Positions 1 through 56,895 of a stretch of DNA of 56,895 nucleotides are shown here, one piece after another. This DNA comes from a virus (Duplodnaviria > Caudoviricetes), in the IMG/VR virus record IMGVR_UViG_3300025400_000022, positions 1 through 56,895 of that record; one strand, 5' to 3'. The notes beneath the pieces were generated by a model, which saw only the letters and a list, made by a program, of their open reading frames with translations, made no database searches and had not been told where the DNA came from. The number at the start of each line of letters is the position of its first letter. Position 1 is the stretch's first letter. The translations under genes were made by a program, and so were the position numbers.

Positions 1-231
1 ATCTACGTTCTGATGGACGATGAACAAGTGGATAAAATGGTCGGCTACCAGTACGAACACGTCATCACACTGGACAGCGCCAGCGAGTACGAGATGCTTT
101 GCGCGGTTGAGGAATGGTTTGAGGAGTCTTGCAGTCTGCGCTTCGTTCAGTCTGTCAGGAGCGCACTAGAGGGTGAAGACCCTAACAAGGGTTTCACCGT
201 TCTGATTGAACAGGGTTTCGGGGAAGACTAG
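1..231 (+). CDS. Hypothetical acidic early protein (5' partial)
   Basis: Frame 1 is open from base 1 (IYVLMDDEQ...) to TAG at 229-231, followed by GC-rich hairpins. Confidence 0.7.
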   Translation: MYVLMDDEQVDKMVGYQYEHVITLDSASEYEMLCAVEEWFEESCSLRFVQSVRSALEGEDPNKGFTVLIEQGFGED

Positions 232-327
232 GGGAGTGGGGTGGCTATCACAGCACCCCCTCACTGATACGCCGAGGGGGTGGGGTCACTTGACCCCGCC
301 CCCTTGAGGTATCCCCACTCTCTTTTT
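232..327 (+). terminator. Compound hairpin / intrinsic terminator
   Basis: Long stem gatac..gagggggtggggtca / tgaccccgcccccttg..gtatc (266-313); gagtgggg (234-241) is also complementary to ccccactc (313-320); then tcttttt. Confidence 0.6.
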
Positions 328-389
328 CGCGTGTGTGCACCCGTACGCGAATCGCGTGCAGGAATCGCGTATGCGAATCGCGTGCACGA
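327..389. repeat. TCGCGT/ACGCGA block, copy 1
   Basis: TCGCGT-gtgtgcacccgt-ACGCGA-A-TCGCGT..ATCGCGT..ATCGCGT. Confidence 0.9.
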
Positions 390-427
390 GATGACAATGG
401 CAATTTTACAAATAAAGTTGGGGAAAA

Positions 428-456
428 ATTATACCATAACGTCGGCCACAAGTCAA
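428..456 (-). promoter_or_regulatory. Antisense sigma70/SigA-type promoter
   Basis: Minus strand TTGACT-17 bp-TATAAT with TG extension; points into the CGCG block. Confidence 0.85.
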
Positions 457-467
457 GTCAATTCTAC

Positions 468-482
468 AGATAATGCCTATCT
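468..482. promoter_or_regulatory. Palindromic site AGATA-N5-TATCT, copy 1
   Basis: agata-atgcc-tatct between divergent -35 boxes; recurs at 1058, 1782, 2516. Confidence 0.75.
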
Positions 483-503
483 CAAAAAAAGATTGAAACC
501 GGC

Positions 504-532
504 TTGACTTTCTTCCCTGCACCTGCCATAAT
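504..532 (+). promoter_or_regulatory. Sigma70/SigA-type promoter
   Basis: TTGACT-17 bp-CATAAT with TG extension; followed by hairpin gggg-aaaag-cccc and RBS aaaggag. Confidence 0.85.
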
Positions 533-569
533 GGATACGTCGGGGAAAAGCCCCAACAAAGGAGATGAG

Positions 570-1001
570 ATGACCTACACCTACGAAACGCCTAAGGGCG
601 GAGTGTTCGAGAGCAACTATGCCCTCACAAAAGAACGTAGCGCCGACATTTGGTTCTGCGAAGGCGGTGGCATTGTAAACGCAATTGGAGACTACTACTA
701 TGGCAACGGTCGGGTGACTATCTACTGCTTGGGGGAGATGCGCCTAAACTTGGCAGACGGAACAGTCTGGCGAAGTGCTTGGGACTTGCCTAGCAACATC
801 ACTAACGACGAAGAACTAATGAACGTGTGGAGCGCCCCCGAAAACGACGTGGTGAACAACTGTTGGATAGAACTGTTCGACACCAGCGAGGGACAAGACG
901 TTGAGAACGAAGAGACCTACATCATTTGCGGGGACATTTGGGAAGCAATAGACGAAGCCCACGCCTACCTAGTGGCCACCTATCCAGAAGTTGAAGGGTA
1001 G
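570..1001 (+). CDS. Hypothetical acidic early protein
   Basis: ATG 570 after AAAGGAG; the ORF-track start at 504 is the promoter -35 box. Confidence 0.8.
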   Translation: MTYTYETPKGGVFESNYALTKERSADIWFCEGGGIVNAIGDYYYGNGRVTIYCLGEMRLNLADGTVWRSAWDLPSNITNDEELMNVWSAPENDVVNNCWIELFDTSEGQDVENEETYIICGDIWEAIDEAHAYLVATYPEVEG

Positions 1002-1012
1002 GTGGTGCAGGG

Positions 1013-1034
1013 TTCGCGTATACACACACGCGAA
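1013..1034. repeat. TCGCGT/ACGCGA block, copy 2 (single unit)
   Basis: tTCGCGT-atacacac-ACGCGAa. Confidence 0.85.
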
Positions 1035-1057
1035 GAATCTCGAGGTATCTAGAAAAA

Positions 1058-1112
1058 AGATAGGGGGTATCTACGAAAGTGATTTGACTTTTTTCCCTGC
1101 ACCTGTCATAAT
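1058..1112 (+). promoter_or_regulatory. AGATA-N5-TATCT site plus sigma70-type promoter
   Basis: Palindrome 1058-1072; TTGACT 1084-1089, 17 bp, CATAAT 1107-1112; nearly identical to the promoter at 504. Confidence 0.85.
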
Positions 1113-1152
1113 GGATACATACCGAAAAGCGGTATAACGAAAAGGAGAAACA

Positions 1153-1611
1153 ATGACCACAACCACTTACCCTGCTAAGGGAGTAATCACCTCTAGTTGC
1201 ACCTGCTACTACTGCCCTAGTTGCGAGATGACTTTCACGGACGACACCTATCCCGAAAACTGCGACTGCGGGACACCCTGCACACCTGCCTATGAGTCTT
1301 GCTCCGGCGAGTGCTGGGACTTCGCAACCGAAGACTTTGCCTACAACGCTTTTACTCCGTGGTGCTTGGCGAACGAGACCGACGAGTTCGCTATCTATGG
1401 TCGGCGTATGGGTTGGACTAACGGTAGCGGACACACGGGACGACTGACCGCGTTCAGGGAATTGCTGAACAACCTGACCCTGAACGGGGACTTCATTCTT
1501 CGCTGGGAGTTGAGCGAAGACAACAAGACCCTGACCGTCATTCGCTCTAGCCACGACGAAATGGGTGCGATGTTTGAGGTAGTGCCGTGGAATGAGGGAG
1601 ACGACGAGTAG
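1153..1611 (+). CDS. Hypothetical protein with Cys-rich (possible Zn-binding) N-terminus
   Basis: RBS AAAGGAG; CTCYYCPSC...CDCGTPC...CSGEC. Confidence 0.8.
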   Translation: MTTTTYPAKGVITSSCTCYYCPSCEMTFTDDTYPENCDCGTPCTPAYESCSGECWDFATEDFAYNAFTPWCLANETDEFAIYGRRMGWTNGSGHTGRLTAFRELLNNLTLNGDFILRWELSEDNKTLTVIRSSHDEMGAMFEVVPWNEGDDE

Positions 1612-1615
1612 GAGT

Positions 1616-1638
1616 AGGGTGGGGGGCGACCCCCACCT
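1616..1638 (+). terminator. GC-rich hairpin after ORF
   Basis: ggtggggg-gcga-cccccacc. Confidence 0.55.
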
Positions 1639-1650
1639 GAAACACCCCCT

Positions 1651-1714
1651 TCGCGTATGCCCGCATACACGCGAATCGCGTATCGCGTACACATACACGC
1701 GAACACGCACGCGA
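1651..1714. repeat. TCGCGT/ACGCGA block, copy 3
   Basis: Three TCGCGT and three ACGCGA separated by alternating purine-pyrimidine spacers. Confidence 0.9.
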
Positions 1715-1741
1715 GGAGATTTTACAAATAAAGTTGGGGAG

Positions 1742-1770
1742 ATTTTAGCACACGGGGCCACAAAAGTCAA
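1742..1770 (-). promoter_or_regulatory. Antisense sigma70-type promoter
   Basis: Minus strand TTGACT-17 bp-TAAAAT with TG extension. Confidence 0.8.
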
Positions 1771-1780
1771 GCATCAAAAG

Positions 1781-1846
1781 GAGATAGCCCCTATCTCAAA
1801 AATAGTTGGAAAACGATTTGACTTTTGCCCCGACCTATGGCATACT
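1781..1846 (+). promoter_or_regulatory. GAGATAG-N3-CTATCTC site plus sigma70-type promoter
   Basis: Palindrome 1781-1797; TTGACT 1818-1823, 17 bp, CATACT 1841-1846. Confidence 0.85.
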
Positions 1847-1894
1847 AGTTAGGTCGAGGAAACGCCGAGACAAACTACCGAAAGGATTACAACA

Positions 1895-2335
1895 ATGGAA
1901 CACGTCACTTACGGCACTGAGGTTGCCTCCGAGTTCACGCCCACTACCACCGCCGAGTTGGCGTTGGAAAACCGTGAGCGTGCAGTTGGGGTCAAGGAGC
2001 GTGCCATCACCGCTAAGGAGAATGACCTCTCCGAGCGTGAAGCATACCTCTCAAATGTCAAGGGTCAGATTATTGAGTTGGCTAAGTCCCTGATGGGTGA
2101 TGACGTTATTGTCGTTCAGCGTGAAGACTTTGATACTTTGGTTGATTTGGTGGAGACGGCTATCTCTAACTCCGAGGATAGCAAGGCGGCTATTGAAGAT
2201 TTGCAGTCTGAAATCTATGACCTGAAGCGGAACGCCGACAGCGTTGAGAGTAGCGCCGAAGATGCAAGTAGCAACCTTGAGAGTTCGCTTGCGGACTTGG
2301 AGAACGCCCTAGACAACCTGAAGGGTCTCGCTTAG
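1895..2335 (+). CDS. Acidic coiled-coil protein
   Basis: RBS GAAAGGA; heptad-like E/D/L/A/S-rich sequence. Confidence 0.8.
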   Translation: MEHVTYGTEVASEFTPTTTAELALENRERAVGVKERAITAKENDLSEREAYLSNVKGQIIELAKSLMGDDVIVVQREDFDTLVDLVETAISNSEDSKAAIEDLQSEIYDLKRNADSVESSAEDASSNLESSLADLENALDNLKGLA

Positions 2336-2336
2336 G

Positions 2337-2384
2337 CAACGGGTAGGGGGTTGGGCGCAAGCCCGACCCCCGATAACCCCGTTG
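2337..2384 (+). terminator. Nested hairpin with GCAA tetraloop
   Basis: caacggg..gggggttgggc-gcaa-gcccgaccccc..cccgttg. Confidence 0.6.
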
Positions 2385-2392
2385 GGGGCATT

Positions 2393-2441
2393 TCGCGTAT
2401 GTAGGCACGCGATTCGCGTATCGCGTACGTATGCACGCGAA
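2393..2441. repeat. TCGCGT/ACGCGA block, copy 4
   Basis: TCGCGT-atgtaggc-ACGCGA-T-TCGCGT-A-TCGCGT-acgtatgc-ACGCGA. Confidence 0.9.
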
Positions 2442-2475
2442 GCGACCCGAGGATTTTTAGAAAACGTATGGGGAA

Positions 2476-2504
2476 ATTATACCATAGGCCACACCAAAAG
2501 TCAA
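2476..2504 (-). promoter_or_regulatory. Antisense sigma70-type promoter
   Basis: Minus strand TTGACT-17 bp-TATAAT with TG extension. Confidence 0.85.
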
Positions 2505-2515
2505 GTATCAAAGGC

Positions 2516-2580
2516 AGATAGTCCCTATCTAAAAAAAAGATGCGTTTTGACTTGACAGCGACGCCGAGACCTGTCATAAT
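2516..2580 (+). promoter_or_regulatory. AGATA-N5-TATCT site plus ardC promoter
   Basis: Palindrome 2516-2530; TTGACA 2552-2557, 17 bp, CATAAT 2575-2580. Confidence 0.85.
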
Positions 2581-2625
2581 GGATACGTTCCGAAATGCGG
2601 AGCAACTAATCAAAGGAGCAAGCAA

Positions 2626-3516
2626 ATGAGCAAGACCGCTTACGAGGTAGTCGCCCAGACTATCATCAAGCAACTGGAAAACAACGTCGCACCGTGGCGC
2701 AAGGAATGGATAGCCTACGGATACAAGCCTAAGTCAATGAGCAGTGGCAAGACCTACAAGGGTATGAACTTTATGCTCTTGATGTTTGAGGCTATGGACA
2801 AGGGCTACGAAAGCCCGTGGTGGGGAACGTTCAAGCAGATTACCGAGCGTGGAGGCGTGGTCACGAAGGGCGAGAGGGGCACTCCCGTAGTCCTGTGGAA
2901 GCAGTTTGAGACCGAAAACGCTGACGGGGACAAGAAGAAGGCGGTGGTGATGCGCTACTTCACCGTGTTCAACGCCCAGCAAGCGACGTGGGAAGACGGG
3001 AAAGCGCCAGCCTACGATAAGCCCGTTGCCCGTGATGCCGTTGCAGTCATTGAGGGGGCGCAGAGCATTATGGACAACTACTTCGCCCGTGACAATGCAC
3101 CGAGCCTAGCCTTTGGTGGAAACCGAGCCTACTACTCACCTAGTCGAGACGGTATCCAACTTCCCCAGCAGTCCAACTTCGTGAGCGATAGTTCGTTCTA
3201 TGCAACGGCGTTTCACGAGATGGGTCACTCAACCGGTCACAAGTCACGCCTAAACCGTGACGGCGTCGTGGAAAACCACTACTTCGGTAGCGAACTCTAC
3301 AGCGAAGAGGAATTGGTGGCAGAGTTCACGAGTGCGTTTTTGTGCAGTGAAACCGGTGTTTTGCCCGAGACACTGGACAACAGCACCGCTTACATCAAGT
3401 CTTGGCTGAAGGTTCTGAAGAACGACCCGAAGATGCTAGTAAAGGCAGTGGGTCGGGCGCAGAAGGCTACGAACTTCATCACCGGCGCAGAGACGGAGAC
3501 GGTGGAAGCCGAGTAG
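2626..3516 (+). CDS. ardC: ArdC-family antirestriction protein (ssDNA-binding N-domain plus zincin-like domain)
   Basis: PWRKEW, Y.G.N..LL, WGTFKQ...GG.V.KGE.G, FTVFN.QQ, AYYSPS.D.I.LP, HEMGHSTGH.SRLNR, Y..EELVAE, YI.SW.K.LK.D. Confidence 0.92.
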   Translation: MSKTAYEVVAQTIIKQLENNVAPWRKEWIAYGYKPKSMSSGKTYKGMNFMLLMFEAMDKGYESPWWGTFKQITERGGVVTKGERGTPVVLWKQFETENADGDKKKAVVMRYFTVFNAQQATWEDGKAPAYDKPVARDAVAVIEGAQSIMDNYFARDNAPSLAFGGNRAYYSPSRDGIQLPQQSNFVSDSSFYATAFHEMGHSTGHKSRLNRDGVVENHYFGSELYSEEELVAEFTSAFLCSETGVLPETLDNSTAYIKSWLKVLKNDPKMLVKAVGRAQKATNFITGAETETVEAE

Positions 3517-3567
3517 TGGCAGGGGGTCGGGGCGAACGTGTGTTCGCTCCGGCTCCGCCATTTTTTT
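3517..3567 (+). terminator. Intrinsic terminator
   Basis: Long GC stem around gaac-gtgt-gttc followed by T7. Confidence 0.75.
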
Positions 3568-3622
3568 CGCGTGCGTGTATACGCGAATCGCGTAGGCGCG
3601 GGTACGCGAATCGCGTACGCGA
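3567..3622. repeat. TCGCGT/ACGCGA block, copy 5
   Basis: Three TCGCGT..ACGCGA units joined by single A. Confidence 0.9.
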
Positions 3623-3698
3623 GAGGATTTCTAAAGAAACTACGGGCGAAAGTAGCCAGTTTTTGAGAAAAAGATGGGGAAAAATTATCGCACGACTA

Positions 3699-3727
3699 AT
3701 TATAGCGTATGCGTGAGTGAAAGTCAA
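3699..3727 (-). promoter_or_regulatory. Antisense sigma70-type promoter
   Basis: Minus strand TTGACT-17 bp-TATAAT. Confidence 0.85.
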
Positions 3728-3786
3728 GAATAATTACGTGTCATACTGTAAGCCCCTCAGACGGGTTATTTATGGGAAGGTATCAG

Positions 3787-4077
3787 ATGACACAGAACTT
3801 GTATTTCGTGACGGCAGACGGGCTTATAGGCATCGCTGACGGGCTTTTGCTTGTGCGCAGTGACGAGGTGACTTGGACAGAGTTGCAGGAAGCCGTAGAG
3901 AAGCCTAATCCGAAGTCGCAGGTTATGCGACTGCTACAGCGTGACAAGGGTATTCGCCCAGACGCAGTTGCACTAACTAAGGCCACAGCGTTCACCACAC
4001 CAGAGGCGGCGCAGGAGTTCCGAGAAGACCTTGAAGAAAAAGGTTGGACTTGGCTTGACAAGGACACAAACCCCTGA
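3787..4077 (+). CDS. Hypothetical protein
   Basis: ATG after GGAAGG; upstream extended -10 TGTCATACT at 3739-3747. Confidence 0.7.
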   Translation: MTQNLYFVTADGLIGIADGLLLVRSDEVTWTELQEAVEKPNPKSQVMRLLQRDKGIRPDAVALTKATAFTTPEAAQEFREDLEEKGWTWLDKDTNP

Positions 4078-4083
4078 TACAAT
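4055..4083 (+). promoter_or_regulatory. Sigma70-type promoter
   Basis: TTGACA-17 bp-TACAAT; followed by AAAAG-loop hairpin 4088-4110. Confidence 0.85.
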
Positions 4084-4128
4084 GGTTGAGTACCGGAAAA
4101 GCCGGTGCTTTTATCAGAAGGGATTACC

Positions 4129-4515
4129 GTGGGAGACCGTGGAAACATCAAGTTAGTTAGTGAATACGGACAGCCGATTTACTTTTACACTCATTGGACT
4201 GCTTACCGACTGCCCGAAATTGTGGCGCAGGGGCTGGACAAGGGGCGTGACCGGTGGGGCGATGAGGACTACCTCAATCGTATCATCTTTCAGACGCTCC
4301 TCGGAGGCGACGAGAGCAACCTTTCTTACGGCATCAGTACCCGTGAGGCTGGCGACGCTTGGCGCTTGGTAGAAGTAGACCACGTAAAGGAAGAAGTTTC
4401 TATCTATGAGCGTGTCTACAGCGAAGACTTTGCGGACAGTCACTGGCGACCCGTCTATGAGCCTAAGTCGTTTCACGAGTTTGTCCTTGACTTTCTCCCC
4501 GTGGTAGCGGTATGA
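4129..4515 (+). CDS. Hypothetical phage protein (MGDRGNI..FYTHW)
   Basis: GTG after GAAGGGA, in frame with ORF-track 4105..4515. Confidence 0.8.
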   Translation: MGDRGNIKLVSEYGQPIYFYTHWTAYRLPEIVAQGLDKGRDRWGDEDYLNRIIFQTLLGGDESNLSYGISTREAGDAWRLVEVDHVKEEVSIYERVYSEDFADSHWRPVYEPKSFHEFVLDFLPVVAV

Positions 4516-4784
4516 TGAAGTTCGAGGATTGGTGGAACCAGTATCAGCCCCTAGATAATCATTTCCAATCTAGGGCATACTACTTTGTCAAGATGTTCGA
4601 GACCTACGGCGAGGAACTGGAGTTTGTTCAGGGTCAGCCCGTCGAGATGGTGTGGACGGAACTGGACGACGGAACCATTGTGAACGGCTACCACATTGTG
4701 AACAGAATGGGCTACTACATCACAGTCAAGCCGTGGAGCGAGGAAACTGTGGTCGAGGACGAAGAGTTGGAAGAATTGGACTAG
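4512..4784 (+). CDS. Hypothetical acidic protein
   Basis: ATGA overlap with upstream stop; acidic C-terminal tail. Confidence 0.8.
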   Translation: MMKFEDWWNQYQPLDNHFQSRAYYFVKMFETYGEELEFVQGQPVEMVWTELDDGTIVNGYHIVNRMGYYITVKPWSEETVVEDEELEELD

Positions 4785-4816
4785 GAGGTTGCCCCCGAAG
4801 TTTGGGGGCAATCTCC
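4784..4816 (+). terminator. GC-rich hairpin
   Basis: ggaggttgcccccgaa-g-tttgggggcaatctcc. Confidence 0.65.
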
Positions 4817-4821
4817 CCCTA

Positions 4822-4884
4822 TCGCGTGTGCGCATACGCGAAATCGCGTATCGCGTGGGCATGTACGCGAATCGCGTACGCGAA
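4822..4884. repeat. TCGCGT/ACGCGA block, copy 6
   Basis: Four TCGCGT and three ACGCGA. Confidence 0.9.
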
Positions 4885-4915
4885 GAGTTTTTCAAAAAAA
4901 AATGGGGAAAATGAT

Positions 4916-4944
4916 TTGACATTGACGTCGGCGTGTGTCATACT
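4916..4944 (+). promoter_or_regulatory. Sigma70-type promoter
   Basis: TTGACA-17 bp-CATACT with TG extension; AAACG-loop hairpin 4951-4969. Confidence 0.85.
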
Positions 4945-4990
4945 GTTTGGGTCGAGAAAACGTCTCGGCAATTTACCGAAAGGATTACCA

Positions 4991-5197
4991 ATGGCGACAG
5001 CCACTAAGAAAGTTGTAAGCACCGAGGTTCAGGATACTGAAGATGACAGCCCTACGTCGTACAGCGTGACGGTAATGGTTGAGTACCGGTTTGACGTAGA
5101 TGCCGACGGCGAAGCGGAAGCGGAAGCCGAGGGCTGGCGCTACGAAGACTACAAGGGTTTTGCATCAGTATACAGCATTGACGTGGAGGAGAACTAA
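4991..5197 (+). CDS. Small very acidic protein (MATATKK...)
   Basis: ATG after GAAAGGA; likely true start inside ORF-track 4652..5197. Confidence 0.8.
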   Translation: MATATKKVVSTEVQDTEDDSPTSYSVTVMVEYRFDVDADGEAEAEAEGWRYEDYKGFASVYSIDVEEN

Positions 5198-5343
5198 TGA
5201 CCAACTACACCACTATTGAGCAGTTAGTAGAGGCGGTGCAGAAAGCACTCCCGAATTGCGACATTGACCTTGACAACGAGGGTCAGGTCATCATTTACAC
5301 CAACTATTCATTCATTGACGGCGTTCTAAAGGAGAGCGAATAA
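5197..5343 (+). CDS. Small hypothetical protein (48 aa)
   Basis: TAATG coupling at both ends; RBS GGAGGAG. Confidence 0.7.
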   Translation: MTNYTTIEQLVEAVQKALPNCDIDLDNEGQVIIYTNYSFIDGVLKESE

Positions 5344-5513
5344 TGGCAAAAATGTATGTAGGCTTTGACGGCAACTATGGTAGCGCCGAGGATTACGACC
5401 TCTTTATCTTCGACACCGAGGATTTTAGCGAGGCGCAACTGCACCTTTTTGATGAAGACCCCGCCGAGTTTTACCTACGGGCGACGAGCGACGACTGGGA
5501 GGGCTTAGAGTGA
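5343..5513 (+). CDS. Small acidic hypothetical protein (56 aa)
   Basis: TAATG coupling; RBS AAAGGAG. Confidence 0.7.
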   Translation: MAKMYVGFDGNYGSAEDYDLFIFDTEDFSEAQLHLFDEDPAEFYLRATSDDWEGLE

Positions 5514-5674
5514 GGAGCGCAACCGAGGCGTCGAGCGCCCTTATCCTATACGCCGAGCGCAAGTTTCACGGCGAGGAGACGGAAGCCAACGAACTGCTGT
5601 ATTCTTTGCTAGTAGAGATGCTACAGTGGAACGTAGCAGTCACGGACAAAGTTTTCGATTTCTTTGACCACTGA
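5510..5674 (+). CDS. Small hypothetical protein (54 aa)
   Basis: GTGA overlap; RBS GGGAGG. Confidence 0.6.
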   Translation: MRSATEASSALILYAERKFHGEETEANELLYSLLVEMLQWNVAVTDKVFDFFDH

Positions 5675-5675
5675 C

Positions 5676-5704
5676 TTGACAAAGTAAAAAACCCCTGTTA
5701 TAAT
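5676..5704 (+). promoter_or_regulatory. Consensus sigma70-type promoter
   Basis: TTGACA-17 bp-TATAAT with TG extension; AAAAG-loop hairpin 5711-5729. Confidence 0.9.
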
Positions 5705-5746
5705 AGATGAGTACCGGAAAAGCCGGTGCAGAGACAAAGGAGCATA

Positions 5747-6226
5747 ATGCACGTATTACATTTTATCGCAGTAGAGGCTGACAACGCCGAAGACGCAATC
5801 TCTCAAGTAGACATTGCTTTGACGCACGATGACAACCCCGTTTTTCCGTGGAGCGACTGGGCAGAAATCGGGGGGCGCTGGGAGGACGAGGGCGAGGTTC
5901 ACTGCTACGCAGACGACCCCACAAAGTTTGAGGACTTTTTGGAGCGTGCCCGTCTCAACCGAGTGAATGAAATCAAGTTTCTGTTGAGCAACATTGACAC
6001 CGAGGCAATCATTGAAGAAGTGCGCAACTTTGATGGCCGTGATGCCGGACGCAGTCTTGATTTTTACCATCTCCGTCAGGCTATTGCCATTGCCGAGGGC
6101 AACGGAAAGCACGATGCCTACTTCTACGACCTGAAAGAATGGTGCGAAGACTTCAAGTATCTCCGTGAGCGCATGGAAACAGACCCCACTCGTCAATTCT
6201 TAGTCTTGGTAGATTTTCACCACTAG
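5747..6226 (+). CDS. Hypothetical phage protein (W..IGGRW ... VDFH)
   Basis: ATG after AAAGGAG. Confidence 0.8.
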   Translation: MHVLHFIAVEADNAEDAISQVDIALTHDDNPVFPWSDWAEIGGRWEDEGEVHCYADDPTKFEDFLERARLNRVNEIKFLLSNIDTEAIIEEVRNFDGRDAGRSLDFYHLRQAIAIAEGNGKHDAYFYDLKEWCEDFKYLRERMETDPTRQFLVLVDFHH

Positions 6227-6229
6227 GAC

Positions 6230-6258
6230 TTGACAAAGCAAAAAACCCGTGGTACAAT
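6230..6258 (+). promoter_or_regulatory. Sigma70-type promoter
   Basis: TTGACA-17 bp-TACAAT with TG extension; AAAAG-loop hairpin 6262-6284. Confidence 0.88.
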
Positions 6259-6303
6259 GGTTCATCACCGAAAAGCGGTGGTGACAGACAGAAAGGATAC
6301 AAA

Positions 6304-6522
6304 ATGGGAGAGCACCACGTTTACTTCGTAAGCATTACTTGCGACCACATGGTTCTAAACACTGTTGTCTACTACGACAGAACGCCCGACGACGACCGGC
6401 TGGAAGCGGACATTGAAGACGTTCTGCTGGAACTTGCATCACGAAAGATTTTTCAAGAATACGGTTTCAACCCCTACAACTGGGCTATTGACACCGACTA
6501 CACCTACGGAGGAGAACAATAA
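6304..6522 (+). CDS. Hypothetical protein
   Basis: RBS AGAAAGGA. Confidence 0.75.
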   Translation: MGEHHVYFVSITCDHMVLNTVVYYDRTPDDDRLEADIEDVLLELASRKIFQEYGFNPYNWAIDTDYTYGGEQ

Positions 6523-6689
6523 TGACTGTAAACTATGACACCGACGGGACGCCATACATGGAGGTCTCTTACACCTACACCGTAAGCGTTATCGCTGAAA
6601 ACGCTGATGAGGCGCTGATGTACGCTGACGGGCTTTTCAACGACCAGACGGGCGCAAACCCCAATGACTTTCACGTGGAGGTGCTGTAA
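6522..6689 (+). CDS. Small acidic hypothetical protein (55 aa)
   Basis: TAATG coupling at both ends; RBS GGAGGAG. Confidence 0.7.
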   Translation: MTVNYDTDGTPYMEVSYTYTVSVIAENADEALMYADGLFNDQTGANPNDFHVEVL

Positions 6690-6913
6690 TGAGTACCTAC
6701 ACGCACTATTTTGTGGTGGGCTACCACAAAGACCGTGGGTTCTTTTGCGACACCGACGTCTTGGAAGCACATTTTCCTGACGGCTGTATCTGGGATGAAG
6801 ACCTACAAGAGTATCTTCGTATCCCTGACCAGGGATTTAGGGAATACGACGCCGACCTTTATTCGGCGCTACTGCATTACATCCGCAAACTAAACGAAGA
6901 AGGAGGCTACTAA
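6689..6913 (+). CDS. Hypothetical protein
   Basis: TAATG coupling; RBS GGAGG. Confidence 0.75.
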   Translation: MSTYTHYFVVGYHKDRGFFCDTDVLEAHFPDGCIWDEDLQEYLRIPDQGFREYDADLYSALLHYIRKLNEEGGY

Positions 6914-7110
6914 TGAGTAAGTGGATTATCAAGGACTGGGCGGGCAACCGACTGTGGACAGAGTTCGGGAGCGACGACCCGAACCTATCGTTCAACAGTT
7001 TTGAGGAAGCGTGGGACTTTATCTACGTCGCAAAGCCCGAACCAGAAGAAGACAGCCCAGACTGGGTTGATGGCTGGTACGACGACTACTTCGTGGAGGA
7101 GTCAGAATGA
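6913..7110 (+). CDS. Small acidic, Trp-rich hypothetical protein
   Basis: TAATG coupling; RBS AGGAGG. Confidence 0.75.
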   Translation: MSKWIIKDWAGNRLWTEFGSDDPNLSFNSFEEAWDFIYVAKPEPEEDSPDWVDGWYDDYFVEESE

Positions 7111-7166
7111 TGAGCGACGGCTCAGAGTTTGTAGGTGTTTGTGACCTGTGTGACGAATACTTCTAA

Positions 7167-7278
7167 GTAGTGCCCTAGTCTCGGCTAGGTAGTCTATCCA
7201 AAACCCCCTGTAGTGCCCCTGTATTGCCCTGTAGTGCCCGTATTATCCAAACCGGATAGACTGCCTAGCCAGTGCCCC
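7167..7278 (+). repeat. 17-bp inverted repeat enclosing tandem (GT)AGTGCCC repeats
   Basis: ggctaggtagtctatcc 7183-7199 / ggatagactgcctagcc 7254-7270; AGTGCCC at 7169, 7212, 7233, 7271 and ATTGCCC at 7223. Confidence 0.8.
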
Positions 7279-7299
7279 AAAATGTCTCAAATCAAAGCC

Positions 7300-7357
7300 T
7301 CGCGTGTGTATACGTATCGCGTACGCGAATCGCGTATATATATCGCGTATACGCGAA
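7300..7357. repeat. TCGCGT/ACGCGA block, copy 7
   Basis: Four TCGCGT and two ACGCGA with (TA)n and (GT)n spacers. Confidence 0.9.
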
Positions 7358-7387
7358 GGGCCGGTTCTTTGGAAAAATGTCTGGGGT

Positions 7388-7470
7388 CTGGCAGTTTTTC
7401 AAAAAAATGTGGGGAAAAATTATTCTGTGTGGCCCCTGGCAGTTTTTGACCCAAATGTGGGGAAAAATTA
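7388..7470. repeat. Tandem duplicated TTTTT..TGTGGGGAAAAATTA box
   Basis: ctggcagttttt-caaaa-aaatgtggggaaaaatta and ctggcagttttt-gaccc-aaatgtggggaaaaatta. Confidence 0.8.
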
Positions 7471-7533
7471 CGCTTTTGGGGCCGGCCTTATTACTTGTGG
7501 TTTCGGCCACATTTGGTACGTTATCATACTAAT

Positions 7534-7575
7534 AGTATACCATAAATTGACATTCATGTCAAATATTGGTACGAT
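7534..7575. promoter_or_regulatory. Overlapping divergent promoters around TTGACA-TTCA-TGTCAA
   Basis: Minus: TTGACA (7562-7557), 17 bp, TATACT (7539-7534). Plus: TTGACA (7547-7552), 17 bp, TACGAT (7570-7575). Both have a TG extension. Confidence 0.75.
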
Positions 7576-7676
7576 AACTGGGGGTTATGCGGGTATGGGT
7601 ACCCTATACGCGCGGGAATGTGCGTTTAGACGGGCGTATTGACATGGTTTTTTATGGTTTTTTATGGTTCCCATCG

Positions 7677-7955
7677 CTACTCATTCCACTTGCCTTTATT
7701 ATCAAGGTCCCGCTCCGTCAGGCTATTTCCCCATGCGTTCAGAAACGTATCAATCTGAGCCTCTAGGCGTTCAATATCCTTCGTTCCATCAACTTCAGTG
7801 TTCAACTGCTCACCTGTCTCTGGGTTTATTCCACTCTTAGTCATTGTCTCGTTGTATAAGTCTACTAAGTAGTTCTGTAGGTCTTCTATTGAGTTGCCTG
7901 AATAAGCCCCGGTTGCTTCCTCTTCTTGGTTGCCCCCCTCAAAAAAATTACTCAT
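7677..7955 (-). CDS. Hypothetical protein
   Basis: Last ORF of a tightly packed minus-strand operon. Confidence 0.7.
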   Translation of the reverse strand: MSNFFEGGNQEEEATGAYSGNSIEDLQNYLVDLYNETMTKSGINPETGEQLNTEVDGTKDIERLEAQIDTFLNAWGNSLTERDLDNKGKWNE

Positions 7956-8187
7956 CAGGATAACCCCACAAAAGGTTCACGATGGCTTCTTCTTCTTCGG
8001 TCATCTCAGGGTAATTGGGGGCAATAATAGCCACGGCTTGCTCAATGCGTTCTTCTAGGCTGGCATCTGATGGCTTTGGCTTGCCTTCGAGATACTCAAC
8101 ACGTCGTACCGTCTCTACTAATACTTCAGAGAGGCTTAGAAGGCGTTGTGCTAGGTCTAGGTCAAACTCGCTGGGCTGGTCACTCAC
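7948..8187 (-). CDS. Hypothetical protein
   Basis: Packed ORF with RBS GAAGGA. Confidence 0.7.
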   Translation of the reverse strand: MSDQPSEFDLDLAQRLLSLSEVLVETVRRVEYLEGKPKPSDASLEERIEQAVAIIAPNYPEMTEEEEAIVNLLWGYPDE

Positions 8188-8188
8188 G

Positions 8189-8644
8189 TTAGTTTGCTTC
8201 CTTCCAGTAGTTGCGCCAACGCTCAGGGTAGGGCTTCCAGTCTTCCTTTGGTTGCCCCTCTAATTCTGCAATGCGTTGCTTTAGCACCATAACGTCTGAA
8301 AGCAGTTGCTCGATGTTGGTTTCAGCGTATGCCAAGTCTTCGGCTGTTTGGATACCAAACTGACGTACTTCTTCCAGTTGGCGCTCGAGCCCGTCTTCCT
8401 TTACAAAAGGCTTGAGAGGTTTGTCGGTGACCTGTGTGCCGATTGTGTGAGTTGTAAAGTCATAACGGGGGCGAGTATCCTGCTCAAAGTTGCTGTGGAT
8501 TTGCTCGTCAATGTGCTGTAGGCCACGACGATAGCCCATCCAATACATCTTGTCTTCGGTGGTTTTGGCAATCTCGTAATACGCTAACGCCGTTTGGTGC
8601 GCCCGATTCAAAATCTCAGTGACCCTGCTGTGAAGGACTGTCAT
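8189..8644 (-). CDS. Hypothetical protein with C-terminal coiled coil
   Basis: ATGA overlap with upstream gene; RBS GAGGA. Confidence 0.7.
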   Translation of the reverse strand: MTVLHSRVTEILNRAHQTALAYYEIAKTTEDKMYWMGYRRGLQHIDEQIHSNFEQDTRPRYDFTTHTIGTQVTDKPLKPFVKEDGLERQLEEVRQFGIQTAEDLAYAETNIEQLLSDVMVLKQRIAELEGQPKEDWKPYPERWRNYWKEAN

Positions 8645-8844
8645 TGGTTGTCCTCTTCTTCCCACACTGGGTCAATGTGGCCGAGGAAGTCAATACGAAC
8701 AGTTTTCTTGCCCTCGTGAAACGTCCGGGCCTCGGCGCTGGGCTCTTTTGTGACAAGTCGAACAACGTTAATACGCTGTTGCAACTCATACAACTTGGTC
8801 TCCAACATGTCAATACGATACTTCAGTTCTTTCTTACTTGCCAT
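8641..8844 (-). CDS. Hypothetical protein
   Basis: Start MASKKEL after GAGGA. Confidence 0.7.
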   Translation of the reverse strand: MASKKELKYRIDMLETKLYELQQRINVVRLVTKEPSAEARTFHEGKKTVRIDFLGHIDPVWEEEDNQ

Positions 8845-9097
8845 AGTGGCGCATCCTCTCACTCTCTTGTTTGTCTAACTCCCGATTTATTGCCCACACC
8901 AGTTGGATAAAGGTGCAAGCGGTAATCAGGAATACCAATGATACCACAATTACTTTCCAATTGCAAATCGCAAACCATGTTGCGAGGCCGGCGAACCAGC
9001 CAATTGAAAGTTTAGTTGCAGTTCTGAAACTCCTAATTTTTGACCAAAATTTTTTAATCAATAACGGGGGCTTATTAATAGTTTTGTTTGTATTCAT
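8834..9097 (-). CDS. Small membrane protein
   Basis: Two hydrophobic segments. Confidence 0.65.
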   Translation of the reverse strand: MNTNKTINKPPLLIKKFWSKIRSFRTATKLSIGWFAGLATWFAICNWKVIVVSLVFLITACTFIQLVWAINRELDKQESERMRHYGK

Positions 9098-9100
9098 CTA

Positions 9101-9334
9101 TTAGTTGTCGCCACGCTTCTTGAACGGCGTTAGGCCGCTCGTAAAGGCGTAGAGAAGGGCGTAGATGAACGTGGCCTGCCAGAAGCCCATAGGTCGGAAC
9201 TGGGGCGCCCAGCGATGAATGTCGCCCGCCAAAAGCATCGTCACCAGTCCGCCCACCAATGCGGCGAGAGGCCACATCAGAAAACTGAAGATAGCAAACG
9301 TCAGGTTGCTAGTAGTCTTGAACTTTACCTGCAT
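9101..9334 (-). CDS. Small membrane protein
   Basis: Two hydrophobic segments, GFWQA motif, TAATG coupling. Confidence 0.7.
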   Translation of the reverse strand: MQVKFKTTSNLTFAIFSFLMWPLAALVGGLVTMLLAGDIHRWAPQFRPMGFWQATFIYALLYAFTSGLTPFKKRGDN

Positions 9335-9603
9335 TAGTTATCCTTGTCGAGCACCGCTACGATGCCGGCAACTGGGACCTGAACGTACTTGACGCCGGCA
9401 ATCTCAACTGCGTATGCCAAACCGTGCTTGAAGACAACACTGTCGCCCTCACTGATGCCCTCAACGTCGGGGCCAACTGAGATAACCTCAGCAATGTCGG
9501 GCAGTGGTACTGCGCCCTGTGGAATTACGAGACCCGTCTCTGTGGTCTTTTCTTTGTGCTCCATGCGAAGAATCACATTGTCGCTAGTGGCCTTGAAAGC
9601 CAT
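9334..9603 (-). CDS. groES: GroES/Cpn10 co-chaperonin
   Basis: DNVIL..E.E.TT.TGLVIP..A..EVISVGP.V.G...GD.V.F....E..G.KY..V....IVAVL. Confidence 0.9.
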   Translation of the reverse strand: MAFKATSDNVILRMEHKEKTTETGLVIPQGAVPLPDIAEVISVGPDVEGISEGDSVVFKHGLAYAVEIAGVKYVQVPVAGIVAVLDKDN

Positions 9604-9778
9604 TTTTTTCTCCTTCTAGTTTTTCGATAGTTAGTCTGATGTGCATGCGGCAATCTTCCACGCCGCCCTTGTAGCCGAGCCACTCCGGTGCTTGCAGGGT
9701 GGCGGCAAAATGCTCTAGCCCAGCCAACTGCCGGTGTAGTGTTTCTAACTCAAGGATGGCGCGGTCGATTGCGGACAT
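9584..9778 (-). CDS. Hypothetical protein
   Basis: Packed ORF. Confidence 0.6.
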   Translation of the reverse strand: MSAIDRAILELETLHRQLAGLEHFAATLQAPEWLGYKGGVEDCRMHIRLTIEKLEGEKNGFQGH

Positions 9779-9912
9779 TACTGCTCTGGTGGGTTGAACG
9801 CGGTGGAAAGCGACTTTCCAATGCCTTCTTCGTCAAGCCCGGCCTTGAGCAACAAGGCTCCAATGCCGTTGAAAAGCATTGCGCCAATCTGTACGAGGTC
9901 TACTTCTTCCAT
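9778..9912 (-). CDS. Small hypothetical protein (44 aa)
   Basis: TAATG coupling at both ends; RBS GAGGAG. Confidence 0.6.
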   Translation of the reverse strand: MEEVDLVQIGAMLFNGIGALLLKAGLDEEGIGKSLSTAFNPPEQ

Positions 9913-10163
9913 TACTTCTCCTCTTCGGATAATCCGGCTTGTTCACGACCGGTCTTGATTGCGCCTACGAATAGGCTCTTGTACTGCGCTTCTGCGTGCT
10001 CGCCCGACAGGTTTGCAAGGCCACCGGCAAGGGCAATAAGCGCCTCACGGTAGACTTCAGCCTGAAGTTCGGGGTCGAGTGGCTCTAGAAACTCTAGAGT
10101 CTCACGGTACTTCTGTTGCAGGTGTGCCAGAAACTCTGGGTCTTGTGCCTGTTCGGGTGTCAT
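9912..10163 (-). CDS. Hypothetical protein
   Basis: Packed ORF, RBS AAGGGG. Confidence 0.7.
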   Translation of the reverse strand: MTPEQAQDPEFLAHLQQKYRETLEFLEPLDPELQAEVYREALIALAGGLANLSGEHAEAQYKSLFVGAIKTGREQAGLSEEEK

Positions 10164-10306
10164 CGGTTGTTCCCCTTGATAATGTGTCGAGTAAACTGGC
10201 CCTTCTGAAAGATGCCAGCCTTAACTGCCTTGTTCCAGCGGTAAGCAAAATAGCCAACCATTGCGAAGAACAGAGCAGGAAACAGCAATTCTAGTAGCAA
10301 AATCAT
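10160..10306 (-). CDS. Small membrane protein (48 aa)
   Basis: RBS AGAAAGGA; hydrophobic N-terminus; ATGA overlap. Confidence 0.65.
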   Translation of the reverse strand: MILLLELLFPALFFAMVGYFAYRWNKAVKAGIFQKGQFTRHIIKGNNR

Positions 10307-10338
10307 TTGTAATCCTTTCTGTTGTTTGTTACCCGTCT

Positions 10339-10367
10339 ATTATAGCACAGGTTTTGGGGCAATGCAA
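10339..10367 (-). promoter_or_regulatory. Sigma70-type promoter
   Basis: TTGCAT-17 bp-TATAAT with TG extension. Confidence 0.75.
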
Positions 10368-10414
10368 GTACATATCATCGGCACTTTTGTCGAGTACCAT
10401 GACCATACTTATTT

Positions 10415-10582
10415 TTAGAAGGTACTTTCCAGTACCCGCAGCACTTCACAGGGCCACGTTTGAATCAAGGTGCCATTGGGACCCTTACAGCCGGCGCAGT
10501 AATTAACGTCACCAGCCCTGCCAATGTTCTGAAACACGGGCTGGTGCTTCTCTCGTAGGGCTTTGATTTCGGTGGGGGTCAT
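10415..10582 (-). CDS. Small Zn-finger-like protein (MTPTEIKALREKH..CxxC..WPC)
   Basis: ATGA overlap; paralogous to the N-terminal half of the next gene. Confidence 0.7.
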   Translation of the reverse strand: MTPTEIKALREKHQPVFQNIGRAGDVNYCAGCKGPNGTLIQTWPCEVLRVLESTF

Positions 10583-10899
10583 AGTTTCTCTCCGCACTTG
10601 GGGCAGTAGGTGAAAACAGTCCATTGGTATTTAGCATTGGCTCTACTGAGCCATAGGTGTTCGCACTCAACTTTAGTTTTTAGGTCGTTAAACTTTAGGT
10701 TTTCGGTAGCGTCCAGTACCTTATAACCGTCATCGTATCCACGTTCGTAATTTATTGCCGCTTGAAAGTTTGCTTGGTCTACTTCGTCCAGCACCTTGAT
10801 TACGTCGCAGGGGTACCTTTCATACAAACAGTAAGAACATTGATTCTTTTCGTCCTGGCTGTGCTTCTCTCGTAGGGCTTGGCGTTCGTCGGGGGTCAT
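10579..10899 (-). CDS. Protein with two Zn-finger-like modules (ALREKH..CxxC..YPC; CEH..YCPKCGEKL)
   Basis: ATGA overlaps; Cys/His motifs. Confidence 0.75.
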   Translation of the reverse strand: MTPDERQALREKHSQDEKNQCSYCLYERYPCDVIKVLDEVDQANFQAAINYERGYDDGYKVLDATENLKFNDLKTKVECEHLWLSRANAKYQWTVFTYCPKCGEKL

Positions 10900-11006
10900 A
10901 GTTTCTCTCCGCACTTGGGGCAGAAGTCTTTTAGACCGCTAACCGATGCTTGAGTTTCGTTGTTTGCTAAAGAAGCAAACACACCCATTTCTGGCAACAA
11001 CGTCAT
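10896..11006 (-). CDS. Short ORF ending FCPKCGEKL (possible remnant)
   Basis: Shares its 3' end sequence with the gene downstream. Confidence 0.45.
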   Translation of the reverse strand: MTLLPEMGVFASLANNETQASVSGLKDFCPKCGEKL

Positions 11007-11251
11007 CGGTCCAGCCAGACGTAGAGCGTAATCAGCGCCACGATAGGCACCAAAAAAAGCCAGAGTTCCCATGCGTATTTCATCGACCCCTCCCAATATT
11101 TCCAATTGCCGTAATAAAAAGCAATGTACATAGAATTGCAACTAACACTATTCTTCCTCCTCTGGGTTGCAGTCTTCACACTTCCATGGCACTTCACCAA
11201 ATTCTTCGCAGTGCCACGTCTCAACAGGGTCGGGTGTGTATTCTTCTCGCA

Positions 11252-11665
11252 CTAGATTCCCTTCAAGATGTTTTGCAGATTAGCACGGAAATTGCCTACT
11301 TCTTGGTAGCCGGCGGTCTCGATGTGCATAATAGCCTTTTCAATTCGGCGTTCCAGTTCGCTCCGAGATGGGCGACTTGGCTCTGCTGCTTCGCCGGCCT
11401 CCCAGATTACAGCATTGCGACCCGATGAGTTCTTGCGACGCAGTTGAGAGTCTCGAACTCGTCCCTCAAGAACCAATGCTCGGCGTCGAGCGGTAATGGA
11501 AGAAATCTGCATACCAAGAACCTTGGCTACTTCTTGGTCGGTGCGTGGCTTTTCGCTAATGAGCGAGTAAACTTTTTCCAGTTGGGTTTCAACCAAGTGT
11601 TCAACAGATTCTGCGGCCTCTCGGCTGGTCTTAGAACTCCGTTGAAATGGTGCTGTAATTTTCAT
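11252..11665 (-). CDS. Winged-helix DNA-binding protein
   Basis: TS.EAAES..T.QEVA..LG...SSITARR..LV..G.V.DS..RR...SGR.A.IW; RBS AAAGGAG. Confidence 0.8.
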   Translation of the reverse strand: MKITAPFQRSSKTSREAAESVEHLVETQLEKVYSLISEKPRTDQEVAKVLGMQISSITARRRALVLEGRVRDSQLRRKNSSGRNAVIWEAGEAAEPSRPSRSELERRIEKAIMHIETAGYQEVGNFRANLQNILKGI

Positions 11666-11708
11666 GTCACTCCTTTTGTCTTTAGAACGCCCCAATGCGT
11701 TCGATTCA

Positions 11709-11737
11709 AAGATACCACACCCTCGAGCCCGTGTCAA
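11709..11737 (-). promoter_or_regulatory. Sigma70-type promoter
   Basis: TTGACA-17 bp-TATCTT with TG extension. Confidence 0.75.
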
Positions 11738-11744
11738 GTCAGAA

Positions 11745-11830
11745 ACGCAAAATCCCCGACCTTTTTAGGGGCCGGGGCATTTTGCAGTGACAGAAAGGAA
11801 CTACAATGAACAGGGAGTGAGACTGCTCGG
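11745..11830 (-). ncRNA. Candidate small RNA with anti-SD/anti-AUG segment
   Basis: Minus strand reads CATTGTAGTTCCTTTCTGTCA then the terminator; TATACT -10 at 11841-11836 but no clear -35. Confidence 0.35.
11747..11785. terminator. Bidirectional terminator-like hairpin
   Basis: gcaaaat-ccccgacc..ggccgggg-c-attttgc. Confidence 0.65.
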
Positions 11831-11872
11831 TTATAAGTATAACGTGTAATTATCGTTCCCAGGGCTCTCGAT

Positions 11873-11901
11873 TTGACTGCGACGCTGGAAAATGTTAGAA
11901 T
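11873..11901 (+). promoter_or_regulatory. Sigma70-type promoter
   Basis: TTGACT-17 bp-TAGAAT with TG extension; hairpin gttgcag-atagg-ctgtaac follows. Confidence 0.8.
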
Positions 11902-11946
11902 GGATGCGTTGCAGATAGGCTGTAACATTCGAGAGAAAGGAATTAC

Positions 11947-12279
11947 ATGTTCTTAATGGACAAATTTATTGCAGAAGCAGACGACTTGGAGTTGGAGTTG
12001 CTAAAGCCTACTAACTTAGAGTTGCTTAACGACTACTACTTTGCTATGGAGGCGGTCAGCGACAACGGAAACTGGTTCGGCTACATTGTTTTGCCCGACA
12101 ACCGTGAGGTTGCTGTTGCTTACAATGCGGCGTCTGGTGCCACCAAATACCGCAAAGACGATGCTTACTATCAGTTTGCGGACGACGCCAAGAAGATTTT
12201 CCCTTTGGATTCTTGCGCAATTGACACTATGAGCGCACTTTTGGTGCTGTCAGAAGCACGGGGCTGGGACGACGCATGA
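11947..12279 (+). CDS. Hypothetical protein
   Basis: RBS AGAAAGGA. Confidence 0.75.
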   Translation: MFLMDKFIAEADDLELELLKPTNLELLNDYYFAMEAVSDNGNWFGYIVLPDNREVAVAYNAASGATKYRKDDAYYQFADDAKKIFPLDSCAIDTMSALLVLSEARGWDDA

Positions 12280-12761
12280 ACCACTTCTACGAAATAGAAA
12301 CCCCTTTTGTTATCTCGGCATACGAAAAACGCGGTCGGGAATACAAGGAAATTGGGGTTTTGTTTGAGGGCGGAATTGCCCCCGTTGAAGCCTTTGAGAT
12401 GTTTACGCAGTTTTGCAATGCAATCCCCATGTGGCAAGTAGTCCAACATTCCCTAGAAGCAGAAAAGATTGACCCTACGTTGCCAACGTCGGCATACGAG
12501 GTTCGTCTTATCAACTCACTGTCTCGGCGTGTTGTCGCTTCTGTCTTGTGGGAAGCATCGTCAATAGACGAGTGCAAAGAAGACTTTAAGAGCCGCAACG
12601 TCAAAACATACAATTTGTATGCAGAGATTGACCTAGCAGAAGGCGAAGACATTGAAGAAATCAATCTTACAGCCTTGTTTGCTAGCAATGGATTTAGGGT
12701 ACTTGACATTACACCCTCTGATGAGGTAGAATATACAGACACAGAAAGAAAGGAGCAGTAA
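12276..12761 (+). CDS. Hypothetical acidic protein
   Basis: ATGA overlap. Confidence 0.75.
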   Translation: MNHFYEIETPFVISAYEKRGREYKEIGVLFEGGIAPVEAFEMFTQFCNAIPMWQVVQHSLEAEKIDPTLPTSAYEVRLINSLSRRVVASVLWEASSIDECKEDFKSRNVKTYNLYAEIDLAEGEDIEEINLTALFASNGFRVLDITPSDEVEYTDTERKEQ

Positions 12762-13075
12762 TGGGAGTAAATCATCGCTGGACAGACGGAGAAGAGTCTT
12801 TGGCTGGAAGTCTAATCACCACGTTTGCAGTGGGAGAGTTAAAGTTGTTGGCATTGTCAGTTCCGGCTTCATCGTTGTCGTCAGGCAATTTTTATGACGT
12901 TATCGAGATGCCCGGAGGCACGACGCTTTATGTCTGCATTTCTCAAGACCACATCAAAGAACTGGTTTCAGACGTAGACGACCCGTACCAAGTTGGGTTT
13001 TCGTTTGGTGTCTTCATTGGCAACCTATTAACGTCGATTTATTTTGAACTTATGTCAGAAGCGGAAGATGACTAA
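12761..13075 (+). CDS. Hypothetical protein
   Basis: TAATG coupling; RBS AAAGGAG. Confidence 0.7.
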   Translation: MGVNHRWTDGEESLAGSLITTFAVGELKLLALSVPASSLSSGNFYDVIEMPGGTTLYVCISQDHIKELVSDVDDPYQVGFSFGVFIGNLLTSIYFELMSEAEDD

Positions 13076-13499
13076 AAAACTCACAAAGGAAGAGCGTTGG
13101 GAAGTTAGCGAACGCTGGCGCGCAAATGCAATCATTGAAAAGTCCGTTAGGGACGACAAGAATGTTATTGAAGAACTGACCTCTCACTTTGTTGCCCGCC
13201 GTTTGATTGAAGAATTGACCGGTGAGGAGGTTGTGCTGAACAAAAAGAATCGCCGGCAAGACCCTAATAAGGTCCTGCCGGCGTGGGGCAAAGAAAACGT
13301 TGGTCGAGAGATGACCACTGAAGAAATTCAAAACTCGCTTGGGGTAACTTACTCTATTGTAATAAAGTTGCTCAAGAACACCGACTACTTTTACAAGGTC
13401 AAGCGAGGGCTGTATAAAGTTTACGATGGTGCGGGAGACCGAGAAGCGGCTAAGGTCGCTAGCAAGAAAAAGGTTGATGCACCTGCTACACTGATTTAG
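13068..13499 (+). CDS. Hypothetical protein, possible C-terminal wHTH
   Basis: MTTEEIQNSLGVTYSIVIKLLK..YF.KVKRGLY.V. Confidence 0.7.
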   Translation: MTKKLTKEERWEVSERWRANAIIEKSVRDDKNVIEELTSHFVARRLIEELTGEEVVLNKKNRRQDPNKVLPAWGKENVGREMTTEEIQNSLGVTYSIVIKLLKNTDYFYKVKRGLYKVYDGAGDREAAKVASKKKVDAPATLI

Positions 13500-13516
13500 T
13501 AGCCCGACAAGGTTTG

Positions 13517-13558
13517 CGGGGCACTTGAGTTTGGAACGACTCAGGTGCCCCGTTTTTT
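13517..13558 (+). terminator. Intrinsic terminator between convergent genes
   Basis: cggggcacttgagt..actcaggtgccccg followed by T6. Confidence 0.8.
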
Positions 13559-14266
13559 CTATTCTACGACTTCCCCGTCAATAAGACCAGAGGCCCAGGT
13601 AGGCGTCATGCCGTCGCCAAGGTCCATGATAGAGCGAGCAAACATTGTGCGTGCTGTCTCAATCTGGTTTTCCTTAAGGTTCAGGTCACGGCTAAGAATA
13701 ACAGCCATGAACGCCGCGCCAATCATGTTGGCTTGTTGCTCCTCGAGCGCCACGATGCGCTTCTGCAAGTCAAACTTGAGCAAGAACTCTAGGGACTTTT
13801 GGTATCGCTCCCAAGCACGTTCAAGAACCTCAATAAGCGCACGGGTGTGCTCAATGCCTGTCTTGTCAGTGACCTCTAGGATGCCGTTTAGTTCCTGCAA
13901 CTTTTCTTCAAGCACCAGAGACCACTGCTTCATTTTACCGGCCAGTACAAAGGCTTCTACCTCTGGTGGTCGAATGGGTTCAGGCTCTCCAAGGCGCTCA
14001 GTAAGCGTTGCAAACTCACGCTTCATTTGAACCTGCACAGCGCCCTTGACGTGAGTAGGCGTTGAGCCACCATGCCACTTACAGCGACCTTCGCCAAGGT
14101 GGGAAGTGCCCATGCCTTGTGTTTTGACGCAGTAGCGAGTAATGTCAAGTTCTTTGAGTTCCTTGCTACGAAGCCTGGCCCCGCATTTGCCCTCAACGGG
14201 TTCTGCGGAGCCAGGAATCTTTTGGTCTGGGTATGTTTCACTCCAAAGGAGTTCATCGTCGGTCAT
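13559..14266 (-). CDS. HGGxSTG-like domain protein, possible terminase small subunit
   Basis: CGAR..C...G.GT.H.G.GRCKWHGGSTP followed by a helical region; the TerS role is inference. Confidence 0.6.
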   Translation of the reverse strand: MTDDELLWSETYPDQKIPGSAEPVEGKCGARLRSKELKELDITRYCVKTQGMGTSHLGEGRCKWHGGSTPTHVKGAVQVQMKREFATLTERLGEPEPIRPPEVEAFVLAGKMKQWSLVLEEKLQELNGILEVTDKTGIEHTRALIEVLERAWERYQKSLEFLLKFDLQKRIVALEEQQANMIGAAFMAVILSRDLNLKENQIETARTMFARSIMDLGDGMTPTWASGLIDGEVVE

Positions 14267-14410
14267 TGCTACTCAATTCGTAGTTGTGTGATGCGGCATT
14301 GTTAGTGCCAACAACAATCCAAGTTTTTACAATCGGTTTGCCTGCGGGCTTTGGTTGCGAACTAGGGTGTCGCTTCATTGCTCGCTTGCGTTTTAGTGAT
14401 TTATAAAATC

Positions 14411-14872
14411 TCATGCCTTCAATTTCTTTTCTGCCTCTTCGGCCTTTTTCTTGCGTCGGTATTCGGCAATGTATTCACGATGTGCGGCCTTACATGGGTC
14501 ACACATTGGCTCAAGCCGCTTGTTGTGAAGGATGTAGCCCTTCTCAGTGCCGTGAGCAATGGGAACGTCCGAAACAAGGTCTCCTCGCTTTTGAGCACGG
14601 CGCTCTTTCTGCAACTGCTTATTGATTGTACGGTCAAAAAACGGCTGAGAAATGCCAAGCGCACGACGCTTTGCGTATCGCTCTCGTTCTGTTGTGCCCG
14701 CCCAAAATCCGTAATGCTCGTACTGCATTGCTTGCTTTAAACACTGCTCCTTTACGGGGCAAACATCACAAAGTTCGTAGCATTCTTCTGACGGCTCTTC
14801 TGCAAAGAAATCAAGCCCGCTGTTTCGACAAGCGGCATCGTCTGCCCATTCATAGTTGCGAATTGGTTCCAT
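14411..14872 (-). CDS. whiB: WhiB-family regulator with C-terminal HGT..GY..H..C..C module
   Basis: W...AAC..DFF..CDVCPVKEQC...A...GFWAGTTERER. Confidence 0.88.
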   Translation of the reverse strand: MEPIRNYEWADDAACRNSGLDFFAEEPSEECYELCDVCPVKEQCLKQAMQYEHYGFWAGTTERERYAKRRALGISQPFFDRTINKQLQKERRAQKRGDLVSDVPIAHGTEKGYILHNKRLEPMCDPCKAAHREYIAEYRRKKKAEEAEKKLKA

Positions 14873-15075
14873 TAGATAGAAAACCAATCTTCTGGCAGTT
14901 CCCAGTCTTCGACGTTTCCAAGTCGCACCATGTGGGCGCAGGGGTCTAGGCCCTCGTCCCAAGCACGCTCTTCGGATTCATGCAAAGGGTAGGCATCGTG
15001 GGTCATGCAAAACTGCTCACTGCAAAACCCCTTCTCCATACCAATCTTGTACCATTGTTCAAACGTTATTTCCAT
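14872..15075 (-). CDS. Hypothetical protein (C..HD..P...DPC.H motif)
   Basis: RBS AGAAAGGA; TAATG coupling. Confidence 0.75.
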   Translation of the reverse strand: MEITFEQWYKIGMEKGFCSEQFCMTHDAYPLHESEERAWDEGLDPCAHMVRLGNVEDWELPEDWFSI

Positions 15076-15089
15076 TTTGTTCCTTTCTG

Positions 15090-15590
15090 TTAAAAACACT
15101 CTTTGTCTGCTGACCACTCGGGCAAAAATCCCCCGTTGGCTTTATACACTGCTACTGCTACTGCGTCTTGCTCAGGACCACTCGCATTCTGAGCAAGTGC
15201 CGCATACTTTAAGCCACCGTAGTGAGCCCAAATGTAGTCGGCAAATTGGTAAAGCCCTCCATCACCAGAGTAAACATTTACGCTTGTCGGGTGATTGGTT
15301 GATTCGTGAAACCGGATGCACGCAAAGGCTGCTTGGGCTGAGAGCGGAATCGAGGCAATGGGGCTTGACGCTGAAGGCCAGTAGGCCGTTGAGTCCGTTG
15401 CCCTTGTGTCCCATTCGTTTCCTGCACTAAGTTTTGCTGCTGGTTTTGAGGCTGGCTCTGGGAACTTGATTTCAAGAATAGCCTCTGTTGTTTTAATGTT
15501 TGCTTTGTCATTTGCATCAATTGTACCATGGTTAGCACTATGATTGCAAATCAATGTGGCAATAAAAATTGCCGCTATTACGTTTTTCAT
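15090..15590 (-). CDS. Secreted Rpf-like / lysozyme-fold transglycosylase
   Basis: Signal-peptide-like N-terminus; CIRFHES..N...GGLYQF...W..YGG..A..AS..EQ..VA. Confidence 0.8.
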   Translation of the reverse strand: MKNVIAAIFIATLICNHSANHGTIDANDKANIKTTEAILEIKFPEPASKPAAKLSAGNEWDTRATDSTAYWPSASSPIASIPLSAQAAFACIRFHESTNHPTSVNVYSGDGGLYQFADYIWAHYGGLKYAALAQNASGPEQDAVAVAVYKANGGFLPEWSADKECF

Positions 15591-16093
15591 TACAGCCTTT
15601 CTCTAGCGGCACAATGAAGATTTTTCACAGGCCCAGAGACGCTGGTGGAATACTTGATTGCTGCTTCCACTGCGCCGGTTAGCGCACCCTTGTTCAACTC
15701 TTTGCGACCTTCTAGGTAGCCAAGAGCGTAGGGCGAACCGGAACCCACTGCCATAAACGGTGAGTTCAATTGAAGAACCGAAAAGTCATTCTGAATAATG
15801 ACCAACGGTTTTCCGGGCCACGCACAAAGAATCTCCATGTCAGACATAGAGGATTCTTCGCCCGTAATCCCTTTAAGCAAATCCACAATGTTTTGTGGAG
15901 TGCAGTTTTCGGACTTCAAGGAAGCAACGAGGTTGATTACTCGCCACGACCCTGCAACTCCGATTAACCCATTGCCGGCATGTTTGATTGCCTTGGGCGT
16001 CTTTACTTCAAAAATCATTCCGTCGCCGGAAGCACCGGAGTCGAAAGACATTGAGCATTCGTCTTTGTTTGTGTATGCAACGATGACACTCAT
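15590..16093 (-). CDS. HslV/proteasome-beta-like Ntn-hydrolase fold protein
   Basis: MSVIVA..DS..K..LIGVAGS..AVGSGSPYALG.L..AVEAAIK..SV.GP. Confidence 0.78.
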   Translation of the reverse strand: MSVIVAYTNKDECSMSFDSGASGDGMIFEVKTPKAIKHAGNGLIGVAGSWRVINLVASLKSENCTPQNIVDLLKGITGEESSMSDMEILCAWPGKPLVIIQNDFSVLQLNSPFMAVGSGSPYALGYLEGRKELNKGALTGAVEAAIKYSTSVSGPVKNLHCAARERL

Positions 16094-17289
16094 CAGTCCC
16101 ACACGCCATCAAACAAGAACTGACGGTCACGCAAAATACGGTCAGGCCAGTCTACACCCTGCAAACGGTCGCCACGGAAACGCTTTACATGGAGCATGGT
16201 CTTATCCACTTCGTCCTTGTAGAGCGAGATACCGGTCTCAGGCCACGCCATCCATCGTTGCGAACCCATAGGGGTGAGTTCACGCTCGCCCTTGGCACCC
16301 TTGGCGGCGTGGTGCTCCATGACCAAAGCAAAGTCGTATGTTGTGCGCAGTTTGTCAAGTACCGCCATTGCGCCGTCGGCAGAGTCTTCGTAGGTCTCGT
16401 TAGCCCCACGTCGATACATCTTGTAAATGGGTCCAATGCATACCAACTCTGGTCGGTGCGCCGCAATCTCACGCTGAATCTCAGCGAGGTCAGACAACTT
16501 GCGAATCTCAATGCCACCGGGACGACGGAAAAACTTCAGTCGGCTCTCGTCGTAGTTATCGCCCACACGCTCACGAAGCATGTTCATAAATGGAACACCG
16601 GTTTGGGTAATGGCCTGCGTAGGGTTCTCGAGGTCAATGATGAGCGCCCGAACTGGCGGAATCTCACGGTGACTAAACGGGTGAACGCCCTGCGACGCAG
16701 CCATCGCAATGGTGCGAAGAATCATTGACTTACCGGCACCTTCCTCGGCCACAACAATTGTGCGGCTTTCACGGGTCATCATGCCGGGGATAACAATAGG
16801 CGCAATGGAATCAGCGTTCATCTCAAGTTCGCTCATCGTCATTGCTTCGGGCTGAACTGAGCGTACAGCACCGACGCCAGCAATAACATTGCCCATTGTC
16901 TGAGCCACTTCGTATGGACTGCCACCAGTCTCAATAGAATCTTGAGCCTTCTGCAAATCGGAGAGCAAACGCCGAGCGGCGGCGTGCTTCGCAACAATAG
17001 CGGCGTAACCATCGGCGTTGTTTGCCGAGGGGCAGTTGACCGACATGCTGACAATGGTTGAAACCAACGAACTGTTGTTGAGTTCCGCCGAAATCGTCAC
17101 GGGGTCGACCTTTTCGCCACGACTAAAAATGTTGCAAATGGCACCAAAAATGTCGGAGTTGCGAGGACGGTAAAAGTCCTCAGCCGTCACAAGGTCTGCG
17201 GCGGTGATAATAGCCCCCACCGAAAGAATCATTGCTCCAATGAGCGAATCCTCGGCAACCAAGTCATGTGGAATCTTCTTTTCTGTCAT
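16093..17289 (-). CDS. Replicative helicase: DnaB N-terminal domain plus RecA-fold ATPase
   Basis: PHD..AE.SLIGAM..EDFY.P....IF.AI..VDPVT; Walker A AEEGAGKS; IDLEN; MEHHA.K; P.GS..W. Confidence 0.88.
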   Translation of the reverse strand: MTEKKIPHDLVAEDSLIGAMILSVGAIITAADLVTAEDFYRPRNSDIFGAICNIFSRGEKVDPVTISAELNNSSLVSTIVSMSVNCPSANNADGYAAIVAKHAAARRLLSDLQKAQDSIETGGSPYEVAQTMGNVIAGVGAVRSVQPEAMTMSELEMNADSIAPIVIPGMMTRESRTIVVAEEGAGKSMILRTIAMAASQGVHPFSHREIPPVRALIIDLENPTQAITQTGVPFMNMLRERVGDNYDESRLKFFRRPGGIEIRKLSDLAEIQREIAAHRPELVCIGPIYKMYRRGANETYEDSADGAMAVLDKLRTTYDFALVMEHHAAKGAKGERELTPMGSQRWMAWPETGISLYKDEVDKTMLHVKRFRGDRLQGVDWPDRILRDRQFLFDGVWD

Positions 17290-17300
17290 CTCGCTCCTAT

Positions 17301-18299
17301 CTACTTAAGCCAGTAACTACCGGAACGACGAACACCCTGTGCATCCAAAGCGTATGTAGTTCCGTCACCGGCAAGCAACTCACCTTTTGAGTTGGTAGGA
17401 CGAGTATACCCGTATTTTGCAGGGTTGTCAAGTCGAACTTCGTTGTTCTTGGGGTCTTTCCACTCACTGCCGGCATCGTAGGCGTCGTAAATAACCGCCA
17501 AAACCCTTTGTTCGTCTGTAAGTTCGACCTCAACGGTGTTTGATTCCGTACCGCCAACAAATTCTCGCCAACGCTCGGTGTGACCAAAAAATGTCTGTGC
17601 GTAAATTGTGTAAGCAGGGTCTTCGCCCTTACGGCTCAAAGCATAATTCTGAGCGGCAAGAAGAAGCAACGCAGGTTCAACTCCACGCTTGACCGTGGCG
17701 CTGTACTTTTCAAAAGCCCCGGCCTTGGCATCGTGACGTGGGTAAAACTTCCACATCTCCTCAAAAGCATCAGGGTATGAAGCACGTGGCTTACGTGGCA
17801 CCGGCTTCTTCGTATCAACTGTTGGGGATATTGTATTAATATTATTAGTATTAATATACCCCTCCTCACTGGTGACGACCCCCCTCCTCACTGGTGAGGA
17901 CCCATTACCGGTTGGTAAGGCCGGCCACAGGTAGTAGATGTTGCCAACTTGACGACCGTTTGAAAACGAATGCACAATTTGAAGCGCACCGGCATCACGA
18001 AGTTCGTAAATAGTACGCTCAGCAGTGCTGTCGCTAACGTCGAGAAGCGTCGCAATGGAGCGATGACTCGTCCCCGGGATGCTCAACGACCCATTCAATG
18101 CGCCACGAAGATAAGCCCATAGGCGCACCGCTCGGCTCGAGAGCGTGTCATGTGTTAAAATCCATACAGGAATTGATACCGACGTATCACCCGTTACGTC
18201 CCCCACCAACGTGTTATCTCCAAACTTCAGCGAAGCAACTATTTGCTTGCCGTCTTTTGAGTAACGCCGTGGCTGTTGTTCTTTCACTCGTTCTGTCAT
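17301..18299 (-). CDS. Replication initiator-like protein with N-terminal HTH
   Basis: LSSRAVRLW.YL..S...IA..L.VS..T..R.I.EL..AG; FE..W..YPR..K..A; YAQTFF; directly upstream of the helicase. Confidence 0.78.
   Translation of the reverse strand: MTERVKEQQPRRYSKDGKQIVASLKFGDNTLVGDVTGDTSVSIPVWILTHDTLSSRAVRLWAYLRGALNGSLSIPGTSHRSIATLLDVSDSTAERTIYELRDAGALQIVHSFSNGRQVGNIYYLWPALPTGNGSSPVRRGVVTSEEGYINTNNINTISPTVDTKKPVPRKPRASYPDAFEEMWKFYPRHDAKAGAFEKYSATVKRGVEPALLLLAAQNYALSRKGEDPAYTIYAQTFFGHTERWREFVGGTESNTVEVELTDEQRVLAVIYDAYDAGSEWKDPKNNEVRLDNPAKYGYTRPTNSKGELLAGDGTTYALDAQGVRRSGSYWLK
17828..17918. other. Candidate replication origin (iterons plus AT-rich tract) inside the initiator gene
   Basis: CCCCTCCTCACTGGTGA at 17859-17875 and 17881-17897; AT-rich 17828-17858 containing two GTATTAATAT. 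Confidence 0.6.
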
Positions 18300-18351
18300 A
18301 GGCCATCAACCTTACACCATAAACACCCCCCGTGTCAAGCGTCCACCTCCT

Positions 18352-18373
18352 AGAACATTTGTTCTGATACACT
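18352..18373 (+). promoter_or_regulatory. LexA/SOS box abutting the extended -10 of recA
   Basis: AGAAC-ATTT-GTTCT (GAAC-N4-GTTC) at 18352-18365; TGATACACT at 18365-18373. Confidence 0.75.
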
Positions 18374-18397
18374 TGAGAGACGAAAGAAGGGTTGCTA

Positions 18398-19417
18398 ATG
18401 GCAAAAAAGACAGATACTGCCTCTATTTTAGACGCAGTTATGGCACAAATTGACAAAGACTTTGGTGAAGGGTCTATTGTACGACTGAGTAACGACAAGG
18501 TTTCACCCGTAGAAGTTATTTCTACTGGCGTGCTTCCGTTGGACATGGCGCTGGGCGCTGGCGGTCTTCCGCTGGGCCGAATCGTTGAGTTCTACGGGCC
18601 GCCCTCATCAGGCAAATCAACGCTGGCGATGCACTCAATTGCAGAAGCGCAGAAGCAGGGCAAAGTGTGTGCGTACATTGACGCTGAGCACGCTATTGAC
18701 CCTGTGTATGCCAAGGCTCTTGGTGTGAACTTAGACGAATTGCTTTTGTCTCAGCCCAGCACTGCCGAGGAAGGCTTGGAGATTACTATTCGCCTTGCAG
18801 AGACCGGAATGGTTTCCGTAATTGTGGTGGACTCCGTTGCCGCTTTGACCCCCCGCGCCGAACTTGAGGGCGAAATGGGCGATGCCAACGTCGGCCTTCA
18901 GGCTCGCCTTATGGGTAAGGCGTTGCGCAAGTTGGCCGGTCCCGCGTTTGACAACAACACACTGGTTATCTTTATCAATCAGTTGCGAGAGTCAATTGGC
19001 AAGATGTACGGGCCGTCTGAATACACCCCAGGCGGCAAGGCGTTGCCTTACTACGCATCAGTTCGCTTGGACATTCGACGAATCAAGACCATCACTAAGG
19101 GCGACGAAGCAACGGCTAACCGCACAAAGGTCAAGGTTGTCAAGAACAAGATTGCCGCACCGTATCGTGTTGCAGAGTTTGACCTTGAGTACGGCGTTGG
19201 CGTCCCAAAGGCTAACGCGTTGATTGACTGCGCCACCGATGTAGGCGTGTTGCAGTCTCGTGGCGCTTGGATTTACTACGATGGCGAGCAGTTTGCAAAC
19301 GGGCGTGCAAAGGCTAAGGCAAAGATTGAGTCCGACCCAGCGTTGTACGAAGAGTTGTACCAGCGTGTATTAGCACTAATCAACGTCACTAAGGCACTGG
19401 ACGAAAACGATGAGTGA
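18398..19417 (+). CDS. recA: RecA recombinase
   Basis: ISTG..LD.ALG.GGLP.GRIVE.YGP.SSGKST, IDAEHA.DP.YA, VVDSVAALTPRAE.EG.MGD, FINQLRE, TPGGKAL..YASVRLDIRR. Confidence 0.98.
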   Translation: MAKKTDTASILDAVMAQIDKDFGEGSIVRLSNDKVSPVEVISTGVLPLDMALGAGGLPLGRIVEFYGPPSSGKSTLAMHSIAEAQKQGKVCAYIDAEHAIDPVYAKALGVNLDELLLSQPSTAEEGLEITIRLAETGMVSVIVVDSVAALTPRAELEGEMGDANVGLQARLMGKALRKLAGPAFDNNTLVIFINQLRESIGKMYGPSEYTPGGKALPYYASVRLDIRRIKTITKGDEATANRTKVKVVKNKIAAPYRVAEFDLEYGVGVPKANALIDCATDVGVLQSRGAWIYYDGEQFANGRAKAKAKIESDPALYEELYQRVLALINVTKALDENDE

Positions 19418-19634
19418 GAAGAACGCACAAAAAAACAATCAAGTTCGAGTTGCGGAAGCAATCAAGATGTGGTATATTGGACATACGTACGGACCGAGTT
19501 ACCGAGACATTTCCCGCATTACGGGCATTTCTCTTGGCACCGTGTTCAACGTGTGCAAGGAATTAAAAGAAACAAATGTAATTGAATTAAACGAAAAGGT
19601 GGCAAGGTCCATCAAACTGAAAGGAACAGAGTGA
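19410..19634 (+). CDS. Stand-alone LexA-like N-terminal DNA-binding domain
   Basis: I......YGPSYRDI....GIS..TV....KEL.E...IE.....ARSI matches the LexA wHTH pattern; 74 aa, no peptidase domain. Confidence 0.72.
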   Translation: MSEKNAQKNNQVRVAEAIKMWYIGHTYGPSYRDISRITGISLGTVFNVCKELKETNVIELNEKVARSIKLKGTE

Positions 19635-20665
19635 ACAAAGTAGAAGTAATCCCCGTATGGGATATGAGCAATGATGAGTGGCTCGAGGCTCGCAAGGGCG
19701 GAATCGGTGGCTCAGACGCAGGCACTATTGTCGGCGTAAACAAGTACAAGTCAGCCTACGCATTGTGGGGCGAGAAGACCGGCATCATGCCCACTGAATT
19801 TAGTGGTAACGATGCGACTGATTGGGGTCACGACCTCGAGCGTCCTATTGCGGCTCACTATGCACGTAAGCACAACAAGGCTGTAGTTGAGTGGCCCGTC
19901 ATTCTTCGTTCGCTCGAAGAGGGGCGTGAGTTCATGTTTGCCAACCTTGACTTCTTGATTGTGGAGCCCAGCGAGGAATTCCCTGCCGGCACAGTTCAGA
20001 CGTGGCGCTTTGCTACGCCCCCGCCCAACGTTGAAGGCATTCTTGAAGTCAAGACCGCTGGTATTGCTAGCCCCGGTAATCCCGGTGCATGGGCGTACAA
20101 CAACATTCCCGAGAGTTACATGTTGCAGGGGTACCACTACGGTATCGTGGCTGGTTTCCATGAAGTGCCAAAGATTACGTTTGCGGCGCTTATTGGTGGT
20201 CAGGGCTTGCAGGTTCGTGAGATGGAATGGAACCAGAACATTGCCGACAACCTTATTATTGCCGAGGCGGAGTTTTGGGAGCAGGTCGTAACAAAGACCG
20301 CGCCACCTACAGACGGTAGCGAGGCGACCGAAGCCGCACAACGTCAGCGTTATCCTCGCCACGAAGAAGGCAAGTTTGTTGAAGCAGAGGTAGACCTTCT
20401 CGCTTTGATTGCCGAGTTTGAGGCCGCTAAGGAAGAAGCAGATGCCGCCGACGCTAAGCGCAAGGCTCTGCGCGCACAGATTGTTGAATTGGTAGGCGAT
20501 GCCGAATCAGCCAAGTACAACGGGACCGTGCTGCTTACCTACAAGGCCGGCAAGGAAGTTGAAAGCCTTGACGCAGACCGAATCAAGAAGGAAGCACCCG
20601 AAATCTGGGAACGGTTCAAAAAGGTTCGTCCCGGTGCACGCACTCTTCGGATTAATTCTAAATAA
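19631..20665 (+). CDS. YqaJ-family (lambda-exonuclease-like) nuclease
   Basis: WLEARK.GIGGSDA..I.G.NKY, WGH.LE..IA, ANLD, LEVKT, IP..Y..Q..HY. Confidence 0.93.
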   Translation: MNKVEVIPVWDMSNDEWLEARKGGIGGSDAGTIVGVNKYKSAYALWGEKTGIMPTEFSGNDATDWGHDLERPIAAHYARKHNKAVVEWPVILRSLEEGREFMFANLDFLIVEPSEEFPAGTVQTWRFATPPPNVEGILEVKTAGIASPGNPGAWAYNNIPESYMLQGYHYGIVAGFHEVPKITFAALIGGQGLQVREMEWNQNIADNLIIAEAEFWEQVVTKTAPPTDGSEATEAAQRQRYPRHEEGKFVEAEVDLLALIAEFEAAKEEADAADAKRKALRAQIVELVGDAESAKYNGTVLLTYKAGKEVESLDADRIKKEAPEIWERFKKVRPGARTLRINSK

Positions 20666-20666
20666 T

Positions 20667-20699
20667 GAACTTGACACGTTCAAGTTCGTATGGTATAGT
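20667..20699 (+). promoter_or_regulatory. Promoter with inverted repeat over the -35 box
   Basis: TTGACA 20671-20676, 17 bp, TATAGT 20694-20699; GAACTTGA-N5-TCAAGTTC at 20667-20687. Confidence 0.8.
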
Positions 20700-20727
20700 G
20701 GTTACACCTCTAAAGAAAGGAATGTAA

Positions 20728-21414
20728 ATGAAGAGTGATTCAATCAAGAATCTTGCAGTTGCTCTTGCCGCTGCGCAAGGGGAGTTTTCAGCAGTACCCA
20801 AGGGAGCGGACAACCCGTTCTTCAAGAGCAAGTACGCCGCATTGCCGGACGTAGTTGCCACGGCGACACCAGTGTTGTCTAAGAATGGTTTGTCTGTCGC
20901 TCAGTTCGTTGACTCTGACGACCTCGGTGACTTACTCACCACGTATTTGCTTCACTCATCGGGTGAGTTCATTAGTCACTCAATGCGACTTCACGTTGCT
21001 AAGTCTAATGACCCACAATCACAGGGTAGCGCCATTACCTACGCTCGTCGTTACAGTTACATGGCGGCGCTCGGTTTGGTTGCAGACAATGACGACGACG
21101 GCAACGCCGCTACGTTTGCCGCTGATGTTCAGAAGGCTTTTGTAAAGCCCGCTCAGTCTGCTCCACCAAAGCAGTCGCTTGACTCTAAGGTTGCAAGTGC
21201 AGCCGGACAGCCAGCGCCAGCCAAGGCTTCGGGTATGGCTACCGAGAAGATGACCCGCATGATTTGGGCCATCTGCCACAAGACGCTTAACTTTGACGAC
21301 GCACAGCAGTTCGCTACCGTGTCAGAAGTCATCGGGCGTGAAATTAGTGACCTTACCAAGTTGACCTTTGACGAGGCCAAGAAGGTCATCGAACACCTAC
21401 AATCACTTCAGTAA
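20728..21414 (+). CDS. erf: ERF-family single-strand annealing protein
   Basis: NPFFKSKYA.L..V, L.H.SGE, PQ..GSAITYARRYS..A.LG...D.DDDGN. Confidence 0.93.
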   Translation: MKSDSIKNLAVALAAAQGEFSAVPKGADNPFFKSKYAALPDVVATATPVLSKNGLSVAQFVDSDDLGDLLTTYLLHSSGEFISHSMRLHVAKSNDPQSQGSAITYARRYSYMAALGLVADNDDDGNAATFAADVQKAFVKPAQSAPPKQSLDSKVASAAGQPAPAKASGMATEKMTRMIWAICHKTLNFDDAQQFATVSEVIGREISDLTKLTFDEAKKVIEHLQSLQ

Positions 21415-21429
21415 CAGAAAGGACTTAAC

Positions 21430-21843
21430 ATGTCATCAACAATCACCATTACAGGCAACATTACCCGTGACCCTGAACTCAAGTTCGGCAATAGCGGCAT
21501 GGCAACGGTTCGCTTTGGCGTAGCCGAAACCTACAAGAACAAGGAGAAGGAACACACCAGTTTCTACGACGTGGTTGCTTTCGGCAAGAGCGCCGAAAAC
21601 ATTCACGCTTCTTTGGTCAAGGGTTCTGGCGTCATCGTCAAGGGTCGTCAGGAAGTTCGTGAATACGAGCGTAACGACGGCTCCAAGGGCACCAGCGTTC
21701 AGGTGGTAGCCGACGAAGTGGGCGCACTGCTCCGCTTTGCAACGGTTTCAATCACCAAGAACGAGCGTTCCGCACCCAATGGTTTCAACCAGCCCAACCG
21801 TGACGTTAACAACGGAAACGTTTGGGACGACGACCAGTTTTAG
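21430..21843 (+). CDS. ssb: Single-stranded DNA-binding protein
   Basis: ITITGN.TRDPEL.F..SG, F.DVVAFGK.AEN...SL.KG..VIV.GR, acidic C-terminal tail. Confidence 0.95.
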   Translation: MSSTITITGNITRDPELKFGNSGMATVRFGVAETYKNKEKEHTSFYDVVAFGKSAENIHASLVKGSGVIVKGRQEVREYERNDGSKGTSVQVVADEVGALLRFATVSITKNERSAPNGFNQPNRDVNNGNVWDDDQF

Positions 21844-21851
21844 GTTGAACC

Positions 21852-22214
21852 ATGTCTGATTACTCCGCTCCGCTTACCTACAAAAATATTGAGTCTTCCA
21901 TCTTGCATTCGGTTGACCGAATGGACGAATTGACCAAGATTTTTGCGGGGACGGCGGACGAGTACGGCAGAGCAGAAGCGGCCTTCAAGTCAGCCTATGC
22001 CAAAAGCCGTCTAAATGCCCGTATCGCCGGCCCAATTAACGGGGTAAAGGTAACTTCCGATATGGCTGAAGACATTGCTACAGTGGACACAGAAGTGGAG
22101 CGAATGGCAATGGAAGCGGCAAAGGCAAAAAATGATTCTACGCGTCAGGCGCTTATGTCTGTACGTAGTAGACTAGAAGTGTTAAGAAGTCTTATGGCTT
22201 CTTATCGAGACTAG
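21852..22214 (+). CDS. Helical/coiled-coil hypothetical protein
   Basis: Packed ORF in the recombination operon. Confidence 0.75.
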   Translation: MSDYSAPLTYKNIESSILHSVDRMDELTKIFAGTADEYGRAEAAFKSAYAKSRLNARIAGPINGVKVTSDMAEDIATVDTEVERMAMEAAKAKNDSTRQALMSVRSRLEVLRSLMASYRD

Positions 22215-22222
22215 GAGGCTTT

Positions 22223-22375
22223 ATGTACGAAGAAGAGTTGCAAAAGTACATCTTGACGCTGGAAAAGCAAATCGAGGATTTGAACATTCAGATTGAGATG
22301 CTACAAACCTCTCTGCGTGAGTCGCACCGACTTAACGCAATTCTAAATACACAACAGCAACACATCGACTTTTAG
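22223..22375 (+). CDS. Small coiled-coil protein (50 aa)
   Basis: RBS AGGAGG. Confidence 0.65.
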   Translation: MYEEELQKYILTLEKQIEDLNIQIEMLQTSLRESHRLNAILNTQQQHIDF

Positions 22376-22768
22376 TTGGAGCGCAAGAAGCCCCTCGTTG
22401 CCCGCAAGGGATTACAACGGGGGGTTTCGTTGCGTCAAAATACAGGTCTAAAAAGCAAAAAAGGGCTAACAACGAAAAAATCGCTGTCGCCCCGTTCCAA
22501 AAAAACAAAAGAAGTCTACAAAGAACGTTCTGCATTTGTTGCATCGTTCTTTGCAGCAAACCCACATTGCCAAGCACGGTGGGATAATGAATGCTCTGGG
22601 CGTTCTGTGGACGTCCATGAGGTGTTACCCCGCGGCGCAGGGGGTGCTATACTAAGCGAAGATTTAAGTCAATTTATGGCTGTGTGTCGCTACTGCCACA
22701 CCATGATTACAGACAACCCCGCAGAAGCGCATAGAAGAGGATTTAGAAAATGGTCATGGGAAAAGTAA
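22376..22768 (+). CDS. HNH-like endonuclease
   Basis: CQA....C....DVHE..PR..GG......AVCR.CH..I. Confidence 0.78.
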   Translation: MERKKPLVARKGLQRGVSLRQNTGLKSKKGLTTKKSLSPRSKKTKEVYKERSAFVASFFAANPHCQARWDNECSGRSVDVHEVLPRGAGGAILSEDLSQFMAVCRYCHTMITDNPAEAHRRGFRKWSWEK

Positions 22769-22923
22769 AAAAGCACATCGTAGAAGTGGTTTTTGAGAAG
22801 GGCACGTACAACACTGTTTGCTCATGCCATTGGAGCGGAAAGTATAAGACGCGCTCCCTGGCCCATTCAGCGGGCCATCTCCACATCTCGGAATCATTCG
22901 GTGCCAATGCTACCGGAGTTTAA
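22756..22923 (+). CDS. Small protein with CxC..H..H motif (55 aa)
   Basis: Fills the gap between HNH and WhiB with short overlaps. Confidence 0.5.
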   Translation: MGKVKKHIVEVVFEKGTYNTVCSCHWSGKYKTRSLAHSAGHLHISESFGANATGV

Positions 22924-23236
22924 TTTTACCGAGTTTGAAATCTATCAGTTCATCAACACTCTTGCTGATGCGCGCCCAGATTTTTACAACTACGCGGCTT
23001 GTAAGAACCAAGGAATTGCAAACTTTTTTCCCGGTCGGGGCAAGTCCTCGGTCATTAAAAAGGCAATAAATACATGCAGGTTTTGTCCTGTCCAGTACGA
23101 ATGCTTTGAATACGCAATGAACACACAAACCGAAGACGGGGTTTGGGGCGGAAGCACGCCAGAAGAGCGCACGAAATTAATTCAAGCCAACATTAGCGTA
23201 GAGGAAGCATGGCTAAGCCTAGAATCAAAAGAGTGA
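22907..23236 (+). CDS. whiB: WhiB-family regulator
   Basis: AACK...FFP.RG....A...CRFCPV..EC..YA......GVWGGSTPEER. Confidence 0.9.
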   Translation: MLPEFNFTEFEIYQFINTLADARPDFYNYAACKNQGIANFFPGRGKSSVIKKAINTCRFCPVQYECFEYAMNTQTEDGVWGGSTPEERTKLIQANISVEEAWLSLESKE

Positions 23237-23482
23237 AGAGGGCGCTTCTACTTCTTGGCGTTGTTTTTCTAATTCTTTGACCCGCTTGGGGTATTCAGGT
23301 TCCATTGTGCAACACATATGCACCTCATCAAAAGCGGCAAAAGCGCCCTCAAGTTGCTGAGGGCACAGGTCCCCGCAAACAATGCAGGGCACCCAGAGCA
23401 ATTTTTCTTCTTTGCTAAGGTATAGATTGCTACGCTTTGCGTATTCTATGCTTGACTGAGAAGGCTCTTTGTTTCGCTTCAT
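23225..23482 (-). CDS. Hypothetical Cys-containing protein
   Basis: ATGA overlap; CxxC. Confidence 0.6.
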   Translation of the reverse strand: MKRNKEPSQSSIEYAKRSNLYLSKEEKLLWVPCIVCGDLCPQQLEGAFAAFDEVHMCCTMEPEYPKRVKELEKQRQEVEAPSSLF

Positions 23483-24471
23483 AGAATCTGTTGGTCACTC
23501 CATCCAAACGGTCCGCAGCCGGAACCGACTAACAATGTTAGCATACCTGGGGGGCAGTTGACGCCCGCAGTGCTAGTAATCCAGTGTGAGCCGCCGTCTG
23601 CGGCTGGTGCCATAAAGACTTGACGACCCGTTGCGCTCGAGGCTACGTAGTGGTGCAGGTGGCCACAGAAAAGAATCTTAGCCTTAGAGACGGGCTGATT
23701 TCCCATTACCTGTCCCTGCCACCATGATTCAATCTTGCCAATGCTACCGTTGGTCTTTACCCAGTTCTTATTGCTTCCATTGCGGAAAGAGTGACCGTGT
23801 GCAAAGGCGCAAGTAACGCCGGCAATGTCAAGGGTCATTGTAAGGTCTTCGGCAATGGCGCCGAGGGGAATGCTTACGTTAGCGTAGCGTTCTGGGTTGT
23901 GCGCAATGATTTCGGATACGCCGTCAAAGATAGCAAGGTCGTCGTTGTCAGTCCAAGACGTATACGCTTTTCCGTAGGCGTTGCGATTCTCTCCGTGGTT
24001 GCCCGGAACGGCCCCTAGAACGACCCTGTAGCCCTCGTCAACCAACAGGTCGACTATTCGCATTACCAAACGACGAGCGACCCGCATTTGCTCACGACGG
24101 TCGAGGTCCGTATTGGCGGTCTGCATTGCGTAGTGTCCCGAACATTGTTCGATAAGGTCACCCAGACCCACAAGATAAACCGTTGTTACGCCGCGCCCAA
24201 GTTTTTTCAAATCACGGAGGCGGAAAATAAGACGGTCTTGGAACGTAACAATCCGATTGACAATGGCTTTGCTGCCACCGCCCTCCATTTTTCCCATTTG
24301 CCAGTCGGCCAAAAGCGCCAACATAGCAACTTCGCCCTCTGGCTCAACTGGCTTTGCCGGCTTCTTTCGCTCAACCATTTTTTGAAGAGCCGTTAGGTCT
24401 TCTTGGTCAACCTCAATTGGCTCAAGACGGTGACGGTAAAATTCGGTCAAATCCAGTTTCTTAGATGCCAT
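23479..24471 (-). CDS. Calcineurin-like metallophosphoesterase / nuclease
   Basis: ADWQMGK, GLGDLIE, VPGNHGE, AHGH, CGHLHH. Confidence 0.88.
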   Translation of the reverse strand: MASKKLDLTEFYRHRLEPIEVDQEDLTALQKMVERKKPAKPVEPEGEVAMLALLADWQMGKMEGGGSKAIVNRIVTFQDRLIFRLRDLKKLGRGVTTVYLVGLGDLIEQCSGHYAMQTANTDLDRREQMRVARRLVMRIVDLLVDEGYRVVLGAVPGNHGENRNAYGKAYTSWTDNDDLAIFDGVSEIIAHNPERYANVSIPLGAIAEDLTMTLDIAGVTCAFAHGHSFRNGSNKNWVKTNGSIGKIESWWQGQVMGNQPVSKAKILFCGHLHHYVASSATGRQVFMAPAADGGSHWITSTAGVNCPPGMLTLLVGSGCGPFGWSDQQIL

Positions 24472-24694
24472 AGCAAATACATTCCTTTTTACGATGCCTT
24501 AAAAGGGCGGGGTGCTTGGCGTCAAGGCCGCGCTTCTGAATAAAGCGCACAATAGAGGCGCCGTCAATGGTTGTTTCCAATAGCGCCGCTTCAACCTTTT
24601 CACGGTCTTCTTTGTCAAGGCGCTGAATTAACTGGTTGGAAATGCAAATACGTTTTGGTTTCTCAAGAAACTCGGACAAATCGGGTTTAGCCAT
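24461..24694 (-). CDS. Hypothetical protein (C..HR..C.C motif)
   Basis: Start MAKPDLSEF after GAAGGGA. Confidence 0.7.
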   Translation of the reverse strand: MAKPDLSEFLEKPKRICISNQLIQRLDKEDREKVEAALLETTIDGASIVRFIQKRGLDAKHPALLRHRKKECICYGI

Positions 24695-24737
24695 TGGGTG
24701 TTCCCTTCTAAAAAACACCCCCAGTTTATCATTGTAA

Positions 24738-25121
24738 TTACCCTAAAGGAAACGCAGGCTGTTCGATAATAAGTTGCTTGTCGTTCGAGCGAACCTTGGT
24801 CTTTGTAGAGTCAATGTTTACTTCTTCGGAAGGTTCGCCCATCCACGAATACACCCAAACGCCCGCGGGGTAAAGGCTAGAGTCAATAGACGCTTGGTAC
24901 GCGCCGACACTGGTACGCACAATGGTTCCCGTGGTGTCGCCCACCCCGTTTGTGTATTTAAAGGTTAAAAGGGTTGTGGAGCCGTCGTTGCCATTGATTT
25001 GCACGCCAAGGTACACAAGGTCGGGGTCAACAACCGTTCCCAAGTACGACGTAAAGGGTTCGCCGGTTGTAAGAATAACGGCAGTTCCCTGTTCGTATTT
25101 GTTTACTGTTACTGGATACAT
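24738..25121 (-). CDS. Putative virion beta-sandwich protein
   Basis: VDPD.V.L..IVRTSVG.Y..ID....GVWVY.W; end of structural operon. Confidence 0.6.
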   Translation of the reverse strand: MYPVTVNKYEQGTAVILTTGEPFTSYLGTVVDPDLVYLGVQINGNDGSTTLLTFKYTNGVGDTTGTIVRTSVGAYQASIDSSLYPAGVWVYSWMGEPSEEVNIDSTKTKVRSNDKQLIIEQPAFPLG

Positions 25122-25324
25122 TATTGCTCCTGATTGTTGTCTTTGCCCCAGAGCGCGTCGGCGTGGTCCGCCCCGCTAACCGTAGCAGAAATGTCTAAGT
25201 TCCAAAGTTTTGCAGAAAAGTCAATTGCTACAACGTTGCCTGGCTGCGCCGTTAATTGTGGGTAGGTCGGGCTGGTGTACCAAGTTTTAGGAAGACCGTA
25301 ATATCCTTGATTAAATAATGACAT
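25121..25324 (-). CDS. Hypothetical protein
   Basis: RBS AGGAG; TAATG coupling. Confidence 0.65.
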   Translation of the reverse strand: MSLFNQGYYGLPKTWYTSPTYPQLTAQPGNVVAIDFSAKLWNLDISATVSGADHADALWGKDNNQEQ

Positions 25325-25373
25325 TAAAGTCTCCTGTCAGTTTTGCCAATTTGCTGTAAATGCCTAAAATTTT

Positions 25374-26216
25374 TTAAAAAGTGATGGTGTTCGAGTTGGT
25401 GTTGATGTCAAACACGACGTACTTGTAGTTGCCGTTGGTCTGCACCGTAGGGGGGACGGTGCCGTTGAACTTGGGCGTCCCTTTGTAAGCCGAGGCAGGC
25501 CACGCCAAAATAACCACGCCGTAGTTGCCGTTTGCGCCGTTGGCTAAAGCAGTGTTGCCAGCGTATCCACCGCACCCGTAGGTCGTGGGGCCAGAGGTCT
25601 GTCCTGCGGACCCACCGATGCAGTAGGTCACTGACGTTCCGGTAATCGTGTTTGCCAGTCCTGCGCCGCCGGTTCCCGTTGAAGTTCCGACCGCGCTCGC
25701 ACCACCACCACCGGCTCCTATGCCGCTTCCCGACGGAGCGGTACCACCGGCATAAACATTAGTTCCTATTGCGGCCCCGCCAGCGCCACTTGCTCTACCA
25801 CCACCACCGCCAGAGCCACCTGCACTACCAAACGTTGCCGATGTTCCGCCGAGGCCACCATAACCACCACCGTTGGCGATGATAATTTTCTGATTGCCAA
25901 GTGCGCCGTAGGCGATGGAAGAATTAGTACCTGTAGTTCCCGATACGTCGCCTATGCCCCCAAAGCCAGGAATACCCGAAAGGATGGTGAGGACTGTGCC
26001 AGGGGTAATGCCACTGAGTTTGGGGCTGGTCACTCCACCAGTAGCGAAGGTCGCGGTCTGAAGCAGGTCGCCCGCACCTCCACCACCACCAAAGCGAGCG
26101 GGGCCCGAGCCACCACCTCCGCCTCCGCCACCGATGACGAGGTAGTCCAGCGAGAACGAGTAGAACTCGCCAAGTGCGTGTGATGTGTTCGAAGCAAGCG
26201 TTGAGGTGAGTGGCAT
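25374..26216 (-). CDS. Glycine-rich tail fibre-associated protein
   Basis: YLVIGGGGGGG..GGGGGAG..GGSGGGGG..GVVIL motifs typical of Gly-rich phage tail proteins. Confidence 0.75.
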   Translation of the reverse strand: MPLTSTLASNTSHALGEFYSFSLDYLVIGGGGGGGGSGPARFGGGGGAGDLLQTATFATGGVTSPKLSGITPGTVLTILSGIPGFGGIGDVSGTTGTNSSIAYGALGNQKIIIANGGGYGGLGGTSATFGSAGGSGGGGGRASGAGGAAIGTNVYAGGTAPSGSGIGAGGGGASAVGTSTGTGGAGLANTITGTSVTYCIGGSAGQTSGPTTYGCGGYAGNTALANGANGNYGVVILAWPASAYKGTPKFNGTVPPTVQTNGNYKYVVFDINTNSNTITF

Positions 26217-29200
26217 TAGAACTGTGTCTGGGAAGCGAGAACGGTGTAGGTGCTTGCGGCGGTCTTGATAATCGTGACGGTGTAGGCGTACATTGTCGAG
26301 AGGGCTGGGGTTGAGGGAGCGGAGCCACCCTGCCAGTTCACGGTTTGCGAGGTTCCGTCTACCGAGATACCGGTGAGGTAGTAGGCGTTTGATGACCCGT
26401 TCGTGACCAGCACCGTGAAAGTGAATGACTGCCCGACACCAAGAGCGGCGTTCAGCGTCTGCCCCGAGGTCGAGGCCACGTTGAAGGTGAAGTTTGCGCT
26501 CGGCGTTCCGGTGTTCAGGATGAGCGAGCCGTTGGTGTAGGAGTAGATGTTGTAGGTTCCGTTGAGAACGGTGCTATCGACGTAGGCAAGTTCAAACGAC
26601 GATTTCAGGACTGGCGTTGTGAGCAGTGGGCTGGTGGACTGAACAACGCTGCCGTTGCCGGTGTAGTTCGTGTTACCGCCAATGAAGTACCAAACGCCCG
26701 AATAGTAGATGAGAGATGCGCTGAAGTAGTACGGCAGGGTGTAGGCCGTGTTCGTGGTTGAACTGCCGAAAGCGATGGTGTCGGTTCCGCCTCGGTTGAT
26801 GGTCGCGGCGTTCGTGTTGTTGTAGATGGTGTTGATAGTGCCGTTCGCCGGAGCCGAGGGGAGCGTAACCGACCCCGAGAAGCCGACACCTAAGAACGAG
26901 TTTTCTCCTGCGGCTGGGGCCGCGCCGCCCGATGAGGTGTAGGACTTGAAGTTGCCAGCCTGACCAAGAACGGTGGCTTGCGCCGAGGTAATCGACTTGC
27001 CTTGAATTGCTGCAACAGTGGGGTTGGGGTACGAGCCTGTAAGGTCGCCGCCAGCGGTACCTGTTGAGGGGCCCGTGGCACCTTGGTACCCTTGGTAGCC
27101 CTGATAACCTTGCGGTCCTTGAGCGCCATTTACTCCATTTGCGCCCTGCGCTCCTTGCGCACCGTTTGCACCGTTTGCACCTTGAACGCCTTGGTTTCCT
27201 TGATAGCCCTGTGAACCTTGTGTACCAGTAGAACCTGCTGTCCCTTGGTATCCTTGAGGGCCCTGAACAGATGCGCCTTGGTATCCTTGAGGACCTGTTG
27301 CACCCTGGGCCCCTTGAGCCCCCGTGGCACCCTGCGAACCAGTTGCACCAACGACGCCTTGATAACCTTGACTGCCCTGAGCACCAGTAGCACCCGTAGC
27401 GCCCTGAACGCCCGTGGCACCCTGAGCACCGGTTGCGCCCTGTGAGCCTTGAGCACCAGCATTGTTTGAGTAAATAAGACCGGTGCCGCTTGGATTAACC
27501 ACAAGTGCTTGACCGGCGGTGCCAATTGTAGAAAGACCAGTTCCACCATTAGTAGTGGGGAGCACACCAGAAACGTTATTCGTTAATGAAAGGGTGCCAA
27601 TAAGGTTTGACAAGTTGTTGCTGTTTGTCATGTACCAATTGCCGCCGTTGTAGTTGACAAAACTTAACGTTCCATAGGATAACAAGGTGTAAGTAGTGAC
27701 GCTTGAGCCGGAACCAAGCGGGTACATTGAGTTGGCAAAACTCAGCGTGACTGAGTTGGCGCTGTTGTTAATAATTGTCCAAGAAGAACCGTCAATGGGG
27801 TTGCTAGGGGTTGAAAGTGTTTGACCTGCGGTTCCGGTAAATACCGTTATCTCGTTGCGTCCGACCGTTGCCGTTGCCGAACGCAAAACAAGGTGATTTG
27901 AAATAGTGGTAGACCAGCCAGCAGTAGAACCGGTGTATACCCACATAGTTGCGGTCTGGTCAATTACAAAGTCGCCAACCGTCCACGTTCCCGAAGTAGG
28001 TGCGCCGTTTATCGTGCCACCGACAAAACGAGCACCAGACGTAGCGCCGGTAAGGCCCGTAGCCTTAAAGTCAGTCGCAACATCTTCTCCGGAAAGAGAG
28101 ATAGACGTACCAGCAACGGCACCCGTTAAGGTGCCACCGCTAAGGGGAAGGTATGGGCCGCCGCTAAGACCTTGTGCCCCTTGAGCACCTTGGGCACCTT
28201 GAGCACCTTGGGCACCTTGGGCCCCCTGCGAGCCAACAACCTGAGCCCAAGTGCCCGGTGAACCCGCAGCGGTGCAAATCCAAATAGCCCCCGTGCGGTC
28301 AACCGCAAAGTCACCAACAAGATAGGCGTAACTTGTTGAATTTGGAGCGCCGGAAGTTGTAGAACCAACAAATCGTGACGACTGAAGGCCCAATGCAGAA
28401 GAAACTTGCAGTGGTCCACCGTTTACAACAAGGCTTCCTTTTTGCGCAACTCCACCATCATTCCATTGAACATAATTTACTGCACCCGACTGTTTTAATA
28501 CAGTAATGGTTGATGAACCGTTTGCGTAAATAACTGGCGTACTAACGTACTGAGAAAAAATACCCTGCGTTCCGTTAAGGGGGTTGGTTATTGTTCCGCC
28601 ATTAAAAGTCGTGGAACCTTGGGGACCTTGATTGCCTTGAGCACCATTGGAACCCTGGGCGCCCGTTGAACCTTGAAAACCCTGATAACCTTGGGGCCCC
28701 TGAACAGATGCGCCTTGGTATCCTTGTGGCCCCTGAACAGATGCGCCTTGGTATCCTTGTGGCCCTTGAGCGCCCGTAGGGCCCTGCAAGCCGGTGCTTC
28801 CCTGCGCGCCCGTTGAACCTTGAATGCCTTGGTTGCCTTGAAAACCTTGGTTTCCTTGCGTTCCCTGGGCGCCAGTCTGGCCTTGAACGCCTTGAATGCC
28901 TTGGTTTCCTTGAGGCCCTTGAACGCCTTGCGTTCCTTGACTGCCTTGAACACCAGTCTGGCCTTGAACGCCTTGCGTTCCCTGATAACCCTGTGGGCCT
29001 TGTGGACCGGTAAGACCCTGCACGTATGAAAGTGCTTGGTTGGCGGTGGTGATTGCTGATTGAACGCCATGGTTAAACTGAAGGCTTTCGGTTGCTGAGG
29101 CACCGTGAAAAACGTCGTTTGTTTTGTTTTGCGTGGTCTGGTGGTAGTGGGCAGAGATGATGTTGCCGTCGTATCCACGACCGTTGTTTGTGCCGTCTGT

Positions 29201-29476
29201 CCAAACCGCAATGGTGGAGGTTGCCAGATTAACAGAAGAGCAAAGAATGTGCTCCTCGTTTGTTTCGCCCGGATTCAACACAATTACAAATGGACCTGAA
29301 GTGCCAAGCGGGTTTGTTGTTGCTTGACCCGTGGCGCTTACTTCGTACCAACCCGCCAAAGAAGCAACCGTGATGCCTTGATTGGGGATGTAAGAGTTAG
29401 GTACGTCTGTTGTAATGTACGTGGGCGGAACGGAGCCTCCGTACGAACGAATTGTTGTTGAAGTTGGGTATGCCAT
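26216..29476 (-). CDS. Long tail fibre with collagen-like G-X-Q repeats
   Basis: Three collagen tracts, [13 protein letters not shown] and GGTG shaft motifs, Ser/Thr-rich C-terminal domain. Confidence 0.88.
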
Positions 29477-29479
29477 TGT

Positions 29480-29923
29480 TTATTTTTCCTCAGTAACCGG
29501 TGATATTAAACCGCGAACGTATTTTTCTGCTTCAAAATCAGAGGCGGCAGCAACGTGAATTCCGCCTGCGCCACGGTGGTGGGCTTCGCAAAGCCACATA
29601 AGGTTTTCTGCGGACTCGACCCATGCGCCAACAATTGAAGGGTCCGAAACGCCGGGGTAGTCAGCCTCGAGCCACTTTAAGTCTACACCATTCTGCAAGG
29701 AAAACTCGATGTGTGCATGGTGCAATTCTAAAGGCTTGCTTAGCGAACATTCGCTAAAGTCGTTGCGGTGAGCGCCAATAGCGCATACCGCCGTTGCTTT
29801 TGTGCGACGACGATATGCGTTAAAGTCTTTGTAATGCGGGTCGTGCTCACGTGGTTCGTGATGCGGATAATGAACCACGTAGTGATGCGTTACACCCTGG
29901 TCATGAGCCGGGGTCTCGAGCAT
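29480..29923 (-). CDS. His-rich protein, HNH-like
   Basis: C..ELHH.HIE..NL..LCEAHHRG..GIH. Confidence 0.5.
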   Translation of the reverse strand: MLETPAHDQGVTHHYVVHYPHHEPREHDPHYKDFNAYRRRTKATAVCAIGAHRNDFSECSLSKPLELHHAHIEFSLQNGVDLKWLEADYPGVSDPSIVGAWVESAENLMWLCEAHHRGAGGIHVAAASDFEAEKYVRGLISPVTEEK

Positions 29924-30349
29924 CTAGAAAGAACCCTCAGTAAGTACGTTAACCGAAGAGATTGTGGCGCTGTTAGTTGTAGTCACCTTGATGTACCACT
30001 GCGAAGGAACTCGCACCGTAATGGCGTGGTTGTTTGCCGCGTTGCCCGCAGACGAAGGAATAACTACGTTTGCACAAGCACTAGTTGAACCAAAAGCAAC
30101 TTGAACTGTACCGTTTGTGGCACCGCCAATAAAGATGTAGTACGTGGCAAAACAAGGAGCGGTGTTTTGCACCGCCGTGCCAGACGTGAATGGGACGTTG
30201 CTAGTAAACGCAGGCGCAAATCCACCCACCTGAACATTTGCTGTCCCATTGAAGTGCTGAACAGAACCTGAAGTTGTGTCAAAAAATACAGGGTATGGAG
30301 AAATGGGGTGGTTTGGAGTGTTGCTAAAAAGAGTGTTGCTGGTTGTCAT
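29924..30349 (-). CDS. Putative virion beta-rich protein
   Basis: Ser/Thr/Ala-rich; RBS AAGGAG. Confidence 0.6.
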   Translation of the reverse strand: MTTSNTLFSNTPNHPISPYPVFFDTTSGSVQHFNGTANVQVGGFAPAFTSNVPFTSGTAVQNTAPCFATYYIFIGGATNGTVQVAFGSTSACANVVIPSSAGNAANNHAITVRVPSQWYIKVTTTNSATISSVNVLTEGSF

Positions 30350-30358
30350 AATGACTCC

Positions 30359-30880
30359 TTAATAAATTTGTACGCCACCACCACCGAGAACGCCGTCGAA
30401 CTCAGCAGGGGTAATGTCGAATGGGTCGGTTGGGCAGTCCCAAGAGCCGTGCTCCCAAGAGCGGGCCACAAGGGCAGAGCAGATGAGTGTGTCGGCAATG
30501 CGAATGTCAAAACGGAAAAATGCCGGAAGCATAATGTTGATAGCAATGCTGACAATGGTAAGTACGCCATACTTTGTGCCCAATTGACGTTGCGCATAGG
30601 CAACCGCTTCTTCACAATTGACTGTTTTGGGGCAGGGAATCACTTTGACGTGACCGCCGGGGGCAACGTCCTCAATGCGCACGCGCTCACAGCGTCGAGC
30701 CATTTGAATGACCCAAACTTGACCGTTTGCGTCAACCGATTCAACAATTGCCATGTGGTTCCATGAGCGATACTTCCACCAGCGAACGGCTTGAGCAAAG
30801 CGAATCATTGCGCCGTAAGGGTTGTGGGTGTGCGCAAAAACTGCGTCGCCTGGCTGTGGAATATAGTTGTTGTTAGTCAA
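30359..30880 (-). CDS. Permuted papain-like NlpC/P60 (YiiX-type) hydrolase
   Basis: QPGD..F.H, WNH.AIV, A...LG.KY, ICSALVA..W (His precedes Cys). Confidence 0.78.
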   Translation of the reverse strand: MTNNNYIPQPGDAVFAHTHNPYGAMIRFAQAVRWWKYRSWNHMAIVESVDANGQVWVIQMARRCERVRIEDVAPGGHVKVIPCPKTVNCEEAVAYAQRQLGTKYGVLTIVSIAINIMLPAFFRFDIRIADTLICSALVARSWEHGSWDCPTDPFDITPAEFDGVLGGGGVQIY

Positions 30881-31604
30881 GGTTTTTTAGGTCCTCTTGC
30901 AAAGAAAGAATATTTACGTTCCAAACGGGGCCGTGGTCAAGTTCAACAAATGCTTCTGGGATAACAACCCATGCTTCAGAGCCGTAGGTTTCCCACCATT
31001 GCCACGTCATCGACTCTGTGGCGCCCCAAGTGATAATGTCTACACCAAACCTGTTACAGCCCGTAGCCACGACACAGTGGCCACCAGAGGCTTCCTCCGC
31101 GTACTGGGGAACATGCCAGGGTTGGTGAGACTCAAACTGGGTTTCCGCATCTGGCGGCATTTCAACACCAAGGTAGACAGAGCCAAAAAGGTAAATGGCA
31201 GCAGCCAACTCATCACGGTTTTTGATATTAACCGGCGCATAAGCAGAGATTTTTGTTCCAAACAATCCATCGTTCATCCATGTCTTTAAGACTTCATGCT
31301 CAACCAGGCCCGTGTCGGCGCCGCCAGTGAGTTTAAAGTATTCTTGCTTTACGGCTTCATCGCCTGGGTACTCAAAAACCTCACCGATTTCTGCGTAAGC
31401 AAGTTGAAGCATGTGAATAACGCCTGCAATGGTGCAGTCGCCATACGTGTCATTAAGGGCCATTGGGTAGTCCTTGACACGATTGGAGTAGTCAAAAGAA
31501 CGTGGCGCAGATGGAACCGTGCCCTTAACGTAATTGGACAGGGTGCCCATTGAAAGTTTTACGGCTGGGGCCTTGCCCCGCCGTCCAGCGATACGTTCTT
31601 GCAT
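30873..31604 (-). CDS. Papain-fold (C1-like) cysteine peptidase
   Basis: ND.YGDCT.AG..H, GGHCV.A.G, ITWG. Confidence 0.75.
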   Translation of the reverse strand: MQERIAGRRGKAPAVKLSMGTLSNYVKGTVPSAPRSFDYSNRVKDYPMALNDTYGDCTIAGVIHMLQLAYAEIGEVFEYPGDEAVKQEYFKLTGGADTGLVEHEVLKTWMNDGLFGTKISAYAPVNIKNRDELAAAIYLFGSVYLGVEMPPDAETQFESHQPWHVPQYAEEASGGHCVVATGCNRFGVDIITWGATESMTWQWWETYGSEAWVVIPEAFVELDHGPVWNVNILSLQEDLKNLD

Positions 31605-31904
31605 CTACTTTTCCTCTGTGACGTTCTTGTGAGACCAGTTGGTAGCGTGTTCTGTTGTAAACTTGCCAATAATTCCGATGGGAAGAATGCCTAGCCAGCC
31701 GCGCCAGCCAAGGTGAATGAGTTGTACGCCGGAAAAAGAGGCAAGGACAATGTTTACAATGTCGCTAAGCCCGTCCATGTTGCCGGCAAGTTTTGCGTGA
31801 CCTTCAGCAATTGCTTTGGTCAGAACAGTGTTGAGAACGTCGCGAGCAATCATGCAAACGCAACCAACAAATGAGTAAAACGCAACGTCTAACCAGATGT
31901 GCAT
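31605..31904 (-). CDS. Membrane protein, holin candidate
   Basis: Two to three hydrophobic segments within the lysis cluster. Confidence 0.5.
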   Translation of the reverse strand: MHIWLDVAFYSFVGCVCMIARDVLNTVLTKAIAEGHAKLAGNMDGLSDIVNIVLASFSGVQLIHLGWRGWLGILPIGIIGKFTTEHATNWSHKNVTEEK

Positions 31905-32269
31905 TACTTTCTTTCTTTCAGTTCAGACAAAATTTGCTTAATTTCCGCAAGCATTTCAGCGTGGTCAAGTGTTGTCTTAAGGTGAAACTTTTGCAACTCC
32001 GCAGAGATTTTGTCACTGCGCTTTGCTGCGATAAGAAGAACGGAACCTTGCAGCCCCGCCAGCATTGACAAGGCAAGGTTTAGCCGAAAATAAGGCGCGG
32101 GGTCAATTCCAAAACCGCCGCTGGCAATCCAAAACGTCATCAAAACGAGAAACGTCATTAGGAATGTCCATGTTCCCATTCCCAGGCGCATTCTGTCTGC
32201 CGCTCGTTCTCCAATTGTTCGTTCTTTGCCGGTCCGAACCGAAGGGTGAAACTCCCAGTGTTTTGCCAT
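31904..32269 (-). CDS. DUF1003-like membrane protein
   Basis: T.GERAAD....MG.WTF..DP.PY..LNL.LSMLAGLQG..LLIAAKR.D. Confidence 0.78.
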   Translation of the reverse strand: MAKHWEFHPSVRTGKERTIGERAADRMRLGMGTWTFLMTFLVLMTFWIASGGFGIDPAPYFRLNLALSMLAGLQGSVLLIAAKRSDKISAELQKFHLKTTLDHAEMLAEIKQILSELKERK

Positions 32270-32661
32270 TAATCATCATGCCCATCGTGATAGCCAAGGT
32301 GGCGTTCCATCACCTTTTCCAGTTTTTGAATGTAACGCTCCATGCGCTCCATCTGCTCGTCTACCTTTTTAAATCCTTCGTTTTGGTTTCGCTCTACACG
32401 GTCGATGGCGTCCTTCATGCTGGACCCGCCATTGTTTTTAGTTTCGTGGTGAATTTCTTCAACAGCCTTTGCCAAGTTCTTGATAAGGTCGCTGTCAAGT
32501 TCGGAGATAAGTTCTTCGCGAACTACGTTTTTGATTTGTTTGCGGTGGTGTCGCCAGACAAAAGCACCAACGGTACCCAGTCCGGCGAGGAACCAACCAA
32601 TGCTGTCCCAAAGGTTTGCTGTATTGCTAATCCAAGTTACAAATGTCTCTGCTACTAACAT
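32269..32661 (-). CDS. Membrane-anchored coiled-coil protein of the lysis cassette
   Basis: N-terminal TM segment; NNGGSSMKDAIDRVE motif. Confidence 0.72.
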   Translation of the reverse strand: MLVAETFVTWISNTANLWDSIGWFLAGLGTVGAFVWRHHRKQIKNVVREELISELDSDLIKNLAKAVEEIHHETKNNGGSSMKDAIDRVERNQNEGFKKVDEQMERMERYIQKLEKVMERHLGYHDGHDD

Positions 32662-32668
32662 GACGGTA

Positions 32669-33229
32669 CTATGCGGCTGGCGGCATGCGCACTGGCTTTG
32701 TGTTAGCCGTTACATTGCGAAGGAACGTTTGTGGCATGCGACCGTCGACGGGGTAACCGTGAGGATTTGCTGACGGTGGGTTAACCCAGCAGTATGTTGG
32801 GTTGCCCTGCTCGCCATGGCTTACCGTAAGAATGTCGTTGCCTTGAATTTCGACAATAATTGCTACATGTTCACCCACTCCGGGGCCGTAAACAACGTAG
32901 TCACCAACTTCAATGTCTTGAATTGTTGCCACGGGATTTTGCTTCACCCAAAGAGCAAGGTGCTCCTCATGGCTCAAAAGTGTGCCCGTGTAGCCTTCGT
33001 GGTCAAAGTTAAGCCCGTTGGGGTCGTTGCCCTGCGCCAAGTAGGCGTAAAGAGTGATGGAGCCCGAGCAGTCGGTTGTGATGGGAAACTTAATGGGCCA
33101 CTGACCGATGTTTGCCATGCGGTTTGCGCCCTCTGAATAAACCCAGTGTTCGGGGTGCTTGATGCGGTCAGCAACCGCCCAATGGGCCCATGCGACTTCG
33201 GCGGTGCGGTGGTCAATAGGTGTTGTCAT
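32669..33229 (-). CDS. NlpC/P60 peptidoglycan endopeptidase (endolysin candidate)
   Basis: YS.G..R, DCSG, YTGTLL, GD.VVYG....HVAI.V, VSHG. Confidence 0.82.
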   Translation of the reverse strand: MTTPIDHRTAEVAWAHWAVADRIKHPEHWVYSEGANRMANIGQWPIKFPITTDCSGSITLYAYLAQGNDPNGLNFDHEGYTGTLLSHEEHLALWVKQNPVATIQDIEVGDYVVYGPGVGEHVAIIVEIQGNDILTVSHGEQGNPTYCWVNPPSANPHGYPVDGRMPQTFLRNVTANTKPVRMPPAA

Positions 33230-33243
33230 ATTTGTCCTTTGTT

Positions 33244-35481
33244 TTAGTTGAATCCAATAATTGAAAGAGTGGCAACTACAATAGTTCCTTGCGTTACACC
33301 ACCGAAAGAAGCCTGACCGGAAATGGTGATGTTTCCGGTCCCCTGAGAGGTAAAGAGGTATTGATTTGAGTTTGTTATTAATCCGCCAGCAAATGTTGTT
33401 GATTGCATTGCTGGGGTGCTAGTCGTACCATTTGTAATAGCGGTAGACAAAACACGCGTTACGGTGTCGTTGTTTCTACCGCTAAGAGTAAAGGCAACCA
33501 GATAATTGTTGTAACCTGCAACGGTTTGAGAAATTACGGTTCCTATCGAACCGTTCACAATACTTCCGCTTGTAACGTTGGCCGGTTGGAAAACGCCCAA
33601 AACGTTTGTTGCGTTGGAAAGATTTACAGCCGAGGGCGTTCCGAGGTTTGGCGTTGTCAACGTAGGACTTGTGGAACGAACCAGCGAGCCGGTTCCATTT
33701 GTGCTCGAGGCTGAGAACGTAACGTTGCCGGGGGTCGTGTAATTAACCGTAATGTCTGAAGAGCCTGCAAGGGATTGAATCATTGAAGCCCAGGAGCCGG
33801 TTGTGCCGGTCGTTTCTACAACACCCATCCAGTATGCGTACGGTTGAAGAGTAATTGCAACACCGCCAGCGGCAGAGTCAATTGTTTGACTTGCGCCATT
33901 TGGATAAACCAAGATTGAATAATTATTTGCGTTGTCAATAATTACAAATTGACCCAACGTAGTAATTGCCGGAAGCGTTACGGCTTGCCCCGACGCGGTT
34001 GCGTTAACAACGTTGTATTGCGCTGAAAGAGTAGGCCCCTTGCCAGTTGAGGGGGAGACGGTTGCTTCGGTAAAAGCAATTGTGCTATTCCAAAGGCCGT
34101 TTGTAACAGTGCCCGTTGTGACAATTGAAGAGGAGCCTACTGCCGGTGCAGCGCCAAGGTTTGTTAGAGCGGCGCTTGCGGTTGAGGCGCCCGTTCCACC
34201 AGCGACCACCGGAGTTGTGCCGTATGAAAGGTTTTCAGCGTACCAGTTGGTGCTTCCATCGTAAACAAAGGAAATGCTAGTTCCAGGGTTAACGGTAATA
34301 GACGTTGCACCAGCAAAAGAACCGTAAAGGTGAAAAGATTGGCCCGAGTAAGCAGAGATTGTTACAACAAAGTTGGTGTTGTTGTAAAAATCAGTTTTTG
34401 AACCAGACGTTGCAACGTTTGGCCAAGTGTAGGATTGCGCCGTGCTTCCCGCATACATGTTGTACTGGTTTGCAATAATTGACTGAGAGCCAGTCGTCAA
34501 AATATTTGGGAATGCAATGTTTTGACCAGTTGTTGAGGTCAACAAAGTTGAAGAAGCCGGAATTGTTGTGCCGTTTACCGACGTTGTTGAGCCAAGGGTT
34601 GTAGGAATGTCCGATGCAGAAAGCGTTGTTCCTGCGGTTACGCGCCCCTTTGCGTCTGTTGTGACCTTTGTGTACGTGCCCTGTGTGCCGGTTGCAATCA
34701 AAGCGGGTGCCGTTGATGTTCCAGTGAGGTCGCCCGCTAATTGAATAACGCCCTGCGCGCCCGTAGTTGCGGCTGTAATGGTTTGCGGAGTGGAGGCACC
34801 TTGGTATCCTTGAGGGCCTTGAGAGCCGGTTGGGCCCTGCGAACCCGTTGAACCTTGAGGGCCCTGCACGGTTGCGCCTTGGACACCTTGAGTTCCTTGG
34901 GCTCCCTGTGAGCCGGTTGCGCCCTGTGAGCCGGTTGCGCCCTGCGAGCCGGTCGACCCTTGAGCGCCCTGTGCGCCAGTAGAACCTTGCGGGCCGGTTG
35001 CGCCCTGATAACCCTGCGGACCCTGAACTGCAACGGCAGACGAGTATTGAGGGCCGGCAGCGCCGGAGGTCATAATCAAACCTCTGGTTGATGTTCCGGG
35101 CACAACGGTAATCCAAGTAGAGCCGCTGTAGTAAGAAATAGAAGGGTTGGTGTAAGTGGTATTGACCCAAACCTGACCAGGGAAAGCCACGGTTGGGGCT
35201 GTTGTGCCTACGTAAACGGAGTCGGCGCCCAAATTGACCCACGAAGTTCCGTTGTAGTAATTAAGGCCGTAACTTGCAGATGTTGCCAGCGCGCACCACC
35301 AGAATTCACCGCCAGTGCTGTTTACTGAAGGCGTTGGCGTTGAGCCGTCCGAAGTCGTGGCCCAAAGCGGAACGTTGCTGTCAATAAAGTTGGCAACGCT
35401 CTGAATGTCAGAGGCAACGTTTGCCGTGTCGCTTGAAACCGGGTATGGAACCTGGGCCCGCGTTGTCTTTCCACTTGACAT
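33244..35481 (-). CDS. Tail fibre with collagen-like repeat
   Basis: G-X-Q tract, [27 protein letters not shown]...[17 protein letters not shown]. Confidence 0.85.
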
Positions 35482-36749
35482 TAGTATCCTCCTACGAAGA
35501 TTTGCATTCCGGCAGGCCGGTAACGATAGATAAAGTTGATGTACGGTGAGTTGTTACTTGCAACGGTGCTGCCCTGAAGGTCAAAGTAAAGACCACCAAT
35601 GCTTGTAAGATACGTTTGAAGTGACGAGTACGTTGAAGAAGCGCCACCGGCATCAGCCGTCAAAGTCTGATACGACTGTGACGAAAAATAAATAGATGGA
35701 AGCAAGATTGTCATTGCATTAAAACTGTTTGAATACGGCTCTTTGAGCGCACAAGCGCCTTGTTGGCTTGTAACTGTTGTTCCCGTTGCTGAATTTGTGA
35801 CCGTAAATTGCGTTGCAGTTGCCGACGCCACCGTAACGTTTGTAAGGTTAAACGCTGTTGTAGACAATCCCGAGATGGTTACAACTTGACCCGCAATAAG
35901 AGAGTTGGCACACGTGTAAGTTACTGTTGTGCCGTTTGCAGAAGCGCCCGTAATTGCGTACGAGGTTGATTGCGTGTTTTCCATGATGATTACTTGCGAC
36001 TCAGACAACTGAGAAACGCTTGAAACCAACTGGGAGTTAATTACCTGAATCAACTGTTGCGTAATTGCTTCGGCGGTTGCCCGATTAAAACCACCAAGGG
36101 AGTTAATCGTTTGGACAATCTGCTGACGGCTCATGGTTGTGTCAGATGGGATTGAAGCGCCTACAAATTGAGCAAGCCAAGGCAGGGCGTAGTTTGGGCA
36201 ACGTTGAATGTCAACCGCTTGAGACCAGCCGGGAGCGCCGGCCCAGTCCTGAAGGTAAACGCTTCCGTCTGCTCCTGTGCTTGCGGGCCAGGATAGGCCG
36301 GCGCCGCCCGTAGGATAGTTGCGCGTAACACCCGTAAAGGTGATTGTTGGCGCGTTCCAATCACTGTATCCGGCGGGGACCGAAATTGTTTCAACGGCGC
36401 CAGTAAGCGAATTGACCAACTCTAAAAGAATTGGTTGATTTGTTGGGAACACATACCAAGTGCTGTCTGTTCCAAAAATTGTAATTGTTGTGTCGCCGGG
36501 TGCAAGAGGGTTTGCAATTTGAACGTCTGTGATTTCGTACGTTGCATAAGCACCAAAGTTTGCTTCAACGTGAATGCCTTGACCGACATTGTTTCTAGTC
36601 AGAATGTCAAGTTGGTCAAGTTGCGACGCGGCGCCGTAAATAAAGTACCAAAGAGCGTAACCATTTTGCGCGTCTTGGTCTTGGATAAATTGCGGCACCG
36701 TGTTATAAATCGACTGGGTGTTGTAACTATTCGGTAAGGTTACCGTCAT
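35481..36749 (-). CDS. Baseplate wedge protein (P2 gpI-like)
   Basis: [12 protein letters not shown]; C-terminal RPAG; follows the baseplate J-like gene. Confidence 0.72.
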
Positions 36750-36751
36750 AA

Positions 36752-39421
36752 TTAAAGTCCAGTAAACGTGTTGCTTGTATTGGCATAAACCGTTCCGGCA
36801 ATTGCGTTAGCAATTGGAAGAGGAGCGATTCCGGAAAGCGGGACCGTTGTGGTCAAGTAGGCTCCGCCGGTTGGGTATGAAGTTCTGGCGCTTACGGTAA
36901 CAACGTTTGATACGCCTTCAACAGAACCAATGATTGTGGCAAGGTCCATAATGTTTACCGACGTTGCGGCTCCATTCCAATATGGCGGCGTGTTTGTTCC
37001 ACCAGCCCAGTTAGCGGGGCTTAGGAACAAACGAATAGCGGCGGTAACCGAAGACTGCACTGACGTTGTTGTGTAAGCCGGCGAAACGTAAATAGTGTAC
37101 TGAACGTCAATTGGAATGTAATTGGGGTTAATCGTGTTAACCGTAAAGTTTGTCTCGCGACGGGTTGCAAGGTAGGCAGAGAGGCTTTGGGCGATTGAAG
37201 GAACAACCGGCAAACCATTTGCATCAACGGGCACAACAGAAACGGTGCGAGGGTAGTTAAACGTGTTGGGGTTGTAGAGTCCACCTGGCGTCCATGTGTA
37301 GTTGTACTGGTTGAGCGCCGGAAGCGTTGTCAATGTGTACGAGCCAGAGACAACTGCAACGTTTGAAACAATAACGCTCGAACCCAATGGCACGTTGAGG
37401 CCGGCTCCAAAGATAATGTTAACCTGAACGTCAGCCGCAGATGAAAGCGTAAACGTAATTGGAAGCGTCACCGTGGCCGCAGCCGCAGGGCTAACAGTAG
37501 CAAGAACGGCAGATGTGGCAACGTTGACAACTTGAATCGTAATGTTGCTGTACGTTGTGCCGGTCACGTAATTGGCGTTAACGGTCGCAAACAACGTGTA
37601 CGTGCGCGTGGTTGCCGTGGTGTCAGAAACGACGTGCGACAAATTAAAGATTTGCGAACTTACCGTAAGGGCGGAGCCGAGTGCGGAGCCGGTTCCCTGG
37701 TACTGAACTCCCGTTCCCGGCAATATGACAGTACCATTTGGGTTGCTCCAGGACGAGCCGTACCCACCGCTGAATTCGTAGTCAAGGAAGGTGGCGTCAG
37801 GAATAAAGTTGTAGTCACTGTTTGTTAGCGTTTGACTTTGAGCGGAAGAAAGGTCAACCTGAACCTCATTAAGCGACACGTAAGTAACTTCGTGCGTCTT
37901 GCTTGTTTCCGTTGTGGAAAAAGCAATGTACATTTGAATGTTTGTTACGTATGGACGTGGAGCGTTAGGGTTGGTTGCCGAATAAATTGTTGGCACACCG
38001 GGGTCAAAAGCAAGCACGTTTGCAGAGTTTGCGTTTGTTGAGGGAATGTTGCAGCAAACAACTTTTGAGTTTGACGTGTAGGTGTAAAGGGAATCGTCAA
38101 ACTGTGGCAATGAAGAAAACGCGCGCGTCGAACCGTCAATGTAAGTGGCAAGAGCCACAATGTACGGGCGCTCTGTTGCCGTTGTTGCCGGCGCGGAACC
38201 AGCAGCCTTGATGACGGCGGCGGCTTGGTACCAATAAGAGTTTGCGTACAGACCCGTAGCGGCAGGTGCCGACGCACCTTGAAGCAAGGTTGCGGTTGCG
38301 CTTGTTGAGTGAGCGTACTGCATTGGGGCGGCCAGCGTCAATGTTTGCGCACCACCGGAAGCGGCTGAAACGGTTGTTGCAATTACAATTTCATTGCCGT
38401 TTGTGCTGTCGGAAATCAAGAAAAGGTCTGGCGCTGAAGAACTTGCAGTTGTGTGCAAAGCGGTTGTCGTCAACTTTATTGAAGACGCACCTGCCGTTGT
38501 TGCGGTGTTTACTGCAAGCCCGCTTGGAAGCGCGGTTGACGTACTTGTAAATTGCAAGTAGTTTGACGGCGAAGTTCCGGGGGTCGATATAGATGGAACA
38601 GTTGTTGTTCCGTCACCAACAACACCCCAGCCAGAGGGGGCGGAACCAGAAGTCGATGCTGTTGTAAAGTTTGCGTTAGCGGCAGAGAAAAGATTGGTCA
38701 AAGAGTTGAAGCCATCAAATGCCTGCGCACGGTAAATGCCGGATACGTTTTGAGCAAACAACGCGTAGTCGCTGGGCGTAATTGGGCGGGGCGCAAGAAG
38801 TTGCAATTCTGCCGTCAAACGGCTCAAGAATGAATCTGTTGTCTCTGGGTCAGTGCCCGCTACAAGGTTTGAGTTTGTTGCAGGGGTTGCCGTAACCACA
38901 ACGCTAGAGATGTTGGGGTTTTGAGTTTGCAGTTGCAAGAATGCGCCAACGGAGTTAAAACTTGAAAAGTTCTGAATGTTGTAAGCGGTGCCTGGGGTTA
39001 CTGCTTCAACAAGAACGTTGGTAAGCGCGTTTGTCCCCGCTGCAATTGTAATGCTATTTACAAGTTGAAACTGGTAAGAAGCGCCGGAAAAGAAGAGGCC
39101 GACAACGGTTCCGGCGGCAATTTGGTATCCACCGGTAGGGGCGTTGCTAACCAATGTCCATGTTGTGTAAAGTTGGTTTTGAAGGCCCGCATTTGGTGTA
39201 ATTCCGATAAGTGAACCGAAATATTGAAAGATAGATTTGGGGACGTCAGAAGCCACGTTAGCGGCCTCTGCGGCCATTGAGGCAAACTGTTCCAGAAGAA
39301 GAACTTCAAGGTTGCCTTCACGCGGCACCCAGCCGGGAACGTTGGCAGCAATTGAGGCAAGAGATTGCTGAACAAGTACGTCAGCCTCTGTTACGATGGG
39401 AATGTCAATGTAACCGCTCAT
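36752..39421 (-). CDS. Baseplate J-like protein with large central insertion
   Basis: W.PREGNLEV.LLE, IAAGT, VEA..PG..YN, GTDPET...FL.RL, PI...DY..FA..V.GI.RA. Confidence 0.85.
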   Translation of the reverse strand: MSGYIDIPIVTEADVLVQQSLASIAANVPGWVPREGNLEVLLLEQFASMAAEAANVASDVPKSIFQYFGSLIGITPNAGLQNQLYTTWTLVSNAPTGGYQIAAGTVVGLFFSGASYQFQLVNSITIAAGTNALTNVLVEAVTPGTAYNIQNFSSFNSVGAFLQLQTQNPNISSVVVTATPATNSNLVAGTDPETTDSFLSRLTAELQLLAPRPITPSDYALFAQNVSGIYRAQAFDGFNSLTNLFSAANANFTTASTSGSAPSGWGVVGDGTTTVPSISTPGTSPSNYLQFTSTSTALPSGLAVNTATTAGASSIKLTTTALHTTASSSAPDLFLISDSTNGNEIVIATTVSAASGGAQTLTLAAPMQYAHSTSATATLLQGASAPAATGLYANSYWYQAAAVIKAAGSAPATTATERPYIVALATYIDGSTRAFSSLPQFDDSLYTYTSNSKVVCCNIPSTNANSANVLAFDPGVPTIYSATNPNAPRPYVTNIQMYIAFSTTETSKTHEVTYVSLNEVQVDLSSAQSQTLTNSDYNFIPDATFLDYEFSGGYGSSWSNPNGTVILPGTGVQYQGTGSALGSALTVSSQIFNLSHVVSDTTATTRTYTLFATVNANYVTGTTYSNITIQVVNVATSAVLATVSPAAAATVTLPITFTLSSAADVQVNIIFGAGLNVPLGSSVIVSNVAVVSGSYTLTTLPALNQYNYTWTPGGLYNPNTFNYPRTVSVVPVDANGLPVVPSIAQSLSAYLATRRETNFTVNTINPNYIPIDVQYTIYVSPAYTTTSVQSSVTAAIRLFLSPANWAGGTNTPPYWNGAATSVNIMDLATIIGSVEGVSNVVTVSARTSYPTGGAYLTTTVPLSGIAPLPIANAIAGTVYANTSNTFTGL

Positions 39422-40092
39422 TATTTATTTCCTAAACTGCTGGTGATGGCAACGCCCACAGAGGCAACGTTTTGGTCGTTATATTTTACAGAAACCCTTG
39501 CGTTGGCTCGAGGTTCCCATTGATTGATTGCGTCTTGGATTTCAATAGCATTTACGTCGGCAAATGTAGGGTCTTGAATGCCAAAGTCCGGGAGCATTGT
39601 TCGTTCGCCAACCAAAGCACCCACAACCATTGCAACAGAGGCAGAGATTTCTTCGTAAGAATCTTGCGGGTTCATGGCGATTTGACCAAAGGGGTCAAGT
39701 GTAATGCCATTCTGAAAATGCGGCGGCCCAAAAACCGGATTAACGGGAGGGGGGAAAGAAGAGACGTTTAATGCGTCGCTTTCTGCACCGGTTGAGTCAA
39801 CATGGATAATACTAAATGCCACCGAAAGCGGGGGGCTTGTAAGAGACGGGAACTGATAAAAGTAAGAAGTCATTGGGGCCGCAAGCGAATACGACGCTTG
39901 ACCAGTTTGTCTTACGACGTTTGCCCCAAGAGTTGTAACAAGCGACCACGTTGGAACCATTTGGTTGACGTTTTGCAATACATAAACTTCGTACAAAGAA
40001 CCGGTCGTAGCATCATCTGCCGCGGTCCAATTAAGTTGAACGCCTTTGCCTTCAACCCACGTTTCTGTAAGTTCTGTAATTGCGTCAGCCAT
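39421..40092 (-). CDS. Baseplate gp25/gpW-like protein with N-terminal beta domain
   Basis: QDS.EEI, GER.M.PDFGI.DP.F, I..WEPRA. Confidence 0.82.
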   Translation of the reverse strand: MADAITELTETWVEGKGVQLNWTAADDATTGSLYEVYVLQNVNQMVPTWSLVTTLGANVVRQTGQASYSLAAPMTSYFYQFPSLTSPPLSVAFSIIHVDSTGAESDALNVSSFPPPVNPVFGPPHFQNGITLDPFGQIAMNPQDSYEEISASVAMVVGALVGERTMLPDFGIQDPTFADVNAIEIQDAINQWEPRANARVSVKYNDQNVASVGVAITSSLGNK

Positions 40093-40093
40093 T

Positions 40094-41335
40094 TTAGATT
40101 CCTAGTCTGCCCCCCTGGCGTGGCCCCTCCTTAATAGCAATAAGGTTGGCGCAGACGTAAGGGATATTGTGTGTTTTGTGCCACTCTGAAGGGAAGTGTG
40201 TAAAGAGTTGGCTTACTTGAAAGTTTACTTTAATTTCTGGGACGTAACGACGGTAATTGTCGTCAACCCAATACCAGAAACTATTTTCATTGTAAAACGC
40301 AACATGCGTTGGGTCTTGGTAGGCGCCCCGTCCGTCGGTGCTGGGTGTAAGGCTTACAACCATGCCACCATGAGCAAGAACGCGGTAAAACTCATTCCAC
40401 AAACGAATCTTGTCGGCAATGTGTTCGCAAAAGTCAACAGCACGAATAACGCCTACTGAGTTGTCTTCGAGTTCGCCCAAAACGTTGAAAATGTCACCGA
40501 CGTAATAAGCGGGTTCGTGCAAGTCTACGGTTTTGTATCCCGGCGCGGGGTTGTGCGCACCGCCCAAGTCCAAAGCGAGAAGCCCGTTGTCTTCAGACCA
40601 CTTTAAAAGAAGGGACTGAATGTTTTGAGAGTGCAGACGAACGGTTTCCTCTTGAATGAAAACGTTGGTCTCTGGGTCTACTTGAGTGTTTTCCCCGTGA
40701 AGACGCTGGTAATACAAGCATTTTTCAATGTGATGAAACTTGCCTTGAAGGTAGAGCCGAGCCATAAGGTCTTGGTCATCAAGAACCTTGCGTGAATAAT
40801 CGTATCCGCCTGCGGCGTCGTAAGCGGACTTTCGGAAAGCGCGCACGTGATTTGGAGCATACCAAATAAACGAAACGTTGTGGGGCGTGGGCTTCATGCC
40901 GGCACAAACGACGTGCTCTCCATCGGTGTAATAGTTCCAACCGTATGTTTGGTCAAACATGTGAGCGTGCGGTTTGCCGTCAACGTCAAGATGAGCAAAG
41001 TCTGAATAAACAAAAACGGTTTCGGGGTCTCCGTTAAAAACCTTTTTAATTTCTTCTAGTGCCGTTGGTGCAAGCGTGTCATCGTGGTCTAATTCGACCA
41101 AAATGGTGCCGGAGCAAAGGTCGACGGCGTGGCGCTTAAGCGCGCCTACAGAGCCGTTCATGTGGGGCTCGGCGTATGCTACCCGAACGCGGTCATCGTA
41201 ATTTGGGCGCTCCCAATGGGCATCACCGTTGAGAAGAACCACCCATTCCCAATCTTGAATGGTTTGAGCCCTAATGCTTTCATAGGCTTCATCAAGATAT
41301 TTAGGATTGTGGCTCGGCGTAAATATTGAAATCAT
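40094..41335 (-). CDS. Family 2 glycosyltransferase fused to a SAM-methyltransferase-like domain
   Basis: ISIFTPSHN..YL..A.ES..AQT..DWEW, ELDHDD, GGYD..DD.DL; then LDLGG, D..EH, EFYRVL..GG, DPTH. Confidence 0.9.
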   Translation of the reverse strand: MISIFTPSHNPKYLDEAYESIRAQTIQDWEWVVLLNGDAHWERPNYDDRVRVAYAEPHMNGSVGALKRHAVDLCSGTILVELDHDDTLAPTALEEIKKVFNGDPETVFVYSDFAHLDVDGKPHAHMFDQTYGWNYYTDGEHVVCAGMKPTPHNVSFIWYAPNHVRAFRKSAYDAAGGYDYSRKVLDDQDLMARLYLQGKFHHIEKCLYYQRLHGENTQVDPETNVFIQEETVRLHSQNIQSLLLKWSEDNGLLALDLGGAHNPAPGYKTVDLHEPAYYVGDIFNVLGELEDNSVGVIRAVDFCEHIADKIRLWNEFYRVLAHGGMVVSLTPSTDGRGAYQDPTHVAFYNENSFWYWVDDNYRRYVPEIKVNFQVSQLFTHFPSEWHKTHNIPYVCANLIAIKEGPRQGGRLGI

Positions 41336-41378
41336 GTCGTTCCCCTCAGAGCGGCAGTAAATGCCCCATTATAGAGAC

Positions 41379-41407
41379 ATAATACACCATACAAGAAGAA
41401 AAATCAA
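41379..41407 (-). promoter_or_regulatory. Promoter for the glycosyltransferase gene
   Basis: TTGATT-17 bp-TATTAT; a further TATAAT at 41373-41368. Confidence 0.6.
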
Positions 41408-41416
41408 GGATTTACT

Positions 41417-42121
41417 TTATCCAATTGGAAAAACAATCCCAGAAAGCCACGTTGCCGATGCGCTGGGAACAACGGTACCGTCAGTATTTACCGTCACGTA
41501 CGTGTAGCCAGACGTGCCAAAGTTTTGCGTCATAATTACCGTTGCGGCAGAAGGCCGGTATCCCGAAGGAAGAGTAAATGCCGTAGCGTTTGCGGAGCCG
41601 CCGGTTACGTTGCCCCGAAGGTATACAACATTGTTTAGTAGCCGATAAGCAGGAGCCGTTCCAGCAGAGCCAAAGCCATTAGAAAAAGAAGAAACGTTTG
41701 CCCAGCCACTATCGCCAACGGTTGATGGCGTCGCTCCCTGAGGGCCTTGGTAGCCCTGCAAGCCCTGAGAACCTTGCGCGCCTTGCGGGCCTTGTGGCCC
41801 TTGTGCGCCGCTACCATTTCCAAAGCCAAGAAATCCGTGAATGACCGGAACGTTTTGAGGTGTAAATGTAACGGTGCAAGACGTGCCGACCGGCGGAGCA
41901 ACAGAACCCGGATACGGGACCGGACCCCATACTTGCGTGCCACTGTATGAGGGAATTGTAAAAGTCAAATTTCCAGCAGTGATTGAACCGTCTGTTACGG
42001 ACGCGTCTGTCTGCACAACGGTGCCATAATACGTTCCTTCTGTCTGCCGCCCAGATGCAAAGATATTTCCTTGCCACTTCAACTGGTTTTGCATAAGAGT
42101 AAACGTGTCTTGACTTCTCAT
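41417..42121 (-). CDS. Baseplate spike (gpV/gp5 OB-fold-like) with short collagen and C-terminal tip domain
   Basis: YYGTVV..IP......WGP.PY....PPVG..C.V.F; G-X-Q; YR..NVVYLRG..FTLP.GYRP. Confidence 0.7.
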   Translation of the reverse strand: MRSQDTFTLMQNQLKWQGNIFASGRQTEGTYYGTVVQTDASVTDGSITAGNLTFTIPSYSGTQVWGPVPYPGSVAPPVGTSCTVTFTPQNVPVIHGFLGFGNGSGAQGPQGPQGAQGSQGLQGYQGPQGATPSTVGDSGWANVSSFSNGFGSAGTAPAYRLLNNVVYLRGNVTGGSANATAFTLPSGYRPSAATVIMTQNFGTSGYTYVTVNTDGTVVPSASATWLSGIVFPIG

Positions 42122-42123
42122 TG

Positions 42124-43521
42124 TTAACCTGTCGTTGTTGTAGTTGTGGGGGAGCCGTTTGCAGATGCAATAGCGGCCCATGCGGCGGCGCTGTACTCTG
42201 AACCAATTGGGAACGGAGCAAGAGGCTGGGAACTGGGGTCGTAAACTTGACCGTATGGCATTGGAACCTGAAGGACGATTGAAGCCTGTGGGTTAAATGC
42301 GTCACGTTGCATAGACGAAACCATCCACTGCCCGTCAGCAATTCCACAGCCAGAAACCATAACAATTTCGCCAATGTCAAATTGCCAGTTGTCAAGCATG
42401 CAAGTTACCGTGGCTTGACCGAGGGGCTTGCCCACGTCCCAGTCAAAGTCAATCAACTGAATTGTGTCATTGAACTCTGAGATAACCTGCATATTCTTGC
42501 CGGTTGTGCCTTTAATTTTGTTGATTGGCGGCTCGCCGTTTTGCCCTGGCAGAATACCAAGCCAGTATTCGTCTGGGCCAAAATAAACGGTATTAGCGTT
42601 TTCCCAGATGCGCCAACCAATACTCGAAGCGATGCGGCTCATTGCTGTCCATGAGTCTTCATACGGGTCTGTTGTAGTGCCTCGACCCAATGCAACCGTA
42701 ATTACCGGAACATTGTTATTGCCCGTAAGAGCGTTCCAAATTGTGGCGTAGTCTGGCGCAACAAGGTTAATGTCTGAATAAAAACTGTTTTTTGGAGCGG
42801 GGTTAAGGGCCGTTACAAGACCTGCCATAAACGGGGTTACGCCCGCGCTTGTGGTGCTAGTTATGTTGCCGTTACCGCGTTGTTGCTGAAGACGAAAAAC
42901 CGCTTCTGATTCAAACACCAGTTGCACCTGGTCGCCGGATTTGACAAATTGCACAAGCGTGTAAACCAATTTGTTTGATTGCTGAATAACTTTTTTGTCC
43001 GCGGTTGTAAGCACATAATTGGAAGCGGCAGCAAGCGCGCTTGAGTCAACAAAGGGTTGCGTTCTGCCATTGCCTGTTCCGGCAACAATTAAAGTAAGCC
43101 CTTGCTTGATTCCTTGACCACCGCCACCAGCGGCGGAGTCAGTAACTTCAGCAAAAGAAAGAAAACCGCCTGTGGTCTTGTTGCTTCCGGCTCCGGTACT
43201 ACGCAAAATCTGACGCGTGGGGTCTGTCAACTGAATGGTAATAGTTGACGTTCCCAGCATGTTTTGTTGAAGAATAATGTCGGTAATTGCGTCTTCGTAA
43301 TAGTAACCAAGTTTTTGATAAACGGTTCCCGTTTTGGGGTCAAGAGTTACAAAGTTTGCAAGGTCGTCTGGTCCAAACCCAATGCCCGTCGGCAGCGTTT
43401 GAAGTTTAAGTTTCCCGCTGTTGTCGGGGACCATTGAAGGATTTGCAACAACAGTATCGGTAACGCCAGACGTGGCGCTTTTTGTAGTTTTTCTTGTTGC
43501 GGCTTTTTTCTTGTGAGCCAT
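42124..43521 (-). CDS. Baseplate hub (gp27/gpD-like)
   Basis: S.ITI.L.DP, EDSW....RIA..IGW..W, G.A.G.WMV; lies between the LysM and spike genes. Confidence 0.7.
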   Translation of the reverse strand: MAHKKKAATRKTTKSATSGVTDTVVANPSMVPDNSGKLKLQTLPTGIGFGPDDLANFVTLDPKTGTVYQKLGYYYEDAITDIILQQNMLGTSTITIQLTDPTRQILRSTGAGSNKTTGGFLSFAEVTDSAAGGGGQGIKQGLTLIVAGTGNGRTQPFVDSSALAAASNYVLTTADKKVIQQSNKLVYTLVQFVKSGDQVQLVFESEAVFRLQQQRGNGNITSTTSAGVTPFMAGLVTALNPAPKNSFYSDINLVAPDYATIWNALTGNNNVPVITVALGRGTTTDPYEDSWTAMSRIASSIGWRIWENANTVYFGPDEYWLGILPGQNGEPPINKIKGTTGKNMQVISEFNDTIQLIDFDWDVGKPLGQATVTCMLDNWQFDIGEIVMVSGCGIADGQWMVSSMQRDAFNPQASIVLQVPMPYGQVYDPSSQPLAPFPIGSEYSAAAWAAIASANGSPTTTTTTG

Positions 43522-43523
43522 GA

Positions 43524-44246
43524 TTATACGGGGATTTTAATAGTAGTGTGCGCTTTGATTTTGGTTGTGTCTTTAGGGTCTCTAAGGTTGTTTAACCGAC
43601 CTACTTCTGCAATCCACGTGTTAAGAGTTGTGTACTTTTTACAGTGTTTGTAGCCATTGGGCCCTGTTGCAATTTGTTGCAAAGTTTCATTAGCCTTTAC
43701 AAGATATGGCCGGCTTGTAGGGGTTGACGTTTTTTTACTCGATTGGGCGGCGTGGCTTTGAACACTGGGAATAGGGCTTTGGTATTCGTAGCAAACAATG
43801 GAAACGGTTTGCTGAAGTGGCTCGCCTGTTTGCCCGTCACGGATTGCTTCACGCAACTCAAAAGAATAAAGATACCAAAGAGTAGAAGAACCAGCAGCCG
43901 TTGGACCAGAGATTTTAAAAACCGGAGGTTGATATGTGTTTGGGATTGGCTCAACCCAGGAAATCAATTGTTCATACATTTCCGTAACGCTTCTGCCGCT
44001 AGGGAGCATGTCGTTTTGGAACATAATAGTCATCTGGGTTTGATACAAAGCACGGTCATACCACTGGGTTGCCGAGGTGTTTTTAGGGCGTTCTACAATT
44101 TGCCAACCACCAGCGCCTTGAACTTGACTAAATGTTGAGTCGCCAAGAAGGTTCCCGACAACGGGAAAATAGGCGTCATTGTTTACGCCTTGTGGTGTAA
44201 ACGTTACTTGTGTTTTTGTATTAACGTTGCCGTCTGCGTATCCCAT
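43524..44246 (-). CDS. Tail tube initiator with C-terminal LysM-like domain
   Basis: GGW..VERP; Y.VK.NETL..IA......LN.LRDP..IK....IKIP; follows the tape measure gene. Confidence 0.75.
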   Translation of the reverse strand: MGYADGNVNTKTQVTFTPQGVNNDAYFPVVGNLLGDSTFSQVQGAGGWQIVERPKNTSATQWYDRALYQTQMTIMFQNDMLPSGRSVTEMYEQLISWVEPIPNTYQPPVFKISGPTAAGSSTLWYLYSFELREAIRDGQTGEPLQQTVSIVCYEYQSPIPSVQSHAAQSSKKTSTPTSRPYLVKANETLQQIATGPNGYKHCKKYTTLNTWIAEVGRLNNLRDPKDTTKIKAHTTIKIPV

Positions 44247-44260
44247 GTTTTCCTAGTCTA

Positions 44261-47200
44261 TCACTTTCCTGAAGTGCCGTTCTTGATGATTGTGAGCACA
44301 GCGCCCTTAAGGCCACCGTGCGGCGCGTTAAGAGCCGAACTAAACGCTTGCGCCATGCCGCTTGGTGTAAGACCAATGCTTGTGGCGGCGTTGGCAAAAG
44401 ACGTTTGAACCGCGCTGGCCAAAGCACTCATGTTTTGAGGGTTGAGGCCGTTCTTTTGCGCCACGCCAGTAGCGGCGTTTGCTTCCGCGACGGACTGAGC
44501 CTTGAGCGTTGCGGCGGCGTCCTTCAAAGCCTTGGCTGCGGCAAGGTTGCCGGCTGCGGCTTGAGCGGCTGCGGCTCGAGTGTCCGAAGCCGAGTCAAGA
44601 GCAGACGAAATTGAGGCGTGCGTTAATTGCGCATAAACGCTTGACGCGGTTCCAATGCCAAGGTTTCCTTGCGAGGCTTGCTTTAAAAGCGACTTACTTG
44701 CAGTGTCGTTTGCCATTTGATTCTTAATTGCATTTTGAGCGCCAGTTAACGAAACGCTTTGAGGCAATTGTGAAATTTGCGTCTTAACTTGATTTTCGGT
44801 TCCCTTAAGAACGCCTTGAACGTCGTTAAGAAGTGCTTGGTTTCCGCCAGACCAATTTGGACCATTGTATTTAGCATAAATGCTCTTAATAGCCGCTTGA
44901 GTGCTGGTGGGCAAAGTATTAAGAGATGGAACTTGTTTTTGCAAAGAGGCGTAGGTTAGAACAGTGCCTTCGTTACTTCCATAGCCGCCTTCATTCCGAG
45001 CCCATGAAAGGCTGCTGGAAACCCACGCTAAATTCGTCGCTTGCGCTGTCCAGTTTTTAAGATTTGCCGCATTGGCCGCAATAACCTTTGCGCTTGCAGC
45101 GCTGGTACTTAAACCTTTGAACAGATTCAGTTGACCTTGTACGTTTCTAATGGTTTGCTGGTCTTGATAGAACTTGGCGTAGTCTGATGTTGTTGCTTTA
45201 TTGCTTCCAATAAGGCCAGAAAGACGAGTCATGTCCGCTTGTGCGTTTAAAATTTCAGCATTTAGAGCGGCTGGGCCTAGCGCCACCGAACCCGTTGGCT
45301 TAATAGGTACGATTGGTTTTTGAGTTCCGCTTGAGCCGCCGCCAAACAAACCACCAAAAAAGTGGCCCAAGCCACCGATGGCAGAGCCAAGCCCCTTAGC
45401 AATGTATGGCATAAGCATTGGGCCAATGGTTGACATGGCAAGCATGCCAATGGGGCCACCCAAAAGGCCGCCCGCAATGTCGCCCACACCAGCGCCGGCA
45501 AATCTAGCAAGAAGACCACCGCCCTCTTTTTCAGCAAGACCAACAATGTCGTTGGCTCCTGTTTTTTCGACAAAAGAACCGACCTCTTTAAGGGCGCCAC
45601 CTTGAATGCCACGAAGTTTGTCAAGGGTGGAGCCAATAAGTTGTTCTGCTTCCTTACCGCGTCCGGCTCCTTCAATCTTTCCTGCGTCAATAAGTGCTTG
45701 GCGAACGGAAGCCTTGGTGACTGCTTCGCCCTTAGTAAGCAAAGACTTTTCAACGTCTGAAAGGGCAGTTTTTTCACCCTTGCCAAACAGTTTTGCGAGA
45801 GGGTTTCCGCCACCGCCCACACCAGCAGCCTCGAGCATTTTGTCCGCAGCAAGGTTCATCTTGTCGGCGGGCGTTGAGAAAAGGTTGCTATTGCGGCTTA
45901 GCGAAGCAAAGAATCCTCCCAATTTGGTGCGCTGGATGCTTTCGTCCATAACGTCGCCACCGGCAATTTTGCCGTAGAAACGTCCAAGGCTGCCGGAAGC
46001 CTTTCCAAACATTCCGATGAATCCTTGTACTAACCTGGCACCTTTAGAAACAACAGCAACGCCAGCCATTGCGCCAATAAACTCTACAAGCGGAATAAGG
46101 ACTGCTTTGGTTTTGGTCAACCAAGTAATTATGTCGGCAAAAGCGTGGCCGAGACGAAGAGCGATAGGCGTAATCTCTTTACCAAAGCGAACAAGAGCAA
46201 CCATAACTTGTTCTTCGATGCGACGCATCTGCACTTGCGGCGTGTTCATTGCAATGGCAACGTCTTTATTGTAGTTCGCTGCCGTTGAGTGAGTGTCAAT
46301 ATATTGCTGAATACCGGCAATTTGACCGACGTTGTTAATCAGGGCGTCAATGGTTGCGGAACTGCGTGAACCACCAAATGCCTTGGTAATAATAAGGTTC
46401 TGAAGCGTGTTCTGCCACTGGGCGCCCGAAACTGCGGCTCCATTAGCACCTGAAGTTGTGGTGCCTAATTGCGAAGCGGTGTAAGAGGCAAGGTGTCCTG
46501 TCGCCCAGGCGTTAATGACGCTTTTAGGAAGCGCGCCAGAAGTCCATTTTTCAAGTTGGTATTCTGCGGCAGCCCTACCCGTCAATACAACGCTGGAACC
46601 GTTTGCCAACTTTTCGGTAACGGGCAGTGTGGTGGCGGCAGGATTAAACGTTTGCATCTGCTTGCGCATGTATTCAGCCGCAGCGGTAATACCGTCTTTT
46701 TGCTGAAGCAACGCGCCCAACTGACCAACGTTAATGCCAAGCATGGACATAGCGGTTGAGCCCTGCGCACTAGGCGCGGTCATCAGGGTAAGCGCAGTCT
46801 TTGCGTACTGACCAGCGGTTGAACCTGGCGTACCCAATGTCGTCAGAAGGTCAACGAACGCAGAACCACTGGAAGCAGAGATATTGTGTGCCGACAGAGA
46901 GGCAAGAAGACCTCGACCCATGGCAGAGATAAACTCTGATTGCTTAATGTCACCAGCACCGACCGATGCGTTAACCCACGCGGCTGCGGACGCGGCGCTG
47001 GTGCCAACACCTTGCAGGTTGGCATTCATAACAGCACCCATGATTCGGGCAGACTGCTCTGAAGGGGCACCGCCGGAAACGCCACCAAGAACGTTCAGGT
47101 TTGCCGTTTGCTGAGCCATTTGCGCCAACTGCGCGTTAGTGGCACCAAGTCCTTTGTTCCAGTTGGCAGTTGCAGACGAAACACGGTAAATAATGTTTGC

Positions 47201-47863
47201 AACGTCGGTAAGGTGCATACCGGTACGCTGAGCGATGCTCATTGCGGTTTGGCTCAAGAAAGGCATGCTGTTTTGTGCGCGCCCGGCTTGAGTAATTGAT
47301 TGCGTAAGAGCAGAATTGAACGAAGCGTATTGCTTGACGGCTTCGTATGCAATACCGCCAACGGCAAAGGCACTCCACGTTGCAGCCTTCATCAACTCTG
47401 GCGTACCAAGGTTCCCGAGTTTTGTGAGAATGCTTGTTGACTCTGCGCGAGCGGTGCTTGCCGCCTTGCCCGCGGAGGCGGATTCAACATCCGCAGAAGC
47501 CATTTCACGTGAGGCAGCAGCGGCTTCGTTCAACGCAACAATAAGGCCGCGAAGTTCTTCAATCTCTTTTGCCTGAACAGCAATGGCTTCTTCTGTTGCC
47601 TTTGTGTTTGCGTCCGTAGCAACTACGTTGTCTTCGCTTGCCTTGGCAACGTCGGCCATGACTTTGGCAAGGTCGCTAATTGATTTAGTTAAGTCGCTAG
47701 AAGCAGTCGTTGCGCTGTCAAGACCTTTAACAAGGTCGGCACCGACTTTGACGTTATCGTCCATCGACGTTGACAAGTCATCAATAGAGACCTGAAGGTT
47801 CTCAATATTTTTGACCGCATCAGACGTGCGGAACTCTAGATTAAAACTTAACTGTTCGTCCAT
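44261..47863 (-). CDS. Tape measure protein
   Basis: 1200 aa Ala/Gly-rich helical protein after the tube and chaperone genes; GSTAG..KTAL..M.APS....AM..LGI core. Confidence 0.92.
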   Translation of the reverse strand: MDEQLSFNLEFRTSDAVKNIENLQVSIDDLSTSMDDNVKVGADLVKGLDSATTASSDLTKSISDLAKVMADVAKASEDNVVATDANTKATEEAIAVQAKEIEELRGLIVALNEAAAASREMASADVESASAGKAASTARAESTSILTKLGNLGTPELMKAATWSAFAVGGIAYEAVKQYASFNSALTQSITQAGRAQNSMPFLSQTAMSIAQRTGMHLTDVANIIYRVSSATANWNKGLGATNAQLAQMAQQTANLNVLGGVSGGAPSEQSARIMGAVMNANLQGVGTSAASAAAWVNASVGAGDIKQSEFISAMGRGLLASLSAHNISASSGSAFVDLLTTLGTPGSTAGQYAKTALTLMTAPSAQGSTAMSMLGINVGQLGALLQQKDGITAAAEYMRKQMQTFNPAATTLPVTEKLANGSSVVLTGRAAAEYQLEKWTSGALPKSVINAWATGHLASYTASQLGTTTSGANGAAVSGAQWQNTLQNLIITKAFGGSRSSATIDALINNVGQIAGIQQYIDTHSTAANYNKDVAIAMNTPQVQMRRIEEQVMVALVRFGKEITPIALRLGHAFADIITWLTKTKAVLIPLVEFIGAMAGVAVVSKGARLVQGFIGMFGKASGSLGRFYGKIAGGDVMDESIQRTKLGGFFASLSRNSNLFSTPADKMNLAADKMLEAAGVGGGGNPLAKLFGKGEKTALSDVEKSLLTKGEAVTKASVRQALIDAGKIEGAGRGKEAEQLIGSTLDKLRGIQGGALKEVGSFVEKTGANDIVGLAEKEGGGLLARFAGAGVGDIAGGLLGGPIGMLAMSTIGPMLMPYIAKGLGSAIGGLGHFFGGLFGGGSSGTQKPIVPIKPTGSVALGPAALNAEILNAQADMTRLSGLIGSNKATTSDYAKFYQDQQTIRNVQGQLNLFKGLSTSAASAKVIAANAANLKNWTAQATNLAWVSSSLSWARNEGGYGSNEGTVLTYASLQKQVPSLNTLPTSTQAAIKSIYAKYNGPNWSGGNQALLNDVQGVLKGTENQVKTQISQLPQSVSLTGAQNAIKNQMANDTASKSLLKQASQGNLGIGTASSVYAQLTHASISSALDSASDTRAAAAQAAAGNLAAAKALKDAAATLKAQSVAEANAATGVAQKNGLNPQNMSALASAVQTSFANAATSIGLTPSGMAQAFSSALNAPHGGLKGAVLTIIKNGTSGK

Positions 47864-47875
47864 AATTGGCCCTTA

Positions 47876-47912
47876 TAAACAAGAAAACCGCTACCCCCGT
47901 AGAGGTAGCGGC
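47876..47912 (-). terminator. Intrinsic terminator upstream of the tape measure gene
   Basis: gccgctacc-tctacggg-ggtagcggt followed by tttcttgttt. Confidence 0.72.
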
Positions 47913-47952
47913 TGTCCTGCCGCCCAAGTAAATTTGTAAGCGGAGTTGGTGG

Positions 47953-48180
47953 TTAGAAAATCTTGGCTAGGTTCTTTGCGAATTCATAGCCAATTAGTTC
48001 CGCGAGAACTTTGATTTCTTCGATTTTTTCTGAATTCTTTAATTTCATTGCGCTTTGAAGCACGGCAATGCTAATCATGTAGTCTTCAGTGCCCTGGCTT
48101 AGTAGGACGTTTGGGTCCATGCCTAGGTATGCGGCATACCCCGCCGATTCAACGTAGGGGTCTTCGCGCAGGGCTTCTAG
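47953..48180 (-). CDS. Tail assembly chaperone extension (-1 frameshift product)
   Basis: 75-codon open -1 frame LEALREDPYV...KIF beginning at the ACT TTC TAG end of the chaperone gene. Confidence 0.7.
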   Translation of the reverse strand, partial: LEALREDPYVESAGYAAYLGMDPNVLLSQGTEDYMISIAVLQSAMKLKNSEKIEEIKVLAELIGYEFAKNLAKIF

Positions 48181-48722
48181 AAAGTTTCGTCAGCCTCATT
48201 GTTGGCAATGTTGCTCCAACGGAACAAACGGTTTGCCGTTTCAATGAGGTCACCCTCTGCAAAGAAGGTGGCGACAACAACATCTGTGGCGCGCGCGGCT
48301 TCAATACCAAGCGCAGCGGCCATGTCCTCGTCAAAGCGCGTCCAAGGGCTGTGAGGCTCGTTGGGACGAAGCGACAACTTATTGTCCTTGTCGCCATCTA
48401 CAACAGCGTAGATACCGATGCAAGCGTCAAGAAGCATCTCAGCGTTGGCCAAGAATGACCAGTCTGTGTTCTTGTCGGCCTTTGCCTTGTTTTGATACTT
48501 CTCAATTGTCTTGCCCAGTTTCGTTGCCGAAACAGGCTTGAAGCGCAGGTAAAGTTCTGGGTTGTCCCAGCGTGGAACCTTAATGTCAATGTACAAGTCA
48601 TTAACAATTTGCTCACGGCGCTTCTTCAGCGACAGAAGGGGAGTTGCTTCCGCAGGAGCAGAGACAATCTCCCCCTCTGTTGCCGTAGAAATTTCTTGCC
48701 CGTCAATAGTAAAATCAACCAT
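48177..48722 (-). CDS. Tail assembly chaperone
   Basis: Between tube and tape measure genes; RBS GGAGG. Confidence 0.8.
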   Translation of the reverse strand: MVDFTIDGQEISTATEGEIVSAPAEATPLLSLKKRREQIVNDLYIDIKVPRWDNPELYLRFKPVSATKLGKTIEKYQNKAKADKNTDWSFLANAEMLLDACIGIYAVVDGDKDNKLSLRPNEPHSPWTRFDEDMAAALGIEAARATDVVVATFFAEGDLIETANRLFRWSNIANNEADETF

Positions 48723-48760
48723 GTTTCCTCCAAGGTTTATAATGTTGCTAGTCTATCAGA

Positions 48761-49339
48761 CTAGATGATTGTTTGAGTGCCCCAAAGAGAAGCGCCCATT
48801 GAGGTGCTCGGCGTGGTCGAACCATCGGAGCCGACGCCGTTAGCCGTAACAAGGCCAACCGTCTCGACCGAAAGGCCAACTTCAAGCAAACGAACGCTGT
48901 TGCTGTTCGAGTCAGTACCACCAGGCATAGCCTTGTTGATGCGACCCGTGTAGACAGTGGCAGCGCCCCAGGCGTTACCGCCGTCGTCAAGGGGCTGAAC
49001 CGTGACCTGCGCAATTGAGTTACCAATCACGCTAGTAAGGTCCTGCCACAGAGCGTTGTCTGTGCCGGTGTTCCAAGCCTTTGAGATTGAAACGTCCGAG
49101 TACGTGGGGAGGGCCAAGAACGAAATCTCGGGACCCATGCCGCCGGGACGATGCTTGTTGATTGTGCTCTGCACGTCGCCGCCGCTGAACTTGTCGAACG
49201 TTACGGATGCGTTTGCAGCAAGGTTGCTCGAGAAGGTAACGTTGGAAGGCGCCGTAAGAATGCTGAGCGACACAAGAAACTGCTGCTCGGAACCAAAGTA
49301 CGTAGGTGTCCCTGCGTTGGTGTAATTTGTTGATGACAT
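48761..49339 (-). CDS. Tail tube protein
   Basis: FDK.SGG......KHRPGGM, ..V.ISK, V.VQPLD..G......Y.G; follows the sheath gene. Confidence 0.82.
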   Translation of the reverse strand: MSSTNYTNAGTPTYFGSEQQFLVSLSILTAPSNVTFSSNLAANASVTFDKFSGGDVQSTINKHRPGGMGPEISFLALPTYSDVSISKAWNTGTDNALWQDLTSVIGNSIAQVTVQPLDDGGNAWGAATVYTGRINKAMPGGTDSNSNSVRLLEVGLSVETVGLVTANGVGSDGSTTPSTSMGASLWGTQTII

Positions 49340-49365
49340 TTGTTTTCCTTAAAGGCTAGTTCTGA

Positions 49366-50910
49366 TTATTGGGGAAGCGTAGCGGTTACGGCGTACTTGG
49401 CAATGCTGATGTTCACAAACTCACCGAATGGCGACATTTTGAGGCTCACAACAGCGTTGATTTGACCGGCCTGAATGGTGGCAGGGGTGTTGACCGTTGG
49501 GCCAACGTTGACCACGTAGGCGCTGCCGGCTGTTGGGCCGTACAGGCTTCCGCGCAGCCAGTATGCCTGGCACTGAGCGCCGAGGGCACCCGACAACTTC
49601 GAGAACAACTGTCCCTTGCCGTCGATTTCCTGGAACACGTATCCTTCTGCGATGGCGTCGAACTGCTTGACAACCTGCATGCGGAAGCGCACGTTGCTGA
49701 AGTAAATCCAAGCAGGGTTCACGGCAGCGGAGCGGAAGCCATAGATGCAGATTGTGCCAACGTTAGGTACGTTACGAACAACGTTCACACCGGCAGAGTT
49801 CAGGGTGCCGCGGTCGGCGGCGCTGTAAACTTGAGTAACACCAGTCACGTACGAGGCGGCACCGTTGACCAAACCAGCGGCAGGCACGTTTGAGTCGTGT
49901 CCAGCGTCGGTCTGTGCAATCTTGGCGGCAGCCAAAGCAACAGGGGCGACTGTGCGAGTAAACGCGTAGGGGTTTGTTGCCGAGGGGTTGGTGTTGACGT
50001 TACCGGGGGTCAGCAGCCAAGGTCCGAAAAACGCGGCGTACGAAGGGTCGGTAACGCTCGAGTTGCCCTGGAAGGTCGACACGGCGGAAGCAACGGTGGT
50101 TGCGGTGGCCGAGTTGGGCGCGTCCAGCAAGGCGACACGGTTAAAGGCAGCGGCGTGGTTAGCAAGGCTAACGTACATTGCAGCGTCGGTGTTACCGGGG
50201 TACGAAACCTGACCGGGACCGTAGGCTTCGGTGATTGAAGCAAGAGCGGCTGTAACGTCAACGTCGACAACAGCAACGTCCGTACCACCGGTCATGTAAA
50301 CAACGAGAGGCGCGGCGGTTGTGGTCGGCAGTGTCGAAGCACCGGCAGACGAGGCGGCGCTAACAAGGCCCTGATAAAGAGGCAGCGAGTTAATCCAGTT
50401 GATAATGTCGGTGTCACCAGAAAGACCAGTGATTGAAGCGTTGATGTTTCCGTTGTACGCAATTGTGGCGCTGTAGTTACCGGCTGAAATGTAGTTAACG
50501 GTAACGATAACACCGTTGGCGGCGGCGCTTGACGAGTTAGCCCATGTTCCCTTACCGCTAGCGGTAAGAGTCCAGGCACCACCAGTTGTGCCGGAAGTGG
50601 CGGCAACACCGGTCGAAGTGGGCTGAACGCGGACTACGTAAGCCTGCATGCCGCCTTCACGGAAATACGTGTCAAGGGCGTCGTACAGCAATGTGCTGTT
50701 TACGTTGGCGGTTGTGTAGCGACCAGTAATCTGACCGTTCACAATCTGACCGAACACGGCGTTAAAGTCGTTCATTGACTGAACGGGGACCGGAATGTTG
50801 GCAGGACCGGCGGCAACACCAAGTGCAAACCAAGTACCCGTGGGGTTTTGGACTGCAACATTGGCGGCATTAGCGGTCACTGTAACATAAGTGCCTGGGG
50901 CTTGAGCCAT
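49366..50910 (-). CDS. Contractile tail sheath protein
   Basis: APG.YV, YF.EGG..AYVVR, A...G.WAN, RVALLDAP, LN..GVN.VR, IYG.RS, YVF..ID, VN.G..VNT. Confidence 0.93.
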   Translation of the reverse strand: MAQAPGTYVTVTANAANVAVQNPTGTWFALGVAAGPANIPVPVQSMNDFNAVFGQIVNGQITGRYTTANVNSTLLYDALDTYFREGGMQAYVVRVQPTSTGVAATSGTTGGAWTLTASGKGTWANSSSAAANGVIVTVNYISAGNYSATIAYNGNINASITGLSGDTDIINWINSLPLYQGLVSAASSAGASTLPTTTAAPLVVYMTGGTDVAVVDVDVTAALASITEAYGPGQVSYPGNTDAAMYVSLANHAAAFNRVALLDAPNSATATTVASAVSTFQGNSSVTDPSYAAFFGPWLLTPGNVNTNPSATNPYAFTRTVAPVALAAAKIAQTDAGHDSNVPAAGLVNGAASYVTGVTQVYSAADRGTLNSAGVNVVRNVPNVGTICIYGFRSAAVNPAWIYFSNVRFRMQVVKQFDAIAEGYVFQEIDGKGQLFSKLSGALGAQCQAYWLRGSLYGPTAGSAYVVNVGPTVNTPATIQAGQINAVVSLKMSPFGEFVNISIAKYAVTATLPQ

Positions 50911-51164
50911 TAGATTTCTCCTGTGCTAGTTGAAACAGTTTCCTGATTCTTAGAATTTTTTGTTGTTGTGGCGGCCTTTGGTGCTACTTCTTGAACCGGC
51001 GCTTCGACTACGGGCGTAGGGACAATAGTGGCTTGACCATTTGAGATAAGGTCCTCAATAACCGGCGTCTGATTGACAGTGTGGATTTCTCCTTGTGCCA
51101 TCGGTTGCCCCAAGTCGTCAAATACTACATAGTTCGACTGGATTAGAATTGTGATTTGATTCAT
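50910..51164 (-). CDS. Small virion-associated hypothetical protein
   Basis: Coupled to the sheath gene. Confidence 0.65.
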   Translation of the reverse strand: MNQITILIQSNYVVFDDLGQPMAQGEIHTVNQTPVIEDLISNGQATIVPTPVVEAPVQEVAPKAATTTKNSKNQETVSTSTGEI

Positions 51165-51796
51165 AGCGATTCTTTCTCGACGGTAATGTTGTACGTTTCC
51201 ACTTCTGGCAACGGCGCTGGGGCCGCTGTAGAGGGAGCAGGAACACCACCAAAGATGTTCATTACATTGCCGATGGTAACCAAGAAACGAATGTGCGATA
51301 CGCCGGTTGTTCGACCGGAACTGTGTTCGCCTTCAAGGTATTCTTCGCCCACCCAAATAGTGCTTTCGGCAAGACCGCCGAGGGCACGATTTTGAACAAT
51401 GCAGGTACGGATACAGGACGCATACGCCTGTGTAAGTGCTTCTGTTTCTTGCCAGTCGGTTGTACCATAAATGTACACCATAACGTCAACGTGAAAGTGA
51501 GCACGAACATTGTTTTGGTAAATCTCTGGTTGCCCGGCTGTGCCAGGAACCGTTACTAACACTGCTGCCTTTGCGTTGCGGGGCAGTGTGCGATAATCGG
51601 GGCGGTGGCGATATTCAAAAGGAACGGCAAGAACGTTACTTCCAATTGCACGATTGAATTCGGCAATGTAAGTTGGAAACCACGTCTGAAGCGTGTTGTA
51701 AAAAGCCTCTTGAACTGAATGACCGCCGTAGACCGGACCGTAAGCATCGCCAAGGTCTGTCATGGACCAATTTGTCCACCACTCTTTGTTTGCCAT
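51161..51796 (-). CDS. Tail completion/terminator protein
   Basis: Position upstream of the sheath gene; function inferred from synteny. Confidence 0.6.
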   Translation of the reverse strand: MANKEWWTNWSMTDLGDAYGPVYGGHSVQEAFYNTLQTWFPTYIAEFNRAIGSNVLAVPFEYRHRPDYRTLPRNAKAAVLVTVPGTAGQPEIYQNNVRAHFHVDVMVYIYGTTDWQETEALTQAYASCIRTCIVQNRALGGLAESTIWVGEEYLEGEHSSGRTTGVSHIRFLVTIGNVMNIFGGVPAPSTAAPAPLPEVETYNITVEKESL

Positions 51797-52545
51797 TAGT
51801 AGCCCCTCTTACCAAGTCTTCCGCCGCCAAGGAATGTTGACTGCTGTTCGTATTTGGGAATGCCGCGACCACTGTGAATAATGTGGCTTTCACCAAAAGT
51901 GCGAAGGCCCGCCTTGCGACGTTCCATTCGACGTTCGTACTTGCGGAGTTCCGCTTTAACGTCTTCACGACGCCAAGTGTTAGAAGGAATGTTAACCTTT
52001 TTGCGGTCAACTTCTTTTCCTGCGCCTTCAAGCACGTAGACTTTAATAATTTTGTTAGCGATTTTAACAAACGCTGGTGTGATGGTAACAATTTCACGCT
52101 TAGGGTTTTGGCCTAATCCGTGTTGGTGAAACTCACCATAGTTGCGACCATGAGAATAACCCCTGGGCGCTTCCCGGGTTGGGTCAATAATCATCTTTAC
52201 CGCTTTAACCCCAACATAATCTAGTTCGGGATTAGATGCGGCTCGAGCAAGATAACCAAAATTCAAAAGGGTTTGGTCGGTGTTTTTGTTTCCGCCCTCA
52301 GAATTGCGATTATACCCTTGCTCCTTGCTAATAGGAGTCCATGCTTTATTAATGCCAAATTCAGGAGCAAAACCGCCATCAAGAAAACGTTGCGCTTCCA
52401 TGAGGCCAAACTCTGCAACAATTGAGTTTAGTGCCGGCTGTGGGTCTTCAAGGCGTTCCTTGATAATGTCAAGCCGGGCTGCAAAATTAGCGAAGTTTTT
52501 TTCCGATTTAGACGTTTTGCCGTAAACAATTGTCTTAACTGGCAT
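51796..52545 (-). CDS. Neck / virion morphogenesis protein
   Basis: F..GG....W.P, L...G.L.R, YG.FHQ.G....PKR (Mu gpG-like pattern). Confidence 0.7.
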   Translation of the reverse strand: MPVKTIVYGKTSKSEKNFANFAARLDIIKERLEDPQPALNSIVAEFGLMEAQRFLDGGFAPEFGINKAWTPISKEQGYNRNSEGGNKNTDQTLLNFGYLARAASNPELDYVGVKAVKMIIDPTREAPRGYSHGRNYGEFHQHGLGQNPKREIVTITPAFVKIANKIIKVYVLEGAGKEVDRKKVNIPSNTWRREDVKAELRKYERRMERRKAGLRTFGESHIIHSGRGIPKYEQQSTFLGGGRLGKRGY

Positions 52546-53231
52546 TAACCACGTACCCAAGGCCCAATTAGACTGTTAATTTGCTTGTCTATGTCGTCAA
52601 GGTTCATCTCGCGACGGGTTTGTGGTTCAAATTCAAGCATAATAAATTTAGCGGCTTGGAACAAGCACGCACGTCGCAATGACGGTGGAATGCCGTTTGT
52701 ATAACCGCCGTCATAAACAACTTCAATTCGTGAGCCCTCGGGGGCAAATGTACCTAGTCGAATCCAAACGTGACCGTCGGTTACGTCTGGGCCGCGGACG
52801 CCACCATGATTAAAGTCAATTGGCTGGTAGTCACCATAGGTACGGTAAATGGTCATGGACTGAATGTTGTAAGTCCATAGTTCAGGGTATGCCGGCGCGT
52901 GCTGGTCAAGCCAAAAGTGGCGGACGAGCGTTGAGGCGCCAAGTGCAATAGCCTGTGACATGCCCAATGAACCAAAAATGTCCATCGGCATGTCGGCGTT
53001 GTTGCCGTACTCACCTGGGTCAATCCCAAAGAGACGGTCTTGGTAAATGTGCCCCTTGAAAGGAGCAAGACGACGACCTGTAAGGTCTTCAAGGTGGGCA
53101 GTTGCCTCAACAAGAATGTCCGCAATAGTTGTCGCATCCAAGTCAACAACCAATTCAGGATAGCGCTTTGAGAACTCGGCAACCGTGGCAAGAGCAACGG
53201 GGTCCGAATATTGTGACCCGTTATTTGCCAT
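52545..53231 (-). CDS. Head-tail adaptor
   Basis: LATV.E, IL..AT..LE..TGR, V.Y.GGY..IP..L.RAC..QAA. Confidence 0.78.
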   Translation of the reverse strand: MANNGSQYSDPVALATVAEFSKRYPELVVDLDATTIADILVEATAHLEDLTGRRLAPFKGHIYQDRLFGIDPGEYGNNADMPMDIFGSLGMSQAIALGASTLVRHFWLDQHAPAYPELWTYNIQSMTIYRTYGDYQPIDFNHGGVRGPDVTDGHVWIRLGTFAPEGSRIEVVYDGGYTNGIPPSLRRACLFQAAKFIMLEFEPQTRREMNLDDIDKQINSLIGPWVRG

Positions 53232-53238
53232 GGTATAC

Positions 53239-53547
53239 CTATTCCTTTGTTGCGCGTCGCTTAGTTGGTGATGTTGCTTCTAAGGCATCTGAGAGGTCGT
53301 CTCCGACCTTCTCTTCAGCGGCAGGTGCCTCGGGGGCTGCCTTTTTGGTAACGACCTTTTCGACCGCTTCCTTTACTTCTTCTTCGGCCTTCTTCAATTC
53401 TTTTTCAACAACGAAGAATAGTTTTCCGGGAATGGCAAGAAGTTCTTGGGCCAACTGAGGGTGAATCTCAATGGCGCCTTCCGCTCCTGCTTTTTCCCAA
53501 ACCAGTCCGGCAGCGCCGCCTGGCTCGTTCTTTGCAAGCAAAGTCAT
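53239..53547 (-). CDS. Small head-associated hypothetical protein
   Basis: Start MTLLAK after GAAAGG; follows the capsid gene. Confidence 0.7.
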   Translation of the reverse strand: MTLLAKNEPGGAAGLVWEKAGAEGAIEIHPQLAQELLAIPGKLFFVVEKELKKAEEEVKEAVEKVVTKKAAPEAPAAEEKVGDDLSDALEATSPTKRRATKE

Positions 53548-53571
53548 TTTAAACCTTTCGGGAAATCCAGC

Positions 53572-53609
53572 GCGGCGGGCGGGGGAGGAACGAGGGGCCC
53601 CGCCCGCCA
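53572..53609 (-). terminator. GC-rich hairpin downstream of the capsid gene
   Basis: gtggcgggcgggg..cccccgcccgccgc; no U-tract. Confidence 0.5.
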
Positions 53610-53655
53610 CACTAGAATTGTGTGCTACTTAAACCGTAACCACACGTTGACTAAA

Positions 53656-55203
53656 TTAGTCAACAATGAAGTTAGGCGTGTACGACGTGTTGGTAGGCAG
53701 GATGCCGTTACCAGCGGTGCTGTCGAGAGCAGCCTTGACATTAGCCAAGCGACCGATGTACTTCGGAGCGCGAACGGCGAGCGTGGTGTCCGCAACGAAT
53801 GCGAACGGCAGGCTGTCGGGCGAAGCAGTGGTCGGGAACACGTTCACTGGCTGCATCTCACGGACGTGAGGACGAACGATGTAGTTCGGGTCACGTGACA
53901 TGAGGTAGATGCTCTGCTCACCGTTGGCGGTCAGAGGGTTCAGGCCAGTGTTGGCGTAGAAGTAGCCCGATGAGGCGGACGTAGCGTGCGTGCCGTCAGT
54001 TGCAACAAGGCCAGCGCCGTTGTCCACAATCTGAGTGACAGGCCAGATGTTGCCCGACGAGTCGAGGTAGTTGGCGTCAACCATACCGACGAGGGTGTAG
54101 GCCGTGTTGGCAGGCGACGAACCGGTAGCGCGGTACACCTTGTAGTGGGTAGGCTGAGCGCCTTCAGGACCAACTGGGGTCGAGAAGGTCAGCGTAACGT
54201 TACCGGCACCAGCAAGAGTTGCGGTAGCGGCGGTCGAGCCCTGGATTTCACCGAAGCGAGCGATAACTGCCGACACAACGTAGTTGTATGTAGCAGCGGC
54301 AAGCGTACCAGTAGCAGTCGAGCCAGTTGCAACAACTGTGACCATCTTGTTGGTACGAGGCGAAAGGAAGGACGACTTCACGATTGGAACGCCACGGTAT
54401 GTGGGAACAATCAAACCGGAAGAAATCTCAACCTGGTCGACAAAGCGCTGCTGGTTGATGAGCAACTGCGACAGACGGCTGTTAGCAGCGGGGGACATGA
54501 CGAACATCCACTCCGAGTTCTCGACGGGCTCAGCGACGTTCGATTCAACGAGGTCGATGAGGAGGTCAAGACCACCAAGTGAAAGTTGAGCGCCACCAGC
54601 GTTGATAGCGTTCTGGTCTACGCCGTCAGTCCACGGGCTGTAGTTGGGAGCACCCCAACCGGCTGTGCCCGAAGCGCCGCCGTAGTTGTCAATTGTTCCG
54701 CCACCGATGCCCTGTGTAGGACCGCCGGTTGGGGACGAAGTAAATGATGCACAGATGACGTCAAGACCGTCAAACTGAGGGTATGGGCCCTTTGTTGTGG
54801 GCAGTTCAGCACCCCAGATAAGCGCCGTTTCCATGTCCCAGTACAAACCACGGGCAGCGCCCTCGATTTCACGGGCACGGAGGTCACCAATCAGGTCTGC
54901 GGTAACAGCCTGTGAGTAACCCGTGACAGCACCAACGCTTTGGAGCAGACGAATCTGAAAGTTCTCCTGGGCGTAGTTAGAGGTTGAAACAGCGCGAGCA
55001 CCACCGTCGGTGACAAAGCCACCAGAAGGCAACTGTGTGCGCTTGTTGAAGTAGTAAACTGTTGAGCCCCACTTGACCGTAGGCAGTGCGCGGACCAGTG
55101 GCGCGTAGCGGCGCTGGTACTCGAGCAATACAGGGTCAATTTGCTTCTGTACGAGTGCAGCAGCACCCGCGGCAGTAAGGGCCTCTTCCAAATCGTTAGC
55201 CAT
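53656..55203 (-). CDS. Major capsid protein with inserted beta-rich domain
   Basis: Follows the scaffold gene; strong RBS AAGGAG; HK97-like motifs (E.ALIWG, FDGL, MSP.....L, YRG.PIV, D.TL.VR.PK). Confidence 0.85.
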   Translation of the reverse strand: MANDLEEALTAAGAAALVQKQIDPVLLEYQRRYAPLVRALPTVKWGSTVYYFNKRTQLPSGGFVTDGGARAVSTSNYAQENFQIRLLQSVGAVTGYSQAVTADLIGDLRAREIEGAARGLYWDMETALIWGAELPTTKGPYPQFDGLDVICASFTSSPTGGPTQGIGGGTIDNYGGASGTAGWGAPNYSPWTDGVDQNAINAGGAQLSLGGLDLLIDLVESNVAEPVENSEWMFVMSPAANSRLSQLLINQQRFVDQVEISSGLIVPTYRGVPIVKSSFLSPRTNKMVTVVATGSTATGTLAAATYNYVVSAVIARFGEIQGSTAATATLAGAGNVTLTFSTPVGPEGAQPTHYKVYRATGSSPANTAYTLVGMVDANYLDSSGNIWPVTQIVDNGAGLVATDGTHATSASSGYFYANTGLNPLTANGEQSIYLMSRDPNYIVRPHVREMQPVNVFPTTASPDSLPFAFVADTTLAVRAPKYIGRLANVKAALDSTAGNGILPTNTSYTPNFIVD

Positions 55204-55253
55204 GGCTAATTCTCCTTAAATATTTTGGATAGGTTGGTTGGGTAATACTTTGC

Positions 55254-56895
55254 TTAGTAGCCGCGGTCGGCTTGGGCAAACTTGTGTGCAAAGAATGGAG
55301 TCGAGCCCCATGCCTCTGCCTGAACCTTACGGAAGGCTGAAGAGTTCATCTCAGCCAACTTGCGAGGGTCCAGTTCCTCCGACTCTGACAAGTCAGAGGC
55401 GTCGTTTCCTACTGAACCGCTGGTTGCGAAGCCCTTACGGAAGGTCTGGCCCCCGTTGCGGTACGTCTCAACAGCGCTTTGCTTAGCAGCGGCAACAGCC
55501 TCAGTAGCGGCCTTAGCGGCGGCTTCTGCAATCATTGCGGCAACTTGTTCAGCGGTAAATGTGTTTTCGCTCACGGTGTTCTCCTGTGATTCGATAGATT
55601 CTTCAGCAGCAACCTCGGCGGCAGGCTCCTCGGCAGCGGGCTCTTCAGCAGGTGCTTCAGCGGCCTCTTCCTCGGGAGCAACCTCGGCGGTTACTTCTTC
55701 TTCGGGTGTTGATTCGACAGGCTTAAGCGCAGCAGCAATGATGCTGGCAAAGGCCATAAGGTCTGCGTCGGTCAGGGTGCGGGTAGCGGTTGATTCAAGC
55801 GCAATTTCCTCAGCCGGAGCCTCAGCAGTAGTCTGGTCGTCAGTCATAGTGACTTCCTCCTCTGTTTGGGTTAGGGCATCGTCGCTTGACTCTGCCTGTG
55901 GTACGGGGTCCCCGCAAGTGGGGCAATACATGGCGTCCTGCGGAGTTGATGCTCCACAAGTGCCGCAGCCAAGCGCATCTGTTGCCGGTGAGGCAGGCAG
56001 AAGTGCTCCGCACATGTGACAGTGGACGGCGCCTTCGTAGCATTCACAGCCACACTCAGCGCACTCCATGTTGTTGTCGTCTATTTTATACATTTCGTCT
56101 TCCGGTCCCATGCCCCCAGCGTCGCCGGTTGCATCTACCTGTGACCAATCAGGCTTAGATAGGTAAATGTCTCCGTCGTCATCTGGGTCAATTGCGTGCA
56201 TTGCGGCAATGGCTCCAAAAGCGATTCGGTTAGCAACCGTTTTCAACTGGTGAGGGTCTGTTGCGTAACCGGTAATGCTGATGCTGTCGTCGTCGTTGAC
56301 AAGAGCAATTGAGGCGTAAGCCTCGAGAACTTGTTGAATGTCAAAAGCAAGCGCTTCTTGCTCGCTGACAATGTTGATGCCAAACTTCTTGGCGGCTGAC
56401 TTGATGCGCGTCTTAATGCGAGCAAGTTGAGCGGCGGTGTAGAGATTGGCGTTGTCACCTTGATTGATGTAAGACCAAGCGGCGCGAACGTGCGCGGCGG
56501 TGTTAATTGGGTAACGCTTCTTCTTGTCCTTCTGGTAACCAGGGTCGGCGTAGTCAACATCGCCGTAAGGCTTTGAAGCGTCCTTCTCGTCTGCCAGTTG
56601 CTCAAGAGCAGAGAAACGCTCAACAACTTCTACGTCTTCAATGGATTCGTAGATTGCGTGTCGGTCGTAGGATTCCGAAAGTTCAGCGTACTGAATCTCC
56701 GCGCCTTCAACGCCGGGGCTGTTTGTAAAGTCAATGCCGTGGACAGCAAGGTCGTCGGCTGTGGTGGCTTCTTCGCCGTCTGTGTGAAGCGTAGAACGGG
56801 GCTCGCCCATCCACTCACCTCGGATTGAAACACCCTTGATGAACTGACCGGCAGCCAAGTTAGCAACGTCACGACCATGAGCCGTGTTGGCAATC
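55254..56895 (-). CDS. Prohead protease / scaffold fusion (5' partial) with DUF6582-like and double Zn-ribbon domains
   Basis: Frame is open to the window edge (NTAHGRDVANL..GVSIRG..IDFT.SPGV.GA); KKRYPI.T..HVRAAWSYI; four CxxC; acidic Ala/Glu scaffold tail. Confidence 0.82.
   Translation of the reverse strand, partial: IANTAHGRDVANLAAGQFIKGVSIRGEWMGEPRSTLHTDGEEATTADDLAVHGIDFTNSPGVEGAEIQYAELSESYDRHAIYESIEDVEVVERFSALEQLADEKDASKPYGDVDYADPGYQKDKKKRYPINTAAHVRAAWSYINQGDNANLYTAAQLARIKTRIKSAAKKFGINIVSEQEALAFDIQQVLEAYASIALVNDDDSISITGYATDPHQLKTVANRIAFGAIAAMHAIDPDDDGDIYLSKPDWSQVDATGDAGGMGPEDEMYKIDDNNMECAECGCECYEGAVHCHMCGALLPASPATDALGCGTCGASTPQDAMYCPTCGDPVPQAESSDDALTQTEEEVTMTDDQTTAEAPAEEIALESTATRTLTDADLMAFASIIAAALKPVESTPEEEVTAEVAPEEEAAEAPAEEPAAEEPAAEVAAEESIESQENTVSENTFTAEQVAAMIAEAAAKAATEAVAAAKQSAVETYRNGGQTFRKGFATSGSVGNDASDLSESEELDPRKLAEMNSSAFRKVQAEAWGSTPFFAHKFAQADRGY

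What the first reader, a model, noticed from the sequence alone, without database searches (positions are those of the whole stretch)
232..7575. Seven-copy composite intergenic element organising the early region (candidate undescribed regulatory system)
Seen: the same ordered parts recur between unrelated genes. The order is hairpin, TCGCGT/ACGCGA block (327, 1013, 1651, 2393, 3567, 4822, 7300), TTTT..TGGGGAAAA box, leftward consensus promoter (5 copies), AGATA-N5-TATCT (4 copies), rightward promoter, +1 hairpin, RBS. Filler sequence differs between copies while motifs and spacings are kept, which indicates selection rather than recent duplication. Established: plasmid leading regions put ard genes behind repeated conserved upstream elements, and ardC is one of the genes here. 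Inference: a modular control unit for first-expressed anti-defence/host-takeover genes, which may also serve as a crossover point for cassette shuffling. I do not recognise this architecture from described phages.
Basis: partly seen in the sequence, partly recalled or inferred. Interest (0 to 1): 0.92.

Follow-up and report, generated by a model that had tools for sequence, protein, structure and literature searches.

The report
Modular early-gene control cassettes, actinophage
An uncultured freshwater phage of actinobacteria separates its small early genes with a repeated, ordered set of control signals (terminator, a purged-elsewhere DNA motif array, A/T box, promoters, RNA hairpin) that related phages keep while swapping the genes in between.

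Summary
Seven TCGCGT/ACGCGA arrays lie in intergenic regions (IGs) between 327 and 7356, in the stated order with hairpin, A/T..TGGGGAAA box, leftward promoter, AGATA-N5-TATCT, rightward promoter, 5' hairpin and RBS. Each motif is far above chance. Not every copy has every part.

The window is a fragment of an uncultured myovirus-like phage of Actinobacteria (two WhiB-like genes, Rpf-like domain) seen in freshwater metagenomes. Relatives keep the architecture while most genes differ. The core ATCGCG persists, with lineage-specific forms.

Public metagenome contigs show a cassette deletion, an insertion and many homology breaks at these elements.

The hexamer occurs only in these arrays in four phage records and nowhere in about 144 kb elsewhere. 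It is strand-biased and is followed by degenerate alternating purine-pyrimidine tracts.

Best reading: PeSL-like promoter/terminator cassettes (a concept described for T4-type phages) with an added operator-like array for an unidentified sequence-specific factor. They double as recombination junctions. No trans factor was identified, and no RNA run was available.

Verdict: a new variant of a known kind; moderately high interest.

The parts
231..383 (.). IG1: double GC-rich hairpin (231-316), then TCGCGT/ACGCGA array 1 (327-383; 5 exact hexamers plus one degenerate)
   Evidence: (fold -59.5 kcal/mol)
403..456 (-). IG1: A/T..TGGGGAAA box (403-433) overlapping leftward promoter TTGACT-17-TATAAT (-35 at 456-451, -10 at 433-428)
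468..569 (+). IG1: AGATA-N5-TATCT (468-482), A tract, rightward promoter 504-532, 5' hairpin (538-558), SD; gene 570-1001
1014..1152 (+). IG2 minimal form: single TCGCGT-N8-ACGCGA unit (1014-1033, an 18-nt perfect Pu/Py alternation), GGTATCT 1044 and 1066 with AGATA-N5-TATCT 1058-1072, promoter 1084-1112, 5' hairpin 1117-1137; gene 1153-1611
1617..1714 (.). IG3: hairpin 1617-1638 and array 3 (1651-1714, 6 hexamers)
1719..1770 (-). IG3: box 1719-1747 and leftward promoter (1770-1742)
1782..1894 (+). IG3: palindrome 1782-1796, promoter 1818-1846, 5' hairpin 1852-1872, SD; gene 1895-2335
2337..2440 (.). IG4: hairpin 2337-2384 and array 4 (2393-2440, 5 hexamers spaced 14, 7, 7, 14)
2453..2504 (-). 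IG4: box 2453-2481 and leftward promoter (2504-2476)
2516..2625 (+). IG4: palindrome 2516-2530, promoter 2552-2580, 5' hairpin 2585-2605, SD; gene ardC 2626-3516
3515..3622 (.). IG5: canonical terminator (3523-3556 plus T7) with a GAAC-N4-GTTC box in its apex (3534-3545), then array 5 (3567-3622, 6 hexamers)
3659..3771 (.). IG5: box 3659-3687, leftward promoter (3727-3699), extended -10 rightward promoter (TGTCATACT at 3739-3747); gene 3772/3787-4077
4055..4128 (+). Promoter-only unit: TTGACA-17-TACAAT 4055-4083, 5' hairpin 4089-4109; gene 4129-4515
4784..4990 (+). IG7: hairpin 4784-4816, array 7 (4822-4883, 7 hexamers), box 4887-4915 abutting promoter 4916-4944, 5' hairpin 4950-4970; gene 4991-5197
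5676..5746 (+). Promoter-only unit: TTGACA-17-TATAAT 5676-5704, 5' hairpin 5710-5730; gene 5747-6226
6230..6303 (+). Promoter-only unit: 6230-6258, 5' hairpin 6263-6283; gene 6304-6522
7182..7575 (.). IG10, end of the rightward block: long inverted repeat enclosing GTAGTGCCC repeats (7182-7272), array (7300-7356, 6 hexamers), two boxes (7394-7422, 7442-7470), overlapping divergent promoters (leftward 7562-7534, rightward 7547-7575)

Best explanation
The region is the early-gene block of an uncultured, freshwater, myovirus-like phage of Actinobacteria. Its small, mostly ORFan genes are organised as autonomous expression cassettes bounded by a repeated composite intergenic element.

Shown by sequence analysis:
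- The element has two separable halves. The 3' boundary half is a GC-rich hairpin followed by an array of 1-7 TCGCGT/ACGCGA hexamers (core ATCGCG) and an A/T-rich box. The 5' expression half is a host-type sigma-70/sigmaA-like promoter with TG extension, a 5'-terminal hairpin with a conserved AAANG loop, and a strong SD.
- In this lineage a near-consensus leftward promoter and a TATCT/AGATA operator-like repeat are inserted between the two halves.
- The repeated parts are places where genomes of this group differ by cassette insertion, deletion and replacement.

Inferred:
- The hairpin terminates and insulates.
- The 5' hairpin stabilises or marks the mRNA 5' end.
- The box acts like an UP element or bending site.
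- The ATCGCG-type array is an operator array for a sequence-specific, direction-sensitive DNA-binding factor that controls or blocks transcription of the whole early block. It would work like a global early shut-off or a stoperator. Its alternating purine-pyrimidine spacers supply deformable, possibly Z-prone, DNA.
- Exchange occurs by homologous recombination between the repeats, helped by the phage's own RecA, ERF and YqaJ-like genes.

The factor itself is not identified.
For: Host and phage type: tail sheath, tape measure, fibres and major head protein; two WhiB-like proteins, an Rpf-like transglycosylase domain, RecA, ERF, SSB and a weak YqaJ match; 24 of 24 listed runs are freshwater metagenomes.

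Promoter density: 21 against 6.0 +/- 2.7 in 1-8000; 17 against 6 strong ones inside against outside 1-7700.

Element homology and footprinting.

Conservation with gene turnover:
- L016 and L017 (ArdC 72% identical) and L137/L138 (82%) carry arrays in every terminator-bearing IG.
- Only 11 of 17 window early ORFs have a homologue in L137/L138 and 7 of 17 in L016.
- 12 of 18 L137 ORFs have no match anywhere in the window.
- The gene at 1895-2335 is replaced in L137 by an unrelated ORF between homologous IGs.

Population variants:
- Joint 526->1107, skipping 580 bp, between two 86%-identical promoters (repeat family D12).
- 564 nt inserted at 2379-2385 in 3 of 4 runs.
- Contig homology ends listed at 357, 1036-1038, 1696, 1709, 2410, 3593, 4882 and 7311, inside or at the edge of the arrays.
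- A 99.75%-identical block 4698-7100 shared with L135 drops to 73% after 7183.

Operator-like properties of the array:
- The hexamer occurs only in the early IGs in 4 of 4 records (37, 6, 52 and 16 sites) and 0 times in about 144 kb elsewhere. The whole-window count equals chance (37 against 33.6).
- The form changes by lineage but is uniform within a genome: ATCGCGT in the window lineage and L016; ATCGCGC(G/A) direct repeats 20-21 bp apart in L141/L154; the palindrome ATCGCGC-NN-GCGCGAT in L019/L022.
- Phasing to the core promoter is fixed in relatives: the TCGCGTACGCGA palindrome lies 11 nt upstream of -35 in L016, and the L019 palindrome lies about 14 nt upstream of -10.
- ATCGCG is biased to the coding strand: 15:1 in the window, 22:7 in L137, 50:1 in L141.

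5' hairpin: 24 distinct copies from four loci, 88.1% of cells paired against 56.2% shuffled, covariation score 0.78 against 0.20, 0 of 500 shuffles as high.
Against: - No transcription data: no RNA run was listed, so promoters, terminators and timing are all predictions.
- No cognate DNA-binding protein was found. The only clear wHTH in the window (19410-19634) more plausibly targets the GAAC-N4-GTTC boxes.
- Spacing between inverted hexamers is variable (0-18 nt), which a rigid dimeric repressor would not tolerate.
- The spacers are degenerate RYRY with no base preference and are even-length in 46 of 54 units. This points to a structural DNA property rather than base readout.
- Arrays accompany terminator hairpins rather than promoters: three promoters have none. 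The function may therefore concern termination or insulation rather than initiation.
- Terminator-like sites are not enriched by the canonical scan.
- The 24 hairpin windows were chosen by RNAfold, which inflates the share of paired cells.
- Contig joints come from short-read assemblies of mixed populations and could include chimeras. The short-sided joints (21-32 nt) should be disregarded.
Confidence: 0.6

Rival explanations
1. The arrays are protein-independent structural DNA elements. They would be CGCG-capped alternating purine-pyrimidine tracts, prone to Z-DNA and rich in pause-type YG steps. They would act as supercoil-responsive insulators or backup pause/termination zones between strongly transcribed units, and would incidentally be recombination-prone.
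For: There are 13 alternating runs of at least 11 nt in 1-7600 against 3.4 simulated, and 6 of at least 14 nt against 0.45. Five of them are exactly 18 nt, one per IG2, IG3, IG4, IG5 and IG7. The rest of the genome is depleted (14 against 25.8). T->A spacers are even in 46 of 54 unique units and 28 of 54 units alternate perfectly. The logo shows R/Y alternation with A about equal to G and C about equal to T. The arrays sit directly after hairpins, where read-through would need stopping, and homology breaks pile up there.
Against: A purely structural element would not need the invariant flank T-CGCG-T: 37 of 40 CGCG inside 1-7600 have it, while GCGCGT/ACGCGC occur 0 times inside against 22 outside. 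It would not need to be purged from about 144 kb elsewhere. It would not be strand-biased. It would not change concertedly between lineages. In L141 the second site (ATCGCGCA) has only a 6-nt alternating run. Z-DNA formation cannot be tested with these tools.
Confidence: 0.2
2. The functional products are small leftward RNAs. Each near-consensus leftward promoter would transcribe box, array and the reverse of the terminator hairpin, giving a family of about 110-350-nt structured ncRNAs (decoy, antisense to the upstream 3' UTR, or insulator by convergent transcription).
For: There are five leftward promoters matching 10-11 of 12 consensus positions, four with TG extension. Four are conserved in L137 (3220, 3921, 5292, 5956), where they score higher than the rightward ones. 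The -35 is invariant in the four-IG alignment. The IG1 leftward RNA folds at -83.7 kcal/mol, z = -4.4. A leftward promoter also faces the terminal array in L017 (4235).
Against: Internal IGs of L016, L017 and L047 carry arrays but no leftward promoter, so the arrays do not depend on leftward transcription. There is no Rfam match. Much of the fold energy comes from the terminator hairpins. No expression data exist.
Confidence: 0.1
3. The inverted TCGCGT...ACGCGA units are sites for a dedicated site-specific recombinase. This would be an integron-attC-like cassette system, with conserved inverted cores and a variable centre.
For: The cassette organisation fits, as do conserved inverted cores with variable spacers and junctions in the arrays.
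Against: No recombinase or integrase domain appeared among the 50 distinct ORFs scanned, though about 35% of the genome is missing. One clear deletion joint lies in the promoters with 12 nt of shared homology, not in the arrays, which fits homologous recombination. L141-type sites are direct repeats, not inverted.
Confidence: 0.05
4. The element is a selfish or recently amplified repeat (MITE-like) with no function of its own.
For: It is repeated, has inverted repeats, and is associated with rearrangements.
Against: Motifs are kept while filler diverges to about 66% column identity. The element is conserved over lineages whose ArdC is only 61-72% identical. Order and phasing to promoters are fixed. 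It is absent from 27 of 27 cellular-genome pattern hits when these are examined for clustering.
Confidence: 0.05

Closest known systems
PeSLs (promoter-early stem-loops) of T4-type phages (PMC2839356, abstract and section 13 read; PMC4122927, abstract read)
   Same: A small composite intergenic cassette: stem-loop terminator, A/T-rich stretch, consensus host-type early promoter and SD. It is repeated many times, placed in front of ORFans in plastic early regions, and is the site of indels and replacements between relatives by recombination between copies.
   Different: Unrelated phage group and host phylum, and no sequence homology. Here the stem-loop is separate from the promoter. The element also carries an ATCGCG-type hexamer array that is purged from the rest of the genome, a conserved box, a second operator-like repeat (TATCT), divergent leftward promoters and a covarying 5' RNA hairpin. 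PeSL mini-circles were not looked for.
Stoperators of cluster A mycobacteriophages (L5-type repressor) (PMC9283540, abstract and introduction passages read)
   Same: An actinophage. Many copies of a short asymmetric site lie in short intergenic spaces and at promoters. Orientation correlates with transcription direction. The proposed role is silencing of initiation and elongation.
   Different: Stoperators are single 13-mers spread over the whole genome and bound by a known monomeric repressor. Here there are 6-7-mers in arrays of 1-7 in both orientations, confined to the early block, with no repressor identified and no evidence of lysogeny.
Frpo/ssi single-strand promoters of plasmid leading regions (PMC11541004, passages read)
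   Same: Repeated promoter elements in front of first-expressed anti-defence genes, including ard genes.
   Different: Frpo works as a folded ssDNA stem carrying -35 and -10. The IG1 promoter region shows no significant ssDNA fold (z = +0.65), and the phage presumably delivers dsDNA.
REP/BIME mosaic elements of enterobacteria, omega-protein heptad arrays of pSM19035, phiC31 conserved inverted repeats (all recalled from memory, no call)
   Same: Extragenic mosaics of short inverted units after 3' ends (BIME). Arrays of 7-bp units in mixed orientation upstream of several promoters, bound cooperatively by one small repressor (omega). A repressor site repeated through an actinophage early region (phiC31).
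   Different: No sequence relation was tested or expected. These are resemblances of design only. The search for phiC31 CIR papers returned nothing relevant.

Membership tests
PeSL-type regulatory cassette (functional class) | Strong host sigma-70-like early promoter in each copy | tested here: met
   Nine rightward promoters scoring 9-12 of 12, eight with TG extension; function itself was not assayed.
PeSL-type regulatory cassette (functional class) | Stable stem-loop acting as terminator or attenuator in the same intergenic unit | tested here: inconclusive
   Strong hairpins in IG1, IG3, IG4, IG5, IG7 and IG10 (-21.7 to -59.5 kcal/mol), but only 1 passes the canonical hairpin-plus-T-tract scan. 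Three promoter units have no hairpin.
PeSL-type regulatory cassette (functional class) | Sits upstream of ORFans in a plastic region and marks indel/replacement junctions between relatives | tested here: met
   Early ORFs have no family above threshold except ArdC and one PHROG of unknown function. Gene replacement and cassette indels are seen at the elements.
PeSL-type regulatory cassette (descent) | Belongs to T4-like phages / shares sequence with described PeSLs | tested here: not met
   No DNA match (8 kb, near mode) and no major-head-protein match in 50,697 phage records. Actinobacterial host markers. PeSL sequences themselves were not compared.
Frpo/ssi single-strand promoter | ssDNA folds into a long stem that presents -35 and -10 as duplex | tested here: not met
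   DNA fold of 415-545: -8.6 kcal/mol, z = +0.65, 146 of 200 shuffles fold as well; only the two -35 hexamers pair.
Frpo/ssi single-strand promoter | Sequence similarity to the known Frpo/ssi sequences | not tested
   No Frpo sequence was available from a tool. Rfam gave nothing at E <= 1 except one sub-threshold sRNA hit.
Stoperator-type repressor regulon | Asymmetric site repeated in intergenic spaces with orientation tied to transcription | tested here: met
   ATCGCG on the coding strand against its complement: 15:1 (window), 22:7, 16:3, 5:1, 50:1, 12:0 in six loci, but 15:24 in L019 and L022.
Stoperator-type repressor regulon | Cognate phage repressor that binds the site | not testable with these tools
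   No binder identified. The wHTH at 19410-19634 is LexA-N-terminal-like (Foldseek E about 3e-3, TM 0.74-0.76) and has its own likely target.
Stoperator-type repressor regulon | Sites distributed over the whole genome | tested here: not met
   All sites lie in the early block in 4 of 4 records.
Z-DNA-prone alternating Pu/Py tract | Uninterrupted alternating purine-pyrimidine run of about 12 bp or more containing CG steps | tested here: met
   Five 18-nt, one 17-nt and further 11-13-nt runs lie in the arrays. Actual B-Z transition is not testable here.
Any Rfam RNA family (5' hairpin, leftward RNAs) | Match reaching a family's gathering score | tested here: not met
   One hit at 18.9 bits against gathering score 39, on a terminator hairpin.

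The most novel reading that the evidence does not exclude
The ATCGCG-capped alternating purine-pyrimidine arrays are a previously undescribed kind of directional boundary element. On this reading a phage- or host-encoded factor reads the invariant, genome-purged hexamer, while the degenerate RY tract between hexamers switches conformation with transcription-driven supercoiling. Each array would then insulate its cassette, shut the early block off on cue, and present a preferred substrate to the phage's own RecA/ERF machinery. Gene expression control and cassette shuffling of anti-defence ORFans would be built into one element. In the window lineage, promoter-driven leftward ncRNAs would add a further layer.
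Probability: 0.2. Interest if true: 0.8.

Novelty: new variant of a known kind. Interest (0 to 1): 0.62.

Why it matters
- The finding extends the PeSL idea, promoter/terminator cassettes that both express and shuffle ORFan early genes, from T4-like coliphages to an unrelated, uncultured lineage of freshwater actinophages. It comes with direct population-level evidence of cassette gain and loss.
- It defines three cis elements that can be tested and are not described in the libraries I searched: a hexamer array that the phages purge from the rest of their genomes, a conserved A/T box, and a covarying 5' RNA hairpin with an AAANG loop.
- The cassettes mark a pool of about 17 or more small early genes per genome beside ardC. 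These are natural candidates for host-takeover or anti-defence functions.
- The promoter, hairpin and SD modules could be useful expression parts for low-GC Actinobacteria.

Tried and rejected
- Near-identity DNA search of 1-8000 and a tblastn of the major head protein against 50,697 phage records found nothing. No cultured relative or annotation could be used.
- Rfam at E <= 1 gave one sub-threshold hit. No tRNA genes were found.
- The first array pattern scanned over IMG/VR gave 7 loci, of which 6 were single chance hits inside genes and 1 (L013) was a true relative.
- The box pattern scan gave 59 loci. Only L013 was related; four others passed my hexamer-count filter but showed no clustering.
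- The array pattern in one-genome-per-species bacterial contigs gave 27 single hits in high-GC genomes with no clustering. No host or prophage copy was found.
- An RNA-level test was not possible: no RNA holder was listed among 24 runs. I laid four DNA runs instead. Parts without cover there are not used as evidence.
- I considered the 74-aa wHTH (19410-19634) as the array binder. It is conserved in 6 of 8 relatives' records searched with an almost invariant recognition helix. It resembles the LexA N-terminal domain (all E > 1e-3), and a GAAC-N4-GTTC box sits before its own operon. I therefore do not assign it to the arrays.
- I also asked whether the wHTH could be a Z-alpha domain. ADAR1 Z-alpha appears at rank 15 with 12% identity. 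By eye, against residues recalled from memory, the Z-alpha signature residues are absent. Rejected.
- Frpo-like ssDNA promoter: rejected.
- A sigma-54 reading of TGGCAG-TTTTT, CodY/AmtR/RamA/RamB/ClgR-like readings of the boxes, and a second promoter inside the box were considered from memory and dropped. Spacing or key bases did not fit, and none was tested by a tool.
- The literature search for the hexamer as a phage operator gave 27 papers; the 8 listed were unrelated by title and abstract. The search for phiC31 conserved inverted repeats gave nothing relevant.
- Supplementary files of papers were not consulted. The PeSL sequence lists and Frpo sequences that may be there could bear on the membership tests.
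- L138 and L141 records could not be searched as whole records ('not held'). The 69-kb relative was only seen over 16.7 kb.

Full report
WHAT THE WINDOW IS

The 56,895-bp window is a whole IMG/VR virus record, classed as linear and about 65% complete. It encodes a tail sheath, tape measure, collagen-like fibres and a major head protein. It also encodes a DnaB-like helicase, a replication initiator, RecA, ERF, SSB and Cpn10, with a weak YqaJ match.

It carries two WhiB-like proteins and an Rpf-like transglycosylase domain. By established knowledge of WhiB distribution, these point to an actinobacterial host. All 24 listed runs that hold the first 8 kb are labelled freshwater metagenomes. No cultured phage record matched, by near-identity DNA for 1-8000 or by tblastn for the head protein.

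Genes run rightward from 1 to 7165. After that a block of mostly leftward genes begins.

- The 13-mer palindrome ACGCGA-A-TCGCGT with up to 1 mismatch gives 15 matches against 0.06 expected.
- The A/T..KGGGGARA box has 7 distinct copies against 0.10 expected.
- AGATA-N5-TATCT has 4 copies against 0.00 expected.
- Sigma-70-like promoters number 21 against 6.0 +/- 2.7 in 1-8000. Of the strong ones, 17 of 23 lie in the first 7.7 kb.
- The leftward promoters are at 456, 1770, 2504, 3727 and 7562.
- Three paralogous IGs plus the L137 orthologue of IG4 align over their whole length. Motifs are invariant and filler is variable, so this is selection and not fresh duplication.

Corrections to the finding:
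- The copies are not uniform.
- The bare TGGGGAAAA 9-mer with one mismatch is not enriched on its own.
- Only one hairpin is a canonical terminator. The others are strong but lack a T tract.

ANATOMY

The element falls into two halves that can occur apart.

- The boundary half is hairpin, array and box. It follows a stop codon.
- The expression half is promoter, 5' hairpin and SD.
- The expression half occurs alone three times (about 4055, 5676, 6230).
- In the window's internal IGs the array always follows a stop codon and a hairpin (in IG2 the array unit itself is the only hairpin). In L016, too, the one promoter-only IG read has neither array nor hairpin.
- Every array begins with TCGCGT on the coding strand.
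- Neighbouring hexamers are typically 7 nt apart (A->T, T->T), or 6, 8, 14, 16 or 18 nt apart (T->A).
- The AGATA palindrome is part of a larger TATCT repeat. In IG2 and in L137, GGTATCT copies recur about 21-22 nt apart, with the last one 11 nt from -35.

RELATIVES

Searches used ArdC as a probe, DNA patterns, and an alignment of the small protein at 5343-5513. They found a group of related uncultured phages. All of them lack GATC and AGCT entirely, as the window does.

- L137/L138 (ArdC 82%) have the window-type element in 12 or more IGs. These include boxes, AGATA palindromes and four strong leftward promoters.
- L016, L047 and L144 (ArdC about 72%) have TCGCGT arrays, a homologous box and a TCGCGTACGCGA palindrome exactly 11 nt upstream of TTGACA. 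They have a different 5' hairpin and no internal leftward promoters.
- L017 is similar and uses the AAAAG-loop hairpin.
- L141/L154 keep the layout but use ATCGCGC(G/A) as direct repeats 20-21 bp apart.
- L019/L022 use the palindrome ATCGCGC-NN-GCGCGAT about 14 nt upstream of the -10, with the box inverted.

The core ATCGCG is therefore ancient in the group. Its extension and arrangement are lineage-specific and uniform within each genome.

GENES ARE SWAPPED, ELEMENTS KEPT

- Of 17 window early ORFs, 11 have a homologue in L137/L138 and 7 in L016. Two of the L016 matches lie outside its early block.
- Of 18 L137 ORFs, 12 have no match anywhere in the window. Nine of these lie upstream of where the window begins, so only three are informative about swapping.
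- Between the homologues of 1153-1611 and ardC, the window has the gene 1895-2335, whereas L137 has an unrelated ORF. The flanking IGs are homologous up to 1914 and again from 2322.
- The left part of window IG1 (258-357) and the stretch from 1028 onward are contiguous in L137. Relative to L137 the window therefore holds an extra cassette, with the junction inside the array.
- Identity to L135 is 99.75% over 4698-7100 and 73% beyond 7183.

In public metagenome contigs:
- One joint removes 527-1106, between the two 86%-identical promoters. It has 199 nt on the shorter side and 12 nt of shared sequence.
- Three of four runs carry 564 extra nucleotides at 2379-2385.
- Another joint removes 6687-6910, almost exactly the ORF 6689-6913.
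- Contigs stop resembling the window at 357, 1036-1038, 1696, 1709, 2410, 3593, 4882 and 7311, in or at the edge of the arrays.

These are assemblies of mixed populations, so I rely only on the long-sided joints. The phage's RecA, ERF and YqaJ-like genes offer a mechanism. That link is an inference.

WHAT THE ARRAYS ARE

Four properties argue for specific recognition.

1. The hexamer is confined to the early IGs in all four records examined whole: 37, 6, 52 and 16 sites, and none in about 144 kb elsewhere. The window's total equals the dinucleotide expectation, so the motif has been purged elsewhere and concentrated here. Order-3 Markov expectation for the window's other 49 kb is about 9.
2. 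Of the 40 CGCG in 1-7600, 37 have the T...T flank.
3. ATCGCG is strongly biased to the coding strand in six of eight loci.
4. The form changes concertedly by lineage and is phased to -35 or -10 in two lineages.

Two properties argue for a structural component.

1. The spacers between inverted hexamers vary from 0 to 18 nt, are even in 46 of 54 unique units, and alternate perfectly in 28 of 54.
2. The logo after TCGCGT is RYRYRY with no base preference.

Five 18-nt perfect alternations occur, one each in IG2, IG3, IG4, IG5 and IG7.

I read this as an operator-like array with deformable spacers. I give the purely structural reading 0.2.

THE 5' HAIRPIN

In 21 of 24 distinct copies from the window, L137, L017 and L154, the loop starts 12-13 nt after the -10 hexamer, so the stem starts at about +1. 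The loop is AAANG, with A9 and A11 invariant. Seven stem pairs all show double-sided changes. 88.1% of cells are paired against 56.2% in shuffles. Covariation is 0.78 against 0.20, and at most 0.17 when the partner is slid.

The copies were picked by RNAfold, which biases the share of paired cells but not the fixed position or the loop. A 5'-terminal stem-loop as an mRNA stabiliser is established knowledge recalled from memory. The conserved loop suggests that a factor may read it. This is inference.

LEFTWARD PROMOTERS

They are as good as or better than the rightward ones and are conserved in L137. They would transcribe box, array and the reverse of the hairpin; the IG1 product folds with z = -4.4. 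They are absent from internal IGs of three other lineages. They are therefore an add-on of this lineage and not the reason for the arrays.

CANDIDATE TRANS FACTORS

No early ORF has a DNA-binding family match. The 74-aa protein after recA models confidently (pLDDT 90.3). It resembles the LexA DNA-binding domain and is conserved across lineages.

A GAAC-N4-GTTC box lies before its operon (18353). Another lies in the apex of the IG5 terminator (3534) and, as read, in several L137 and L141 terminator hairpins. GAAC-N4-GTTC occurs 5 times in the window against 1.13 expected. This looks like a separate, SOS-type circuit.

COMPARISON AND VERDICT

Functionally the closest described thing is the PeSL of T4-type phages. 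The array adds a layer most like actinophage stoperators or heptad operator arrays. Frpo-type promoters are excluded by the fold test.

I found no description of the motif (title and abstract listings only) and no RNA family match.

The finding is real and conserved. Its evolutionary role is supported by independent population data. Its regulatory mechanism remains inferred.

Noticed in passing
whole window; also G001-G003, L133-L152: GATC and AGCT are completely absent from the 56.9-kb window and from almost all related loci. Several 6-bp palindromes (for example AGGCCT, AGTACT, ATCGAT, CGGCCG, CTGCAG, GATATC) are absent from 7601-56895. This is strong restriction-site avoidance. L136 and L153, which share one early protein, do contain GATC and AGCT.
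   Followed up: partly
window 18353-18364, 3534-3545; 18398-19634: A GAAC-N4-GTTC (SOS/Cheo-type) box lies just upstream of a recA gene. That gene is followed, overlapping by 8 nt, by a 74-aa LexA-N-terminal-like winged-helix protein with no cleavage domain. The same box type sits in the apex of the IG5 terminator and of several terminators in L137 and L141.
   Followed up: partly
window 7182-7272: A 15-nt-arm inverted repeat encloses three or four CTGTAGTGCCC-like repeats at the junction of the rightward and leftward gene blocks. It is conserved in L013/G001 and is 86% identical in L137. It could be iterons or another protein-binding site.
   Followed up: no
window about 7590-7660; L016 about 8430-8500; L017 about 4250-4330; L019 about 4100-4240 (reverse strand): A non-coding stretch beginning GGTACC..TATACGCGCG and continuing to GGGCGT..CATG recurs after the last box in four lineages. 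In the window it is followed by a tandem GGTTTTTTAT repeat. Function unknown.
   Followed up: no
L016 380-420 and 3530-3560; L137 about 3740-3770: Some terminator hairpins in relatives are built from TTATCCACA / TGTGGATAA sequences, which are DnaA-box-like (identification recalled from memory). The window itself was not searched for the motif.
   Followed up: no
window 4698-7183 vs L135: A 2.4-kb block is 99.75% identical to a contig whose continuation is only about 73% identical. This indicates a very recent exchange of the right half of the early block between two otherwise diverged phages.
   Followed up: partly
window 10415-10926: Two adjacent leftward ORFs (10415-10582, 10579-10899) have identical 20-nt upstream sequences and appear to be a tandem duplication. 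L013 matches this stretch in overlapping pieces.
   Followed up: no
window 9334-9603: The phage encodes a Cpn10/GroES-like co-chaperonin, conserved at 37-69% identity in eight of the thirteen related loci examined.
   Followed up: no

What the first reader, a model, noticed from the sequence alone, without database searches (positions are those of the whole stretch)
327..7357. TCGCGT-(RY)n-ACGCGA arrays with Z-DNA/cruciform-like grammar
Seen: spacers between TCGCGT and ACGCGA vary in sequence (atacacac, gcgtgtat, gtgcgcat, acgtatgc, acacatac, atgtaggc, gggcatgt, aggcgcgggt, gtgtgcacccgt, atgcccgcatac, at, or none). All are even in length and mostly alternate purine-pyrimidine, so the alternation register is kept across each unit. 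Units are usually joined by one base (ACGCGA-A-TCGCGT). I saw such blocks only in 1-7.4 kb. Established: alternating CG/TG tracts form Z-DNA under the negative supercoiling generated behind RNA polymerase, and these lie 30-120 bp upstream of strong promoters. Inference: selection for a non-B DNA structure, or multimeric binding/decoy sites for a CGCG-recognising protein such as a restriction-modification enzyme.
Basis: partly seen in the sequence, partly recalled or inferred. Interest (0 to 1): 0.85.

Follow-up and report, generated by a model that had tools for sequence, protein, structure and literature searches.

The report
Capped alternating-base tracts between phage early genes
Between the early genes of an uncultured freshwater phage lie short DNA tracts that alternate pyrimidine and purine and are always capped by one exact six-letter word found nowhere else in the genome; relatives keep the same design, so it is a real control element whose reader is still unknown.

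Summary
All 37 TCGCGT/ACGCGA hexamers of this 56.9-kb phage contig lie in seven intergenic blocks within 327-7356. None lies in the other 49.5 kb, where 24-28 are expected by low-order Markov models and 4.9 at order 4.

Relatives keep the design. Two IMG/VR contigs, 24 metagenome contigs and a sister clade that uses TCGCGC all confine the words to their small-gene (presumed early) region. Spacers between head-to-head caps are mostly even (95 of 113 distinct long ones). They keep purine/pyrimidine alternation (1171 of 1291 positions) while base identity is free.

Host is probably an actinobacterium (WhiB genes, RecA hits). In relatives the element sits at a fixed distance from the promoter, and in the sister clade it replaces the -35.

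My best reading: a duplex-DNA control element of terminator-promoter cassettes. A sequence-specific protein reads the caps, and the tract between them is selected for deformability or a B-Z switch.

A SIBZ-style model puts Z-DNA in the arrays at sigma -0.04 to -0.045 or beyond. Pure Z-DNA does not explain the exact caps or their avoidance elsewhere. Cruciform and restriction-decoy readings are not supported. The reader protein is not identified; a conserved 74-aa winged-helix protein is only a candidate.

The parts
327..383 (.). Array 1: hexamer order F R F F F (F = TCGCGT, R = ACGCGA). First unit has a 12-nt alternating spacer, followed by three direct copies spaced 13 bp start to start.
1014..1033 (.). 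Array 2: a single F-N8-R unit forming a perfect 18-bp alternating tract.
1651..1714 (.). Array 3: F R F F R R, with spacers of 12 and 8 nt.
2393..2440 (.). Array 4: F R F F R, two N8 units. Hexamer starts fall on a 7-bp lattice (offsets 0, 14, 21, 28, 42).
   Evidence: lattice read from the coordinates
3567..3622 (.). Array 5: F R F R F R with spacers of 8, 10 and 0 nt. It starts directly after the T-run of a canonical terminator.
4822..4883 (.). Array 6: F R F F R F R with spacers of 8, 8 and 0 nt. It ends 32 bp before the -35 at 4916.
7300..7356 (.). Array 7: F F R F F R with spacers of 0 and 2 nt. It lies at the border between the plus-strand small genes and a 0.5-kb non-coding stretch.
276..303 (+). 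G+C-rich hairpin ending the upstream gene, just before array 1. Similar hairpins lie at about 976-1005, 1618-1637, 2346-2371, 3523-3556 and 4789-4811, each just before an array.
   Evidence: read; 3523-3556 was called terminator-like; 2345-2371 gave a weak hairpin-only Rfam hit (E 0.3)
504..532 (+). Sigma-70-like promoter of the gene after array 1. Others lie at 1084-1112, 1818-1846, 2552-2580 and 4916-4944. Promoters at 4055-4083, 5676-5704 and 6230-6258 have no array.
   Evidence: 21 promoter-like sites against 6.0 in shuffles
428..456 (-). Minus-strand promoter-like site (TTGACT, 17 nt, TATAAT) pointing into array 1. Others lie at 1742-1770, 2476-2504, 3699-3727 and 7534-7562.
   Evidence: activity not tested
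2626..3516 (+). ArdC-type anti-restriction gene. It is the only protein of this region shared by all relatives compared, and it served as the anchor for finding them.
19410..19634 (+). A 74-aa winged-helix protein (P0001), a candidate reader of the caps. It is conserved in the array-bearing relatives searched. The assignment is speculative.

Best explanation
The blocks are cis-acting duplex-DNA control elements. They belong to the terminator-promoter cassettes that flank each small gene of the presumed early region, in a clade of uncultured freshwater phages of Actinomycetota.

Each element is an alternating pyrimidine-purine tract bounded by an exact cap, T-CGCG-T on the left and A-CGCG-A on the right. 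In a sister clade the cap is TCGCGC.

I infer that a sequence-specific DNA-binding factor reads the caps. The factor could come from the phage or the host and is not identified. I also infer that the tract between caps is kept alternating because it must be deformed when the element works. The deformation would be strong untwisting or bending, or a B-to-Z flip, driven by the negative supercoiling behind the neighbouring promoter.

The element always lies between the hairpin of one gene and the promoter of the next, and in relatives it touches or replaces the -35. Its likely job is therefore coordinated control of early transcription: shut-off, or a roadblock/insulator between tandem units. The repeated cassettes also serve as breakpoints for gain and loss of gene cassettes between strains.

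Shown: the grammar, its conservation, its confinement and its promoter geometry. Inferred: protein reading, the structural role of the tract, and the direction of the regulatory effect.
For: Confinement and avoidance.
- 37 of 37 hexamers lie in seven intergenic blocks.
- Elsewhere the count is 0 on both strands against 25-28 expected at Markov orders 0-2. Summed over the window and two relatives it is 0 against 40.7 to 5.9 at orders 0-4.
- The same confinement holds in G001 (52 of 52 copies within 8.2 kb of a 31.9-kb record) and G002 (16 of 16 within 4.1 kb of 25.7 kb).
- In the sister clade there are 39-40 copies of ATCGCGC per record against 1-4 for the reversed control.
- In three complete genomes there are 20, 24 and 31 palindromes against 0 for the control, each set within about 12-13 kb.

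Exact caps. Of 298 ends of 149 distinct perfect alternating tracts, 141 are TCGCGT and 8 are TCGCGC. Most other ends are internal ccc/ggg breaks.

Constraint on base class, not base identity.
- In the window's seven 10-nt spacers (measured between the TCGCG and CGCGA cores) the pairwise transition distance is 0.51 (saturated) and the transversion distance 0.07. 170 of 180 inner positions are in phase, with T40/C42 and G57/A31.
- In 24 metagenome contigs 1171 of 1291 positions are in phase.
- Head-to-head spacers of 6 nt or more are even in 95 cases and odd in 18 (p = 4e-14). Tail-to-tail gaps are 25 even and 25 odd, which serves as an internal control.

Promoter geometry in relatives.
- L014: 7 of 14 strong promoters have the 12-bp palindrome exactly 10 nt before the -35.
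- L016: 10 of 15 palindromes end 12 nt before TAnnnT.
- L017: 12 of 16 end 14-15 nt before it.
- L151: 12 of 18 end 16-17 nt before it.
- L017 has no -35/-10 promoters above chance, so there the palindrome stands where the -35 would be.

Trans-factor outside the region. Apart from ArdC, few proteins of the region recur between relatives and none recurs in all four compared. This points to a reader encoded elsewhere in the phage or by the host.

Cassette behaviour. Strain variants have breakpoints at promoters and arrays: 526 to 1107 with 12 shared nt, a 564-nt insertion at 2379/2385, and 1713 to 1014.
Against: - No reader is identified.
- Half-site spacing is highly variable: 0, 2, 8, 10 and 12 nt in the window, up to 22 nt in relatives. 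No rigid dimer could span that range.
- In the window itself the arrays are not at a fixed distance from promoters (32 to 432 bp). Three strong promoters have no array.
- The recognition helix of the candidate winged-helix protein does not co-vary with the cap. The window and G003 share it although their caps differ.
- Alternation is not universal. 3 of 10 units in L015 are odd, 18 of 113 long spacers in metagenome relatives are odd, and only 10 of 31 centres alternate in G414.
- Nothing here shows that the region is transcribed early, or that the elements affect transcription at all.
Confidence: 0.45

Rival explanations
1. Pure non-B DNA. The tracts flip to Z-DNA under transcription-driven negative supercoiling and need no dedicated protein. 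They then act as supercoil buffers or as blocks to read-through RNA polymerase between tandem units.
For: - Alternation is selected while base identity is free.
- Parity follows the dinucleotide repeat of Z-DNA.
- The SIBZ-style model uses the energy table read in PMC3024258 section 8. It gives P(Z in the arrays) of 0.025 at sigma -0.03, 0.72 at -0.04, 0.98 at -0.045 and over 0.999 at -0.05.
- 8 of the 10 best lone-run sites in the window are array units.
- Relatives carry perfect alternating tracts of about 30 bp.
- T/A outer flanks could lower the junction cost (recalled from the B-Z junction crystal structure, not checked here).
Against: - The exact cap word, including its sixth base (141 TCGCGT against 8 TCGCGC), and its avoidance elsewhere are not needed for Z-DNA.
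- TA steps, which are costly for Z-DNA, are common in spacers.
- The advantage over other 8-kb windows is only about two-fold (41.6 against 20-27 Z base pairs at sigma -0.05). Ordinary 8-10 bp CG runs have similar onsets.
- The fixed distance to promoter hexamers in relatives is operator-like.
- In the window, minus-strand promoter-like sites point into the arrays. If they are active, the arrays sit between converging polymerases, where supercoiling is positive (inference).
- Helical constants and the stiffness term in my model are recalled, not read.
Confidence: 0.2
2. Plain operator arrays. Only the hexamers matter, as monomer binding sites. The alternating spacers are decayed or low-affinity copies of the same word plus dinucleotide slippage.
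For: - Direct repeats of the hexamer at 13-bp and 7-bp steps occur without an inverted partner.
- Array 4 lies on a 7-bp lattice.
- The hexamer itself is nearly alternating, so its degenerate copies would look alternating too.
- In G414 the palindrome centre is free.
Against: - Transitions are saturated (0.51) while transversions stay at 0.07. Neutral decay would not produce this.
- Tail-to-tail gaps show neither parity bias nor phase (25 even, 25 odd; 548 of 970 positions in phase), although they lie in the same arrays.
- Spacer lengths up to 22 nt keep their phase.
Confidence: 0.15
3. Recombination hot spots. The GT/AC-rich alternating tracts and repeated cassettes exist mainly to promote shuffling of early gene cassettes by the phage RecA/ERF system, as proposed for PeSLs of T4-type phages.
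For: - Strain variants have joints at arrays and promoters.
- The phage encodes RecA, a YqaJ exonuclease, ERF and SSB.
- Gene content of the region differs almost completely between relatives.
- The PeSL precedent (abstract of PMC2839356).
Against: - The clearest joint (526 to 1107) uses 12 nt shared by the promoters, not the arrays.
- Joints come from assembled contigs of mixed populations.
- Selection for evolvability does not explain exact caps, parity or promoter geometry.
Confidence: 0.08
4. RNA-level element. Read-through or antisense transcripts fold into UCGCGU...ACGCGA hairpins that terminate, process or stabilise early RNAs.
For: - The arrays follow hairpins that mostly lack U-tracts (only 1 canonical terminator).
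- In the window, five minus-strand promoter-like sites would transcribe the arrays.
Against: - Both orientations of the word are absent outside the arrays, although late genes are almost all on one strand. That indicates recognition on duplex DNA.
- Stems never co-vary.
- Hairpins are weak.
- Relatives L014 and L017 lack the minus-strand promoters.
Confidence: 0.05
5. Decoy or sink for a host restriction-modification or other CGCG-directed nuclease.
For: - The word is avoided elsewhere.
- An anti-restriction gene (ArdC) lies among the arrays.
Against: - A phage under restriction pressure would lose the sites, not keep 37 to about 100 of them.
- ACGCGT and TCGCGA are tolerated.
- The promoter geometry in relatives has no place in this model.
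Confidence: 0.03

Closest known systems
PeSL cassettes (promoter-early stem-loop) of T4-type phages
   Same: Small repeated cassettes made of a strong sigma-70-like promoter and a terminator stem-loop flank non-essential early genes in hyperplastic regions and mediate modular shuffling (abstract of PMC2839356; listing of PMC4122927). Here there are hairpin plus promoter cassettes and cassette gain and loss between strains.
   Different: As described in that abstract, PeSLs have no third component. Here a capped alternating tract lies between the hairpin and the promoter. Its word is excluded from the rest of the genome, and the host phylum is different.
Multi-copy phage operators: L5 stoperators and phiC31 conserved inverted repeats
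   Same: A short exact word is repeated tens of times in intergenic regions of an actinophage genome and is tied to transcription control.
   Different: Those sites have a fixed length and a known repressor, and L5 stoperators are spread along the genome. Here the half-site spacing runs from 0 to 22 nt, the spacer is constrained only in purine/pyrimidine class, and the sites are confined to one region.
Stress-induced Z-DNA-forming tracts (SIBZ model, PMC3024258)
   Same: Alternating CG/CA/TA tracts of 18-32 bp lie upstream of promoters, and a transition is predicted at sigma -0.04 to -0.045.
   Different: The exact sequence caps, their avoidance elsewhere, and the frequent TA steps and ccc/ggg breaks are not features of a pure Z-forming tract. 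No natural phage example is known to me. Searches found none.
REP/BIME elements of enterobacteria
   Same: Clusters of short palindromic units in alternating orientation lie in intergenic regions just after genes. They are linked to termination, RNA stability and gyrase binding.
   Different: The sequence is unrelated, REP units are longer imperfect palindromes that act partly in RNA, and they are chromosomal rather than phage elements.
E. coli LexA SOS box
   Same: Inverted half-sites are separated by 8 bp, and the consensus spacer alternates pyrimidine and purine. The candidate reader P0001 has a winged-helix fold that matches LexA DNA-binding domains (TM 0.73-0.76, E about 7e-3).
   Different: The half-site word is different and spacing is variable here. 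P0001 has no LexA hit by sequence and no dimerisation or cleavage domain.

Membership tests
Z-DNA-forming sequence | Alternating purine-pyrimidine tract rich in CG and CA/TG steps, about 12 bp or longer | tested here: met
   Tracts in the window are 12-18 bp perfect and 20-24 bp with one break. Phase is kept at 170 of 180 inner positions and at 1171 of 1291 in relatives.
Z-DNA-forming sequence | B-Z transition predicted at physiological superhelical density | tested here: inconclusive
   P(Z in the arrays) is 0.025 at sigma -0.03, 0.72 at -0.04 and 0.98 at -0.045. The effective sigma in the unknown host is not known, and some model constants are recalled.
Z-DNA-forming sequence | Left-handed form demonstrated by topoisomer gels, antibodies or chemical probing | not testable with these tools
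   This needs bench work.
Cruciform-forming inverted repeat | Long perfect inverted repeat with a short loop and a stable extruded hairpin | tested here: not met
   Stems are 4-6 bp and loops up to 14 nt. Single units fold at -2.3 to -6.0 kcal/mol, with z-scores of -1.3 to -3.3.
Transcription-factor operator array | Exact word repeated in regulatory intergenic DNA and under-represented elsewhere | tested here: met
Transcription-factor operator array | Fixed position relative to promoter hexamers | tested here: inconclusive
   Met in relatives L014, L016, L017 and L151. Not met in the window, where gaps run from 32 to 432 bp.
Transcription-factor operator array | Constant half-site spacing that suits a dimer | tested here: not met
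   Spacers are 0, 2, 8, 10 and 12 nt in the window, 2, 4 and 6 nt in L016, and 0-22 nt in metagenome relatives.
Transcription-factor operator array | Identified cognate DNA-binding protein | not tested
   There is only a candidate, P0001, which is a winged helix. Binding cannot be tested here.
PeSL-type mobile regulatory cassette | Composite of a strong early promoter and a terminator stem-loop repeated between small genes | tested here: met
   21 promoter-like sites against 6.0 in shuffles. A hairpin lies before each array.
PeSL-type mobile regulatory cassette | Insertions, deletions and replacements between close relatives with breakpoints in the cassettes | tested here: met
   Joints in contigs of four metagenome runs. 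The evidence comes from assembled contigs.
Restriction-modification target or decoy | The word is the recognition site of an enzyme of the host or phage | not testable with these tools
   The host is unknown. No DNA methyltransferase or nuclease hit turned up among the window proteins I scanned.
Z-alpha domain protein (as reader) | Winged helix carrying the Z-alpha contact residues | tested here: inconclusive
   The fold matches Z-alpha of ADAR1 (TM 0.79, E 1.6e-2). LexA, IclR and Rio2 winged helices match at similar scores, and no match reaches E 1e-3. Pfam did not report Z-alpha. The contact residues, as I recall them, are not seen in alignment A1.

The most novel reading that the evidence does not exclude
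The capped tracts are natural B-Z switches. Negative supercoiling from the adjacent early promoter flips the tract between its two CGCG caps. A small phage winged-helix protein then reads the caps or the junctions to lock the state. This would give a supercoil-gated insulator or shut-off for early transcription, and it would be the first natural Z-DNA-based regulatory system described in a phage.
Probability: 0.12. Interest if true: 0.9.

Novelty: new variant of a known kind. Interest (0 to 1): 0.62.

Why it matters
Repeated terminator-promoter cassettes and multi-copy operators are known in phages. A third cassette component with this design has not been described as far as my searches reach. 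That design is an exact cap word, a spacer free in sequence and length but held to purine/pyrimidine alternation, and the word banned from the rest of the genome.

Exact-word searches found no relevant paper; the only hit was one unrelated paper holding one of the four strings. Topic searches also found no relevant paper.

The element is abundant, with 37 to about 100 copies per contig. It is conserved across two cap variants in uncultured freshwater actinophages found in many lake metagenomes.

It offers a natural test of whether DNA shape, or Z-DNA itself, is used as a regulatory code in bacteria and phages. It also offers a handle on how the early programme of phages of uncultured Actinomycetota is controlled.

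Tried and rejected
Searches that led nowhere.
- Cultured relatives: blastn of 1-8000 and tblastn of the capsid protein against GenBank phages found nothing. ArdC hits reach at most 43% identity.
- DNA pattern scans of viral contigs gave only chance single hits.
- Rfam on 1-8000 gave one weak hairpin hit at E 0.3.
- Pfam and PHROGs on the small proteins of the region found nothing except ArdC and one family of unknown function.
- No sigma factor was found in 5 records, including 3 complete genomes.

Host-regulon test. The 12-bp palindrome was counted in 401 sampled Actinomycetota genomes. 197 have at least one copy, the maximum is 11, and the reversed control gives 0-4. No genome shows a regulon-size excess (five RecA-hit genomes). 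The host is unknown, so this is weak. The aggregate includes genomes flagged unpublished (G012, G185, G402, G237, G059, G029, G159, G093, G279, G354, G099); nothing specific is taken from them.

Candidate reader. The LexA idea for P0001 has no PDB sequence hit better than E 0.05, and LexA is not among the hits. The fold search gave generic winged helices only.

- No RNA holder is listed among the 24 runs that hold window 1-8000, so transcription of either strand could not be examined.
- Supplements of papers were not opened.
- Complex prediction was not used, because no protein pair is claimed to bind.

Papers and what I saw of each.
- PMC3024258: abstract and sections 6 and 8.
- PMC2839356: abstract and outline.
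- PMC4122927: search listing only.
- All other literature named is recalled.

Rows dropped. One search uses 24 of the 35 metagenome loci, those with 20 or more hexamers. One search gives all 35: 105 even and 25 odd, 1217 of 1364 positions in phase.

Full report
WHAT THE WINDOW IS

The window is a whole IMG/VR virus record, linear and about 65% complete. No cultured phage is related at the DNA or capsid level.

Gene layout:
- Bases 1-7110 carry about 17 small plus-strand genes. Only an ArdC-type anti-restriction protein (2626-3516) has a family.
- Beyond 7.7 kb lie DnaB, RecA, a YqaJ exonuclease, ERF, SSB and a Cpn10-like gene. There are also two WhiB-like genes and an Rpf-like transglycosylase.
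- After these come the structural genes.

WhiB occurs in all relatives searched. The best RecA matches are Actinomycetota MAGs, mostly Acidimicrobiia, at 54-58% identity. The host is therefore probably an actinobacterium; the finer host is unknown. Twenty-four freshwater metagenome runs hold the first 8 kb. That the small-gene region is 'early' is my inference from its layout.

THE OBSERVATION

All 22 TCGCGT and 15 ACGCGA lie in seven blocks between 327 and 7356. Outside them the word is absent on both strands, against 25.0, 27.7, 23.8, 9.0 and 4.9 expected at Markov orders 0-4. TCGCG followed by any base is also depleted more than the other CGCG words.

All 14 head-to-head units have even spacers. 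Each block starts a few bases after the G+C-rich hairpin that ends the upstream gene. Five of the seven blocks end 32-120 bp before a sigma-70-like promoter. Alternation holds within a unit but not across the one-base joints.

RELATIVES

Using ArdC as anchor, two contigs with 72% identical ArdC carry the same word. G001 has 52 copies, all within 8.2 kb of 31.9 kb. G002 has 16 copies, all within 4.1 kb of 25.7 kb.

Five contigs with 61-62% identical ArdC use a variant, aTCGCG-(2, 4 or 6 nt)-CGCGAt. They have 39-40 copies of ATCGCGC, all in about 10 kb in the records whose matches were fully listed (G003, G005, G006; 9 of G004's matches were cut from the list). The reversed control gives 1-4.

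A pattern scan added three complete genomes of this sister clade. They have 20, 24 and 31 palindromes against 0 for the control, each set within 12-13 kb.

A composite pattern scan of metagenome contigs returned 35 loci, of which 24 have 20-106 hexamers.

Apart from ArdC, few proteins of the region recur between relatives, and none recurs in all four compared. The element therefore outlives the genes it flanks.

THE GRAMMAR

In the window, L014 and L015, 18 of 21 long spacers are even. In those 18, 170 of 180 inner positions keep alternation. Both pyrimidines (T40, C42) and both purines (G57, A31) are used.

The window's seven 10-nt spacers (measured between the TCGCG and CGCGA cores) differ pairwise by transitions at 0.51 of sites, which is saturated, but by transversions at only 0.07. 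The constraint is on base class, not on base identity.

In the 24 metagenome loci:
- Head-to-head spacers of 6 nt or more are even in 95 cases and odd in 18 (p = 4e-14). In the even ones, 1171 of 1291 positions are in phase.
- Tail-to-tail gaps are 25 even and 25 odd, with phase at 548 of 970. This is an internal control.
- Direct-repeat spacers are mostly odd (42 against 19) and in phase at 615 of 731. That is expected if alternation runs from a cap inward up to the next cap.

Of 298 ends of 149 distinct perfect tracts, 141 are TCGCGT and 8 are TCGCGC. Most other ends are internal ccc/ggg breaks.

Exceptions: 3 of 10 units in L015 are odd, and only 10 of 31 palindrome centres alternate in G414.

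RELATION TO PROMOTERS

- L014 has 14 strong plus-strand promoters. Seven of them have the 12-bp palindrome exactly 10 nt before the -35.
- L017 has no -35/-10 promoters above chance. Its palindromes stand where a -35 would be, 14-15 nt before TAnnnT in 12 of 16 cases. The distance is 12 nt in 10 of 15 cases in L016, and 16-17 nt in 12 of 18 in L151.
- No sigma factor was found in 5 records.
- In the window the geometry is loose. Five strong minus-strand promoter-like sites point into the arrays, and relatives lack these.

STRUCTURE TESTS

I used the dinucleotide energies of Zhabinskaya and Benham (PMC3024258, section 8) together with recalled helical constants.
- Lone-run onsets of array units are sigma -0.042 to -0.048. 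Eight of the ten best sites in the window are array units, but ordinary 8-10 bp CG runs reach -0.044 to -0.048 as well.
- With the first 8 kb treated as one domain, P(Z in the arrays) is 0.025, 0.72, 0.98 and over 0.999 at sigma -0.03, -0.04, -0.045 and -0.05.
- At sigma -0.05 the first 8 kb holds 41.6 Z base pairs at equilibrium, against 20-27 in other 8-kb windows.
- Hairpins of single units are weak, at -2.3 to -6 kcal/mol. I therefore reject cruciforms.

POPULATION VARIANTS

Contigs of four runs show strain variants:
- a 580-bp deletion between two promoters that share 12 nt (526 to 1107);
- a 564-nt insertion just before array 4;
- joints such as 1713 to 1014 and 3593 to 4851.

The cassettes thus behave like the PeSLs of T4-type phages (abstract of PMC2839356).

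CANDIDATE READER

A 74-aa protein (19410-19634) hits HTH_24 at E 9e-5. It is conserved at 45-49% identity in the five relatives first searched, and it is also present in three complete genomes and one more fragment. It folds confidently as a winged helix, with pLDDT 87.7.

Its best structural neighbours are generic winged helices, including LexA DNA-binding domains and Z-alpha of ADAR1. No match reaches E 1e-3, and no sequence match to solved structures is better than E 0.05. Co-occurrence among related phages is not independent evidence, and its recognition helix does not track the cap variant. It is only a lead.

VERDICT

The exact caps, their avoidance on both strands and the promoter geometry argue for recognition of duplex DNA by a sequence-specific factor. 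The class-only constraint on spacers of free length argues for a structural role of the tract.

I combine the two into a protein-capped structural element of early terminator-promoter cassettes (confidence 0.45). Rivals are pure Z-DNA (0.20), plain operators (0.15), recombination hot spots (0.08), an RNA element (0.05) and a restriction decoy (0.03).

Noticed in passing
window 428-456, 1742-1770, 2476-2504, 3699-3727, 7534-7562 (minus strand): Five near-consensus sigma-70-like promoter sites (TTGACT or TTGACA, 17 nt, then TATAAT, TAAAAT or TATACT) point leftward. They run through a conserved A/T-rich leader, then the arrays, then the upstream gene's hairpin. They could give antisense RNAs of roughly 100-200 nt, or convergent transcription. 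Relatives L014 and L017 lack them.
   Followed up: partly
window about 541-560, 1119-1136, 1853-1870, 4089-4108, 4951-4968, 5709-5728, 6262-6281: Each plus-strand promoter is followed, about 10 nt after the -10, by a short stem-loop with a purine-rich loop (GAAAAG or similar). The same kind of stem-loop follows promoters in L016 and L017. It may be a conserved 5' leader structure of the early mRNAs.
   Followed up: no
L014 375-418 and 3525-3560: There are two clusters of perfect E. coli-type DnaA boxes, each with two direct copies and one inverted. Each cluster forms the hairpin just before an array.
   Followed up: no
window 7110-7680: This is a non-coding stretch at the junction of the plus-strand small genes and the minus-strand genes. 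It holds repeated 'cagtttttNNNaaa...tggggaaaaatta' boxes, an inverted repeat around 7176-7270, and two face-to-face promoter-like sites sharing a palindromic -35 (7547-7575 plus, 7534-7562 minus). The A/T box also lies beside arrays in the window and in L014. In L017 it appears in the opposite orientation relative to the genes.
   Followed up: partly
window 473-490, 1780-1797, 2516-2532, 1046-1075: A second palindrome (AGATAG, 3-4 nt, CTATCT) followed by an A-run lies 20-25 nt upstream of the -35 of several early promoters. It may be another operator.
   Followed up: no
window 526-1107 and 2379-2385: Strains in other lake metagenome runs lack the gene at 570-1001, through a deletion between two promoters that share 12 nt. 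Others carry 564 extra nt just before array 4. This is cassette gain and loss within the population.
   Followed up: partly
window 14411-14962, 22793-23236, 15090-15590, 9334-9603: There are two WhiB-like genes (one with a long C-terminal extension, one with an N-terminal extension), an Rpf-like transglycosylase and a Cpn10/GroES-like gene. These are actinophage hallmarks.
   Followed up: partly
window 26216-29476, 33244-35481, 40094-41335: Two large collagen-repeat proteins, probably fibres, and a glycosyltransferase-methyltransferase fusion lie among the structural genes.
   Followed up: no
L309 107-226: In this window-like relative, some very long arrays carry GGG interruptions at spacings that fit a G-quadruplex motif (four G3 runs with loops of 5-7 nt).
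   Followed up: no

Follow-up and report, generated by a model that had tools for sequence, protein, structure and literature searches.

The window analyzed here is a complete 56.9-kb virus contig (56,895 nt) from an uncultured freshwater phage of the Caudoviricetes. Searches of a phage collection with the window's DNA and capsid protein returned no matching records, and the nearest relatives of its DnaB are actinophage helicases (~30%). A tape-measure protein and a hint of an SU10-like capsid are also present. The early genes lie on the plus strand, each preceded by a strong AAGGAG-type site, with a repeated regulatory cassette of approximately 150–330 bp between them. The cassette contains, in order, a hairpin, a CGCG palindrome block, a T-run/GGGGAAA box, a minus-strand promoter (P−), a second palindrome (O2), a plus-strand promoter (P+), and a 5′-UTR hairpin. 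The hairpin region at the first cassette varies by a deletion of 58 nt, seen in one run X9 contig and in the related locus L146. One early gene encodes an ArdC-like protein and is flanked by a P+ (2552–2580) and the P− of the next cassette (3727–3699).

Table 1. Features of the repeated early cassettes; positions are those of the window.
Feature	Position	Strand	Description	Basis
Hairpin region	232–326	+	With T-run, terminates the upstream early gene (13–231); predicted P− RNA is antisense to it	
CGCG block	326–386		TCGCGT/ACGCGA half-sites; includes the 13-mer ACGCGAATCGCGT	D3, D5, D7, D8, D11
Further CGCG blocks	1013–1034, 1650–1712, 2392–2442, 3565–3621, 4820–4880, 7301–7357			D3, D5, D7, D8, D11
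Box B	403–432		T-run/A-run inverted repeat, then GGGGAAAAATTAT	Families D2, D4, D13
Further box B copies	1719–1747, 2454–2476, 3659–3688, 4887–4915, 7394–7423, 7442–7471			Families D2, D4, D13
P− copy 1	428–456	−	−35 TTGACT (456–451), 17-nt spacer, TG, −10 TATAAT (433–428)	Consensus scan, 11/12
P− copy 2	1742–1770	−	TTGACT-17-TAAAAT with TG	Consensus scan, 10/12
P− copy 3	2476–2504	−	TTGACT-17-TATAAT with TG; lies upstream of the cassette that serves the ArdC-like gene	Consensus scan, 11/12
P− copy 4	3699–3727	−	TTGACT-17-TATAAT without TG	Consensus scan, 11/12
Junction promoter	7534–7562	−	TTGACA-17-TATACT with TG	Consensus scan, 11/12
O2 palindrome	468–482		AGATAG-N3-CTATCT between divergent promoters	4 matches vs 0.70 expected
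Further O2 copies	1058–1072, 1782–1796, 2516–2530			Counted in the 4 matches above
P+ early promoter	504–532	+	TTGACT-17-CATAAT; drives gene 570–1001	Consensus scan
Sister P+ sites	1084–1112, 1818–1846, 2552–2580, 4916–4944	+		Consensus scan
ArdC-like anti-restriction/zincin gene	2626–3516	+		Pfam PF08401 (9.2e-33), PF18818 (3.9e-37)

A consensus scan recovered all five minus-strand promoters proposed in a preliminary description of this DNA at the coordinates given there, with 10–11 of 12 matches and 17-bp spacing. Positions 1–9000 hold 23 promoter-like sites, compared with 6.8 ± 2.9 in 50 shuffles. Approximately 0.05 sites with at least 11/12 matches are calculated for one strand of 8 kb, and four are seen on the minus strand, with the qualification that the P− copies are paralogous and not independent draws. 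When the copies are aligned in register (D10), the hexamers are conserved and the spacer is constant at 17 nt while its sequence varies. Copy 4 is placed 10 nt past the box, whose own GATAAT-like end is retained, and IG2 and IG6 of the window carry no P−. The −35 of the junction promoter interlocks with a plus-strand TTGACA-17-TACGAT (7547–7575), forming the only interlocking pair, and its orientation directs transcription across two boxes and a CGCG block.

As previously described, each P− points through the T-run/GGGG box (family D2) and the CGCG block toward the hairpin of the upstream gene. Box B constitutes the initially transcribed region of the predicted P− transcript, and the predicted discriminator is pyrimidine-rich. 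The impression that no credible ORF or RBS lies behind these promoters was borne out by a count: among 55 ORFs of at least 20 aa starting within 260 nt behind 18 such promoters (window and relatives), a single one is accompanied by an SD-like motif, even at a length of 4 nt.

The CGCG blocks consist of nested inverted repeats containing long stretches in which purines and pyrimidines alternate. Their 13-mer, palindromic except for its central base, occurs 15 times against 0.06 expected and is invariant in 12/12 aligned cassettes. O2 lies between the promoters of the divergent P−/P+ pairs, whose −35 boxes are 37–47 bp apart. In the window, the O2 center is 19 bp from the −35 of P− in 3/3 cases and 29, 19, 29, and 29 bp from the −35 of P+ at the four O2 copies; in the wider set, the distance to P+ is 17–19 or 29–30 bp. 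A search for a repressor candidate among the early proteins found none.

The preliminary description had considered that P− might produce self-complementary RNAs of roughly 100–200 nt that end at bidirectional hairpins. This proposal fared poorly: in none of four intergenic regions (0/4) did the minus strand show a terminator-like site from P− to the stop codon upstream, and the hairpins of the upstream genes lack a minus-strand T-run. An RNAalifold analysis of 12 distinct aligned transcripts yielded only 5 invariant pairs; the covariation term was 0, and none of the pairs was compensatory. Folding of the palindromes is strand-neutral (7/18 more stable on the minus strand; Wilcoxon p = 0.95), and a search of Rfam gave 0 matches at gathering scores, with one chance-level match (E = 0.3) in positions 1–8000. 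A paralogous, structured ncRNA family is not supported by these results. What stands of the earlier interpretation is a family of near-consensus promoters, free of genes, aimed at the box, the CGCG block, and the hairpin.

Comparison with relatives shows that this family is conserved in the close clade. A P− of the same build occurs in every close-clade locus recovered, representing about four lineages: six copies in L146, one in L147, four each in L148, L149, and L152, and two each in L150 and L151. Removal of duplicates left 15 distinct copies (13 box-type and 2 IG5-type), all with a spacer of 17–18 bp; TG precedes the −10 in 12 of the 13 box-type copies. Copy 1 is identical in L146 and has an orthologue with a diverged spacer in L152 (4480–4452). 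The copy 2 unit also occurs in L146 (4635) and L151 (437), and copy 3 is identical at L146 5879. The orthologue of copy 4 (L150 2387–2359) has identical hexamers and 5/17 spacer differences, and homologues of the junction promoter are found in L152 (11052–11024) and L002 (4235–4207, 12/12). Over five orthologous pairs, a small sample, differences counted by eye affect 4/60 hexamer positions versus 19/87 spacer positions (Fisher p = 0.019), and the hexamer changes observed remain consensus-compatible. Since the cassettes recombine, some of the likeness among hexamers could stem from recent spread or gene conversion and not from selection.

P− is absent from a clade of 43% GC (L001, L002, L153, L156–160, L164, and L165) and from a third clade (L154, L155, and L161–163). 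Because CGCG blocks are retained in both of these more distant clades without P−, the cassette functions in its absence. Even in the close clade, P− is found in only about 60% of O2-bearing cassettes. Several features connect it to P+: both have TGAC just upstream of the −35, both share a fixed 17–19 bp distance to the O2 center, and the P− spacer at L148 5879 is nearly identical to the P+ spacer at 4916 of the window, in opposite orientation and adjoining the same box. By this resemblance, P− has the appearance of a P+ unit of the phage turned around.

We consider it about an even chance that the P− sites are genuine gene-less promoters of the sigma-70/SigA type, inverted P+ units maintained by selection, whose RNA would run antisense into the upstream early gene and act as a cis-regulator. 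From the sequence we infer that RNA polymerase fires at P−, as well as the start site, the RNA length, and the regulatory effect; the sequencing runs found to contain this sequence are all DNA runs. P− and P+ would form a back-to-back divergent pair, with O2 19 bp from P− and one helical turn more (29 bp) from P+. Transcription from P− probably starts at the A after CCCC, with some uncertainty in the +1 base; the RNA would then cross the operator-like CGCG palindrome array and the hairpin of the upstream gene and, having no terminator of its own, continue antisense into the 3′ end of that gene. Because this RNA is predicted to run antisense into the upstream gene, several early genes, including the ArdC-like one, would be bracketed by convergent promoters. 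The role of P− is most likely in cis, where convergent interference or collision, or else antisense pairing, would limit, insulate, or shut off the expression of early genes, and its antisense RNA would most likely restrain or time the neighboring early genes. Read-through antisense or collision transcription, a second option of the preliminary description, is the one that best fits the anatomy.

Other explanations place the function elsewhere. The P− transcripts might be abundant, structured RNAs acting in trans, carrying an AU hairpin at the 5′ end, a CUCCU-like pyrimidine tract, and also CGCG hairpins, that serve as decoys or sponges for a host protein, a nuclease, or ribosome-binding sites. 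Every predicted RNA has a strong fold (−20 to −60 kcal/mol over 79–133 nt), near-consensus promoters suggest high output, and in most copies of the close clade the A-run is followed by a CTCCT/CCTC stretch, which is not seen in the clades lacking P−. The structural comparison above argues against this possibility, which we regard as improbable: the 12 distinct copies share neither a secondary structure nor a compensatory change, their stability shows no strand bias, no terminator defines a 3′ end, Rfam offers nothing beyond chance level, and the one stretch without variation, a 13-bp palindrome, is of a type characteristic of DNA operators. It is similarly doubtful that P− is a functionless by-product, in which promoter units shuffled by recombination are sometimes inverted and persist as recent and harmless. 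The homology of P− and P+ down to the spacer and the absence of P− from two related clades are in keeping with such an origin, as is the mobility of the cassettes. The same cassette adjoins different genes in L152 and L146, and indels in metagenome contigs fall exactly at cassettes. A run X20 contig (side 199) has a 580-nt deletion joining 526 to 1107 between two near-identical P+ units, and a run X13 contig (side 255) has 564 extra letters at 2379–2385. Strand-changing joints, which an invertible promoter switch would produce, were not among the joints listed for four runs, in contigs that drop rare variants. Judged from these sequences, the cassettes behave like the promoter-early stem-loop (PeSL) elements of T4, with recombination producing indels and gene replacement. 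Against neutrality, hexamers change less than spacers and in consensus-compatible ways, all distinct copies retain the 19-bp distance to O2 and the 17–18 bp spacing, P− persists at orthologous sites across about four lineages, between which ArdC identity is just 82–97%, and a convergent promoter so close to consensus would probably do some harm to the upstream gene.

A further alternative, unlikely in our estimation but the least so of these, develops the supercoiling option of the preliminary description: the RNA would be irrelevant, and divergent transcription from P− and P+ would build negative supercoiling, which would open P+ on freshly injected DNA and could drive the CGCG tracts into cruciform or Z form. 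The strict back-to-back geometry around O2, the nested inverted repeats with their alternating purine–pyrimidine runs, and the strand neutrality of the blocks, which suggests DNA-level over RNA-level elements, are consistent with this idea, and in the 43% GC clade most P+ −35 boxes have a CGCG palindrome 22 bp upstream, behind a polymerase leaving P+. However, the invariance of the half-site sequence points to a protein site more than to an element of structure alone, the tracts are retained in relatives that lack P− and so do not need it, and P− is nearer to consensus than P+, which a helper promoter would not require. Transcription is also known to activate origins, including lambda ori and those of T4 and T7, and backward transcripts could activate or prime an origin here. 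Each of three relative loci has one P− cassette whose transcribed part includes two to three DnaA-box-like nonamers, perfect or nearly so (L146 2760, L148 3844, and L152 3869), and lambda pO is reported to affect replication (PMC3985674). A replication role is nevertheless highly improbable: no DnaA-box-like cluster was found in the window (11 single matches vs 9.5 expected), most P− cassettes lack such boxes, and the number of copies per genome, four to six, is too high for an origin.

Returning to selected, cis-acting antisense promoters, a more detailed scheme can be drawn, which we offer tentatively and consider rather unlikely as a whole. Early genes, the anti-restriction gene among them, would be bracketed by P+ and a stronger P− that share one palindromic control site, giving each a built-in antisense off-switch or timer. 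A polymerase switch from P+ to P− at O2 might then silence the whole early set at once, and the CGCG arrays could act as a roadblock or structural element setting the point at which polymerases meet.

To our knowledge, early-gene shut-off in phages without their own RNA polymerase or a known sigma inhibitor is poorly understood except in a handful of models. The clade described here presents a conserved design legible from sequence alone, comprising multi-part cassettes, gene-less convergent promoters, two kinds of palindromic site, and population-level shuffling. Per-gene antisense switches, if real, would extend a single-locus mechanism such as lambda oop to a genome-wide early-gene program. 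Compact, strong, symmetric divergent promoter pairs could also serve as parts, and PeSL-style shuffling of cassettes is not limited to T4-type phages.

The oop RNA of lambda is a short terminated RNA. Convergent pO activity is reported to lower pR-driven transcription (PMC3985674), and work cited in PMC5869508 describes oop as an antisense RNA mediating RNase III-dependent hydrolysis of cII-O mRNA. Like pO, P− is a gene-less phage promoter convergent with an early transcript, whose 3′ end its predicted RNA overlaps, and the window's design would resemble pO/oop repeated once per cassette. Lambda has one copy, whereas this phage has four to six per genome, one per cassette; P− also differs in having no minus-strand terminator (0/4), and there is no sequence similarity to lambda.

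PeSLs of T4-type phages are small composite cassettes, each joining a strong sigma-70-like early promoter to a stem-loop, that recur between small non-essential early genes, and recombination between copies leads to insertions, deletions, and replacements (PMC2839356, PMC4122927). The window-type cassettes likewise show indels and differing neighbor genes. A PeSL consists of one promoter and one stem-loop, whereas these cassettes are larger, adding a CGCG array, a T-run/GGGG box, O2 and, in one clade, P−. The phage itself, with its tape-measure protein and hint of an SU10-like capsid, is unrelated to T4 and falls outside the T4-type myoviruses.

At the stoperators of cluster A mycobacteriophages, repressor binding terminates transcription elongation, and these sites are asymmetric and bound by a monomer (PMC9283540). 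Both systems have many copies of a short repressor-type site through a phage genome, and the 13-bp CGCG palindrome lies in the path of forward read-through and of the predicted backward transcript. In contrast to stoperators, the sites of the window are palindromic and clustered in early intergenic regions only. Assignment to a stoperator-type roadblock class is not supported, given a 13-mer that is palindromic apart from its central base and early proteins with no repressor candidate among them.

Pseudo-symmetrical promoters share one symmetric −10, which polymerase binds in either orientation. The likeness lies in divergent transcription from a compact symmetric region, as outlined for bidirectional bacterial promoters in PMC12825309 and PMC10268837. 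Unlike these, the window has two complete promoters placed back to back, their −35 boxes 37–47 bp apart with a palindrome between them.

Minus-strand promoters lie at all five of the sites where the preliminary description had placed them, with 10–11 of 12 consensus matches and 17-bp spacing: four backward promoters (P-) in the early block and a fifth at its convergent junction with the minus-strand genes. Positions 1–9000 contain 23 promoter-like sites compared with 6.8 ± 2.9 in shuffled sequences, and four minus-strand matches of at least 11/12 were seen against a calculated expectation of ~0.05 per strand in 8 kb. Across the whole contig, strong promoter-like sites are concentrated in 1–7700. 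The four P- copies in 232–3727 are paralogous and align in register (repeat family D10): their two hexamers are conserved, and the 17 nt between them differ in sequence from copy to copy. The accompanying claim that no credible ORF follows these promoters also held. Behind 18 such promoters in the window and its relatives, 55 ORFs of at least 20 aa begin within 260 nt, and only 1 of them is preceded by a Shine–Dalgarno (SD)-like motif (4 nt); the + strand early genes all have strong AAGGAG-type sites. A coding reading of P- was rejected, as there is no SD-preceded ORF behind any P-. The observation of gene-less minus-strand promoters is confirmed and strengthened.

Along the + strand, the components of every long intergenic region (IG) follow one order: the GC-rich hairpin of the upstream gene, a block of CGCG half-sites, a T-run/A-run box, P-, a palindrome (O2), the forward early promoter (P+), a 5'-UTR hairpin, a strong ribosome-binding site, and the gene. 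The CGCG block is built from TCGCGT/ACGCGA half-sites, arranged as 6-N1-6 and 6-N8-6 palindromes with alternating purine–pyrimidine fillers, and always includes the 13-mer ACGCGA-W-TCGCGT (15 matches versus 0.06 expected). The box (family D2) is a T-run/A-run inverted repeat followed by GGGGAAA(AATTAT), O2 is the 15-bp palindrome AGATAG-N3-CTATCT (4 matches versus 0.70 expected), and P+ reads TTGACW-17-CATAAT with a TG. ECF-type and other + strand promoter readings of the box were dropped because their spacing is inconsistent on inspection by eye. In IG1, IG3, and IG4, the O2 centre stands 19 bp away from the P- -35 box (outer edge) and 29 bp away from the P+ -35 box; in IG2, where P- is absent, its distance to the P+ -35 box is 19 bp. 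Where P- is present, P+ is therefore shifted by one helical turn. The same distance classes, 17–19 or 29–30 bp, recur in relatives. The box may resemble a CodY box and the 13-mer a ClgR site; we rely on neither likeness. Conserved GC stem-loops with A-rich loops (family D6) follow the -10 of the + strand early promoters at a distance of a few nucleotides and are likely 5' stabilisers of early mRNAs.

Positions of promoters, repeat elements, and selected genes in the window and in contigs of its relatives
Feature	Contig	Positions	Strand
Backward promoters (P-)	window	428-456, 1742-1770, 2476-2504, 3699-3727	-
Junction promoter	window	7534-7562	-
CGCG half-site arrays	window; also L001, L002, L154	326-386, 1013-1034, 1650-1712, 2392-2442, 3565-3621, 4820-4880, 7301-7357 (window)	
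D6 stem-loops	window	539-556, 1119-1135, 4089-4108, 5710-5729, 6264-6283	
ArdC-like anti-restriction/zincin gene, among small early genes	window	2626-3516	+
GroES-like co-chaperonin	window	9334-9603	-
Rpf-like transglycosylase domain	window	15090-15590	-
Full RecA	window	18398-19417	+
DnaA-box-like clusters	L146	~2600-2660	
DnaA-box-like clusters	L148	~3680-3720	
DnaA-box-like clusters	L152	~3700-3760	
DnaA-box-like clusters	L001	380-425, 3540-3570	
DnaA-box-like clusters	L154	~1810-1840	

The reading preferred at the outset, that P- transcripts form a family of paralogous ncRNAs, was not supported: we found no covariation, no strand bias, no minus-strand terminator-like site, and no Rfam family. 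Aligned over the region that opens at the presumed start and closes with the CGCG block, 12 distinct predicted transcripts share only two invariant stretches, TAAAA and the 13-mer palindrome; RNAalifold returned five invariant pairs, no compensatory change, and a covariation term of 0. Rfam yielded no match at gathering scores across the whole window and, at E ≤ 1 over 1–8000, one chance-level match in a hairpin on the + strand (BjrC68, 18.9 bits versus a gathering score of 39). Among 18 sequences, some of them near-duplicates, the CGCG block folds more stably on the minus strand in 7 (Wilcoxon p = 0.95) and the full transcript in 9 (p = 0.29). No terminator-like site occurs on the minus strand between any of the four P- and the upstream stop codon, and no minus-strand T-run follows the upstream hairpins.

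With neither strand bias nor covariation, the CGCG palindromes thus look like DNA-level elements (operators or cruciform/Z-prone tracts) rather than RNA helices selected on the minus strand. The arrays are kept across three phage clades despite different GC content and promoter types, and they are probably operators for some protein, or cruciform/Z-prone DNA. Among 36 proteins searched with Pfam and PHROGs, none from the early region showed a DNA-binding domain, and a scan of viral contigs with a 14-nt CGCG pattern returned just single, chance-like matches that were not used. On the + strand, the helix of the block ends 0–3 nt before the T-run in 7 of 16 cases and 4–8 nt before it in another 7, and overlaps it in 2; since the helix often closes shortly before the T-run, the block may tentatively be viewed as a second + strand terminator. 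Most close-clade P- transcripts also have a pyrimidine stretch, CTCCT/CCTC, between the A-run and the CGCG block, 15–30 nt after the presumed start. It reads as an SD-like GGAG on the + strand and was not seen in the clades that lack P-.

Relatives recovered by searching viral and metagenome contigs with the ArdC-like protein fall into three groups. The close clade (L146, L147, L148/L149, L150/L151, and L152; 51–55% GC; ArdC 82–97% identical) comprises about four lineages besides the window, and every locus has P- units of the same build (six in L146, one in L147, four each in L148, L149, and L152, and two each in L150 and L151). With duplicates removed, there are 13 box-type, 2 IG5-type, and 2 junction-type copies, all with 17–18 bp spacing; TG precedes the -10 in 12 of the 13 box-type copies, and TTCCCCA followed by the T-run/A-run box lies downstream of all 13. 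The 43% GC clade (L001, L002, L153, L156–160, L164, and L165; ArdC ~70%) has the same tandem early cassettes, long alternating purine–pyrimidine tracts, a recognisable T-run box, and a CGCG palindrome 22 bp upstream of most P+ -35 boxes. Its tandem intergenic regions contain no backward promoter, and the only homologue is that of the junction promoter (L002 4235–4207, 12/12).

In the third clade (L154, L155, and L161–163), very dense CGCG palindromes (41 TCGCGT in 12.6 kb) alternate with + strand units of TTGACA plus a T-run box. Sigma-70-like promoters of at least 10/12 are absent from four of the five loci, the exception being one 10/12 minus-strand match in L162. In this clade (L154 is 12.6 kb long), repeated units made up of a CGCG palindrome, TTGACA, and a TTTTCTGTAGAAAGTT-like box stand upstream of weaker TTTGCA-18-TAAAGT promoters, and these units may act as weak promoters in tandem or as places where polymerase docks. 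Because the CGCG array is common to all three groups and P- goes with the window's clade, the array is the oldest part of the cassette, whereas P- was added in that clade specifically.

P- comes close to consensus, belongs to the class of early promoters that the phage itself uses, is positioned by the same upstream palindrome as P+, and is kept across lineages while spacers drift. It also has neither a gene nor a terminator and converges on the upstream early gene. From these sequence features we infer that the host primary-sigma polymerase fires at P-. With no minus-strand terminator, the transcript would run on, antisense, into the upstream gene, and each of genes 13–231, 1153–1611, 1895–2335, and the ArdC-like gene is consequently flanked by two promoters, one forward and one backward. 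The RNA would then act in cis: either convergent transcription interferes or collides with that of the upstream gene, or the RNA pairs with the upstream mRNA in its 3' part. We give an even chance to the combined proposal that P- fires with host polymerase and that its RNA acts in cis on the upstream early gene. Among the options first offered for P-, antisense read-through or collision fits best, and the ncRNA family is not supported. The same options included a supercoiling source: P- and P+ point away from each other across O2 at set distances, and coupling of such divergent promoters by supercoiling is conceivable but unlikely. Decoy RNAs acting in trans are a reading that we regard as improbable; the transcripts show no sign of a conserved fold or a defined end.

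P- and P+ share TGAC just upstream of the -35, a TRTG-type -16 motif, and their distance to O2, and the P- spacer at L148 5879 is nearly identical to the P+ spacer at window 4916, in opposite orientation and adjoining the same GGGGAAA box. P- is therefore best regarded as the early-promoter unit of the phage itself, copied in inverted orientation. Such a copy could be neutral; in five orthologous P- pairs, counted by eye, differences number 4/60 in the hexamers versus 19/87 in the spacers (p = 0.019), and neutrality is about as improbable as the decoy reading. In each relative, one cassette contains two or three perfect or near-perfect DnaA-box-like nonamers, some as a hairpin, adjoining the CGCG block. 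This cassette could serve as an origin or titrate DnaA. The window has no such cluster, and activation of an origin by P- is very improbable.

The same cassette can have different neighbour genes (window 456 versus L152 4480; window 2504 versus L146 5879), and contigs of four freshwater DNA runs carry structural variants exactly at cassettes. In run X20, a 580-nt deletion (526–1107; 199 nt on the shorter side) joins two near-identical P+ units and removes gene 570–1001, an arrangement also present in L146. Run X13 has a 564-letter insert at 2379–2385 in IG4, and run X9 has a 58-nt deletion in the IG1 hairpin. The X20 and X13 variants show that natural populations gain and lose genes through these cassettes. 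No strand-changing joint indicative of an invertible switch was listed for the four runs, which were covered as contigs, so rare inverted forms would be missed.

The window is one whole viral contig (56,895 bp, 51% GC), with small + strand early genes from 1 to ~7170 and minus-strand genes from 7677 onward. Its products include a tape-measure-like protein, a protein with a weak SU10-type capsid match, YqaJ, ERF, SSB, DnaB, RecA, a GroES-like protein, and an Rpf-like transglycosylase. Where the + strand early block ends, a large inverted repeat (7170–7290) flanks three copies of a ~13-nt motif (CCCTGTAGTGCCC-like) and could be a terminator, packaging site, or origin. At the convergent junction (7534–7575), the minus promoter and a TTGACA-17-TACGAT on the + strand are interlocked, which makes a palindrome of their -35 boxes, and a further TTGACA-18-TATGGT overlies a GGTTTTTTAT direct repeat at 7639–7668; none of these promoters has an obvious gene to transcribe. 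A phage collection contained no match to 1–8000 (megablast) or to the 534-aa protein or the capsid protein (tblastn), and an ArdC host search of genome contigs gave just relatives at 36–38% identity. The nearest relatives of DnaB are actinophage helicases (~30% identity); these and the Rpf-like transglycosylase are weak hints that the host may be actinobacterial. Among the matches listed, 24 runs contain the phage sequence, all DNA-type freshwater metagenomes and none an RNA run.

The P- cassettes vary on two kinds of system already known, namely antisense promoters without a gene and early regulatory cassettes of composite build. The structural variants at cassettes match the variation described for the PeSL cassettes of T4-type phages (PMC2839356, PMC4122927). 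The nearest documented case to P- is pO/oop of phage lambda, in which the convergent pO lowers pR transcription, according to PMC3985674, and oop mediates RNase III-dependent hydrolysis of cII-O mRNA, as worded in reference titles in PMC5869508.

Follow-up and report, generated by a model that had tools for sequence, protein, structure and literature searches.

A repeated hairpin with a conserved pentaloop at the predicted 5' ends of early transcripts of an uncultured freshwater phage

Pairing at the 5' terminus stabilises bacterial mRNAs according to the account in PMC3997798 (citing Emory 1992, Bouvet and Belasco 1992, and Hambraeus 2002), in which the ompA and papA leaders of E. coli and the aprE leader of B. 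subtilis are described as 5'-terminal stabilisers and at least two unpaired 5' nucleotides are given as a requirement of RppH. Repeated cassettes of promoter and hairpin are also known already. In the T4-type promoter-early stem-loop (PeSL), as described in PMC2839356 and PMC4122927, a near-consensus sigma-70 promoter, a stem-loop and a Shine-Dalgarno site are found together before small orphan early genes, within a region that is hypervariable; the stem-loop, with a stem of the form G(n)/C(n), is reported to terminate upstream transcription (PMC2839356). The hairpin that we describe here varies on both themes.

The source phage (IMGVR_UViG_3300025400_000022) is an uncultured freshwater phage whose record is 65% complete and whose host is probably actinobacterial. 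We refer to the whole stretch of 56,895 nt as the window. As in the ompA, papA and aprE stabilisers (PMC3997798), a short stem-loop with few or no unpaired 5' nucleotides is placed at the predicted 5' end, is followed by a ribosome-binding site and would act in cis. Unlike them, the phage element is repeated (10 transcripts here and 19 in a relative) and carries a conserved A-N-A-N-G pentaloop with a G-C closing pair, and stabilisation is in this case a predicted property. We infer that the transcripts bearing the hairpin are early ones.

Hairpin copies in the window and in related phages

The first-pass annotation had described eight hairpins with AAANG loops behind promoters near the start of the window, and a variant with an ATAGG loop behind a promoter at 11873. 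All eight were found by sequence and scan, with RNAfold for 1853-1871, and the variant is real. The copies are given below with their z scores against dinucleotide shuffles and their bit scores with R1, a covariance model of the hairpin.

504-532 and 539-557, plus strand: promoter (TTGACT-17-CATAAT, TG) and hairpin GTCGGGG AAAAG CCCCAAC, with one C-A mismatch, 5' of ORF 570-1001; MFE -7.0, z -2.1, 24.0 bits
1084-1112 and 1119-1135, plus strand: promoter and hairpin ATACCG AAAAG CGGTAT, 5' of ORF 1153-1611; z -4.1, 23.3 bits
1818-1846 and 1853-1871, plus strand: promoter and hairpin GTCGAGG AAACG CCGAGAC, 5' of ORF 1895-2335; z -1.2 (the weakest copy), 19.4 bits
2552-2580 and 2587-2603, plus strand: promoter and hairpin GTTCCG AAATG CGGAGC, with a T-G pair, 5' of the ArdC-like gene 2626-3516; z -3.6, 18.6 bits
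4055-4083 and 4088-4110, plus strand: promoter and hairpin with core GTACCGG AAAAG CCGGTGC, 5' of ORF 4129-4515; MFE -13.2, z -5.1, 24.5 bits
4916-4944 and 4951-4969, plus strand: promoter and hairpin GTCGAGA AAACG TCTCGGC, with an A-T closing pair, heading the four-gene unit 4991-5674; z -3.8, 22.0 bits
5676-5704 and 5711-5729, plus strand: promoter (12/12 consensus) and hairpin GTACCGG AAAAG CCGGTGC, 5' of ORF 5747-6226; z -3.8, 25.1 bits
6230-6258 and 6262-6284, plus strand: promoter and hairpin with core ATCACCG AAAAG CGGTGGT, heading the unit 6304-7110; z -5.1, 24.8 bits
11873-11901 and 11908-11926, plus strand: promoter and hairpin GTTGCAG ATAGG CTGTAAC, 5' of the conserved ORF 11947-12279; z -3.6, 19.0 bits
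17431-17403 and 17394-17376, minus strand: promoter (TTGACA-17-TATACT) and additional hairpin CAACTCA AAAGG TGAGTTG, within the 3' end of a replication-initiator ORF and 5' of a DnaB-like gene (start 17289); z -4.3, 16.7 bits
11737-11709 and 11702-11685, minus strand: promoter and possible hexaloop variant GAACGC ATTGGG GCGTTC, with a loop A-first and G-last, 5' of the winged-helix-like ORF 11252-11665; z -4.4, no R1 match

The loop tally of the annotation was reproduced: AAAAG in five copies (loop starts 546, 1125, 4097, 5718 and 6271), AAACG in two (1860 and 4958) and AAATG in one (2593). A perfect-stem scan for AAANG loops recovered seven of these eight hairpins (542/539, 1119, 2587, 4088, 4951, 5711 and 6262); that at 1853-1871 was missed because of its 2x2 internal mismatch (tandem G-A/A-G), across which RNAfold still draws the stem. 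Nine of the 11 folded copies had z scores between -3.6 and -5.1, the weaker ones being 539-557 and 1853-1871. At random genome positions, with the same search span, 4.8% of cases gave a pentaloop hairpin of at least 6 bp and 0.19% one whose loop reads A.A.G, and a chance origin of the hairpins is excluded. R1 gave 10 matches in the window at 16.7 bits or above, which are the window's training sequences of the model and all lie directly behind a promoter; the next best match scored 13.2 bits.

A covariance-model search of phage genomes, as the annotation had proposed, detected the hairpin in early regions of IMG/VR phages related to this one; some 1.04 Mb of viral loci with a distant relationship or none gave no match. 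The complete 78.9-kb relative G158 harbors 19 copies, and all eight R1 matches in it lie within promoter cassettes. The loop tallies for the 19 copies were drawn with the loop pattern; for 16 copies, an independent scan on stems alone returned identical loops. Rfam 15 had no match in the whole window at the gathering score and, at E <=1 in region 400-6400, a single unrelated weak match (2345-2371). Few early genes are common to the relatives, whose gene contents are very different from one another. Family searches with 10 early ORFs left nine without a family and placed one in a PHROG whose function is unknown; among the early genes, a named family is assigned solely to ArdC.

Promoter coupling and position on the transcript

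Each of the eight window hairpins follows a promoter of the form TTGAC(A/T)-17-TGn-NANNNT, with 9 to 12 of the 12 hexamer positions matching. Their perfect stems begin 3-9 nt past the -10 box, against the 3-7 nt noted previously, and their loops begin 12-13 nt past it. Counts of loop, position and strand were made on a pooled set of 46 hairpins from diverged related phages. A -10 box was recognisable for 43 of the 46, with the loop starting 11-15 nt past it in all 43 (13-14 nt in 33), and the seventh nucleotide past it, where +1 usually falls, is a purine for 38 of the 43. Judging from this promoter geometry, the stem begins at the predicted +1. In G158, L077 and L078 a 16-bp palindrome occupies the -35 position and the hairpin is retained; the hairpin thus persists across a change of promoter type. 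A second hairpin class in the relative G001 begins 10-12 nt past the -10 box; if no weaker outer pairs form, some 4-6 nucleotides at the 5' end would stay single-stranded there, which counts against the protective reading given below.

The hairpin occurs once on each transcript: in the units 4991-5674 and 6304-7110, internal genes carry Shine-Dalgarno sites and no hairpin. The 3' end of the hairpin is 0-12 nt from the Shine-Dalgarno site, besides which the 3' flanks had no common motif. Most early units own a promoter, and four of the eight close with their own GC-rich terminator-like hairpin.

This arrangement resembles the PeSL regions in that orphan early genes of a hypervariable region are flanked by repeated cassettes with strong sigma-70 promoters. 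Unlike the PeSL stem-loop, the present one lies past the -10 box at +1, has no T tract and has a conserved loop, and the likely terminators are separate GC-rich hairpins upstream. With stems 3-9 nt after the -10 box and no more than two T among the 8 nt that follow the stem for 41 of the 46 hairpins, the PeSL stem-loop anatomy was rejected; the same count of T after the stem excludes an intrinsic terminator or attenuator. A terminator scan of the window listed none of the hairpins.

The position of the Shine-Dalgarno site also bears on a promoter-proximal pause hairpin, which would keep RNA polymerase at about +30, on the ribosome-binding site, and so couple transcription to the first ribosome. 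The hairpin ends at about +19 to +21, with the Shine-Dalgarno site roughly 10 nt on, and hairpin-dependent pauses occur at about that distance. However, pause hairpins need no specific loop and the spacing to the Shine-Dalgarno site ranges over 0-12 nt, and we regard this reading as extremely unlikely.

Stem covariation and strand preference

The annotation had noted T-G pairs and compensatory stem changes and had suggested folding at the level of RNA, and all of these are borne out. Among 21 hairpins from three phages, 93.9% of stem cells are paired versus 54.2% after shuffling, 55 cells are double changes, and all seven stem pairs vary, with changes on both sides. The covariation score of this set was 1.015 versus 0.230 for shuffled stems, and none of 500 shuffles scored as high. 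An independent set, the 19 hairpins of G158 chosen solely by loop motif and position, gave 87.2% paired versus 61.5% and a covariation of 0.609 versus 0.165, again with 0 of 500 shuffles as high. One example is the L076 ortholog of hairpin 11908-11926 (GTTGCGG AAACG CCGTAAC), in which a compensatory change has put G-C in place of A-T.

The 322 stem cells of the 46 hairpins contain 25 G-U pairs and six A-C mismatches. The sense strand is the better folder for 35 hairpins, the antisense strand for seven, and four are equal (mean sense minus antisense -2.4 kcal/mol; Wilcoxon p 6e-6). These results support an element that acts as a folded structure of the sense strand, most simply RNA, and show that a stable stem has been kept by selection on that strand.

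These data weigh on the possibility of a DNA-level element, that is, an operator, cruciform or recombination hot spot that is bound as DNA or shuffles promoter-gene cassettes, as proposed for PeSLs. The units do resemble repeated regulatory cassettes before orphan genes, the relatives differ greatly in gene content, and a crossover in the RB49 PeSL was mapped inside the loop (PMC2839356). But the half-sites are not conserved, in contrast to those of the true palindromes in these phages; a G-T pair would read A-C on the opposite strand (25 versus 6), and it is the sense strand that folds better. Shuffling may be a by-product and not the selected function, and we consider a DNA-level role very unlikely. 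A palindromic DNA operator in particular was rejected, given the changes on both sides of all seven stem pairs and the frequent G-T pairs.

The 17-bp repeat of Cluster O mycobacteriophages, described in PMC4351075, is similar in providing many small inverted repeats near gene starts in actinobacterial phages. Its half-sites are reported to be invariant and orientation-free, as expected for a DNA-binding site (PMC4351075), whereas those of the present hairpin change in a compensated way and the hairpin is specific to one strand. The window also has an invariant palindrome, which is an element separate from the hairpin.

The hairpins of coliphage N4 are DNA, lie upstream of the start, have 3-nt loops and stand in place of a sigma-70 promoter. 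The present loops are of 5 nt and a full sigma-70-type promoter precedes each of the eight hairpins, and an N4-type hairpin promoter was rejected; the likeness lies in short hairpins at the start of early transcription, as in the N4 virion RNA polymerase promoters (PMC4496689, PMC13492108). The largest ORF in the window encodes 1200 aa and is tape-measure-like, with none longer in this 65%-complete record.

The conserved loop and a proposed role at the 5' end

In the 46 pooled hairpins, loop position 1 is A in 43 and G in three, position 3 is A in 45 and position 5 is G in all; the closing pair is G-C in 44. The stems are free to differ even behind near-identical promoters: those at 504 and 1084 are identical at 33 of 35 positions from -35 to -1, and the loop-aligned 5' stem arms agree at one of seven. 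The loop is under purifying selection across diverged phages.

Lambdoid boxB has a pentaloop that begins with G, takes up a GNRA-like fold and is bound by N. The present hairpin is similar in its small stem, purine-rich pentaloop, position in an early leader and single free loop position, but its loop is A-first and G-last, and it lies at +1 without a boxA, once per small unit and not per long operon. Because it starts at the predicted +1, nothing is transcribed before it and no boxA is possible on its 5' side. A lambdoid nut site was rejected on both the pentaloop and the boxA.

The annotation had raised antitermination of the lambda type. Read-through of terminators, whether by the nascent hairpin alone (as with HK022 put) or with an N-like protein (as with lambda boxB), would be in keeping with a single copy per transcript close to the promoter, with a purine-rich pentaloop, and with the GC-rich terminator-like hairpins that follow several early genes. 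Yet it would defeat the terminators between units, and it is not needed because nearly every gene or short unit owns a promoter and a hairpin. The loops (A-first in 43 of 46, G-last in 46 of 46) are unlike the G-first GNRA-like loop, there is no space for a 5' boxA, and a lone hairpin of 19 nt falls well short in size of put RNA, which has two hairpins (PMC9378689). The translated early ORFs include no small arginine-rich protein and no N-like protein, with no Pfam or PHROG identification in this 65%-complete record. The suggestion is thus unsupported in its lambda form, and we consider an antitermination or processivity role very unlikely overall.

The loop raises the possibility of a translational operator or sorting tag, in which a phage or host protein binds A-N-A-N-G beside the ribosome-binding site and turns translation or decay on or off for the early messages as a whole, as global shut-off or preferential translation, 5'-end protection being secondary. 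The near-invariance of loop positions 1, 3 and 5 and of the closing pair over diverged phages argues for this, as does a hairpin end just 0-12 nt from the Shine-Dalgarno site. G001 has two loop classes tied to two promoter variants; the classes also have spacer sequence in common, however, so they may be just two duplication lineages. Further, the hairpin occurs per transcript rather than per gene, without copies at the internal genes of multi-gene units, and no candidate loop reader or other RNA-binding protein was recognised among the phage proteins of the 65%-complete record. We regard this reading as possible but doubtful.

We give slightly better than even credence to an RNA stem-loop at the 5' terminus that prevents decay dependent on the 5' end and whose loop is selected for a putative reader. 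The hairpin would constitute the first 17-23 nt of each early phage mRNA. Host RNA polymerase of the sigma-70/SigA type would initiate at the purine that is the first stem base, so that the 5' triphosphate end would be paired once the stem is transcribed, with a ribosome-binding site within 0-12 nt on the 3' side. The paired end would be withheld from RppH-type pyrophosphohydrolases, from the 5' sensor of RNase E and from RNase J, a 5' exonuclease; that the host has RNase J or RNase E is an assumption from the phylum-level guess. Stabilisation, which the annotation had also suggested, fits the hairpin anatomy, with its stem beginning at the predicted +1.

We infer both that the hairpin protects and that a reader exists. 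The weak folding of two window copies (z -2.1 and -1.2) counts against the protective reading, and protection alone does not account for the invariant loop. Recognition of the loop by a protein, as the annotation proposed, is a reasonable expectation given how constant loop positions 1, 3 and 5 are. Selection beyond pairing retains the tip (the G-C closing pair and the A-N-A-N-G loop), and the loop is therefore probably also either a local fold that is required or a contact site for a putative factor of host or phage. A GC-rich hairpin also closes the 3' end of four of the eight units, whose messages would thus have both ends shielded.

Hairpins at the early promoters

The first-pass annotation had placed eight hairpins between 539 and 6284, and all eight are present at those coordinates, each after a near-consensus promoter. 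Its loop readings are borne out as well: five loops are AAAAG, two are AAACG and one is AAATG, and the ATAGG variant behind the promoter at 11873 is real. The eight promoters, all within positions 1-7110, have the form TTGAC(A/T), 17 nt, TG, one base and NANNNT. Seven stems are perfect across 4 to 9 bp; the copy at 539 has one C-A mismatch, outside its 4-bp core, and the copy at 1853 has a tandem G-A/A-G mismatch. Two minus-strand promoters are also followed by hairpins: the one at 17431-17403 by an extra copy with the loop AAAGG, and the one at 11737-11709 by a hexaloop variant. When random positions in the genome were sampled as a control, 4.8% had a pentaloop hairpin of at least 6 bp in the corresponding interval, and 0.19% had one with an A.A.G loop. 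Given these rates, and folding that is 3.6 to 5.1 SD better than that of shuffles in 9 of 11 hairpins, chance is excluded.

We searched the two strands of the window, with filters off, for matches to a covariance model of the 23-nt hairpin. The model returned 10 promoter-associated copies at 16.7 to 25.1 bits, which are its training sequences, and nothing else above 13.2 bits. Operon interiors, promoterless gaps between genes and the late region thus yielded no additional copy. The internal genes of the units 4991-5674 and 6304-7110 have ribosome-binding sites and no hairpin, so the hairpin occurs once per transcript and is not repeated for each gene.

Across the 46 hairpins tallied from the window and related phages (L343 12843, from the stretch 28000-47000 of the related genome G158, was excluded as a false pick), 43 have a recognisable -10 hexamer. 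In these, the loop starts 11 to 15 nt past the hexamer (13 to 14 nt in 33), and the seventh base past it is a purine in 38. Sigma-70-type polymerases usually start at this seventh base, which in most window copies is the first base of a 6- to 7-bp core stem. Promoter geometry thus predicts that transcription starts at the first stem base, and pairs that extend upstream of this point in the DNA would be missing from the transcript. The ribosome-binding site lies 0 to 12 nt downstream of the hairpin. No T tract follows the stem: in 41 of the 46, at most two of the 8 nt behind it are T.

Variable stems and a conserved loop

The suggestion of folding at the RNA level was supported. In a set of 21 hairpins from three phages, chosen partly by the presence of a stem, 93.9% of stem cells are paired (54.2% in shuffled controls), changes on both sides occur at all 7 pairs, and covariation is 1.015 versus 0.230, a value that none of 500 shuffles reached. 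When the partner is slid by 1 to 3 columns, pairing falls to 31-52%. This set holds 19 of 36 listed promoter-anchored pentaloop hairpins and two added by hand (window 1851-1873 and 569-591 of L076, a locus of a related phage). Left out were ten class-I hairpins of another relative, L075, which belong to a different loop family, and seven short hairpins of 4 to 5 bp with unrelated loops (window 4524, 11687, 7504 and 2448; L075 8736; L076 6120 and 4185). Because of the partial selection for stems, we repeated the count on 19 copies from the related genome G158 that were picked by loop motif and position only: 87.2% are paired versus 61.5%, and covariation is 0.609 versus 0.165 (0 of 500 shuffles). 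Among the 46 hairpins, G-U pairs number 25 against 6 A-C mismatches, and in 35 the sense strand forms the more stable fold; its complement does so in 7, 4 are tied, and the mean difference in favour of the sense strand is 2.4 kcal/mol. The covariation, the G-U excess and the better folding of the sense strand therefore demonstrate that the selected structure is that of the sense strand, most simply RNA. An operator or recombination site acting at the DNA level is contradicted by half-sites that vary and by the difference between the strands; we consider it highly unlikely.

The loop follows a stricter rule. A occupies position 1 in 43 of 46 hairpins (G in the other 3) and position 3 in 45, and position 5 is G in all 46; these tallies include a G158 subset drawn with the loop pattern, for which a stem-only scan gave the same loops in 16 of 19. 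Positions 2 and 4 admit all four bases, and the closing pair is G-C in 44 of the 46. The promoters at 504-538 and 1084-1118 are identical at 33 of 35 positions from -35 to -1 and precede the same loop, and the loop-aligned 5' stem arms of the two copies agree at 1 of 7 positions. Upstream of the ArdC-like gene and of the ORF at 11947, orthologous hairpins have stems that differ, partly by compensatory change, in phages whose proteins are only 60-72% identical. Such divergence of the stems while the loop is kept argues that loop conservation is not due to inheritance alone. As to the 504/1084 pair itself, either the promoter part has been homogenised or the exchange unit begins at +1.

A pause hairpin, which would not need a specific loop, is very unlikely. 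Antitermination of the boxB/N or put kind would fit the promoter-proximal position and the single copy per transcript; however, almost all of the small units are served by a promoter of their own and several end in their own terminator, the loop obeys another rule than that of boxB, boxA has no room, and no N-like protein was seen among the translated early ORFs. We therefore regard antitermination as very unlikely.

Two simpler accounts of the loop were dropped. It does not mimic a Shine-Dalgarno sequence, as position 4 is C in 16 of 46 hairpins and G in only 3. Nor would a thermodynamic bonus keep it; the nearest-neighbour rules are not known to give one for a 5'-A/3'-G first mismatch. An ANTAR-type element was also rejected, since ANTAR-type RNAs are dual hexaloop hairpins and the element here is a single pentaloop hairpin.

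The phage, its relatives and its probable host

The window is the entire IMG/VR record (56,895 bases), linear, with a CheckV completeness of 65%. Its features are those of a tailed phage: it has a 1200-aa ORF resembling a tape-measure protein, collagen-like fibre proteins and a weak match to an SU10-type capsid. Its module for replication and recombination comprises a DnaB-like helicase, a replication initiator, RecA, YqaJ and Erf. Positions 1-7110 hold small plus-strand ORFs, among them an ArdC-like anti-restriction gene; besides this gene, none of 10 early ORFs searched against Pfam and PHROG has a named family. Nothing similar to the window was found in the GenBank phage collection by megablast, by blastn or by tblastn of the capsid protein.

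Other ORFs of the window
9334-9603, minus strand, GroES-like protein
14411-14962, minus strand, WhiB-like regulator
15090-15590, minus strand, Rpf-like transglycosylase
15590-16102, minus strand, HslV-like peptidase
26216-29476, minus strand, collagen-repeat fibre protein
33244-35481, minus strand, collagen-repeat fibre protein

The window encodes a WhiB-type regulator together with an Rpf-like transglycosylase. WhiB is described as exclusive to Actinobacteriota and as an indicator of actinophages in the account of one freshwater-actinophage paper (PMC10202952). The best cellular matches of the RecA are Actinomycetota genomes (54-58% identity), and the DNA is present in freshwater metagenomes; none of the sequencing runs listed as containing it is of RNA. 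WhiB, the RecA matches and the freshwater occurrence suggest that the host is probably a freshwater actinobacterium.

The first-pass annotation had proposed a covariance-model search of phage genomes, and this search found the motif in the early regions of related IMG/VR phages. These were reached via the ArdC-like protein and the conserved ORF 11947-12279. The 65 capsid relatives in IMG/VR, which have only the structural module (46-56.9 kb) in common with the window, served as a negative control of about 1.04 Mb; they have no such hairpin behind promoters and gave 0 model matches at E values up to 5. L076 has six hairpins with loops as in the window, and L329, the closest relative by the 11947 ORF (85% identity), has one with the loop AAGAG at the orthologous place. 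L075, from record G001, has four with the loop ACAAG after TATACT promoters and one with AAACG, and at 103-7014 it carries a second class of ten copies with the stem GTTTGC/GCAAAC, including G-U and compensatory variants; their loops are AAGTA, AAATA or AAGTC, and these hairpins start 10 to 12 nt after a TATAGT -10. Matches outside the training set occur in L077/L081, L078-L080, L331, L333, L337 and L342; one of these sites, L078 5008, lacks a suitably spaced promoter and may be a chance match.

In L077, L078 and L337, a 16-bp palindrome (ATCGCGC, two bases, GCGCGAT) replaces the -35 box, with the extended -10, the spacing and the hairpin unchanged. G158, the record behind L337, is a complete genome of 78,902 bp with terminal repeats. 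Its 31.7-42.8 kb region (31731-42781) holds 27 of these palindromes on one strand, 24 of them with a -10 at 13 to 16 nt, and 19 of these 24 lead into the hairpin, a ribosome-binding site (GAAAGG) and a small ORF. This palindrome could be an activator or repressor site for the whole set of early cassettes.

Stretches with the 16-bp palindrome in other relatives
L077 8530-8607
L077 11290-11363
L078 5300-5379
L078 6000-6074

A pattern scan of IMG/VR for a promoter plus GAAAAGC hit at least 118 stretches, and among the matches listed 9 have a stem of at least 5 bp. The matches look like chance or coding sequence, and the scan is therefore uninformative on the spread of the motif. With a narrower pattern for the promoter, 9 single matches came up. 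A second model, which combines the -10 with the hairpin and recovered 9 sites in the window's own record as a positive control, had matches in 0 of 5, 0 of 101 and 0 of 151 Actinomycetota genomes at the thresholds used, in samples of which the two large ones overlap and with candidates scored in part. This is a weak negative that covers the searched genomes, as the host is placed only as a probable actinobacterium.

Possible roles and neighbouring elements

On balance, the anatomy of the hairpin makes it probable, if by no wide measure, that it acts as a 5'-terminal mRNA stabiliser: the stem would begin at the first transcribed base, with the ribosome-binding site shortly 3' of it. Both RNase E and RNase J occur in actinobacteria. 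According to one account (PMC3997798), base pairing at the 5' terminus slows decay that depends on RNase E in E. coli and on RNase J in B. subtilis, and RppH requires at least two unpaired 5' nucleotides. A GC-rich hairpin ends four of the eight units, with a T tract in only one of these, and messages of such units would be closed at both ends. The GC-rich hairpins after early genes are likely U-tract-poor terminators; terminators of this kind have been proposed for actinobacteria.

GC-rich hairpins after early genes of the window
232-300
1612-1660
2336-2395
3517-3566 (hairpin at 3523-3556, the only one with a T tract)
4785-4830

Protection of the 5' end leaves the invariant loop unexplained. 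Either a factor would read the G-C pair together with loop positions 1, 3 and 5, or some specific local fold would be needed. We tentatively advance the possibility that the hairpin serves as an identity tag, with its G-C-closed A-N-A-N-G tip read by a dedicated protein of the host or the phage, which would separate phage early mRNAs from host mRNAs. Such sorting would serve translation, protection or timed shut-off, and the loop classes (A-N-A-N-G versus AAGTA in G001) would mark temporal classes. If true, a family of actinobacterial phages from freshwater would share an undescribed post-transcriptional layer. A translational operator or sorting tag specific for the loop would likewise account for the loop conservation and for the closeness of the ribosome-binding site, but it fits less well with one hairpin per transcript, and we think it unlikely. 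As for a reader, the 10 early ORFs gave a single match in Pfam and PHROG, to a PHROG of unknown function, and none for the other nine; the few non-structural proteins common to all hairpin-bearing relatives gave no RNA-binding lead. ORF 13559-14266 is weakly small-terminase-like, and the Atlas held nothing usable for ORF 11947-12279.

The early promoters of phage N4 are DNA hairpins whose loops are 3 nt long, and they lack sigma-70 boxes. The nearest described cassettes are the promoter-early stem-loops (PeSLs) of T4-type phages, whose stem-loop, in the accounts of PMC2839356 and PMC4122927, lies between or over the promoter boxes and functions as a terminator, whereas here it follows the -10. 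The repeats of Cluster O mycobacteriophages are described with invariant half-sites (PMC4351075); here the half-sites vary. A literature search aimed at such an element found only these three, all different, and Rfam has no family matching the hairpin. We thus found no published description of it, and it belongs with known 5' leader hairpins and promoter-hairpin cassettes. Because the early gene sets of the relatives are so different, PeSL-like cassette shuffling may be a by-product.

If our reading is right, the early genes of a whole uncultured freshwater phage family are assembled from a common set of parts: regulator site, promoter, 5' hairpin, ribosome-binding site, small gene and terminator. 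The hairpin offers a compact, portable 5' leader for expression in actinobacteria, and its invariant loop a bait for an RNA-binding factor in hosts that are hard to grow. The free stem and fixed loop amount to a natural mutagenesis experiment showing which bases matter.

Upstream of early promoters of the window, intergenic sequence also contains a 15-bp palindrome (TACGCGA, A or T, TCGCGTA), with 9 matches at up to two mismatches versus 0.08 expected. It is probably the binding site of a dimeric DNA-binding protein; candidate binders, by appearance only, are the winged-helix-like ORFs 11252-11665 (minus strand) and 13233-13499 (plus strand). The same intergenic regions hold leftward promoters.

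Palindromes and leftward promoters of the early region
344-384, 15-bp palindrome
1668-1682, 15-bp palindrome
2406-2427, 15-bp palindrome
3580-3617, 15-bp palindrome
4864-4878, 15-bp palindrome
7322-7336, 15-bp palindrome
456-428, minus strand, near-consensus promoter
1770-1742, minus strand, near-consensus promoter
2504-2476, minus strand, near-consensus promoter
3727-3699, minus strand, near-consensus promoter

Three of the four leftward promoters have a TG upstream of the -10, which is absent at 3727-3699, and none is followed by a convincing ORF or a +1 hairpin. Their predicted transcripts, which may be small non-coding or antisense RNAs, would span about 150-200 nt, crossing the palindromes and running into the GC-rich terminator hairpins.
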